DNA from: a virus
Taxonomy: Duplodnaviria; Heunggongvirae; Uroviricota; Caudoviricetes
Direction: 5' to 3' (one strand)
Virus record (IMG/VR): IMGVR_UViG_2617270968_000009
Span: 1-13,431 of that record
Length of the DNA stretch: 13,431 nucleotides
Shown: positions 1-13,431 of the stretch, in pieces
Position numbering within the stretch: position 1 is the stretch's first letter
How the letters are laid out: each line of letters begins with the position of its first letter
Notes under the pieces: generated by a model
What the model was told of the DNA's origin: nothing
The model's database searches: none
Seen by the model: the letters and a program-made list of their open reading frames with translations, nothing else
Program-made: the position numbers and the translations under genes

Positions 1-1284
1 TTACTTCTTCGCCTCTGCAACCACTTTACTACCCACGCCGCGGTTATTGTATTCCCACATGCGGTTGTAGTTAGTGTCATTCAGATTGCGCTGTATTTCG
101 TCGTTATCATCTACGCTGCCGGTATTACCCGCAAACGGACGATTAGAGATCACCGCATCGGCCCACGGTTTAGCCGTGTTAAAACCTTCGTTGATGGCGC
201 TATCACGGATCACCACCTGACCGTTGGTATTGGCATCAACATCCAGCGAGCGGCCCAGTTGCGCCACACCATCACCGAAAGCATTGAAACGGCTGTTTAC
301 GGCGAGGAAACCGTAGTAAATGTTGGACAGCGTAGCCGGTGCAAACACATACGCTTCTTGCTGAGTACGTGAGTTCACCACGCGGAATTCGGTGTTATCG
401 AACACCACTGCGCCGCGACCAGAAACGATATCCACATCCCCTTCAATGTAGCTGTTGGTCACCAGCGTACGCGGCTGACGATTTGTTTCCAGACGGTTCT
501 GCACACCGCTGTTGGTGACAAAGAAGGTGTTCTGACGACCGAGAATGTTAACGTTGTTAATCTGTACCTGGTCACCATCAGTACGCAGTGCCACCGCCGG
601 ATGGTTACCTGCATCTACGCTATCGCCCAGCGTGTTTTCGATGGTCAGATTTTGCAGTTGCAGGCCATTGTTTTGTGACCAGAAGACCGCAGAGCAGAGA
701 ACACCGATACTGTCGCTGCGTTTGCTCTGGCAGCTATCGTACATATACCACGCTGGTTTACCTGGCATATATTTGCCGCGCGGGTTGACGTCGTGACGCC
801 AGTCGGCAGGGCTCATGCCACCATCAAGGGAAAGCCCAATCTTCACATCAATCGGTTTTTCACCTGTACCGTACAGAGTAATTCCACCCGGAGCGGCAGG
901 GACATATACCGTTCCCTGATACTCACCAGGCATCACGGCAATATACTGGCGCTTGTTGGTACGCTTGATAATTGCCGCATCTACCGCCGCCTGAATCGTG
1001 GTATGCGTTACACCTTGAGTGCCCGCCGGGCCGACAACAAAGTCAGGTTGCGCAGGCAGGGTAATCGGGGAAGGATTCCACGCTGCAGCACCTGGTGTCA
1101 GGGATGCAAAATAGTGTTGAGCATCGAAATTCTGCGCTTCTTTTGCCGACAGAATCGGGCGAGAAGAGGTACCAGGCGCGGTTTGATCAGAAGGACGTTG
1201 ATCGGGCGGGGTTGAGCTACAGGCGGTCAGCGTCACGCCAAAAGCCAATGCCAGCGCCAGACGGGAAACTGAAAATGTGTTCAC
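1..1284 (-). CDS. ybhC: YbhC-like pectinesterase-family outer-membrane lipoprotein (putative acyl-CoA thioesterase); host gene flanking the lambda attachment site
   Basis: 427-aa ORF with GTG start at 1284 and stop at 1-3; N-terminal signal peptide with lipobox LTAC; protein recognised as E. coli YbhC; lies immediately outside attL. Confidence 0.9.
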   Translation of the reverse strand: MNTFSVSRLALALAFGVTLTACSSTPPDQRPSDQTAPGTSSRPILSAKEAQNFDAQHYFASLTPGAAAWNPSPITLPAQPDFVVGPAGTQGVTHTTIQAAVDAAIIKRTNKRQYIAVMPGEYQGTVYVPAAPGGITLYGTGEKPIDVKIGLSLDGGMSPADWRHDVNPRGKYMPGKPAWYMYDSCQSKRSDSIGVLCSAVFWSQNNGLQLQNLTIENTLGDSVDAGNHPAVALRTDGDQVQINNVNILGRQNTFFVTNSGVQNRLETNRQPRTLVTNSYIEGDVDIVSGRGAVVFDNTEFRVVNSRTQQEAYVFAPATLSNIYYGFLAVNSRFNAFGDGVAQLGRSLDVDANTNGQVVIRDSAINEGFNTAKPWADAVISNRPFAGNTGSVDDNDEIQRNLNDTNYNRMWEYNNRGVGSKVVAEAKK

Positions 1285-1309
1285 AGGTTGCTCCGGGCTA
1301 TGAAATAGA

Positions 1310-1420
1310 AAAATGAATCCGTTGAAGCCTGCTTTTTTATACTAAGTTGGCATTATAAAAAAGCATTGCTTATCAATTTGTTGCAACGAACAGGTCACTA
1401 TCAGTCAAAATAAAATCATT
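1310..1420. other. attL: attL (B-O-P'): lambda core GCTTTTTTATACTAA at 1331-1345 with host B arm on the left and phage P' arm on the right
   Basis: Core sequence seen directly; right flank gttggcattataaaaaagcattgcttatcaatttgttgcaacgaacaggtcactatcagtcaaaataaaatcatt matches the lambda P' arm, with an IHF-like site (tATCAAtttgTTG) and arm-type Int sites (aggtcactat, cagtcaaaat) adjacent to the int 3' end. Confidence 0.9.
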
Positions 1421-2489
1421 ATTTGATTTCAATTTTGTCCCACTCCCTGCCTCTGTCATCACGATACTGTGATGCCATGGTGTCCGACTTATGCCCGAGA
1501 AGATGTTGAGCAAACTTATCGCTTATCTGCTTCTCATAGAGTCTTGCAGACAAACTGCGCAACTCGTGAAAGGTAGGCGGATCCCCTTCGAAGGAAAGAC
1601 CTGATGCTTTTCGTGCGCGCATAAAATACCTTGATACTGTGCCGGATGAAAGCGGTTCGCGACGAGTAGATGCAATTATGGTTTCTCCGCCAAGAATCTC
1701 TTTGCATTTATCAAGTGTTTCCTTCATTGATATTCCGAGAGCATCAACATGCAATGCTGTTGGGATGGCAATTTTTACGCCTGTTTTGCTTTGCTCGACA
1801 TAAAGATATCCATCTACGATATCAGACCACTTCATTTCGCATAAATCACCAACTCGTTGCCCGGTAACAACAGCCAGTTCCATTGCAAGTCTGAGCCAAC
1901 ATGGTGATGATTCTGCTGCTAGATAAATTTTCAGGTATTCGTCAGCCGTAAGTCTTGATCTCCTTACCTCTGATTTTGCTGCGCGAGTGGCAGCGACAGG
2001 GTTTGTTGTTATATGGCCTTCAGCTATTGCCTCTCGGAATGCATCGCTCAGTGTTGATCTGATTAACTTGGCTGACGCCGCCTTGCCCTCGTCTATGTAT
2101 CCATTGAGCATTGCCGCAATTTCTTTTGTGGTGATGTCTTCAAGTGGAGCATCAGGCAGCCCCCTCCTTATTGCTTTAATTTTGCTCATGTAATTTATGA
2201 GTGTCTTCTGCTTGATTCCTCTGCTGGCCAGGATTTTTTCGTAGCGATCAAGCCATGAATGTAACGTAACGGAATTATCACTGTTGATTCTCGCTGTCAG
2301 AGGCTTGTGTTTGTGTCCTGAAAATAACTCAATGTTGGCCTGTATAGCTTCAGTGATTGCGATTCGCCTGTCTCTGCCTAATCCAAACTCTTTACCCGTC
2401 CTTGGGTCCCTGTAGCAGTAATATCCATTGTTTCTTATATAAAGGTTAGGGGGTAAATCCCGGCGCTCATGACTTCGCCTTCTTCCCAT
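1419..2489 (-). CDS. int: Integrase, tyrosine recombinase (lambda Int)
   Basis: 356-aa ORF, ATG at 2489; near-identical to remembered lambda Int (MGRRRSHERRDLPPNLYIRNNGYYCYRDPRTGKEF... C-terminal ...SQYRDDRGREWDKIEIK with catalytic Tyr); directly beside attL. Confidence 0.97.
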   Translation of the reverse strand: MGRRRSHERRDLPPNLYIRNNGYYCYRDPRTGKEFGLGRDRRIAITEAIQANIELFSGHKHKPLTARINSDNSVTLHSWLDRYEKILASRGIKQKTLINYMSKIKAIRRGLPDAPLEDITTKEIAAMLNGYIDEGKAASAKLIRSTLSDAFREAIAEGHITTNPVAATRAAKSEVRRSRLTADEYLKIYLAAESSPCWLRLAMELAVVTGQRVGDLCEMKWSDIVDGYLYVEQSKTGVKIAIPTALHVDALGISMKETLDKCKEILGGETIIASTRREPLSSGTVSRYFMRARKASGLSFEGDPPTFHELRSLSARLYEKQISDKFAQHLLGHKSDTMASQYRDDRGREWDKIEIK

Positions 2490-2685
2490 TTCTGATCCTC
2501 TTCAAAAGGCTACCTGTTACTGGTCGATTTAAGTCAACCTTTACCGCTGATTCGTGGAACAGATACTCTCTTCCATCCTTAACCGGAGGTGGGAATATCC
2601 TGCATTCCCGAACCCATCGACGAACTGTTTCAAGGCTTCTTGGACGTCGCTGGCGTGCGTTCCACTCCTGAAGTGTCAAGTACAT
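2467..2685 (-). CDS. xis: Excisionase (lambda Xis)
   Basis: 72-aa ORF MYLTLQEWNARQRRPRSLETVRRWVRECRIFPPPVKDGREYLFHESAVKVDLNRP..., overlapping the int start by 23 nt as in lambda. Confidence 0.95.
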   Translation of the reverse strand: MYLTLQEWNARQRRPRSLETVRRWVRECRIFPPPVKDGREYLFHESAVKVDLNRPVTGSLLKRIRNGKKAKS

Positions 2686-2712
2686 CGCAAAGTCTCCGCA
2701 ATTACACGCAAG

Positions 2713-2732
2713 AAAAAACCGCCATCAGGCGG
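2713..2732 (-). terminator. Intrinsic terminator-like hairpin (ccgccatcaggcgg on the plus strand, followed on the minus strand by a T6 run)
   Basis: GC stem 2719-2732 with U-tract 2713-2718 when read on the minus strand; overlaps the stop of the orf55-like ORF, upstream of xis. Confidence 0.5.
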
Positions 2733-2892
2733 CTTGGTGTTCTTTCAGTTCTTCAATTCGAATATTGGTTACGTCTGCATGCGCTATCTGCGCCCATATC
2801 ATCCAGTGGTTATAGCAGTCGTTGATGTCCTCCGCTTCGATAACCCTGTTGAATGGCTCTCCATTCCATTCACCTGTGACTCGGAAGTGCAT
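2725..2892 (-). CDS. Small hypothetical protein (55 aa) in the xis-ea8.5 interval, lambda orf55-like
   Basis: Hand translation from ATG at 2892: MHFRVTGEWNGEPFNRVIEAEDINDCYNHWMIWAQIAHADVTNIRIEELKEHQAA*; absent from the ORF track because it is under 60 aa; same position as the small ORF annotated between xis and ea8.5 in lambda. Confidence 0.5.
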   Translation of the reverse strand: MHFRVTGEWNGEPFNRVIEAEDINDCYNHWMIWAQIAHADVTNIRIEELKEHQAA

Positions 2893-2980
2893 TTATCATC
2901 TCCAAAAAACAAAACCCGCCGTAGCGAGTTCAGATAAAATAAATCCCCGCGAGTGCGAGGATTGTTATGTAATATTGGGT

Positions 2981-3262
2981 TTAATCATCTATATGTTTTG
3001 TACAGAGAGGGCAAGTATCGTTTCCACCGTACTCGTGATAATAATTTTGCACGGTATCAGTCATTTCTCGCACATTGCAGAATGGGGATTTGTCTTCATT
3101 AGACTTATAAACCTTCATGGAATATTTGTATGCCGACTCTATATCTATACCTTCATCTACATAAACACCTTCGTGATGTCTGCATGGAGACAAGACACCG
3201 GATCTGCACAACATTGATAACGCCCAATCTTTTTGCTCAGACTCTAACTCATTGATACTCAT
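2981..3262 (-). CDS. ea8.5: Ea8.5 protein (lambda early-left accessory gene, function unknown)
   Basis: 93-aa ORF, ATG at 3262, Cys/His-rich; length and position match lambda ea8.5. Confidence 0.85.
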   Translation of the reverse strand: MSINELESEQKDWALSMLCRSGVLSPCRHHEGVYVDEGIDIESAYKYSMKVYKSNEDKSPFCNVREMTDTVQNYYHEYGGNDTCPLCTKHIDD

Positions 3263-3464
3263 TTATAAACTCCTTGCAATGTATGTCGTTTCAGCTAAAC
3301 GGTATCAGCAATGTTTATGTAAAGAAACAGTAAGATAATACTCAACCCGATGTTTGAGTACGGTCATCATCTGACACTACAGACTCTGGCATCGCTGTGA
3401 AGACGACGCGAAATTCAGCATTTTCACAAGCGTTATCTTTTACAAACCCGTATTCCTGCTCATA

Positions 3465-4016
3465 TCACTCTCCTTTGATGCGAATGCCTGTTGCAATGCT
3501 GTTTATGATGCTGTCAGTGCATGGGGTAGAAAGCTGGGCATCTCCAGCAATTCTCATGACCTCAACATCTGCATATCGAATACCGAGGTGTATCAGACCG
3601 GCTATACCTGACTTAAGCCGAGCATTTTCCATAAACAGATCCTTTGCCCGCTGTTTTTCTGCCTCAAGCTCAACGCGCAACTTCCCTACCGTTAACGCAA
3701 TCTCCTCGTTCTCCTGGTCGCGGCGTTTGATGTATTGCTGGTTTCTTTCCAGCTCATCCAGCAGCGCCAAGACGGTAGCGGGATTGGCTGCGGCGATGAA
3801 TTCAGCATTGGCCTGCTGTTCCATTTGGAAATCTTCATCGAAACCGCTTTCTGGATGCGCTCCTTCAATTCTGCAAATAGGAATATATCCAGCAACTTCA
3901 CGATGAATTAGCGCATCATCACCATCAAATCGGCTCTCTCCATATTCGAGCGACCACTCACCACACGTTGCTTTTTCTGCCTTGGCCCGCAGTGCCTGAG
4001 AGTTAATTTCGCTCAC
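3465..4016 (-). CDS. ea22: Ea22-like protein (coiled-coil rich early-left accessory protein)
   Basis: 183-aa ORF with GTG start at 4016 (MSEINSQALRAKAEK...); position after ea8.5 and length (lambda Ea22 is 182 aa) match. Confidence 0.8.
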   Translation of the reverse strand: MSEINSQALRAKAEKATCGEWSLEYGESRFDGDDALIHREVAGYIPICRIEGAHPESGFDEDFQMEQQANAEFIAAANPATVLALLDELERNQQYIKRRDQENEEIALTVGKLRVELEAEKQRAKDLFMENARLKSGIAGLIHLGIRYADVEVMRIAGDAQLSTPCTDSIINSIATGIRIKGE

Positions 4017-4234
4017 TTCGAACCTCTCTGTTTACTGATAAGCTCCAGATCTTCCTGGCAACTTGCACAAGTCCGACAACCCTGAACGGCCAGGCGTCTT
4101 CGCTCATCTATGGGATCGCCACACTCACAACAATGAGTGGCAGATATAGCCTGGTGGTTCAGGCGGCGCATTTTTATTGCTGTATTGCGCTGTAATTCTT
4201 CGATTTCTGATGCTGAATCAATGATGTCTGCCAT
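4013..4234 (-). CDS. TraR/DksA-family C4 zinc-finger protein (lambda Orf73-like)
   Basis: 73-aa ORF with two CxxC pairs (CCECGDPIDERRRLAVQGCRTCASCQ) typical of the TraR/DksA C4 zinc finger; 4-nt overlap with the ea22 start. Confidence 0.75.
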   Translation of the reverse strand: MADIIDSASEIEELQRNTAIKMRRLNHQAISATHCCECGDPIDERRRLAVQGCRTCASCQEDLELISKQRGSK

Positions 4235-4283
4235 CTTTCATTAATCCCTGAATTGTTGGTTAATACGCTTGAGGGTGAATGCG

Positions 4284-4310
4284 AATAATAAAAAAGGAGC
4301 CTGTAGCTCC
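4284..4310 (-). terminator. Intrinsic terminator-like hairpin between the orf61-position ORF and the TraR-like ORF
   Basis: Plus strand ggagc-ctgta-gctcc (4296-4310) preceded by aataataaaaaa, so the minus strand reads hairpin then TTTTTTATTATT. Confidence 0.5.
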
Positions 4311-4332
4311 ATGATGATTTTGTTTTTCATGC

Positions 4333-4614
4333 TCACCGTTCCTTAAAGACGCCGTTTAACATGCCGATCGCCAGGCTTAAATGAGTCGGTGTGAATCCCA
4401 TCAGCGTTACCGTTTCGTGGTGCTTCTTCAGTACGCTACGGCAAATGTCATCGACGTTTTTATCCGGAAACTGCTGTCTGGCTTTTTTGATTTCAGAATT
4501 AGCCTGACGGGCAATGCTGCGAAGGGCGTTTTCCTGCTGAGGTGTCACTGAACAAGCCCCATGTCGGCAAGCATAAGCACACAGAATATGAAGCCCGCTG
4601 CCAGAAAAATGCAT
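4333..4614 (-). CDS. Hypothetical protein at the lambda orf61 position (start uncertain)
   Basis: 93-aa ORF from ATG at 4614. An in-frame ATG at 4644 overlaps the orf63 3' end by 20 nt (the lambda orf61/orf63 arrangement) but is followed by an in-frame TGA at 4615-4617. An internal GTG overlapping the stop of a 27-aa alternate-frame ORF is another possible start. Confidence 0.45.
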   Translation of the reverse strand: MHFSGSGLHILCAYACRHGACSVTPQQENALRSIARQANSEIKKARQQFPDKNVDDICRSVLKKHHETVTLMGFTPTHLSLAIGMLNGVFKER

Positions 4615-4624
4615 TCAGTGGTTG

Positions 4625-4816
4625 TCATACCTGGTCTCTCTCATCTGCTTCTGCTTTCGCCACCATCATTTCCAGCTTTTGTGAAAGGGATGCGGCTAAC
4701 GTATGAAATACTTCGTCTGTTTCTACTGGTATTGGCACAAACCTGACTCCAATTTGAGCGAGGCTATGTGCCATCTCGATACTCGTTCTTAACTCAACGG
4801 GAGATGCTTTGTGCAT
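4625..4816 (-). CDS. Orf63-like small protein (lambda early-left region)
   Basis: 63-aa ORF, ATG at 4816 preceded by GGGGAG Shine-Dalgarno on the minus strand; length and position match lambda orf63. Confidence 0.7.
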   Translation of the reverse strand: MHKASPVELRTSIEMAHSLAQIGVRFVPIPVETDEVFHTLAASLSQKLEMMVAKAEADERDQV

Positions 4817-4985
4817 ACAGCTCCCCGTTTATTATTTATCTCCTCAGCCAGCCGCTGTGCTTTCAGGGGATTTCGGATAACAGAAAGGCCGGGAAATACC
4901 CAGCCTCGCTTTGTAACGGAGTAGACGAAAGTGATCGCGCCTAACAGGCGCAACAGTAACCAGCATAAATCAGGCTGCGGCCAAA

Positions 4986-5162
4986 ATGGCGCGGACAGGA
5001 ATCTTAGTTATTGATGGTAAGGTCTGGCGAACGGTGTATTACCGGTTCGCTACCAGGGAAGAACGGGAAGGAAAGGTGAGCACGAATCTGATTTTCAAGG
5101 AGTGTCGCCAGAGTGCCGCGATGAAGCGGGTGTTGGCATTTTATCGCGGCAATTTTCAATAG
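4986..5162 (+). CDS. Possible small ORF (58 aa), function unknown
   Basis: Hand translation MARTGILVIDGKVWRTVYYRFATREEREGKVSTNLIFKECRQSAAMKRVLAFYRGNFQ*; no convincing Shine-Dalgarno; lies at the boundary between the lambda-like arm and the AT-rich insert. Confidence 0.3.
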   Translation: MARTGILVIDGKVWRTVYYRFATREEREGKVSTNLIFKECRQSAAMKRVLAFYRGNFQ

Positions 5163-5198
5163 ACTATGTACATAAAAATATCATTTTTTAATACATGT

Positions 5199-5390
5199 CT
5201 AATTATTGGACGAAATTGGTTTTTGCTTTGGTTTAGTTAGCCTAGCAATCAAGCCAGAGGCAATAATGATGATCCAAGCAATTTGATGCAATGCTACTCC
5301 AATATAAGAACCTTTATAGATAATAAAGGCATAGATCGCTAGAAACGAAATAAATATCCATAACGAAAGTTGATAAATTTTGGCGCGCAT
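5199..5390 (-). CDS. Small hydrophobic (predicted two-helix membrane) protein, about 63 aa
   Basis: Track ORF 5199-5405 begins at a TTG; the first ATG is at 5390 (MRAKIYQLSLWIFISFLAIYAFIIYKGSYIGVALHQIAWIIIIASGLIARLTKPKQKPISSNN). Two hydrophobic stretches, basic C-terminus, AT-rich codon usage, weak Shine-Dalgarno. Confidence 0.45.
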   Translation of the reverse strand: MRAKIYQLSLWIFISFLAIYAFIIYKGSYIGVALHQIAWIIIIASGLIARLTKPKQKPISSNN

Positions 5391-5646
5391 ATTTAATCCA
5401 ATCAATCAGAAAGACGAGTAATCATAGAGGTACTATCACCCGGGTAACTATTGCTATTATGAACGGATAGGATAGAGGCTTCAATAACATATGCATCAAG
5501 TATGATGGAATATGTAGATGAAAATGACTTGTGTCAAATTTGTGGAAATGAGTACCATGTTTCTCTGAAATTGATGTCGTTAATGGCTAGTGATAGTGAA
5601 CTTTTTTACTTTATAATTCCTTTGGTTATAACAATAAGGTAAATTT

Positions 5647-6207
5647 ATGAAGAAGATAATATTATTAGCCATGATTATTGGTTCTTTAACAGGTTGCGCT
5701 AGTGTGCCACCATTGAATTTTTCAACACCTAACGTGGGAGTTAGCCAGAAAAAAATAGATGCTGAAATTAAGTCATTAACGGTATCACTTGCTCGTCCAG
5801 ATGAGCAGAAAGGGGATATCACTGCTGGTATGGAGGCTATAACTCCAATTTGGCGTGAATCTTTGCAGGAAGCACTCGACCGAATGACTATTTTTCGTGA
5901 TAGTTCACCAAATACGGTTAGCTTAAATGTTAAAGTGTTGGCTCTTGACGTTCCTGCTTTTGGTGTTTCAATGACAACTAAAGCAATTGCAAGGTATGAA
6001 ATAATCAACCGTGCGAATGGTGATATTATATATACGCAGGATATTGAGTCTACCGGTACTGTTCCAGCCAGTTACGCATTCTACGGTATTGTTCGAGCAC
6101 GCGAATCTGTTAATCGCGCGGTGCAAAACAACATAACGCAGTTCTTGCAAGCATTAGAAAGTGTTGATCTTTCTCGTCCAATGTTTCCTGTTAGGGTAGC
6201 TAAATGA
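5647..6207 (+). CDS. Lipoprotein of unknown function (186 aa, signal peptide plus lipobox LTGC)
   Basis: ATG at 5647 with AAGG Shine-Dalgarno 7 nt upstream; N-terminus MKKIILLAMIIGSLTGC is a typical lipoprotein signal; residue after Cys is Ala (no inner-membrane retention Asp); stop overlaps the next start (ATGA at 6204-6207). Confidence 0.8.
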   Translation: MKKIILLAMIIGSLTGCASVPPLNFSTPNVGVSQKKIDAEIKSLTVSLARPDEQKGDITAGMEAITPIWRESLQEALDRMTIFRDSSPNTVSLNVKVLALDVPAFGVSMTTKAIARYEIINRANGDIIYTQDIESTGTVPASYAFYGIVRARESVNRAVQNNITQFLQALESVDLSRPMFPVRVAK

Positions 6208-6656
6208 AGCGATTATTCGTAATTGCTCCACTCTTAGTGTTGGTTGGATGCGCACAAAATATATCGCCAAATAGTTATTCTGTTGGCTCTGTGGGCATGG
6301 TTAATCGAACTATCGCTGGTACAGTTATTAGTGCCAGGGGGGTTGATATCAGTGGGACTTCCGCGTTAGGCGGGACTGCTGGGGCTGCCGTGGGGGCAAC
6401 CGCTGGTTCTGCGCTTGGTGGGGGAGTTCGTTCTAATATCGTTGGTGCCGTTGGTGGTGCGGTCATTGGTGGTATTGCCGGGGCAGCAATCGAATCTTCA
6501 GCAACAAAACAAACAGGCATGGAATATGTTGTCGAAACTGAGAATGGGAATTTAATGACCATTGTTCAAGGCAAAGATCCGTTATTTACTCAAGGAAGTA
6601 AGGTCCTTGTTTTATACGGAAACCCTTCTCGCATAATAACAGACCCGCGTCACTAA
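6204..6656 (+). CDS. Glycine-zipper outer-membrane lipoprotein, SlyB/Pcp-like (150 aa)
   Basis: Lipoprotein signal MKRLFVIAPLLVLVGC; central Gly/Ala-rich glycine-zipper segment (GGTAGAAVGATAGSALGGGV...GAVGGAVIGGIAGAAI) followed by a C-terminal beta-rich tail, the architecture of SlyB/Pcp-family lipoproteins; translationally coupled to the upstream lipoprotein. Confidence 0.8.
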   Translation: MKRLFVIAPLLVLVGCAQNISPNSYSVGSVGMVNRTIAGTVISARGVDISGTSALGGTAGAAVGATAGSALGGGVRSNIVGAVGGAVIGGIAGAAIESSATKQTGMEYVVETENGNLMTIVQGKDPLFTQGSKVLVLYGNPSRIITDPRH

Positions 6657-6748
6657 CATACCTTTTGATTTTGTAAAATCAATTCGTAATAATAAAGTCA
6701 TCGGAGCTTGAACAACTCCGGTGACTTCTGCGCTAAACGGGGACGTTT

Positions 6749-6850
6749 ATGCGCACATACAATCCAAACTCTCTTCTCCCTTCACAGATGCAGAAATGCA
6801 CCTGCGATTTTTTGTATCCTGAGTTTGACCTCTGCGGAGGTGAAGCGTGA
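6749..6850 (+). CDS. Small Cys-containing ORF (33 aa) translationally coupled to ninB/ybcN (possibly ylcH-like)
   Basis: Hand translation [33 protein letters not shown]; stop TGA 6848-6850 overlaps the GTG start of the next gene (GTGA); position matches the small gene upstream of ybcN in DLP12, but the sequence is not confirmed from memory. Confidence 0.45.
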
Positions 6851-7302
6851 ACCTCCCACAAGACGGCATCAAATTACATCGCGGCAACTTCACCGCTATC
6901 GGCCAGCAGATCCAGCCTTATCTGGAGGACGGAAAATGCTTTCGCATGGTGCTTAAACCGTGGCGCGAGAGACGCAGTCTTTCCCAGAATGCACTCAGCC
7001 ACATGTGGTACAGCGAAATCAGTGAATACCTCATCAGCAGGGGTAAAACGTTCGCCACTCCAGCTTGGGTAAAAGATGCTCTCAAACACACATATCTCGG
7101 TTATGAAACCAAAGACCTGGTTGATGTCGTAACCGGTGATATCACCACTATCCAGTCGTTACGCCATACCTCCGATCTTGATACCGGAGAGATGTATGTC
7201 TTCCTGTGTAATGTTGAAGCCTGGGCGATGAATATTGGCTGCCACCTGACTATTCCGCCGAGCTGCGAGTTCCAGCTGCTGCGCGATAAGCAGGAGGCGT
7301 AA
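6847..7302 (+). CDS. ybcN: NinB-family recombination protein (DLP12 YbcN-like, DNA base-flipping protein)
   Basis: 151-aa ORF with GTG start and GGAGGTG Shine-Dalgarno; sequence recognised as E. coli YbcN/NinB-like ([13 protein letters not shown] motif region). Confidence 0.85.
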
Positions 7303-7472
7303 TGGCTACACCGCTTATTCGTGTCATGAACGGGCACATTTACAGAGTACCAAATCGTCGTAAGCGTAAACCTGAGCTGAAGCCTTCCGAAATACCAACA
7401 CTGCTCGGATATACCGCCAGCCTGGTTGATAAAAAATGGTTGCGACTGGCAGCAAGGAGGAATCATGGCTGA
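7302..7472 (+). CDS. ninE: NinE-like small protein (56 aa)
   Basis: Hand translation [56 protein letters not shown]; start overlaps the ybcN stop (TAATG); conserved nin-region position. Confidence 0.7.
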   Translation: MATPLIRVMNGHIYRVPNRRKRKPELKPSEIPTLLGYTASLVDKKWLRLAARRNHG

Positions 7473-7755
7473 TTTGAGAAAAGCAGCGCGTGGTCGGGAA
7501 TGCCAGGTAAGAATCCCTGGCGTATGTAATGGCAACCCTGAAACGTCTGTACTGGCACATATCCGGCTGGCTGGATTGTGCGGCACCGGTATTAAACCGC
7601 CAGACCTTATTGCCACCATTGCCTGTTCTGCCTGTCACGCCGAAATCGACCGCCGCACGCATTTTGTCGATGCTGAGCACGCAAAAGAATGCGCGCTGGA
7701 AGGTATGGCGAGAACGCAGGTTATCTGGCTGAAAGAGGGGGTAATCAAGGCGTGA
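7465..7755 (+). CDS. ybcO: YbcO-like nin-region protein (Cys/His-rich, putative nuclease, 96 aa)
   Basis: ATG at 7465 with AGGAGG Shine-Dalgarno 5 nt upstream ([37 protein letters not shown]...); the track's longer 109-aa version starts upstream inside ninE. Confidence 0.85.
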
Positions 7756-8114
7756 ATACTTACCACATCACACTACCCTGGCCTCCGAGCAATAATCGCT
7801 ATTACCGCCATAATCGCGGGCGCACGCACATCAGCGCAGAGGGGCAGGCATACCGCGATAACGTCGCCCGAATCATTAAAAACGCAATGCTGGATATCGG
7901 CCTGGCTATGCCTGTGAAAATCCGCATTGAGTGCCACATGCCGGATCGCCGTCGCCGTGACCTGGATAATCTGCAAAAAGCCGCTTTTGACGCACTCACT
8001 AAAGCAGGTTTCTGGCTGGATGATGCTCAGGTCGTTGATTACCGCGTTGTGAAGATGCCTGTTACCAAAGGTGGGAGGCTGGAACTGACCATCACCGAAA
8101 TGGGGAATGAATGA
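7752..8114 (+). CDS. rusA: RusA Holliday-junction resolvase (120 aa)
   Basis: GTG start overlapping the ybcO stop (GTGA); protein [119 protein letters not shown] recognised as RusA. Confidence 0.9.
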
Positions 8115-8251
8115 TGTTTGAGTTTAATATGGCAGAACTTCTTCGCCACCGCTGGGGGCGTCTGCGCTTATATCGTTTCCCCGGTTCTGTTTTGACCGAT
8201 TACCGAATACTGAAGAATTACGCCAAAACCCTGACAGGAGCAGGAGTATGA
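8111..8251 (+). CDS. ylcG: YlcG-like small protein (46 aa)
   Basis: Hand translation [46 protein letters not shown]; start overlaps the rusA stop (ATGA); same position as ylcG in DLP12. Confidence 0.65.
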
Positions 8252-8336
8252 AGTCAGAGATAACAATCAACTAATACTGTTTTGTTGATTTTTGCTTGTA
8301 ATTGGCGTTCTGGTCTGATTTTTGTGGAGTAAGTTG

Positions 8337-8720
8337 ATGCGTGATATTCAGATGGTTCTTGAGCGTTGGGGATCGTGGGCGGCTAATAATCATGAAGATG
8401 TGACCTGGTCGTCCATTGCCGCCGGTTTTAAGGGATTAATTACTTCAAAAGTAAAATCTCGCCCGCAATGTTGTGACGATGACGCGATGATCATTTGCGG
8501 GTGCATGGCCCGTCTGAAAAAGAACAACAGCGATTTGCACGATTTATTAGTAGATTATTATGTAGTCGGTATGACATTCATGTCACTGGCAGGTAAGCAT
8601 TGCTGCTCTGATGGTTATATCGGGAAAAGGTTACAGAAGGCTGAGGGTATAATTGAAGGGATGTTAATGGCATTAGATATCCGGTTAGAGATGGATATCG
8701 TTGTTAATAACTCTAATTAA
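8337..8720 (+). CDS. quuD: Late-gene antiterminator Q (DLP12 QuuD-type, 127 aa)
   Basis: ATG at 8337 with GGAG 7 nt upstream; protein [26 protein letters not shown]... with Cys-rich segment ([17 protein letters not shown]); position immediately upstream of the lysis region. Confidence 0.8.
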
Positions 8721-8747
8721 TATGCCAGTTGTTTACTAAAAGTTATT

Positions 8748-8771
8748 AAAAATGGGGCGTTGAGACGCCCC
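8748..8771 (-). terminator. Intrinsic terminator for the minus-strand nmpC transcript
   Basis: Plus strand aaaaat-ggggcgt-tgag-acgcccc; on the minus strand this is a 7-bp GC stem followed by ATTTTT. Confidence 0.5.
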
Positions 8772-8859
8772 CAAAAATAAAGGGTAATATATAACAGAAG
8801 GTTTATATAGTTAGAAGCAAGGTTGTGCTTCTAAAGGAAGTGGCTTGAGGGAGCCACTT

Positions 8860-8900
8860 ATATGTTGGGGAGGCAACGCCTCCCGCAACATATCTTTTTC
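8860..8900 (+). terminator. Strong intrinsic terminator on the plus strand, downstream of Q (possible tR' or operon-end terminator)
   Basis: 15-bp interrupted stem atatgttg-gggaggc / gcctccc-(g)-caacatat (8860-8893) followed by CTTTTTC; ends 10 nt before the nmpC stop codon. Confidence 0.55.
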
Positions 8901-8909
8901 GTAATCAGA

Positions 8910-10007
8910 TTAGAACTGGTAAACCAGACCTACAGCAACGATGTCATCAGTGCTTACACCGAGTGCTTTAGTGAAGTCATTTTTGTCAAGCAGGTTGATT
9001 TTGTAATCAACGAAAGTAGACATATTTTTGTTGAAGTAATAGGTTGCACCTACATCAACATATTTGACTAAGTCCTGATCGCCCCATACTCCAAGATCCT
9101 TACCTTTAGATTGCAGGTAAGCAACGGACGGACGCAGACCGAAATCGAACTGATATTGTGCAACAGCTTCGAAGTTTTGAGCTTTATTAGCAACGAAGTG
9201 ATCAGCAAATACAGTCATATTCTGGGTTTCAGAATAGGTAGTGGCCAGGTAAATGTTGTTAGCGTCATATTTCAGACCTGCGGCCCAAACTTCTGCATTT
9301 TTACCGGAAGCAAATACTTCAGGAAGAACTTTCCCTGCATTAACTTGAGTGTCGGTACGATCAGATTTCGCATAAGTTGCACCGATACCGAATCCTTCGT
9401 ATTCATAGGTAGCAGAGAAACCGAAGCCATCACCGTTACCTTCAGTGTAGTTATCGAAATCGCTACGATCGTTTTTGCCTTGGTACTGAGCAGCAAAGTT
9501 CAGACCATCAACCAGACCAAAGAAGTCGTTGTTACGATAGGTTGCAACACCAGTGGTGCGACCAGTCATGAACACATCTGTTTGGGTCCAGGTATCGCCA
9601 CCGAATTCTGGCAGAACGTCAGTCCACGCACCGATGTCGTATGCTACACCGTAGTTACGGCCGTAATCGATGGAGCCGTAGTCACCGAATTTCAGGCCAG
9701 CGAAGGCAAGACGGGTTTTATCTTTGGAGGAACCTTGAGATTCAGCGCGGTTGCCTTTGAATTCATATTCCCACTGACCGAAACCAGTCAGTTGATCGTT
9801 GATTTGGGTTTCACCTTTGAAGCCAAGACGGGCATAAGTAGTATCACCATCATCTGCATCATTAGAGGAGAAGTAGTGCTTAGCATTAACTTTCCCGTAC
9901 AGATCCAGCTTGTTACTGTCTTTATTATAAATTTCAGCTGCCTGAGCAGACATCGCCATCAGTACTGATGCAGCTACAGCAGAAATTGCCACTGTTAATT
10001 TTTTCAT
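8910..10007 (-). CDS. nmpC: Outer-membrane general porin NmpC/OmpD-type (intact, 365 aa)
   Basis: Signal peptide [23 protein letters not shown] then AEIYNKD..., aromatic/Gly-rich beta-barrel repeats, C-terminal ...VGLVYQF; AAGGG Shine-Dalgarno upstream; uninterrupted (no IS element). Confidence 0.92.
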
Positions 10008-10376
10008 CGTGAGCCCTTTTTTTTGAACTATTATTAAAAAATGATGTCACTGCGCGATAAATATTCATCTAATCAATGTGATTATTTCAAGATGTAAGTT
10101 TTGGTTTCTCGTTTGATTTGTGAAGTAGATCTCTATTTTTATCTGAACTTTTTTCTATCGAATCCTATTCATAGCTCTTGGCTGAATAAAAATAAATCTA
10201 TTAGCCAATTTATATTAACGGCTGTTATTTATAAGCGCTCTATAATTTGAAGGTTCAATTTAAATCAGCTAAAATAACACTGGAAATTATTTGTTGGTTA
10301 TTTGTTGAGATTTGCTTATGTATTTGTAGTGGTGTTTTCAATACTCGGTAGCATTCTCGCAAATATCATTTAGTGG

Positions 10377-10405
10377 TTTACGTACGTAAAAAATTGGTTA
10401 TGCTG
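10377..10405 (+). promoter_or_regulatory. Candidate sigma70 promoter (TTTACG, 16-nt spacer, TATGCT), possible late promoter pR'
   Basis: Hexamers each match consensus at 4 of 6 positions; located about 30 nt upstream of a strong terminator and about 180 nt upstream of the holin gene, the geometry expected for pR'-tR'. Confidence 0.25.
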
Positions 10406-10434
10406 TTAAGAGTGGTTACTTCGTCACACAGCTT

Positions 10435-10467
10435 AAACCCGCCGTCGAGCGGGTTTTTCCATTTTTT
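10435..10467 (+). terminator. Intrinsic terminator upstream of the lysis cassette (candidate tR')
   Basis: Stem aaacccgc / gcgggttt with loop cgtcga (10435-10456) followed by TTTTTCCATTTTTT. Confidence 0.55.
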
Positions 10468-10579
10468 GAGTCTCGATATTAGCTGATAACCCAATACCTG
10501 AGTTATTCACTGACTCCGAGTCTGTTACGTTTCGTAGTATTCCCTCAATTTACACCCGCTTTGTCTGCGAGGTGGGGTT

Positions 10580-10795
10580 ATGAAATCCATGGATAAGTTA
10601 ACAACGGGTGTCGCCTATGGCACCTCAGCAGGTAGTGCCGGGTACTGGTTTTTACAGCTGCTAGATAAAGTCACGCCCTCACAGTGGGCGGCAATTGGAG
10701 TGCTGGGTAGCCTGGTATTTGGCCTGCTGACGTACCTGACAAACCTTTATTTCAAGATTAAAGAAGATAAGCGTAAGGCTGCGAGAGGTGAATAA
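10580..10795 (+). CDS. essD: Class II holin / pinholin, S21-type, with dual-start motif MKSM (71/68 aa)
   Basis: 71-aa [74 protein letters not shown]; two transmembrane segments; Met1-Lys2-Ser3-Met4 dual start; immediately upstream of the endolysin gene. Confidence 0.9.
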
Positions 10796-11292
10796 TGTCG
10801 CCATCATTACGCAAGGCTGTAGCAGCTGCTATTGGTGGTGGGGCTGTTGCCATAGCGTCTGTGCTCATCACTGGTCCGAGTGGTGACGATGGTCTGGAAG
10901 GTGTCAGCTACATACCATATAAAGATATCGTTGGCGTATGGACTGTATGTCACGGGCATACAGGAAAAGACATCATTCCCGGTAAAACGTATACCGAAGC
11001 AGAATGCAAAGCCCTCCTGAATAAAGACCTTGCCACTGTCGCCAGACAAATTAACCCGTACATCAAAGTCGATATACCGGAAACAACGCGCGGCGCTCTT
11101 TACTCGTTCGTCTACAACGTGGGTGCTGGCAATTTCAGAATATCGACGCTTCTTCGCAAAATAAACCAGGGTGATATCAAAGGCGCATGTGATCAGCTAC
11201 GTCGCTGGACATATGCTGGCGGTAAGCAATGGAAAGGTCTCATGACTCGTCGTGAGATTGAGCGTGAAATCTGTTTGTGGGGTAAGCAATGA
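10795..11292 (+). CDS. rrrD: SAR endolysin (signal-anchor-release lysozyme, R21-type, 165 aa)
   Basis: N-terminal weakly hydrophobic Gly/Ala-rich SAR segment ([20 protein letters not shown]) followed by a lysozyme domain; start overlaps the holin stop; recognised as DLP12 RrrD / phage 21 R-like. Confidence 0.9.
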
Positions 11293-11750
11293 ACAGAGTA
11301 ACCGCGATTATCTCCGCTCTGGTTATCTGCATCATCGTCTGCCTGTCATGGGCTGTTAATCATTACCGTGATAACGCCATTACCTACAAAGCCCAGCGCG
11401 ACAAAAATGCCAGAGAACTGAAGCTGGCGAACGCGGCAATTACTGACATGCAGATGCGCCAGCGTGATGTTGCTGCACTGGATGAAAAATACACGAAGGA
11501 GTTAGCTAATGCGAAAGCTGAAAATGATGCTCTGCGTGATGATGTTGCCGCTGGTCGTCGTCGGTTGCACATCAAAGCAGTCTGTCAGTCAGTGCGTGAA
11601 GCCACCACCGCCTCCGGCGTGGATAATGCAGCCTCCCCCCGACTGGCAGACACCGCTGAACGGGATTATTTCACCCTCAGAGAGAGGCTGATCACTATGC
11701 AAAAACAACTGGAAGGAACCCAGAAGTATATTAATGAGCAGTGCAGATAG
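11289..11750 (+). CDS. Rz: Rz inner-membrane spanin (i-spanin, 153 aa)
   Basis: [60 protein letters not shown]... near-identical to remembered lambda Rz; ATGA overlap with the endolysin stop. Confidence 0.92.
11509..11691 (+). CDS. Rz1: Rz1 outer-membrane lipoprotein spanin (o-spanin), embedded in the +1 frame of Rz
   Basis: 60-aa [27 protein letters not shown]... with lipobox VVGC and proline-rich mature region ([15 protein letters not shown]), wholly inside Rz. Confidence 0.88.
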
Positions 11751-11753
11751 AGC

Positions 11754-11771
11754 TGCCCATATCGATGGGCA
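11754..11771. terminator. Hairpin between convergent Rz and bor (tgcccat-atcg-atgggca), no U-tract on either strand
   Basis: 7-bp stem with 4-nt loop directly after the Rz stop; position fits a bidirectional transcript-end or stability element. Confidence 0.35.
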
Positions 11772-11781
11772 ACTCATGCAA

Positions 11782-12075
11782 TTATTGTGAGCAATACACA
11801 CGCGCTTCCAGCGGAGTATAAATGCCTAAAGTAATAAAACCGAGCAATCCATTTACGAATGTTTGCTGGGTTTCTGTTTTAACAACATTTTCTGCGCCGC
11901 CACAAATTTTGGCTGCATCAACAGTTTTCTCCTGTCCAATTCCCGAAACGAAGAAATGATGGGTGATGGTTTCCTTTGGTGTTACTGCTGTAGGTTTGTT
12001 TCCAACAGTAAACGTCTGTTGAGCACATCCTGTAATAAGCATTGCCAGAGCGGCAGAAAACAACATTTTTTTCAT
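11782..12075 (-). CDS. bor: Bor lipoprotein (serum-resistance moron, 97 aa)
   Basis: True start is the ATG at 12075 (MKKMLFSAALAMLITGC lipobox) with AGGA Shine-Dalgarno; the track ORF extends upstream to 12123; recognised as lambda Bor. Confidence 0.92.
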   Translation of the reverse strand: MKKMLFSAALAMLITGCAQQTFTVGNKPTAVTPKETITHHFFVSGIGQEKTVDAAKICGGAENVVKTETQQTFVNGLLGFITLGIYTPLEARVYCSQ

Positions 12076-12275
12076 CTTATTATCCTGCATTGTTAAAAAC
12101 GGCAGAATCCTATGTGACAACAATTAAACGATAGTTAAATGGATTGATGAAAATTAAAACTATATAGGTGTACGCTCAGACTATTGGAGGAAGTTGGGGA
12201 CACTCAGAATCCTGTGGAATGAAATAAACCGGTCTATCCGTCTATTACCCTTTTAGCTGCGCTGTATCGTCGCCG

Positions 12276-12340
12276 TATTCCCGCATTAACCATGACCGTA
12301 GCCCGACGGGGAATTCCTTCTGCGTGAGTGTGCGGGAATA
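12276..12340. repeat. Perfect 10-bp inverted repeat tattcccgca (12276-12285) / tgcgggaata (12331-12340) with 45-bp spacer
   Basis: Read directly from the sequence; lies in the non-coding interval between bor and the RHH-like gene; spacer contains ggggaattcc. Confidence 0.6.
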
Positions 12341-12437
12341 ATCAAAAACGATGCACACCGGGTTTTACTGTGCTGACAGACGCAGGGTTACCCTCATAGT
12401 CGCTTTTCCGGTGCGATGGTGGAAGAAACCGGGATGT

Positions 12438-12632
12438 TCATCCATCATCACTTTGGATTGATGTATATGCTCTCTTTTCTGACGTTAGTCTCCGACGGCA
12501 GGCTTCAATGACCCAGGCTGAGAAATTCCCGGACCCTTTTTGCTCAAGAGCGATGTTAATTTGTTCAATCATTTGGTTAGGAAAGCGGATGTTGCGGGTT
12601 GTTGTTCTGCGGGTTCTGTTCTTCGTTGACAT
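12438..12632 (-). CDS. ylcI: Small ribbon-helix-helix-like protein (64 aa; DLP12 YlcI / lambda right-end ORF homolog)
   Basis: ATG at 12632; MSTKNRTRRTTTRNIRFPNQMIEQINIALEQKGSGNFSAWVIEACRRRL... shows basic N-tail, short beta strand, then two helices (Arc/MetJ-like RHH pattern); last gene before cos. Confidence 0.7.
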   Translation of the reverse strand: MSTKNRTRRTTTRNIRFPNQMIEQINIALEQKGSGNFSAWVIEACRRRLTSEKRAYTSIQSDDG

Positions 12633-12779
12633 GAGGTTGCCCCGTATTCAGTGTCGCTGATTTGTATTGTCTGAAGTTGTTTTTACGTTAAGTTGATGCA
12701 GATCAATTAATACGATACCTGCGTCATAATTGATTATTTGACGTGGTTTGATGGCCTCCACGCACGTTGTGATATGTAG

Positions 12780-13020
12780 ATGATAATCATTATCACTTTA
12801 CGGGTCCTTTCCGGTGATCCGACAGGTTACGGGGCGGCGACCTCGCGGGTTTTCGCTATTTATGAAAATTTTCCGGTTTAAGGTGTTTCCGTTCTTCTTC
12901 GTCGTAACTTAATGTTTTTATTTAAAATACCCCCTGAAAAGAAAGGAAACGACAGGTGCTGAAAGCGGGCTTTTTGGCCTTTGTCGTTTCCTTTCTCTGT
13001 TTTTGTCCGTGGAATGAACA
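12780..13020. other. cos: cos site: cosQ / cosN / cosB; 12-nt cohesive-end sequence GGGCGGCGACCT at 12832-12843
   Basis: Sequence ...cgggtcctttccggtgatccgacaggttacg | gggcggcgacctcgcgggttttcgctatttatgaaaattttccggtttaagg... matches the lambda right-end/left-end junction; Nu1 begins 177 nt downstream. Confidence 0.93.
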
Positions 13021-13431
13021 ATGGAAGTCAACAAAAAGCAGCTGGCTGACATTTTCGGTGCGAGTATCCGTACCATTCAGAACTGGCAGGAACAGGGAAT
13101 GCCCGTTCTGCGAGGCGGTGGCAAGGGTAATGAGGTGCTTTATGATTCTGCCGCCGTCATAAAATGGTATGCCGAAAGGGATGCTGAAATTGAGAACGAA
13201 AAGCTGCGCCGGGAAGTTGAAGAACTGCGGCAGGCCAGCGAGACAGATCTCCAGCCAGGGACTATTGAGTACGAACGCCATCGACTTACGCGTGCGCAGG
13301 CCGACGCACAGGAGCTGAAAAATGCCAGAGACTCCGCTGAAGTGGTGGAAACCGCATTCTGTACTTTCGTGCTGTCGCGGATCGCAGGTGAAATTGCCAG
13401 TATTCTCGACGGGATCCCCCTGTCGGTGCAG
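13021..13431 (+). CDS. nu1: Terminase small subunit Nu1 (N-terminal 137 aa; truncated by window end)
   Basis: MEVNKKQLADIFGASIRTIQNWQEQGMPVLRGGGKGNEVLYDSAAVIKWYAERDAEIENEKLRREVEELRQ... near-identical to remembered lambda Nu1; no stop codon before the window end. Confidence 0.95.
   Translation, partial: MEVNKKQLADIFGASIRTIQNWQEQGMPVLRGGGKGNEVLYDSAAVIKWYAERDAEIENEKLRREVEELRQASETDLQPGTIEYERHRLTRAQADAQELKNARDSAEVVETAFCTFVLSRIAGEIASILDGIPLSVQ

Follow-up and report, generated by a model that had tools for sequence, protein, structure and literature searches.

DLP12 of E. coli K-12 is a cryptic prophage that sits at argU; it has lost its red, immunity and replication genes and retains the stumps exoD', peaD' and renD'. 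The window analysed here (the whole stretch of DNA, 13,431 nucleotides) starts in the chromosomal gene ybhC and then covers, from its left end, about two thirds of a cryptic lambdoid prophage of 20 kb that is integrated at att-lambda, between ybhC and ybhB. The element is a DLP12-like cryptic prophage of E. coli, a kind already known. It shares with DLP12 the loss of the same three modules, a nin-Q-porin-lysis-bor-cos-nohD backbone (95.8–97.4% identity), an AraC-family gene near the right end and a truncation of the terminase large subunit gene, the two truncations lying within 6 nt of each other. In contrast, DLP12 has a different integrase and a defective xis. The early deletion of DLP12 spans exo to P (here orf60a to ren), its slot between ren and ninB holds emrE-ybcK-ybcL-ybcM and IS3 (here two lipoprotein genes), and its porin gene is broken by IS5 (here intact).

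Prophage lambda uses the same attachment site and core. At the protein level, Int, Xis and ea8.5 were 98.6–100% identical to their lambda counterparts, orf63 and the truncated orf60a (orf60a') 94–96%, and Rz/Rz1, bor, cos and Nu1 92–99%. Unlike lambda, the element is without lambda positions 31324–40352, has a nin region, Q, holin and endolysin of DLP12 type and carries a porin gene between Q and the lysis genes.

The closest relatives that keep the early region were the TUM1887 prophage, which occupies the same locus, and PhiR30_1 (PV340558). Both resemble the element in the flanks, in the lipoprotein gene pair between ren and ybcN and in the nin-lysis genes. They differ in keeping exo, bet, gam, kil, an S24-type repressor gene, a cro-like gene, ydaT, O, P and a full-length ren. 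The TUM1887 prophage has its own, different late-region deletions. The gene order of the element is lambdoid throughout, with collinear matches to lambda, DLP12, the TUM1887 prophage and PhiR30_1.

The features of the window are given in Table 1. The original prediction of a cryptic, deleted prophage was supported, and attL, int/xis, Q, the lysis cassette and cos, which it had listed, were all intact. Q and the lysis genes were, however, not of the lambda Q/S/R type but of DLP12/phage-21 types (quuD, essD, rrrD). No tRNA genes were found within the window. We looked for attR and for head and tail genes downstream. The attR core (L001 33266–33280, one mismatch, 7-bp overlap intact) lies between ybhC and ybhB, 19.9 kb from attL, so that attL and attR delimit the element at a known attachment site of phages. 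Beyond the window, the head genes were decayed: the terminase large subunit, protease and major capsid genes were truncated, and the portal and tail genes were missing. Because of this decay, the element is predicted to be unable to form particles despite cos and nohD.

Table 1. Features of the 13,431-nt window (window coordinates)
Feature	Position	Strand	Basis
ybhC, chromosomal, gal side of the lambda attachment site	1–1284	-	RefSeq annotation of identical locus
attL core GCTTTTTTATACTAA	1331–1345	+	exact match to lambda attP core 27724–27738
int, intact, 356 aa	1419–2489	-	99.2% identity, full-length lambda Int
xis, intact, 72 aa	2467–2685	-	98.6% identity, lambda Xis
exo-xis region: small ORF, ea8.5, ea22-like pseudogene, TraR/DksA-family gene, orf61-like, orf63	2725–4816	-	
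orf63 (DUF1382)	4625–4816	-	
orf60a' (DUF1317), without native first 9 codons, start codon and ribosome-binding site	4789–4956	-	
Terminator-like hairpin within orf60a', 36 nt left of junction	4885–4907	-	same sequence in lambda
Deletion junction, TA common to both parents (site S, lambda 31322–31323)	4942–4943		
ren' fragment, ~24 N-terminal codons gone	4941–5162	+	tblastn, phrog_142
AT-rich spacer, GC 0.34–0.38	5163–5646		
68-aa hydrophobic ORF	5199–5405	-	
Promoter-like site	5590–5617	+	consensus match only
Lipoprotein gene 1, 186 aa, signal peptide and lipobox LTGC	5647–6207	+	phrog_12521
Lipoprotein gene 2, 150 aa, lipobox LVGC, glycine-zipper region	6204–6656	+	phrog_13877
nin region, DLP12 type: ylcH-like, ybcN, ninE, ybcO, rusA, ylcG	6749–8251	+	97.4% identity to DLP12
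ybcN (ninB position)	6847–7302	+	
quuD, Q-type antiterminator, intact	8337–8720	+	annotation
Porin gene (nmpC/ompD type), intact	8910–10007	-	
Lysis cassette essD, rrrD, rzpD (embedded Rz1 11509–11691)	10580–11750	+	
bor/iss lipoprotein gene	11782–12075	-	
cos junction (GGGCGGCGACCT begins at 12832)	12831–12832		identical to lambda ends
nohD (Nu1-type small terminase), continues past window end	13021–13431	+	98.9% identity to lambda Nu1

Loss of the early region

The claim that exo, bet, gam, kil, cIII, N, cI, cro, cII, O and P are absent was borne out. In tblastn searches of the window and of the 37.4-kb locus that holds the complete element, no match was obtained for any of these genes or for ea10, ral, sieB and rexAB; the queries were all lambda early proteins and the alleles of the TUM1887 prophage, the closest intact relative. 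A module moved to another position would have spoken against the prediction, and no homologue was present anywhere in the 20-kb element. The ORFs between 4817 and 6846 comprise orf60a' (DUF1317), the truncated ren (ren'), the 68-aa hydrophobic ORF, the two lipoprotein genes and a 33-aa ylcH-like ORF. Every ORF of this interval was compared with Pfam, NCBIfam, PHROGs and PADLOC, and no repressor, antiterminator, replication or defence family was found; NCBIfam and PADLOC gave no match for any of them. Neither an HTH/S24-type repressor nor another DNA-binding family was found among them, and the interval held no candidate for a non-homologous immunity system.

The early region was lost in one deletion, in which orf60a codon 10 is joined to ren codon 25. 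The crossover was illegitimate and joined the TA in the one codon to the TA in the other. The joint reads GCGCC-TA-ACAGG and the parents GCGCC-TA-CCCGG (orf60a) and GCGG-TA-ACAGG (ren). In the alignment to lambda, the gap is flanked by positions 31323 and 40348. The deletion comprises 6,087 bp with respect to the TUM1887 prophage (~9.0 kb in lambda coordinates), and the TUM1887 prophage is collinear on both sides of the gap, with 98.9% and 96.2% identity. Missing are exo, bet, gam, kil, the genes at the repressor, cro and cII positions, O and P, including ori. What remains of orf60a matches positions 10–59 of the 60 in the Pfam profile PF07026 and residues 10–60 of lambda orf60a; ren' aligned with residues 25–92 of lambda Ren and 25–97 of TUM1887 Ren (tblastn). 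The joint sequence was found with 100% identity in 5 of 5,426 complete E. coli genomes. The junction is real and not an assembly artefact, and there is no evidence against the deletion itself.

Two further details of the original prediction had to be corrected. Orf63 is not followed directly by cargo genes, as orf60a' and ren' intervene and define the junction. Nor are the lipoprotein genes an insertion tied to the deletion: the viable phage PhiR30_1 carries the pair at 99.5% identity in the same slot, between ren and ninB/ybcN, and so does the TUM1887 prophage with its intact early region. Since intact relatives carry the pair in this slot, the cargo is unrelated to the deletion.

The comparisons already refute, on the sequence evidence, the reading that the element never had the missing modules, either as a satellite or island assembled from int/xis and late parts or with small ORFs that encode a non-homologous immunity or replication system. 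We assign it practically no probability. The compactness of the element fits such an origin, and nothing further does. The fragments orf60a' and ren' flank the joint, and the early region is complete in a sibling prophage that occupies the same chromosomal site and shares the right-end scars. The lipoprotein genes of the interval also occur in phages with their own cI, cro, O and P (in PhiR30_1, the genes of the interval co-occur with cI/cro), and HTH, primase, replicase and defence matches were lacking. A phage satellite or phage-inducible chromosomal island was rejected as well: the window ORFs included no replicase/primase, regulator or capsid-redirecting families, and its genes are a subset of those of lambdoid phages. 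The loss of lytic functions is thus secondary, with O, P, N, cI and cro gone and the stumps orf60a' and ren' left.

The predicted regulatory losses were confirmed as far as the absence of pL, N, cII, pR and ori is concerned; their consequences are drawn from established lambda biology. Because the deletion took pL, N, cII and pR, int/xis would lack their pL, N and cII control and the nin-Q-lysis genes their pR control. The remaining element would be unable to repress, antiterminate, replicate or recombine, and it is predicted not to be packaged. Expression would be expected only of genes that have promoters of their own (the lipoprotein pair, the porin gene and bor/iss), and these alone are likely to be relevant to the host. 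Taken alone, the element is a routine cryptic prophage and chiefly useful for annotation.

A shared deletion endpoint

At least 14 deletions whose right endpoints differ have their left endpoint, site S, at one and the same nucleotide. The partners were in ren, ydaT, P (two sites), O (two sites), ybcN (two sites), ybcO, the region upstream of ylcH, a tail fibre gene, rrrD and two unidentified nin-region sequences. The prophages concerned occupy att-lambda, argU or another integrase site; other junctions of this set lie on IncA-type plasmids. Two further deletions run leftwards from the same TA, one of them being the xisD'-exoD' joint of DLP12 in K-12. In total, at least 16 independent deletions used S, counting both directions.

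The crossover was at TA in all 13 partners with known unrearranged sequence, and a shared TA was present in 15 of 15 informative junctions. A G two bases before the TA was found in 12 of the 13 partners (P = 8.6e-6 given TA), and the common motif of the partner sites was G-(G)-T-A-(A). Junctions 2 or 3 nt to the right of the TA (after TACC or TACCC) were not found. In one locus (L028), the break was 5 nt further right, and it was left out of the count; an IMG/VR match (L018) was excluded as an unrelated chance match of 20 nt. Among the GTDB representative genomes, no S junctions were found. A check of the boundaries of the cargo slot for the same TA signature gave nothing clear.

Many of these prophages are related and recombine among themselves, as would be expected if the shared endpoint were due to chance or common ancestry and S were not special. 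We consider this very improbable. The junctions occur with different left-arm alleles (GAGTGG vs GAGTAG; GATTGCGCC, GATCGCACC) and with different integrases and att sites, and the probability that 13 random endpoints all fall on TA is ~5e-17. As each S junction has a different partner sequence, the junctions cannot be derived from one another by homologous recombination. The shared left endpoint points to an undescribed site-specific route to the disabling of prophages; a literature search returned no description of a breakpoint at S.

The usual account of how functional prophages become defective and domesticated is one of random decay by mutation, with selection acting afterwards. That a single base pair has been used at least 16 times, and with a strand-specific motif in the partners, indicates a defined biochemical activity behind much of the decay of lambdoid prophages in E. 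coli.

Candidate mechanisms for breakage at S

Site-specific enzymes are known to produce deletions in which one endpoint is fixed and the other varies, as in the Int-promoted deletions at lambda att and those starting at the origin nick of M13 or pC194. The deletions at S resemble them in having one precise, reused endpoint and many partners that share a short motif only. They differ in that S is neither an att site nor any known origin or nick site, and in that the crossover comprises only 2 bp.

We tentatively propose that S (at the exo/orf60a boundary, beside CCCGGATATT) is a conserved, nucleotide-precise breakage site of lambdoid prophages, cut by a candidate host or defence nuclease of the OLD/Gabija type, and that rejoining to GGTAA-like sites repeatedly deletes the red-gam, immunity and replication genes and sometimes the lysis genes. 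We hold this to be possible, at a probability well short of even. In the mechanism that we consider the most likely, a sequence-preferring nuclease of the OLD/Gabija GajA type would cut S and a partner of the form S-R-G-G-T-A-A, the cut ends would be joined at the self-complementary TA, and the survivors would be the cells that lose gam and the lethal early genes through the deletion. CCCGGATATT is one of the two published minimal half-sites of Gabija GajA, whose minimal recognition sequence is CCNGG with an AT-rich wing (CCCGGATATT / AATAACCNGG); this specificity was determined with the Bacillus cereus enzyme (PMC8136825). OLD/Gabija nucleases target phages that antagonise RecBCD, and lambda evades P2 Old through red-gam deletion (PMC12407980).

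CCCGGATATT occurs twice in lambda, once in the published GajA double-strand cut site and once directly to the right of S (31324–31333). The copy beside S is therefore identical to half of the sole double-strand cut site found in lambda. Matches of at least 8 of 9 bases to the half-site were found at 13 lambda sites, S being one of them. Of the two flanks of S, the window retains the left one only. The partners matched the GajA nicking motif TNNNS/RGGNNA (slash, nick) at 3.9 of 6 positions, compared with 2.1 at background TA sites (P < 5e-6). This enrichment persisted after conditioning on G (P about 1e-4) and was restricted to one strand; S itself matched at 5 of 6 positions on the opposite strand. 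The significance of the match between S and GajA is inflated by hindsight, because it was found after S had been compared with the sites of many enzymes.

The predicted nicks (CC/NGG; S/RGGNNA) do not coincide with the crossover. At S, the TA is 2 nt to the left of the top-strand nick, and in the partners, the crossover TA is 3 nt to the right of the predicted nick. As the GajA nicks lie 2–3 nt off the TA, a nuclease would need end trimming or fill-in, yet all junctions are strictly at TA. Moreover, Gabija is described as blocking phage growth and not as making prophage deletions.

A conservative crossover would account for both junction classes with no end processing. It would require a site-specific recombinase of serine-recombinase geometry, in which the overlap is a TA of 2 bp. 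Candidates are a prophage invertase and the large serine recombinase YbcK, either of which would act on S and on loosely matching pseudo-sites, with neither a nuclease nor end joining. The joints are exact single TAs with no bases lost or gained, homology does not extend beyond the TA, and the deletions run in both directions from S. Serine recombinase genes are also present in such prophages (ybcK in DLP12, an invertase gene beside the tail-fibre genes in L038). However, neither S nor the partners show dyad symmetry, conservation is confined to one side of the TA, and S bears no known resemblance to invertase crossover sites. In addition, ybcK is absent from the window's own lineage, no inversion products were found among the 14 junction types, and the specificity for partners, 3–5 bases on a single side of the TA, is looser than is usual among such enzymes. 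We consider a serine recombinase unlikely, with an appreciable residual probability. The invertase sites in L038 were uninformative.

The surroundings of S also offer a structural explanation, which we regard as improbable. S lies within a quasi-palindrome (CGGAGTAGACG...CGCGCCTACCCG), in its 3' arm, near the hairpin within orf60a' (which we take to be the lambda tL3 region), and a replication stall or a hairpin nuclease could be followed by microhomology joining. The imperfect inverted repeat around S pairs GTAG with CTAC, and the hairpin, 36 nt away, is strong. The top-strand fold was no more stable than shuffled sequences (z = -0.14 and 0.05), the bottom strand being marginally more stable. 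Microhomology would favour CTA or CCTA partners, but the partners have G-(G) before the TA, and a stall at S does not predict a strand-specific partner motif.

Further mechanisms were considered and rejected. Adjacent deletion mediated by IS elements would need an IS at a junction, and none was present. Lambda or DLP12 integrase acting at secondary att sites fits neither the 2-bp overlap nor the involvement of three different integrases, and no core-like sequence is present at S. If gyrase subunits were exchanged with a 4-nt stagger, GTAA or CTAC joints would be expected (observed: CTAA), and resolution by RusA or RuvC would give inversion-type joints. S resembles the right inverted repeat of IS3 (TGATC...CTACCC) only if a gap of 4 nt is allowed, and the transposase would cut 11–13 nt from the break. 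S has some likeness to XerCD/dif, relaxase nic sites, IS608, IS621/REP and the origins of phiX, M13 and geminiviruses, and the break position fits none of them. For slippage at long ssDNA stem-loops, the intervals of 4–35 kb are too long.

The account of a cryptic prophage with a single orf60a-ren deletion that is one instance of a recurrent event at S is very probably right, and a nuclease is its putative mechanism. If an OLD/Gabija-type nuclease were responsible, defence systems would shape resident prophage genomes besides blocking incoming phages. Anti-phage nucleases would then be a direct, site-specific cause of the 'grounding' and domestication of prophages, and DLP12 of K-12 would be one product of such cutting.

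S also offers a simple experimental handle, as the site is conserved over 15 bp and can be assayed by PCR across it.

Locus and extent of the element

Five complete E. coli genomes matched the window from end to end at 99.9% identity (IAL72xx strains from Brazil and BS74R-D). In the annotated copy, the window starts inside ybhC, the gal-side neighbour of the lambda attachment site. An exact copy of the lambda core GCTTTTTTATACTAA lies at window 1331-1345, and a second copy, with one mismatch, adjoins ybhB 19.9 kb downstream. These two cores delimit a 20-kb prophage at att-lambda; lambda itself has 48.5 kb.

It belongs with the cryptic lambdoid prophages and closely resembles DLP12 of K-12, with 95.8-97.4% identity in the nin region, quuD, the porin gene, essD-rrrD-rzpD, bor, ylcI, cos and nohD. 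In the annotation right of the window, only about 104 codons of the terminase large-subunit gene are left, there is no portal gene, and shortened protease and major capsid genes are fused to what is left of tail-fibre genes. At the right end stand IS remnants and an AraC-family gene. The original prediction of a cryptic, deleted prophage was supported by these losses and by the missing early genes. Of the attR and head genes looked for downstream, the former was present as the imperfect core, whereas the latter were only remnants. This DLP12-like prophage is already in RefSeq with pseudogene annotation; the earlier finding is correct and ordinary.

Between quuD and essD, the porin gene of the prophage (window 8910-10007) is intact (365 aa); in K-12, IS5 interrupts the DLP12 counterpart nmpC. 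Between bor and ylcI, ~290 bp (window 12130-12420) stand in place of the ~1.3-kb ybcV-ybcW segment of DLP12 and of the TUM1887 prophage, and only ~110 bp of these (12255-12365) match the two, at 82-83%. This replacement is a separate small rearrangement.

The early-region deletion and the lipoprotein genes

Collinear blastn matches to lambda comprised att, int, xis and ea8.5 (window 1331-3488, lambda 27724-29870), the start of ea22, orf61, orf63 and orf60a (window 3988-4943, lambda 30367-31323) and ren (window 4936-5137, lambda 40348-40548). The element lacks all of lambda 31324-40352, about 9.0 kb. The closest relative retaining the early region is the TUM1887 prophage at the same chromosomal site. 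Two collinear alignments of the window with it, at 98.9% and 96.2%, flank a gap of 6,087 bp (L002 7944-14030). Within this gap TUM1887 has exo, bet, gam, a kil-like gene, an S24-type repressor, a cro-like gene, ydaT, O, P and codons 1-24 of ren. The ea22-like gene (window 3597-4016) has lost its C-terminal part and is a pseudogene in both, and this lesion is therefore older than the deletion.

With 33 lambda and 11 TUM1887 protein queries, tblastn found Int (99.2%), Xis (98.6%), ea8.5, orf63, Rz/Rz1, bor and Nu1, and no match for the missing early genes in the whole element and its flanks. The predicted lack of early modules in window 4817-6846 was thus borne out, with no relocated module in the element or flanks. 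No ORF in this interval matched a DNA-binding, replication or defence family in family searches, including the small ORFs considered as an alternative immunity system. From established lambda biology, int-xis is predicted to lack pL, N and cII input and nin-Q to lack pR input; as there is no repressor, no immunity is predicted either. The Q and lysis genes are present as claimed, but Q, holin and endolysin are of the DLP12 type, not the lambda type.

The cargo does not directly follow orf63, as had been thought, since truncated orf60a and ren genes intervene (see table). Nor is it an insert linked to the deletion: the same lipoprotein pair occupies the ren-ninB slot in TUM1887 and, at 99.5% identity, in the viable phage PhiR30_1 (PV340558), where the phage's cI, cro, cII-position gene, O and P are all present beside it. 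The pair is an ordinary moron of this slot, which in DLP12 holds emrE-ybcK-ybcL-ybcM instead. Both PHROGs are of unknown function, and the second product has a weak glycine-zipper match. For the low-GC pair, surface modification and superinfection exclusion are candidate functions. A promoter-like site lies upstream of the first gene (5590-5617) and no convincing terminator was seen 3' of the second; judging by sequence, read-through into ybcN-quuD is possible. The interval also contains an AT-rich spacer (GC 0.34-0.38). In the spacer after the truncated ren, a 68-aa hydrophobic ORF on the minus strand (window 5199-5405), hypothetical in PhiR30_1, had no family match.

Features around the deletion joint (window positions) and loci with junctions at site S, the TA in codon 10 of orf60a
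Feature	Position	Remarks
5'-truncated orf60a	4789-4956	between orf63 and cargo
5'-truncated ren	4941-5162	between orf63 and cargo
Lipoprotein gene 1	5647-6207	signal peptide and lipobox MKKIILLAMIIGSLTGC; phrog_12521
Lipoprotein gene 2	6204-6656	signal peptide and lipobox MKRLFVIAPLLVLVGC; phrog_13877; overlaps gene 1
S junctions	L008 2073; L009-L012 2601
Further S junction loci	L013-L017, L019-L021, L033-L038

Reuse of the left deletion endpoint

The left deletion endpoint belongs to a breakpoint that is reused widely and to the nucleotide, and whose partners share a strand-specific motif. The joint at window 4942-4943 (lambda 31322-31323) reads GCGCC-TA-ACAGG, from the parents GCGCC-TA-CCCGG and GCGG-TA-ACAGG. 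A search with 200 bp across it against complete E. coli genomes gave five exact matches, and others with the orf60a half against P, O, ydaT, ybcN or a lysozyme gene. In each of the four loci compared, orf60a homology breaks off at the same base, ...GTGATCGCGCCTA, and a different sequence follows. Further junction types came from pattern searches in IMG/VR and in metagenome contigs and from a plasmid search, in which an IncA plasmid, like about 14 further plasmids of enterobacteria, had truncated orf60a joined to rrrD.

The right partners of S number at least 14: ren, ydaT, P, O and ybcN (two sites each for the last three), ybcO, a site upstream of ylcH, a tail-fibre gene, rrrD and two further nin-region sequences. 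The prophages concerned have integrases of lambda type, DLP12 type and a third type, and their left-arm alleles differ. A mirror scan (any sequence, then TACCCGGATATT...) gave two junction types retaining the exo side, that is, leftward deletions: the xisD'-exoD' joint of DLP12, in K-12 itself, and intD joined to exo. Pattern scans found no breaks 2 or 3 nt rightward of S. Of 5,426 complete genomes, at least 3,186 have S unbroken.

The plasmid junction at L038 5047 is from pA18-1 of Citrobacter freundii; the about 14 others are from E. coli, Klebsiella and Enterobacter. These large resistance-type plasmids bear a lambdoid/Rac-like remnant (TraR, orf61, orf63, truncated orf60a, Rz, trkG, tail-fibre assembly, invertase) in which orf60a meets the lysozyme gene at S.

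For 13 partners, the unrearranged sequence was known. All had TA at the crossover, and 12 had a G two bases ahead of it (P = 8.6e-6 given a TA). The base directly before TA was G, and the base directly after it A, in about two thirds each, giving the motif G-(G)-T-A-(A). No other position within 20 nt of the TA was conserved, and homology past the TA was no more frequent than expected by chance. Crossovers at TA with G-N-T-A parents were also seen in late-region joints of TUM1887 (L007; lambda 8955/9260 and 9653/15272), in the exoD-peaD (L008 2378; lambda 31627/39972) and aaaD-tfaD joints of DLP12 and in the E-tail fibre joint of this element. Two joints in these prophages show ordinary 4-6-bp microhomology instead. 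One is ATGCG at lambda 5298/8514 in the TUM1887 late region. No account of the breakpoint and its signature was found in the searchable literature, and as far as could be determined it is new. Unlike the deletion itself, it is not ordinary, and it is directly testable.

The terminase large-subunit genes of this element (L001 25854, lambda 1024) and DLP12 (L008 17662, lambda 1018) break within 6 nt of each other, joined to the protease gene via GGTT in the former and as aaaD to tfaD via TAT in the latter. Possibly breaks are favoured in this zone as well.

A candidate nuclease and its rivals

Directly right of the break (lambda 31324-31333; intact at L002 7944-7953) lies CCCGGATATT. The only double-strand cut in lambda DNA by GajA, the OLD-family nuclease of Gabija, is at AATAACCCGGATATT near position 2354; for nicking (CC/NGG), AATAACCCGG or CCCGGATATT alone is enough, and the degenerate nicking motif of this Bacillus cereus enzyme is TNNNS/RGGNNA (PMC8136825). 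Lambda has exactly two copies of CCCGGATATT, at 2354 (the GajA cut site) and at 31324 (beside S), and S is among 13 lambda sites that match the half-site consensus at 8 or more of 9 positions.

Partners were scored against the B. cereus motif with NN = TA, using all 724 TA sites in the region as background. The top-strand partner mean was 3.9/6 versus 2.1 for the background (0 of 200,000 resamples as high), and 3.0 versus 1.9 when conditioned on the G (P about 1e-4). The bottom-strand score of 1.8 was at background level. S itself scores 5/6 on the bottom strand, and the DLP12 xisD partner 6/6. Structural stalling at a weak quasi-palindrome near S is a poor account of this partner motif.

On these motif matches, an OLD/Gabija-type enzyme is a candidate for breakage at S. 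Such nucleases also fit biologically, because deletions from S remove exo-bet-gam: P2 Old and Gabija are active once RecBCD is antagonised, and deletion of exo-bet-gam lets lambda escape Old (PMC12407980). The match is partly post hoc, since GajA was reached after S had been compared with the sites of many other enzymes. The published nick and the observed crossover are 2-3 nt apart, and a GajA-like cut must assume either further processing or another cut geometry. A hypothetical 2-nt staggered cut around the TA would yield both junction classes without processing. A conservative recombinase crossing over at the TA is a serious rival to the nuclease.

IS3 transposase was rejected as the agent at S, as the actual break is not at its cut position. 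The breakpoint sequence TGATCGCGCCTACCC (window 4931-4950) resembles the IS3 right inverted repeat TGATCCTACCC (L008 3986-4035) save for a 4-nt insertion, and IS3-family elements lie a few hundred bases off in several related prophages.

Follow-up and report, generated by a model that had tools for sequence, protein, structure and literature searches.

A two-gene cassette encoding two lipoproteins, here termed LP1 and LP2, forms a cargo insert in a defective lambda-type prophage within the window analysed (the whole stretch of 13,431 nucleotides). The pair is best read as a horizontally mobile envelope module that is carried by phages as a moron. We give a probability of about one half to the proposal that its products are two cooperating outer-membrane lipoproteins, a SlyB-like ring former and a dedicated partner, which together would alter the envelope barrier. 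The coordinates of the cassette, its flanks and the associated signals are summarized in Table 1.

Native slot, flanks and composition of the insert

In its native slot, the E. coli cassette of lambdoid prophages has ren on one side and ybcN/ninB on the other; intact relatives show this arrangement, with full-length ren upstream in PhiR30_1 and PT109. The prophage of the window has lost exo through P together with the start of ren by a deletion at ~4943, whose junction was placed by the break in homology. The position between orf63 and the nin block that was given in the first-pass annotation is an artefact of this secondary deletion, and the adjacency to orf63 is common to only 10 of 5,426 E. 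coli genomes. In strain BS74R-D, which carries an identical prophage, the RefSeq label of the truncated gene reads 'protein ren, partial, missing N-terminus'. The same prophage contains further envelope morons, namely a porin and Iss/Bor.

Homology to phage 82, PhiR34_1 and 4A7 restarts 4-8 nt past the LP2 stop codon (~6660-6664): from ~6660 onwards the ybcN flank is common to these and other phages, which carry other genes or nothing upstream of it. This restart, together with the different genes occupying the slot, identifies the insert as genuine cargo. Two marks of a moron are present, in that the slot exists with conserved flanks in relatives lacking the cassette, and in that the GC content of 0.32-0.43 over positions 5100-6300 differs from the ~0.5 of the surrounding phage genome (0.45-0.55 in the flanks). 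The low GC content initially ascribed to the entire insert holds for this interval but not for the LP2 gene itself (0.49-0.50); the AT-richness is confined to the left two-thirds of the insert. In the Klebsiella oxytoca copy, nucleotide homology begins exactly at 5647.

A small hydrophobic minus-strand ORF in the AT-rich left part is annotated as a 63-aa CDS in PhiR30_1 and has no Pfam, PHROG or PADLOC match. Its tblastn matches are located solely in the 20 E. coli viral loci, and this restriction to E. coli rules it out as a member of the cassette. On the opposite side, positions matching the right junction carry -35/-10 signals and a 'possible regulator-binding site' in the annotation of phage 82. 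The hairpin at this junction was considered as a terminator of the cassette and ruled out as part of the conserved nin block, and no convincing terminator was found 3' of LP2.

Table 1. Features of the lipoprotein cassette and its flanks (positions in the window).
Feature	Position	Strand	Description
Deletion junction	~4943		Joins truncated ren to DUF1382/DUF1317 (orf63-type) genes
Truncated ren	4944..5162	+	Lacks its N-terminus; flanks the cargo slot on the left
Cargo insert	~5163-6660		Missing from related lambdoid phages
AT-rich left part of insert	5163..5646		GC ~0.32-0.35; E. coli copy only, unconserved in the cassettes of other genera
Small hydrophobic ORF	5199..5405	-	68 aa from TTG, 63 aa from ATG at 5390; putative two-helix membrane peptide
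Candidate sigma-70 promoter	5590..5617	+	Identified by consensus alone: GTGATA-16-TATAAT, 30 nt ahead of LP1
LP1	5647-6207	+	186 aa; signal peptide 1-16; lipobox L-T-G-C, Cys17; +2 Ala
Start/stop overlap LP1/LP2	6204..6207	+	ATGA; translational-coupling geometry
LP2	6204-6656	+	150 aa; lipobox L-V-G-C, Cys16; +2 Ala
LP2 glycine-zipper helical hairpin	6357..6506	+	Residues ~52-101; predicted membrane-inserted part
Right junction and start of conserved nin block	6660..6725	+	Outside the cassette; upstream of orf33/ylcH and ybcN
Putative promoter	6665-6693		Nin-block side of the right junction; promoter scan
Inverted repeat	6697-6725		Nin-block side of the right junction

Linkage, distribution and selection

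Both plus-strand lipoprotein genes and the ATGA overlap joining them are as first described, and the proposed direction of the products to the outer membrane fits the residue following the lipobox cysteine, which is Ala in both proteins and Asp in neither. The number of homologues (512 for LP1 and 581 for LP2), the median dN/dS values of 0.04 and 0.06, respectively, and the invariant lipobox Cys, which in LP2 was followed across 41 family members, indicate real genes rather than chance ORFs. In most loci, the +2 residue of LP2 is Ala or Thr. Strong purifying selection acts on both genes (dN/dS ~0.05), and identity ranges from 60 to 87% across gamma-, beta- and alpha-proteobacteria.

LP1 and LP2 are linked in 102 of the 115 loci. 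Of 98 pairs from different hosts, 80 retain the 4-nt overlap, in the variants ATGA, GTGA and TTGA and at GC contents from 0.43 to 0.67; its geometry is consistent with the translational coupling suggested earlier. LP1 occurs without LP2 in ~11% of loci (in Photorhabdus, Budvicia and some viral contigs), so that it can presumably act alone or with other partners. A conserved third gene was sought next to the pair and none was found; the sole candidate, an HTH/cI-like neighbour, is limited to 18 Xanthomonadales loci.

Phages of three architectures carry the cassette, each at a different position, which bears out the expected co-occurrence of the pair in mobile elements; it is also found at non-phage chromosomal sites. 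Compared with its flanks, the pair has the lower GC content in 85 of 95 loci. The cassette is carried by ~5% of complete E. coli genomes; copies of ≥99% identity occur in 280 genomes of this species, some of them in defective prophages such as that of the window. Patchy distribution, host-foreign composition and varying neighbours contradict the alternative of housekeeping core genes at a fixed locus, which had been considered in the first-pass annotation. A search for plasmid carriage returned only a remote 26% match in Vibrio, and no MCE, Pqi, Mla, Lpt (lptD), Pel or curli genes lie beside the pair in the annotated contexts examined. PADLOC detected no defence-system match; the PHROG matches were limited to phrog_12521 and phrog_13877, both of unknown function, with no characterised phage lipoprotein family among them. 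Literature searches by accession, by phage name and for SlyB in prophages found no work on this lipoprotein pair.

LP1 and its predicted fold

Judged by its sequence relationships, LP1 belongs to a large new family without a Pfam model: no match was obtained at E ≤ 0.1, and 42 distant relatives were likewise without a match. The initial description of a protein with a clean lipobox and no recognisable family therefore stands at the Pfam level, but LP1 is not unplaceable, since its confident predicted structure is an alpha/beta sandwich domain of the LptE/PqiC/PelC type. The model shows the fold of DUF330/PqiC (PF03886) and LptE, at a sequence identity of only 6-15% to its structural matches, and Pfam does not place LP1 in the DUF330/PqiC or LptE sequence families. 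Within the BFVD viral structure library, no meaningful match was found (TM ≤ 0.37). While the fold is shared with outer-membrane lipoproteins of the DUF330/PqiC, LptE, PelC and CsgG types, LP1 differs from them in its own strongly conserved PPLNFSxPNVG tether motif and C-terminal helix.

Two misleading database names of LP1 are corrected here. The name 'YajG family', given by PGAP in some genomes, belongs to a protein of similar type and size (both are outer-membrane lipoproteins, LP1 by prediction, of ~190 aa). Nonetheless, LP1 has no match to PF03923, a family that E. coli YajG matches at 3.4e-52, and hhalign of the LP1 profile against YajG covers only 53 N-terminal columns (the signal peptide and ~35 residues) at a probability of 76%. 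The name 'UDP-GlcNAc acyltransferase', borne by many database entries, is a propagated misannotation: LP1 has no hexapeptide or acyltransferase Pfam match, and an LpxA-type cytoplasmic enzyme is contradicted both by the lipoprotein signal peptide and by the alpha/beta sandwich model, which is not a left-handed beta-helix.

LP2 as a divergent SlyB homologue

Sequence comparison places LP2 as a full-length SlyB homologue in a distinct, divergent subfamily, in agreement with its first description as SlyB-like. Using phmmer, residues 2-149 align with residues 3-155 of SlyB (PDB 7ojf; a second SlyB entry is 7ojg) at E 1.3e-14, with 34% identity over 147 columns, end to end; the two proteins have the same lipobox type and a similar size (150 and 155 aa). 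The AF2 model of LP2, of moderate confidence (pLDDT 70.9), comprises strands at 35-49, helices at 55-71 and 75-101, and strands at 103-146, reproducing the architecture of SlyB, in which a beta-domain is split by a two-helix glycine-zipper hairpin. SlyB is its sole significant Foldseek match (E 9.6e-8). The Pfam glycine-zipper models match residues 55-103 below their curated cut-offs (PF05433 at 21.1 bits against 24.2, and PF13488 at 16.9 against 25); a precomputed PF13488 match is present in many close members of the family.

LP2 is far closer to SlyB than to YfgH, OsmB and YiaD. These glycine-zipper 2TM lipoproteins have been proposed to assemble into rings like those of SlyB and to lend the outer membrane stability under stress (preprint 10.64898/2025.12.22.696046). 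The yfgH-yfgI genes were considered as a chromosomal parallel of the pair and ruled out, because YfgI, encoded downstream of YfgH, is a DUF5384 protein unrelated to LP1.

Within the LP2 subfamily, identity is 65-77%, compared with ~34% to SlyB. The phospholipid-binding residues of SlyB are I65, V69 and F73 (preprint 10.64898/2026.06.08.730324). The corresponding columns hold T/A/G/S, A and V/T/A in the LP2 family, and T58, A62 and T66 in the protein of the window, in a Gly-rich alignment that may slip by 1-2 residues; I65 and V69 are thus replaced by small or polar residues family-wide, and F73 by Val, Thr or Ala. In addition, the two helices show the opposite order of hydrophobicity to those of SlyB. 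Given these two differences, LP2 may not behave like SlyB. The genetic setting also differs: SlyB is a solo core gene beside slyA, whereas LP2 is mobile, patchy and nearly always preceded by LP1. A PhoP-dependent promoter is a trait of the SlyB family, and no PhoP box was found for LP2; in the pattern scan, which is a weak test, no PhoP-box-like match lies in 5406-5646, and matches throughout the window are at chance level.

Expression signals

In intact phages, the cassette is part of the pR delayed-early transcript, with which a role in lytic growth would fit too. The prophage of the window has lost pR and would depend on a local promoter for any expression of the cassette. A promoter and terminator of its own, by which it could be expressed from the repressed prophage, would be a further mark of a moron. 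The candidate sigma-70 site upstream of LP1 is a lead rather than evidence, since the promoter scan returned only a chance number of promoter-like matches in the region.

Proposed function and alternative explanations

The proposed cooperation of a ring former and its partner would proceed as follows. By homology with SlyB, the glycine-zipper helical hairpin of LP2 would be embedded in the outer membrane, and LP2 may assemble, as is typical of the SlyB family, into 10-13-mer rings that enclose lipid or outer-membrane proteins. Through the overlapping stop and start codons, LP1 would be made in fixed proportion to LP2. It would act, probably in physical contact with LP2, as a dedicated adaptor, cap or client, and may endow the ring with a property absent from chromosomal SlyB. 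Given the high conservation of both proteins across bacterial classes, the target is most likely not a variable phage receptor but a conserved component of the envelope, whether a lipid, LPS or a core machine (BamA or LptD, for instance). The carrier cell, in which the cassette is presumably expressed during lysogeny, would likely gain an outer-membrane barrier that is altered or more robust, comparable to that provided by Bor/Iss. A stronger form of this proposal, which we consider quite unlikely, is that LP1 and LP2 build one hetero-oligomeric outer-membrane ring, in which a helical palisade of LP2 is capped or lined by LP1. Such a ring would be a two-component analogue of TraT. It would be disseminated by the mobile elements of numerous proteobacteria, at least three phage lineages among them, and would shield the cell surface against antimicrobial peptides and complement or against incoming phage and conjugation partners.

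Among the other explanations, the most probable, though still unlikely, is that the pair masks a receptor and so brings about superinfection exclusion: it would cage or block an outer-membrane protein used as phage receptor, protecting the lysogen or sparing progeny phage from loss on debris. Small lipoproteins of temperate or lytic phages that change the host envelope are known in Bor/Iss, Cor and T5 Llp (serum resistance, receptor blocking), and SlyB itself encapsulates outer-membrane proteins, 7ojf being a SlyB13-BamA complex. The independent capture of the cassette by three phage architectures, its place in the early transcript of lambdoid phages and the porin and Iss/Bor morons of the same prophage point in the same direction. 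However, the level of identity across three proteobacterial classes and the low dN/dS are unlike those of fast-evolving, receptor-specific exclusion proteins, and many copies reside in non-phage chromosomal contexts. Bor/Iss, Cor and T5 Llp are single, small, phage-restricted proteins, whereas LP1-LP2 is a conserved two-protein cassette that is common outside phages as well; the PHROG search revealed no sequence or family relationship to them and no similarity to an annotated exclusion PHROG, in line with the PADLOC result.

A further comparison concerns TraT of the F plasmid, a ring-forming mobile-element lipoprotein with an LptE-like core and two membrane helices, which confers surface exclusion and complement resistance and has been taken from chromosomes by mobile elements several times. 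It is very unlikely that the cassette is a 'split TraT', in which LP1 would supply the LptE-like core and LP2 the two membrane helices of a TraT-like ring, leading to conjugation surface exclusion and/or complement (serum) resistance; neither a PF05818 match nor the single chain of TraT, with two transmembrane helices inserted into an LptE-like core, was found. Less probable again is an accessory role in lipid homeostasis, whereby LP1 would dock on a host intermembrane lipid transporter and LP2 would handle mislocalised phospholipid, adjusting outer-membrane lipid asymmetry. The nearest structural relatives of LP1, the DUF330/PqiC lipoproteins of MCE lipid-transport systems, suggest such a role, against which stand the missing sequence match to the DUF330 Pfam family, the absence of MCE, Pqi and Mla neighbours and the loss of SlyB's phospholipid-binding residues in LP2. 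We regard as least probable that the two lipoproteins are merely co-transcribed and act independently, or that the cassette is a passenger useless to phage and host in E. coli. The solo occurrence of LP1 and the only moderate correlation of LP1 and LP2 divergence (Spearman 0.28) would agree with this; near-universal linkage, an overlap retained over a wide range of GC contents, strong purifying selection on both genes and nearly unchanged persistence in E. coli, even in defective prophages, speak against it. A toxin/immunity or lysis role was set aside, no domain, neighbour or composition signal being in its support.

Significance

The role of SlyB-type lipoproteins as outer-membrane organisers induced by stress has come to be understood only recently, and they have so far been treated as solo chromosomal genes. 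The cassette contains a separate SlyB subfamily that differs from SlyB precisely at the lipid-contacting positions and is accompanied by an obligate-looking partner from a new family. Horizontal transfer carries the cassette across bacterial classes, and temperate phages have acquired it repeatedly. If LP1 and LP2 form a complex, the SlyB mechanism would be extended to a two-component, transferable form, and envelope remodelling of this type would join the lysogenic-conversion gene set. Should the complex prove to be a hetero-oligomeric ring, LP2 would be the first member of the SlyB family to have a partner dedicated to it, and the cassette would stand for a new, widespread class of mobile module for envelope exclusion.

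The LP1-LP2 pair as an inherited unit

LP1 and LP2, the two plus-strand lipoprotein genes of the cargo insert, are joined by an ATGA overlap exactly as the first-pass annotation had described, and both proteins carry alanine at position +2, which under the E. coli Lol rule fits sorting to the outer membrane. In the co-occurrence survey which that annotation had suggested, an LP1 profile retrieved 76 loci from genomes and 39 viral contigs, and the next gene after LP1 encodes an LP2 homologue in 69/76 and 33/39 of these, respectively. Of 98 scored pairs, 80 share a 4-nt start/stop overlap, nearly all others show a -1 overlap or are at most 4 nt apart, and this geometry holds over GC contents from 0.43 to 0.67. 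The divergence of LP1 correlates with that of LP2 (Pearson 0.51), and purifying selection is strong (median dN/dS 0.04 for LP1 and 0.06 for LP2 within Stenotrophomonas; dS is saturated between genera). DNA similarity between E. coli and Klebsiella copies starts at the LP1 ATG and stops near the LP2 stop, and no conserved third gene was found beside the pair among the surveyed loci. LP1 and LP2 are genuine genes for lipoproteins of the outer-membrane type and are inherited together.

In Photorhabdus, Budvicia and a few viral contigs, LP1 has no accompanying LP2; some of these contigs encode another small secreted protein or lipoprotein next downstream. The apparently lone LP1 of Luteimonas reflects only a missed gene call for LP2. 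The solo Photorhabdus genes (L052, L055) have no SlyB-like partner and are followed by a repeat array, translating as repeated 'VHCRTGSLE', that looks like a CRISPR array. A degraded copy in Oxalobacter paraformigenes (L082), beside a masked N run, fuses LP1-like and LP2-like C-terminal segments in one ORF, which suggests a deletion within the cassette.

Coordinates of features in the window and at compared loci
Feature	Position	Strand	Description
int, xis, Ea22-like, TraR/DksA, DUF1382, DUF1317		-	in this order
truncated ren, LP1, LP2, orf33/ylcH, ybcN, ninE, ybcO, rusA, ylcG, quuD, porin, essD-rrrD-rzpD, iss/bor			in this order, after DUF1317
truncated ren	4944-5162		
hydrophobic small ORF	5199-5405	-	63-68 aa; apparently two membrane helices; AT-rich left part of insert
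46-aa ORF	5502-5642	+	ends 5 nt upstream of LP1 start
LP1	5647-6207	+	186 aa; lipobox L-T-G-C17
LP2	6204-6656	+	150 aa; lipobox L-V-G-C16
promoter-like site	6665-6693	+	conserved nin block, upstream of orf33/ylcH and ybcN; annotated in phage 82 record
29-nt inverted repeat	6697-6725	+	gtcatcggag...ctccggtgac; 'possible regulator-binding site' in phage 82 record
porin, NmpC/OmpD-type	8910-10007	-	intact
AT-rich stretch	10050-10350		GC 0.29
Iss/Bor lipoprotein	11782-12075	-	serum survival
SRAP gene, Klebsiella oxytoca L006	6925-7596	-	
SRAP gene, Alcaligenaceae L130	8440-9795	-	fused to serine-recombinase domain
TonB-dependent receptor, Stenotrophomonas L126	6929-9691		
TonB-dependent receptor, Stenotrophomonas L019	3651-5783		
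solo LP1, Photorhabdus L052	~7440-8050		
solo LP1, Photorhabdus L055	~6960-7320		
fused ORF, L082	6121-6734		

Structural assignment of LP1 and LP2

LP1 has no match in Pfam, NCBIfam or PADLOC, and its sole PHROG match is a family of unknown function. The first-pass annotation's clean lipobox stands; its verdict of no recognisable family gives way to the placing of LP1 in a new family whose fold is of the LptE/PqiC type. This family is large (512 word-indexed matches; 970 clusters at 50% identity and E <= 1e-3), with members 58-87% identical across Klebsiella, Bordetella, Xanthomonas, Stenotrophomonas, Luteimonas and alphaproteobacteria and ~46% identical in Verrucomicrobia. A post-lipobox motif, PPLNFSxPNVG, is strongly conserved, as is the C-terminal helix. 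Two database names were rejected: the signal peptide, the fold and the lack of hexapeptide repeats all speak against 'UDP-GlcNAc acyltransferase', and 'YajG family' failed Pfam and profile-profile tests.

The LP2 sequence can be aligned from one end to the other with E. coli SlyB (PDB 7ojf; E 1.3e-14, 34% identity), which is also the sole significant match in a structural search with the LP2 model, bearing out the earlier description of LP2 as SlyB-like. In the model (pLDDT 70.9), a two-helix hairpin interrupts the beta-domain; glycine-zipper Pfam scores lie slightly under the curated cut-offs. LP2 is a divergent SlyB of a separate subfamily, with relatives 63-77% identical to it. The phospholipid-binding residues I65, V69 and F73 of SlyB (preprint 10.64898/2026.06.08.730324) are replaced by T/A/G/S, A and V/T/A, respectively, at the matching LP2-family positions, and helix hydrophobicity is reversed between LP2 and SlyB (helix 1, 0.75 versus 1.16; helix 2, 1.34 versus 0.61).

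Prophage context and native slot

The window holds a defective lambdoid prophage whose integration site adjoins ybhC. A deletion at ~4943 has removed exo/bet/gam through cI, cro, O and P together with some 25 codons at the start of ren, joining the DUF1317/DUF1382 genes directly to truncated ren. This junction is common to only 10 of 5,426 complete E. coli genomes, which traces the window to a small clone, strain BS74R-D being one example. The 1.5-kb stretch with the cassette occurs at >=99% identity in 280 of the 5,426 genomes, always chromosomal and in single copy, and in one of 50,697 deposited phages (PhiR30_1), with no plasmid match at that identity. The cassette lies between ren and ybcN/ninB in PhiR30_1 and other prophages, the ren/ybcN slot being occupied in 280/280 of these genomes; the orf63-side placement proposed earlier is a product of the ~4943 deletion. 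The match to cassette-free lambdoid phages (phage 82, PhiR34_1, 4A7 and others) restarts at ~6660-6664, 4-8 nt past the LP2 stop, and their slot carries ybcK-ybcL-ybcM, an alpha/beta hydrolase or nothing, which marks it as a cargo hotspot. GC falls to 0.32-0.43 across ~5100 to ~6300, matching the AT-rich insert first described, whereas the Gly/Ala-rich LP2 gene, at 0.49-0.50, departs from that description.

As regards possible expression in the lysogen, the cassette of intact phages lies inside the pR transcript; a promoter-like site at 5590-5617 scores only at the level of chance matches, and a scan found no PhoP box for the cassette. The promoter-like site and inverted repeat spanning 6665-6725 form the edge of the conserved nin block and lie within it. 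The very hydrophobic minus-strand ORF, annotated in PhiR30_1 and not by PGAP, is confined to the E. coli copies and matches no family; the 46-aa ORF, also lacking a family match and unannotated in every record examined, is probably not a gene. The prophage carries four envelope-directed accessory genes (LP1, LP2, porin, Iss/Bor), the porin being followed by a very AT-rich stretch.

Mobility of the cassette

Pair GC is below that of the flanks in 85 of 95 loci (median deficit 5 points outside E. coli), and the neighbourhood differs in each lineage examined: umuDC, SRAP and cold-shock genes in Klebsiella; toxin-antitoxin and transposase remnants and an N-antiterminator in Bordetella; an integrase/primase island in Edaphovirga; a SRAP-recombinase fusion and HigBA-like genes in Alcaligenaceae; core genes and a TonB-dependent receptor in Stenotrophomonas; and the pga operon in Xanthomonas. 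The cassette occupies three unrelated phage positions, namely the ren/ninB slot, a site between tape-measure and minor-tail genes (L104), and one next to a cI-like repressor gene accompanied by CII- and O-like genes (L107), the pattern expected of a repeatedly captured moron. It is a compact, horizontally moving unit carried as phage cargo.

In Klebsiella oxytoca (L006) and the Alcaligenaceae genome (L130), the SRAP gene sits on the other strand just ahead of the pair and could be a clue to the way in which the cassette is mobilised. Two Stenotrophomonas genomes (L126, L019) whose downstream genes differ both have the TonB-dependent receptor gene just before the pair; in a genus rich in such receptors this may be coincidence, or it may point to a client protein. 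One locus titled Nocardiopsis yanglingensis (L033) has the same identity values, type of overlap and GC as the S. maltophilia loci; since outer-membrane lipoproteins are implausible in an actinomycete, its assembly probably contains Stenotrophomonas contamination.

Proposed function

Following published SlyB and YfgH work, LP2 would form SlyB-like rings in the outer membrane, and LP1 would be its dedicated partner, made in fixed ratio via the overlap. TraT, in which two membrane helices are inserted into an LptE-like core, forms a ring; by analogy, LP1 and LP2 would bring the same two elements on separate chains. Because conservation across classes is very high, the sequences point to a conserved envelope component as target and to a general barrier or stress function. 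That conservation is also the main argument against the pair masking a variable phage receptor in the manner of Cor or Llp, which is the less likely reading. The identity and evolutionary behaviour of the pair are well supported, and it is the mechanism that we infer.

Our literature search found no paper on the LP1-LP2 pair, the LP1 family or PhiR30_1. SlyB homologues have already been noted on mobile elements, e.g. megaplasmids, but without a partner.

Follow-up and report, generated by a model that had tools for sequence, protein, structure and literature searches.

A minus-strand porin cassette between the Q antiterminator gene and the predicted late promoter of a DLP12/PA-2-type lambdoid prophage

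The late genes of the prophage described here raise the question of where their transcription begins. In the window, by which we mean the whole 13,431-nucleotide stretch analysed (positions 1 to 13,431 of IMG/VR record IMGVR_UViG_2617270968_000009), the antiterminator gene quuD and the holin gene essD are both on the plus strand and are separated by 1,859 nt (8721-10579) that contain a porin gene on the minus strand. A first reading, made from the sequence alone, had put this separation at 1.86 kb, which agrees with the distance measured from the quuD stop to the essD start, and had posed two alternatives: either late transcription starts just after Q and crosses the porin gene antisense, or it starts from a promoter within 10008-10579 that is uncoupled from the Q-proximal site. 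The features on which our answer is based are listed in Table 1.

Table 1. Coordinates of features in the late-control region (positions are those of the window; strand left empty where none applies)
Feature	Position	Strand	Description
quuD	8337-8720	+	Q-type late antiterminator, 127 aa; ORF 8322-8720, real ATG at 8337
Inserted cargo (moron) cassette	~8697-10375		Between Q core and pR'; left edge 8696/8697 from alignments of Q relatives
Porin-transcript intrinsic terminator	8744-8771	-	GGGGCGT-CTCA-ACGCCCC then AUUUUUAAUA
Two tandem stable hairpins	8811-8834, 8838-8859		Porin 3' UTR / Q 3' trailer; missed in the sequence-only reading
Strong intrinsic terminator	8860-8901	+	15-bp stem with one bulge 8860-8893, then CUUUUUCG 8894-8901
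Lc/NmpC general porin	8910-10007	-	365 aa, signal peptide, C-terminal ...VYQF
Predicted late promoter pR'	10377-10404	+	-35 TTTACG 10377-10382, 16-nt spacer, -10 TATGCT 10399-10404; start A10411
Conserved initially transcribed block, presumed Q-loading/pause region ('qut')	10407-10434	+	TAAGAGTGGTTACTTCGTCACACAGCTT
Promoter-proximal intrinsic terminator (tR'-like)	10435-10470	+	AAACCCGC-CGTCGA-GCGGGTTT, then TTCCATTTTTT; hairpin 10435-10456 plus T runs
Late lysis cassette essD-rrrD-rzpD	10580-11750	+	Domain matches and annotation of identical records
essD	10580-10795	+	Holin, P21 holin S family match; pinholin, dual starts 10580 and 10589
rrrD	10795-11292	+	Phage_lysozyme match
rzpD	11289-11750	+	Rz match

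The late-control module and its porin gene

The late-control region of the window is that of a lambdoid prophage of the DLP12/PA-2 type, the reading frames of this module are all intact, and the assignments of Q, porin and holin made from the sequence alone are borne out by Pfam and family matches. The quuD product belongs to Pfam family Phage_antitermQ (PF06530, E=9e-53) and shares 77% amino acid identity with Q of the Shiga-toxin phage 933W; the family of both is labelled Q21/Q933W by Yin et al. The porin, of the OmpC/OmpF/PhoE family, matches Pfam Porin_1 (PF00267) over its full length (1-337 of 337, E=1e-156), the NCBIfam OmpC subfamily (526 bits, with a cutoff of 484) and the OmpC/OmpK36 structures (E=1e-135). 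Small open reading frames in both spacers are short and mostly lack ATG starts, and we regard none of them as credible; among them is the 'ORF1' given in the PA-2 record, at 8862-9071, which lies antisense to part of the porin gene. An Rfam scan of the whole window returned nothing at E<=1.

This module is already known from PA-2 lc (1986), from DLP12 nmpC and from the viable phage 434B. The order of Q, minus-strand porin and S-R-Rz is the same in the PA-2 lc locus (Blasband et al. 1986; GenBank J02580) and in DLP12 (qsr'), the cryptic K-12 prophage that carries nmpC, and the Q-porin spacer of the window is 98.9% identical to that of the PA-2 lc/DLP12 nmpC locus. Differences are small: PA-2 and most of the others have an extra 16-17 nt after window position 10534, and in the hairpin at 10435-10456 the 3' arm has T in place of G in PA-2 and in some of the others. 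The prophage of the window adjoins ybhC and is not at the DLP12 site; we take ybhC to flank the lambda attachment site and DLP12 to lie at argU.

The porin gene is a single uninterrupted open reading frame of 365 codons, and its product is identical to the Lc porin of PA-2 at 363 of 365 residues with no gaps; because the identity is gapless there is neither a frameshift nor an IS5 in the gene. The N-terminus, up to |AE, is the annotated 23-residue signal peptide of PA-2, and the C-terminus is ...GLVYQF. In K-12 an IS5 follows codon 346, and homology with K-12 breaks at the corresponding window position 8976, across which the window is continuous, as is PA-2. The sequence-only reading was thus correct in regarding the porin as intact here, the frameshift that it had named as a refutation being absent, and in recalling the K-12 copy as disrupted by IS5. 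An intact nmpC is not unusual and is a common state; among 5,426 complete genomes of E. coli, approximately 2,195 (~40%) carry an uninterrupted copy.

The porin gene has transcription signals of its own. In the identical K-12 sequence there is a minus-strand start at window position 10052/10053 (331 reads), giving a 5' UTR of 45 nt, and the upstream region is AT-rich, as had been noted, with 28-30% GC over 10000-10400 compared with ~50% in the lysis genes. Expression from this promoter in a lysogen would be a lysogenic-conversion function. At the other end of the transcript is an intrinsic terminator, which the sequence-only reading placed at 8748-8771 and whose stem we find at 8771-8754, followed by ATTTTTAATA; it folds with -13.9 kcal/mol (z = -3.9), and across seven diverse loci the stem is kept, with variation confined to the loop.

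A strong plus-strand terminator had also been described close to the porin stop, at 8860-8900, and we confirm it at 8860-8901, with a folding energy of -21.3 kcal/mol (z = -6.0) that none of 200 shuffled sequences reached. A simple hairpin scan misses it because the stem is bulged. It is kept in the seven loci, in one case with a stem variant that still forms 15 pairs, and when read on the minus strand the hairpin has no U tract. This terminator most likely ends the Q/early-right transcript and keeps antisense transcription out of the porin gene; read-through from Q and the early genes that would otherwise enter the porin gene antisense would stop here. Between the two terminators are the tandem hairpins of Table 1, and the minus-strand fold of 8800-8912 has a z of -8.5, with none of 200 shuffles as good.

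Position of the late promoter

The Q-pR' block of 933W aligns with the window at 77% nucleotide identity in two collinear pieces, one at 8335-8669 (the body of Q) and the other at 10376-10458 (E=5.7e-12 when compared with the window, and 6e-7 in a search of 2.3 Gb of phage DNA). The second piece covers pR', qut and the first terminator as annotated in 933W and VT1-Sakai, and the predicted late promoter is therefore the one at 10377-10404. The pR' homologue thus begins 1,656 nt past the Q stop (8720 to 10377) and not immediately after Q. The 10435-10470 terminator is homologous to the first one annotated after pR' in 933W, with the stem kept and the loop varying, and the terminated RNA from pR' is predicted to be ~50-60 nt long, with its end near 10461-10470. 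The sequence-only reading noticed neither this terminator nor the pR' homologue that directly precedes it.

The conservation of this block is considerable. In the -10 hexamer the A at position 2 and the T at position 6 are kept in all six relatives compared, the promoter spacer contains an invariant CG(T/C)AAAAA, and the sequence TAAGAGTGGTTAC (10407-10419) does not vary even where the Q proteins are just 42-48% identical. The conserved block occurs once, on the plus strand and downstream of Q, in 235 of 251 loci, and the pR' block is invariant in seven diverse porin loci. It is also found 3' of Q in phages that have no porin gene, namely 933W, 1720a-02 and 36 loci of IMG/VR in which the gap is 0-40 nt.

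Evidence on the start site comes from two sources. The PR' of Stx phages has been mapped by dRNA-seq and Term-seq, with a PR'-to-tR' distance of 258 nt (PMC7547250), and transferring this start to the window by means of the 258-nt distance leads to A10411. In public Cappable-seq data for K-12, whose sequence is identical to the window at the pR' block, there is a plus-strand start at 576452, which is window position 10411 and position 577229 of NC_000913.3, the same base as predicted; by our estimate from the reported total, the fraction of strand positions with a call in this set is ~0.002. In the comparison with DLP12 that the sequence-only reading had suggested, the K-12 porin-holin spacer is collinear with that of the window and nearly identical to it, with a single mismatch over 10300-10600. 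The Term-seq supplements of Adams 2021 have no entry for essD, nmpC or quuD.

There are nonetheless observations that tell against a start at pR'. At 10411 the Cappable-seq score is 1.7, a weak signal that is barely above the lowest scores listed in the set, and a far stronger plus-strand start lies in the same spacer at 576081, window position 10040, with a score of 90. An older set of K-12 transcription start sites gives only one start for essD, at 10468 with 7 reads. The predicted core promoter matches the consensus at only 8 of 12 positions, and there is no clear sigma-70 pause element (a -10-like TAnnnT) in the early transcribed region of the window, which has TACTTC where 933W has TACATT.

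The essD promoter of DLP12 has moreover been placed elsewhere, so that QuuD might act upstream in the same spacer, with 10377-10470 being merely a terminator that is read through. Reportedly (Rueggeberg et al. 2015), the essD promoter is RpoE-type and Q-responsive, with both RpoE and the -35 region affecting Q-dependent expression. The numbering of a reporter fragment as '-121 to +650', taken with its primers, implies a +1 near window position 10053-10056 (PMC7918800), and the sigma-70 start at 10040, the strongest plus-strand Cappable-seq start of the spacer, follows a good -10 hexamer, TATTAT, at 10029-10034. All of the published reporter fragments contain 10377-10470, however, and cannot therefore tell the two promoters apart. 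The upstream part of the spacer belongs to the porin cassette and is missing from phages with the same type of Q and no porin, so it is not the conserved Q target, whereas no non-coding block other than 10376-10458 accompanies this Q family. In addition, a paused complex close to the promoter, beside the Q-binding element, is the only place at which Q proteins load (Yin et al.). We therefore consider a Q-dependent start in the upstream spacer to be unlikely.

A start directly after Q, within 8721-8860, would put pR' where it canonically lies, as in lambda, 21, 82 and 933W (Yin et al.), and 8860-8901, lying ~140-180 nt past the Q stop and thus near the length of the lambda 6S RNA, would then be tR', with Q-modified polymerase crossing 1.1 kb of the porin gene antisense. 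The plus strand of 8721-8860 has no promoter-like hexamer pair, however, and K-12 Cappable-seq has no plus-strand starts between one inside quuD and those in IS5. Because neither a promoter-like site nor a plus-strand K-12 start is found in 8721-8909, the 8860-8901 hairpin does not terminate transcripts from a late promoter beside Q. Nor does 8721-8909 resemble any Q-linked region of porin-less phages; it is present in 36 phage records, all with the porin, and the Q relatives have already diverged from 8697 onward. Such an arrangement is thus highly improbable.

Equally improbable in our opinion is that the module is a decayed relic with no working Q switch, its conservation reflecting recent common descent. 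The host prophage is clearly defective, with no immunity or replication region and with structural genes that are truncated or fused, and its close relatives are 93-100% identical, so that conservation among these proves little. The module itself retains its reading frames, however, the pR' core is kept across the much more divergent Q proteins described above, and plaque-forming phages (434B, PA-2, PhiR and the ev phages) carry the same module. Phage 434B forms plaques with the DLP12 module despite the IS5 in its nmpC, and its authors describe the swapped segment as consisting of Q, the late promoter and the lysis genes.

We conclude that the porin cassette probably separates quuD from its cognate late promoter, on the opposite strand, and that late transcription starts at pR'. 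We infer that the QuuD response resides at the 10377-10404 promoter, along with the sites of Q binding and polymerase pausing. Sigma-70 RNA polymerase would initiate at pR' and, without Q, would halt ~50-60 nt further on; QuuD acting in trans would load at the conserved promoter-proximal block, and the Q-loaded polymerase would continue past the terminator to transcribe the lysis and late genes. Because the late promoter is downstream of the cassette, antisense crossing of the porin gene is unnecessary, and late transcripts would never traverse it. Of the two original alternatives, which posed the question fairly, it is thus the promoter within 10008-10579 that is favoured, by the 933W block at 10376-10458 and the K-12 start at 10411, and the antisense traversal that is not. 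It would mislead to describe that promoter as uncoupled from a Q-proximal site, since none exists here; the insertion has displaced the cognate site by 1.69 kb.

The Q-pR'-qut-tR' cassette of 933W and VT1-Sakai, the source of the StxS small RNA, provides the closest parallel, with a Q of the same family, a homologous promoter, start region and first hairpin terminator, and a shared logic of a constitutive promoter with early termination unless Q is present (PMC7547250). In 933W, however, the 3' end of Q and pR' overlap, with the cargo (tRNAs and stx) downstream of pR', on the plus strand and in the late operon, whereas in the window the cargo is upstream of pR' and on the minus strand. The 933W transcript also extends 258 nt to a second terminator; its 3' part is StxS, to which nothing in the window is homologous. 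Q21 of phage 21 (6P18/6P19, 6JNX) is in the same Pfam family and presumably shares the mechanism, loading at a sigma-dependent promoter-proximal pause and narrowing the RNA exit channel. The match of QuuD to the solved structures (6P18/6JNX) is distant (E=2e-6 over 80 residues), too distant for the Q21 binding element to be transferred to the window, and we rejected a Q-binding element taken over in this way.

The junction between Q and pR' as a site for cargo genes

Placed between Q and pR', the porin cassette is not part of the late operon, and it has the properties of an inserted moron. Its flanks are adjacent in relatives, with Q abutting pR' in VT1-Sakai as well as in the porin-less phages listed above, it has its own promoter and terminator (the minus-strand start at 10052/10053 and the stem at 8754-8771), and its base composition over 10000-10400 differs from that of the lysis genes. 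The two pieces that align with 933W are separated by 88 nt in 933W and by ~1.7 kb in the window. At the left edge, the conserved core of QuuD stops at ...RLEMD (8696), which is where alignments to porin-less Q relatives also end, and the final seven codons are part of the inserted segment. At the right edge, no significant match to a remnant of the 933W Q C-terminus was found upstream of pR' (10280-10400). The spacer at 10008-10375, like the one next to Q, is confined to 36 phage records, each of which has the porin as well.

The porin is not the only gene to occupy this position. A first scan of IMG/VR with the Q alignment recovered only copies that are 98-99% identical and is therefore uninformative as to diversity, which comes instead from two scans with distant Q proteins. 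In these relatives the Q/pR' junction holds at least 39 types of cargo, all on the minus strand. Many are defence-like, including PDC-M53, the KAP NTPase PDC-S20, PDC-S42, the NACHT protein PDC-S60, an OLD-like ATPase and a PD-Lambda-5-like protein, and 27 of the 39 cargo representatives have a terminator-like hairpin just past Q, most cassettes thus lying between such a hairpin and the pR'-tR' pair. It is quite possible, and we propose it tentatively, that the junction of Q and the late promoter is a dedicated antisense cargo hotspot of Q21/Q933W-type lambdoid phages, with the porin being one of at least 39 interchangeable cassettes. We found no description of such a hotspot in the literature searched, which leaves a prior report possible.

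The arrangement resembles the morons of HK97-type phages and the hotspots of P2 and P4 (Rousset et al. 2022) in having an autonomous gene, complete with promoter and terminator, between genes that are adjacent in relatives, and in that one junction accepts many alternative cargoes, several of which match defence-system models. It differs from these in being in lambdoid phages, in its location at the Q/pR' junction, and in the strictly reversed orientation of the cargo (39 of 39).

The window itself is a common and already sequenced lysogenic-conversion module in which an intact porin is normal, and as such it matters little. If the late promoter is where we place it, the published RpoE-type essD promoter of DLP12 would be part of the porin cassette and not the Q target; the DLP12 'essD promoter' fragments are numbered from a start ~355 nt upstream of the 933W-type pR', and Q control may have been misassigned. 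If the junction is a hotspot, its design would let a lysogen express the cargo outside of the late operon, and the cargo could possibly be silenced by antiterminated early read-through after prophage induction. The junction is thus a candidate place to look for prophage-borne defence or conversion genes.

An intact porin gene between quuD and the lysis genes

The genes of the region are ordered ybcN-ninE-ybcO-rusA-ylcG-quuD, the porin gene (minus strand), essD-rrrD-rzpD, and bor/iss (minus strand). The sequence-only reading placed an intact minus-strand porin gene, with an AT-rich upstream region and flanking terminators, between the antiterminator gene quuD and the holin gene essD, and this is borne out by the ORFs and by matches to PF06530 and Porin_1: the intergenic gap is 1,859 nt, the upstream region has 28–30% GC, and both terminators are real. 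The porin matches the whole Porin_1 model and aligns without gaps to the Lc protein of phage PA-2, from which 2 of its 365 residues differ, and is therefore intact; the alignment with K-12 breaks at window 8976, the IS5 insertion point. In K-12 the porin transcript starts at the equivalent of window 10052/10053 (minus strand; 331 reads), giving a leader of 45 nt. QuuD shares 77% identity with the 933W Q protein; their group has been named the Q21/Q933W family (Yin et al.).

Features of the region from quuD to essD (window coordinates)
Feature	Position	Strand	Description and basis
quuD	8337-8720	+	127 aa; PF06530, E=9e-53
Minus-strand terminator	stem 8771-8754, then AUUUUUAAUA	-	Terminator scan and folding
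Plus-strand terminator	8860-8893, then CUUUUUCG	+	15-bp stem with one bulge; -21.3 kcal/mol, z = -6.0
Porin ORF	8910-10007	-	365 aa; Porin_1
pR' -35, TTTACG	10377-10382	+	933W alignment
pR' -10, TATGCT	10399-10404	+	933W alignment
Conserved transcribed block, TAAGAGTGGTTACTTCGTCACAC	downstream of pR' -10	+	933W alignment
Terminator, followed by T runs	10435-10456	+	Terminator scan and 933W alignment
essD	start 10580	+

Several smaller features of these genes were also observed. Between the two terminators (window 8811-8859) are two further hairpins of very high stability, which would fall in the porin 3′ UTR; the minus-strand fold of 8800-8912 has z = -8.5. Across seven loci the N-terminal half of the porin and both spacers are near-invariant, and the C-terminal half (∼8940-9540) is mosaic and highly variable, with 6- and 9-nt indels, a pattern consistent with recombination or with diversifying selection acting on surface loops. 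Within quuD there is a plus-strand promoter-like site (TTTGCA-16-TATTAT, 8534-8561) and a K-12 Cappable-seq start at about window 8564 (plus strand; score 9.3), from which an RNA of ∼330 nt would end at the 8860-8901 terminator. The essD gene begins with the dual-start motif ATG-AAA-TCC-ATG (Met1 and Met4; 10580-10590), an arrangement shared with the S71/S68 pinholin/antiholin pair of phage 21, and a dual start is annotated in the curated record of the plaque-forming phage 434B.

A prophage of E. coli BS74R-D matches the region at 100% identity, and many others do so at 99%. The BS74R-D prophage adjoins ybhC and is clearly defective, lacking an immunity or replication block and having truncated or fused structural genes. 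It keeps int, xis, a few early genes, a partial ren and the nin region (window 1-8300, locus L002), and downstream of these the terminase gene is fused, the capsid gene is truncated, and tail-fibre fragments precede IS1; in so heavily deleted a prophage no obvious driver remains for quuD expression.

Probable position of the late promoter

When the porin-holin spacer was searched against the phage collection, window 10376-10458 matched more than 300 porin-less records, mostly of Shiga-toxin phages, in which a "pR' promoter, qut, terminator" is annotated at the end of the Q gene. Direct comparison with the 933W Q-pR' block yields two collinear pieces, the Q body (8335-8669) and the segment with pR', qut and the first hairpin (10376-10458), which are separated by 88 nt in 933W and by ∼1.7 kb in the window. 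Six phages with Q proteins down to 42–48% identity share an invariant transcribed block; their -10 hexamers differ, except that A at position 2 and T at position 6 are retained in all. No obvious -10-like pause hexamer is seen in the window, which has TACTTC where 933W has TACATT.

Two differences among relatives were noted near this block. At window 10452, in the 3′ arm of the terminator hairpin, PA-2, ST865, F11 and phage Turner have GCTGG versus GCGGG, a mid-stem mismatch, so baseline read-through may differ among lineages. PA-2 and each of the six other loci in the alignment have, in the leader that separates the terminator from essD, a 16–17 nt segment (CTGCTTTTTTGCGATA) that is absent at 10534/10535 from the window and from K-12.

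In Stx phages both PR' and the 3′ terminus of the RNA made from it have been mapped, 258 nt apart (Sy et al., PMC7547250), and the start carried over by alignment is window A10411. The sequence-only reading had suggested a comparison with DLP12; in K-12 the DLP12 spacer runs collinear with the window and matches it exactly across the pR' block, the sole mismatch within 10300-10600 being at 10360. Window coordinates equal U00096.2 coordinates minus 566041, and the MG1655 Cappable-seq list has a plus-strand start at 576452, exactly window 10411; the signal is weak (score 1.7), but the exact match is unlikely to arise by chance since only ∼0.2% of strand positions are called, as estimated from ∼16,500 reported start sites. 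Across the equivalent of 8721-8909 the same list contains no plus-strand start, and a promoter scan of that stretch found no site. The stretch occurs in 36 phage-collection records, all 36 with the porin, and in porin-less Q relatives the alignment ends at 8696, directly past the conserved ...RLEMD. The split 933W alignment, the 10411 start, the empty 8721-8909 stretch and the break at 8696 together place the porin cassette at about 8697-10375; as judged from sequence, it is situated between Q and pR', outside the late operon. Late transcription had been proposed either to start after Q, crossing the porin gene antisense, or to start from a promoter within 10008-10579; the interpretation holds in part, the second proposal being supported and the first not, and the reading had overlooked pR' itself and its terminator.

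This position conflicts with the published DLP12 "SRRz promoter", cloned as -121 to +650 with citation of Rueggeberg 2015 (Pasqua et al., PMC7918800). The primers map to window 9935 (forward) and ∼10703 (reverse), which with the numbering puts the cited +1 near 10053-10056, close to RpoE-like elements GAACT (10025-10029) and TCACT (10047-10051) and to a strong sigma-70-type plus-strand Cappable-seq start at 10040 (score 90, in identical K-12 sequence) preceded by TATTAT at 10029-10034. That Q acts near 10040-10056 rather than at pR', the main alternative, is nonetheless improbable, because the sequence there is part of the porin cassette and is missing from porin-less phages with the same type of Q; all the published fragments, moreover, also contain 10377-10470. 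The 10040 start lies only 12–13 nt from the porin start at 10052/10053, so the plus and minus transcripts overlap at their 5′ ends. Its transcript would traverse the AT-rich region and pR', ending at the 10435-10470 terminator after ∼400 nt, and could possibly interfere with the porin promoter or pR'.

With pR' as the preferred late promoter, polymerase would initiate there and, when QuuD is not loaded, terminate ∼50–60 nt on. QuuD would load in trans at the promoter-proximal block, and Q-modified polymerase would continue into essD-rrrD-rzpD and beyond; we infer both the response to Q at pR' and the exact Q-binding and pause elements. The porin gene would be transcribed from its own promoter to an end at 8754-8771, with the 8860-8901 plus-strand terminator closing the Q transcript and shielding the porin gene against antisense read-through.

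The Q-pR' junction in related loci

We also collected 251 loci with a Q of the QuuD family from reference phages, E. coli prophages and IMG/VR; these are the top hits of three queries, a biased sampling, and the numbers that follow are therefore counts and not frequencies. The pR' core (13 nt, at most 2 mismatches) is found on the plus strand downstream of Q in 235 of the 251, those lacking it being mostly truncated. The core lies 0–40 nt past the Q stop in 36 loci and 500–3,800 nt past it in the remainder; the longer gaps form 39 sequence clusters, every one with its main ORFs in minus-strand orientation. A terminator-like hairpin lies within ∼45 nt after Q in 27 of the 39 cluster representatives, and a terminator follows pR' in most.

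At least 39 unrelated cargo cassettes occupy the junction equivalent to window 8697-10375 (at L214, L212, L163, L152, L173 and L227, among other loci). Matches to candidate or known defence proteins in PADLOC include PDC-M53 A and B in Shigella phage SfII (L016/L097), PDC-S20 (a KAP NTPase), a PDC-M68A-like HNH nuclease, PDC-S42, an OLD/AAA_21 ATPase, PDC-S60 (a 1,060-aa NACHT protein) and a PD-Lambda-5_A-like protein. NYN, NA37 and DUF6731 domains are also present, and many cargoes have no match in the domain or PADLOC comparisons. The literature searched yielded no account of a cargo hotspot at this junction, which is weak evidence of novelty.

The Q-porin junction is uninterrupted in ∼2,195 of 5,426 complete E. 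coli genomes, the whole module is present in 36 sequenced phages, and the 1986 record of PA-2 has the same architecture as the window. PA-2 lysogens were reportedly shown by Schnaitman's group to produce the Lc porin and lose OmpC, the PA-2 receptor, and Prilipov et al. in 1998 are said to have found nmpC intact yet quiescent in E. coli B. Given this frequency, the 36 phages and the PA-2 record, the porin element is already known and common, and an ordinary finding; the hotspot pattern and the promoter discrepancy are of moderate side interest.

Follow-up and report, generated by a model that had tools for sequence, protein, structure and literature searches.

The DNA analysed here, a stretch of 13,431 nucleotides referred to below as the window, comes from a lambdoid prophage of the DLP12/PA-2/434B type and holds its late-control region. 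The features that bear on late control are collected in Table 1. A Q antiterminator gene is followed by a porin gene on the opposite strand, by a short segment that combines promoter-like and terminator-like elements, and by a set of lysis genes. The Q protein encoded in the window equals QuuD of E. coli K-12 in position and length, is 77-80% identical to the 144-aa Q proteins of VT2-Sakai, Min27 and Stx1 phages, and, as a distant relative, was matched to the Q21 chains 6p18/6jnx with an E value of 2e-6; the Pfam grouping PF06530 to which it belongs corresponds to the Q21/Q933W family (Yin et al., 2019). The lambdoid Q-dependent late cassette as described by Yin et al. (2019) comprises a Q gene upstream in the same orientation, an active sigma-70 promoter with an embedded Q-binding element, a terminator that is read through in dependence on Q, and late genes. 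In the window, a PF06530 Q gene lies upstream on the same strand, not adjacent and separated by 1.65 kb of reverse-oriented cargo, a hairpin with a U-run is found at 10435-10467, and holin, endolysin and Rz genes (10580-11750), identified by Pfam and by the annotation of 434B, follow directly downstream. The holin reading frame has in-frame ATG codons at 10580 and 10589, three codons apart (MKSMDK...), which is the dual-start motif of the S21 antiholin/holin and is annotated as such in 434B and phage 21.

Table 1. Positions of genes and predicted control elements in the window.
Feature	Position	Strand	Basis or remark
rusA	7689-8114		Pfam
Q antiterminator gene, quuD-like, 127 aa from ATG	8337-8720	+	PF06530, E 9e-53; ORF from TTG 8322
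Strong hairpin with CUUUUU tail, between Q stop and convergent porin 3' end	8860-8899	+	MFE -21.3 kcal/mol, z = -6.5; context, outside the unit
Porin gene, lc/nmpC type	8910-10007	-	Pfam Porin_1, E 1e-156
Perfect 14-bp palindrome TTTACGTACGTAAA, overlapping the -35; A-tract to 10393	10377-10390	.	Candidate Q-binding element
-35 hexamer TTTACG	10377-10382	+	Direct reading; identical in VT2-Sakai, there within the annotated putative late promoter
Spacer, 16 nt	10383-10398	+	Direct reading
-10 hexamer TATGCT	10399-10404	+	Direct reading; conserved in homologues
Conserved initial transcribed block TAAGAGTGGTTACTTCGTCACACAG	10407-10431	+	96% identical where Q is only ~50% identical
Predicted transcription start A10411 (possibly G10412)	10411	+	Equals L003:6460/6461 (VT2-Sakai)
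Intrinsic terminator, tR'-like	10435-10467	+	Stem +25 to +46, U-run to +57
S21-type holin gene	10580-10795	+	Pfam PF04971
SAR-type endolysin/phage lysozyme gene	10795-11292	+	Pfam PF00959
Rz spanin gene	11289-11750	+	Pfam PF03245
bor	11782-12123	-	Pfam

Over the 593 nt that separate the porin from the holin gene, the window shares 98-99.7% identity with phage 434B and with several ECOR-derived phages, and 94% with PA-2. In 434B, which is propagated as a phage, the late region consists of the DLP12-type Q-nmpC::IS5-holin segment acquired from DLP12, and the 434B record carries no annotation for the late promoter. In K-12 the segment is present as quuD-nmpC::IS5-essD, and it was found in 3726 of 5426 complete E. 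coli genomes. A porin gene placed between Q and the late promoter is also seen in PA-2, in 434B/DLP12 and at 75 IMG/VR loci. The unit lies 1.65 kb from Q because the minus-strand porin gene with its own signals sits between the Q stop codon and the palindrome.

Direct reading of the sequence places the promoter hexamers and the 16-nt spacer where a preliminary description of this DNA, made from its letters, had put them (10377-10404). That description had called the hexamers weak, and indeed they score 4/6 each and 8/12 in sum, which is below the cut-off of the promoter scan, so that the site was not listed. Promoter sites of 8/12 quality occur 59 times in the window as compared to 75 +/- 8 times in block shuffles, and taken alone the hexamers are not above chance. 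The promoter is credible because of homology and conservation, and not because of its hexamers. The predicted start at 10411/10412 is located 7 nt past the -10 hexamer, and A10411 corresponds to a K-12 coordinate of about 577,229. A full-text literature search for the K-12 start coordinate and for essD together with quuD returned nothing useful.

When positions 8700-10600 of the window were compared by BLAST with the VT2-Sakai locus (L003), one match was obtained, in which 10376-10458 aligns with L003 6425-6506 (77.1% identity over 83 nt, E 1.2e-11), and within 8700-10600 this is the only part that matches VT2-Sakai and Min27. On the Sakai side the match coincides exactly with three annotated features that follow Q, namely the putative late promoter, the Q-utilization site and terminator number one. 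The VT2-Sakai record places the putative late promoter at L003 6426-6453, a putative Q-utilization site at 6467-6474 and two possible terminators at 6486-6508 and 6689-6717. The start of Sakai PR' has been mapped by dRNA-seq, the 3' end of its RNA was located 258 nt downstream by Term-seq, and the RNA is cleaved by RNase E in GU/AUU at +173 (Sy et al., 2020, PMC7547250). Counting back from the second terminator's T-run (6712-6717) and from GUAUU (6631-6635) gives A6460 or G6461 as the Sakai +1, and the -10 hexamer TATCAT lies 7 nt ahead of it. The mapped Sakai start aligns to A10411 in the window, in agreement with the earlier proposal of a start near 10411. Outside the unit, the window Q is homologous to Sakai up to about codon 125; from there on homology is missing, and it sets in again precisely at the palindrome's left edge.

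The -35, palindrome, A-tract, -10, start block and first hairpin of the Stx phages 933W, VT2-Sakai (Sp5) and Min27 are thus homologous to those of the window, and their Q proteins come from the same clade as the window Q. The surroundings differ. In Stx phages the late unit overlaps the 3' end of Q, the Q stop codon falls within the palindrome, and the unit is followed by a StxS body of about 200 nt, a second terminator at +258, tRNA genes and stx, whereas in the window the unit stands 1.65 kb from Q behind the reverse-oriented porin gene, possesses the first hairpin only and ends 113 nt before the holin gene. A StxS locus with its 258-nt leader, its tR' and its 74-nt 3' sRNA released by RNase E is not present in the window, where homology to Sakai ends at 10458 (L003 6506). 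In Sakai the Q frame enters the palindrome and its TAA stop is part of the CGTAAA arm; at L003 6417-6438 the last Q codons ...AGT TTA CGA TCG TAA themselves form the -35 and the palindrome.

The terminator scan lists a hairpin at 10435-10456 with 8 pairs, 5 of them G-C, and a loop of 6 nt. Its arms are AAACCCGC (10435-10442) and GCGGGTTT (10449-10456), its loop is CGTCGA, and it is followed by TTTTTCCATTTTTT up to 10467. Folding of the RNA from 10411 to 10467 gave the terminator stem in the MFE structure as well as in the centroid structure, the latter at -12 kcal/mol (z = -2.0 for the whole RNA). Scan and folding agree with the strong intrinsic terminator that had been described about 30 nt past the promoter. 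The holin start, earlier given as about 110 nt beyond the terminator, is the ATG at 10580, and no second terminator was found in the window sequence between 10467 and the holin gene. The Sakai counterpart of this hairpin, at about +27 to +49, is contained in the 258-nt StxS_L detected from native PR' (Sy et al., 2020); because it lies inside a detected transcript, this first hairpin cannot be fully efficient, and a substantial share of polymerases reads through it without induction. RNAs of about 50 nt probably escaped the libraries of Sy et al. (2020). A common G-to-T variant at the position matching window 10451 in the 3' arm, GAGCTGG for GAGCGGG, was seen in PA-2 (L002 ~1769) and in at least 38 other loci; the central G-C pair is lost and the predicted stability drops from -12 to about -6.5 kcal/mol.

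According to folding, the leader RNA would consist of a 5' stem, a single-stranded linker and the terminator with its U-tail. The 5' hairpin, GUGG/NCAC at +2 to +17, has G-C, G-U or A-U as its fourth pair and G-A in five sequence types, and most of this stem is fixed by the pattern used for retrieval, which limits how far the variation can be read as covariation. No Rfam family was matched by the leader at gathering thresholds. Among permissive matches, those to Trp leader, STnc370, sroH, P9 and RNAI cover only the generic terminator stem and were discarded. The isrK family (RF01394) aligned end to end with 10382-10459 at 11.8 bits (E 1.1-4.1), far under its gathering score of 50, so that membership is not supported and homology is not established by this score. 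IsrK, the leader RNA of Salmonella Gifsy-1, is like the predicted leader a short terminated RNA from an antitermination-regulated prophage promoter. The 5' end of the isrK consensus, GCaCCcGCAAAAU, resembles the palindrome and A-tract of other classes, and a distant homology may exist.

To delimit the family of such units, IMG/VR and one genome per species were scanned for the transcribed block, IMG/VR was scanned for the palindrome, and phage records were added. A search of IMG/VR for close relatives of the Q protein had yielded only copies of about 99% identity, with a constant arrangement and no added diversity; the diversity came from the DNA pattern scans. In this way 238 late-promoter units were collected, 85 of them distinct, from Escherichia, Shigella, Citrobacter, Yersinia, Serratia, Kosakonia, Trabulsiella, Tatumella, Ewingella and other hosts. 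The register from -45 to +20 is free of indels. Among the first 82 distinct units, T-12 is conserved in 74, A-11 in 80, T-7 in 79 and G-6 in 81, and these four columns fall outside the retrieval pattern; the A-tract at -23 to -19 is conserved as well. A hairpin was counted as terminator-like if it had five or more contiguous pairs, with three or more being G-C, as well as a loop of 3-8 nt and a T-run. Such a hairpin, with its start between +24 and +37, is present in 69/85 distinct units and in 5.4% of random 70-nt windows. Eleven of the 16 units that fail this rule are point mutants of the same stem, and at least four unrelated stem sequences occur at the same place after the start. As the -10 at a fixed distance and the terminator behind the start are both conserved, they are selected features of the unit family. 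A PF06530 Q gene lies upstream on the same strand within 3 kb in 210 of the 238 units, and in 174 of these 210 the unit is set 0.15-3 kb from Q with cargo between. The conserved block was also found in more than 100 porin-free contexts, including Stx phages, phiP27 and PhiR5_1. In phage 1H12 (L086 6269-6330), whose Q is 86% identical to the window Q, a class-A-like promoter, GTTTACAATCGTAAAAA ... TATGAT, is located 1.9 kb past Q; behind it stands a near-consensus -10-like TATAGT in place of the conserved TAAGAGTGGTTAC block, and there is no early hairpin. Since both the block and the hairpin are lacking in 1H12, the transcribed module is exchangeable.

The -35 hexamer of the window is the left arm of TTTACGTACGTAAA, of which this is the sole perfect copy in the window. 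At the matching position Sakai has the palindrome TTTACGATCGTAAA, and phages with other Q proteins have GCGGTCCGC, GCGTACGC, GGAATTCC, TGTTATAACA, TTCGTTACGAA or GTAATTAC. In PhiR5_1 the transcribed block is 96% identical to that of the window and Q is 52% identical. When 81 distinct upstream Q proteins were clustered at 70% identity, 12 clusters were obtained, each of which pairs with one palindrome family (adjusted Rand index 0.90); unlike the palindromes, the types of downstream flank are shuffled among the Q clusters. The co-variation of Q and palindrome could be due in part to physical linkage, and it persists despite the displacement of most Q-linked units from Q. The only mismatch between Q and palindrome was observed in an IMG/VR prophage (L039; 6122-6150, ~6890-6929), in which an IS1 end, GGTAATGACTCCAACTTATTGATAG..., lies between the A-tract and the -10, so that the insertion splits the palindrome off the rest of the promoter.

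These comparisons make the palindrome at 10377-10390 a candidate Q-binding element. The preliminary description had proposed to search for such an element between the -35 and the -10 by comparison with other phages; a candidate did emerge that co-varies with the Q clade, overlapping the -35, and the repeat of phage 21 style is absent from the spacer. In phage 21 the Q-binding element (QBE) is a direct repeat, ATTGAGCA and AATGAGCA, between -35 and -10, a repeat that the window spacer at 10383-10398 does not contain. The candidate of the window differs from it in being a palindrome over the -35, for which there is no structural precedent. A direct repeat of TGGTTA (10394-10399 and 10413-10418) was also considered as a QBE of phage 21 style and was rejected, as its first copy is missing in Sakai and in other classes. 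Among the papers searched, none describes a QBE of the Q933W branch. More generally, we propose that the -35 palindromes of this branch (TTTACGnnCGTAAA, GCGGTCCGC, GCGTACGC, GGAATTCC, TGTTATAACA, TTCGTTACGAA and others) are Q-binding elements which fall into at least six specificity classes, each evolving with its own Q clade, that they are bound symmetrically, unlike the direct-repeat site of Q21, and that the left edge of the element is a preferred insertion point for reverse-oriented cargo (porin, lipocalin and candidate defence genes) which leaves late control undisturbed. To this proposal as a whole we give even odds.

A close relative of the arrangement, solved structurally, is that of phage 21 (PDB 6P18/6P19/6P1A, 6JNX), in which a Q of the same family PF06530, a promoter with embedded Q site, a terminator to about +50 and an S21-type holin cassette are ordered as in the window, where the Q site is a candidate. 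Its record (OL657228) annotates TTGACA as the -35 and CACTAT as the -10, a QBE in the spacer that is made up of two direct repeats of 8 bp, the start, TAAGCTG as the pause element (+2 to +8) and a terminator covering +3 to +50, and its leader RNA folds in line with the annotated terminator. For the Q family of phage 21, a leader that ends at a terminator after about 50 nt is thus documented. The two systems differ in that phage 21 Q is only about 30% identical to the window Q over 80 residues and in that the transcribed block is not the same. With the lambda region comprising pR', qut, 6S RNA and tR', the window unit would share the logic of a late promoter that is constitutively active, of a short leader ended by a terminator and of a Q protein loaded at the promoter, whereas lambda Q belongs to the unrelated family PF03589 and the lambda region has no sequence similarity to the unit. 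The late leader of lambda is 194 nt long.

Taken together, these data indicate that 10377-10467 is, with a probability of roughly 0.85, the late promoter pR' of a DLP12/PA-2/434B-type prophage with its Q-loading region and a promoter-proximal terminator, served by the Q protein of the Q21/Q933W family encoded at 8337-8720. The lambdoid promoter-terminator unit before the holin gene that had been put forward in the preliminary description is in this way supported by homology to Stx phages, by the Q family and by the geometry of phage 21. From the analogy with phage 21 and Stx phages we infer promoter activity of the window sequence, Q binding, pausing and Q-dependent read-through. Sigma-70 RNA polymerase would start constantly at about A10411, and without Q most transcripts would end at the hairpin and U-run (+25 to about +57) as an RNA of about 50 nt, leaving the holin, endolysin and spanin genes silent unless read-through occurs. 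Q made from the early operon would bind promoter DNA, most likely at TTTACGTACGTAAA, and would load onto polymerase held in the conserved initial transcribed block, with the result that the terminator is read through into the lysis genes. As a candidate pause element, TACTTC at 10417-10422 (+7 to +12) is weakly -10-like and is without the final T normally needed by sigma-70 region 2; the window and most variants share it. Within the conserved block AGAGTGGTTAC(T/A)T(C/T)G(C/T)CAC, TACATT, a fair -10-like hexamer, occupies +7 to +12 in the 933W type only, and in Sakai it overlaps the annotated putative Q-utilization site. By the same analogy, polymerase would pause near +23, just ahead of the terminator stem. 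The porin gene, upstream of pR' and on the opposite strand, would never be crossed by the late transcript.

Other readings of the segment were weighed against the late promoter. In lambda, phage 21 and Stx phages no more than about 100 nt separate Q from the pR' downstream of it, and the gap between Q and porin in the window contains several hairpins, including the strong one on the plus strand, so that the real late promoter might lie directly after Q (8721-8909), with late RNA running antisense through the porin gene and with 10377-10467 as a relic or an extra terminator. However, the Sakai pR' region has no match in 8700-10375, the promoter scan lists no plus-strand candidate in 8721-8909, and the class-specific palindrome is found in the window only at 10377; on these three grounds a late promoter directly after Q was rejected. 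Moreover, palindrome, -10 and start block are intact and holin-proximal in at least 75 porin-carrying loci, and displacement from Q with cargo between is seen in 174/210 Q-linked units, which makes the reading as a whole very improbable. The 1986 record of PA-2 (J02580) bears on a different proposal, that the segment is a regulatory region of the porin gene with a CRP site, since it annotates a misc_binding feature 'CRP' at L002 1730-1750, inside the unit and equivalent to window positions ~10409-10429. Only one half-site (TCACA) fits the CRP consensus, the site lies about 400 nt upstream of the porin start, and the same block is present in the porin-free contexts mentioned above, so that this proposal is scarcely credible.

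It is also conceivable that the hairpin serves mainly as an insulator against transcription from the AT-rich porin-holin spacer and that the hexamers are without a role in the prophage. An RpoE-regulated promoter of the DLP12 lysis cassette has been reported, whose primers and -121 to +650 numbering put its +1 near window position 10056 (PMC7918800); this spacer (nmpC/essD) is listed as a 'promoter island', and transcripts that start there must pass 10435-10467. An insulator would leave unexplained the conserved -10, the palindrome that tracks Q and the mapped start in Sakai, and the unit stands directly after Q in phages which have no porin-holin spacer upstream. As the main role of the hairpin insulation is quite improbable, yet the two roles are compatible and not exclusive. 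Finally, the main product might be a trans-acting regulatory sRNA, constitutive, of about 50 nt and similar to StxS or IsrK, made besides or instead of late-gene control. The PR' leader of Stx phages is an Hfq-binding sRNA and it has been proposed that sRNAs commonly arise from such leaders (Sy et al., 2020, PMC7547250); the predicted stem-linker-terminator architecture and the weak full-length match to isrK are in line with this. On the other hand, the window lacks the StxS body (+50 to +258) with its terminator, no Rfam family reached its threshold, and the 5' stem of the leader is without clear support from covariation. We consider an sRNA as main product unlikely and retain the late promoter pR' as the reading of 10377-10467.

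The unit, very probably a Q-controlled late promoter, is an ordinary representative of a known kind, is extremely widespread in E. coli and is a homologue of the mapped Stx-phage promoter; the textbook picture of Q antitermination is unchanged by it. DLP12 Q reportedly controls the essD promoter, a result attributed to Rueggeberg et al. (2013), and part of the picture of Q and late promoter in DLP12 may thus already be known. The placement of start (K-12 ~577,229) and terminator offers a handle on the silencing of the DLP12 lysis cassette and predicts a constitutive leader RNA of about 50 nt. A map of promoter elements against Q clades would help to predict which co-resident prophages can activate one another, for instance whether stx is switched on by a DLP12-type Q. 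What goes beyond the earlier claim are the candidate palindrome classes that track Q clades and the candidate role of the gap between Q and pR' as a site for reverse-oriented cargo, and the layout of the unit accounts for morons such as lc/nmpC that are found upstream of pR' in reverse orientation.

This gap (window 8721-10376; also L086, L088 and L094-L196) is occupied by different cargo in different phages: a GIY-YIG gene in phiP27, and blc together with a ybgA-like gene in 1H12. Another 16 representative loci hold diverse cargo, almost always on the minus strand. Some of it matches candidate defence systems, namely a KAP-NTPase that matches PDC-S20 (E 1e-177) and an HNH protein that matches PDC-M68A (E 7e-27). 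The C-terminal tails of Q differ between phages exactly at the point of cargo insertion. The cargo of the gap is expressed from its own promoter and is uncrossed by the late transcript. In the window, a minus-strand terminator-like hairpin, GGGGCGTCTCAACGCCCC followed by ATTTTT, is located at 8754-8771, and together with the plus-strand hairpin at 8860-8899 it looks like a stop acting in both directions that separates the early operon from the porin gene.

Some further observations concern the spacer between the porin and holin genes. A sigma-E-like motif is formed by GAACT at 10025-10029 and TCACT at 10047-10051. Transcripts from about 10056 would have a 5' UTR of about 520 nt and would cross the pR' unit and its terminator. 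The AT-rich part of the spacer, 10010-10370, is the region described in K-12 as the nmpC/essD 'promoter island' (PMC3661553), and in the PA-2 record two CRP sites are annotated within the porin-holin spacer.
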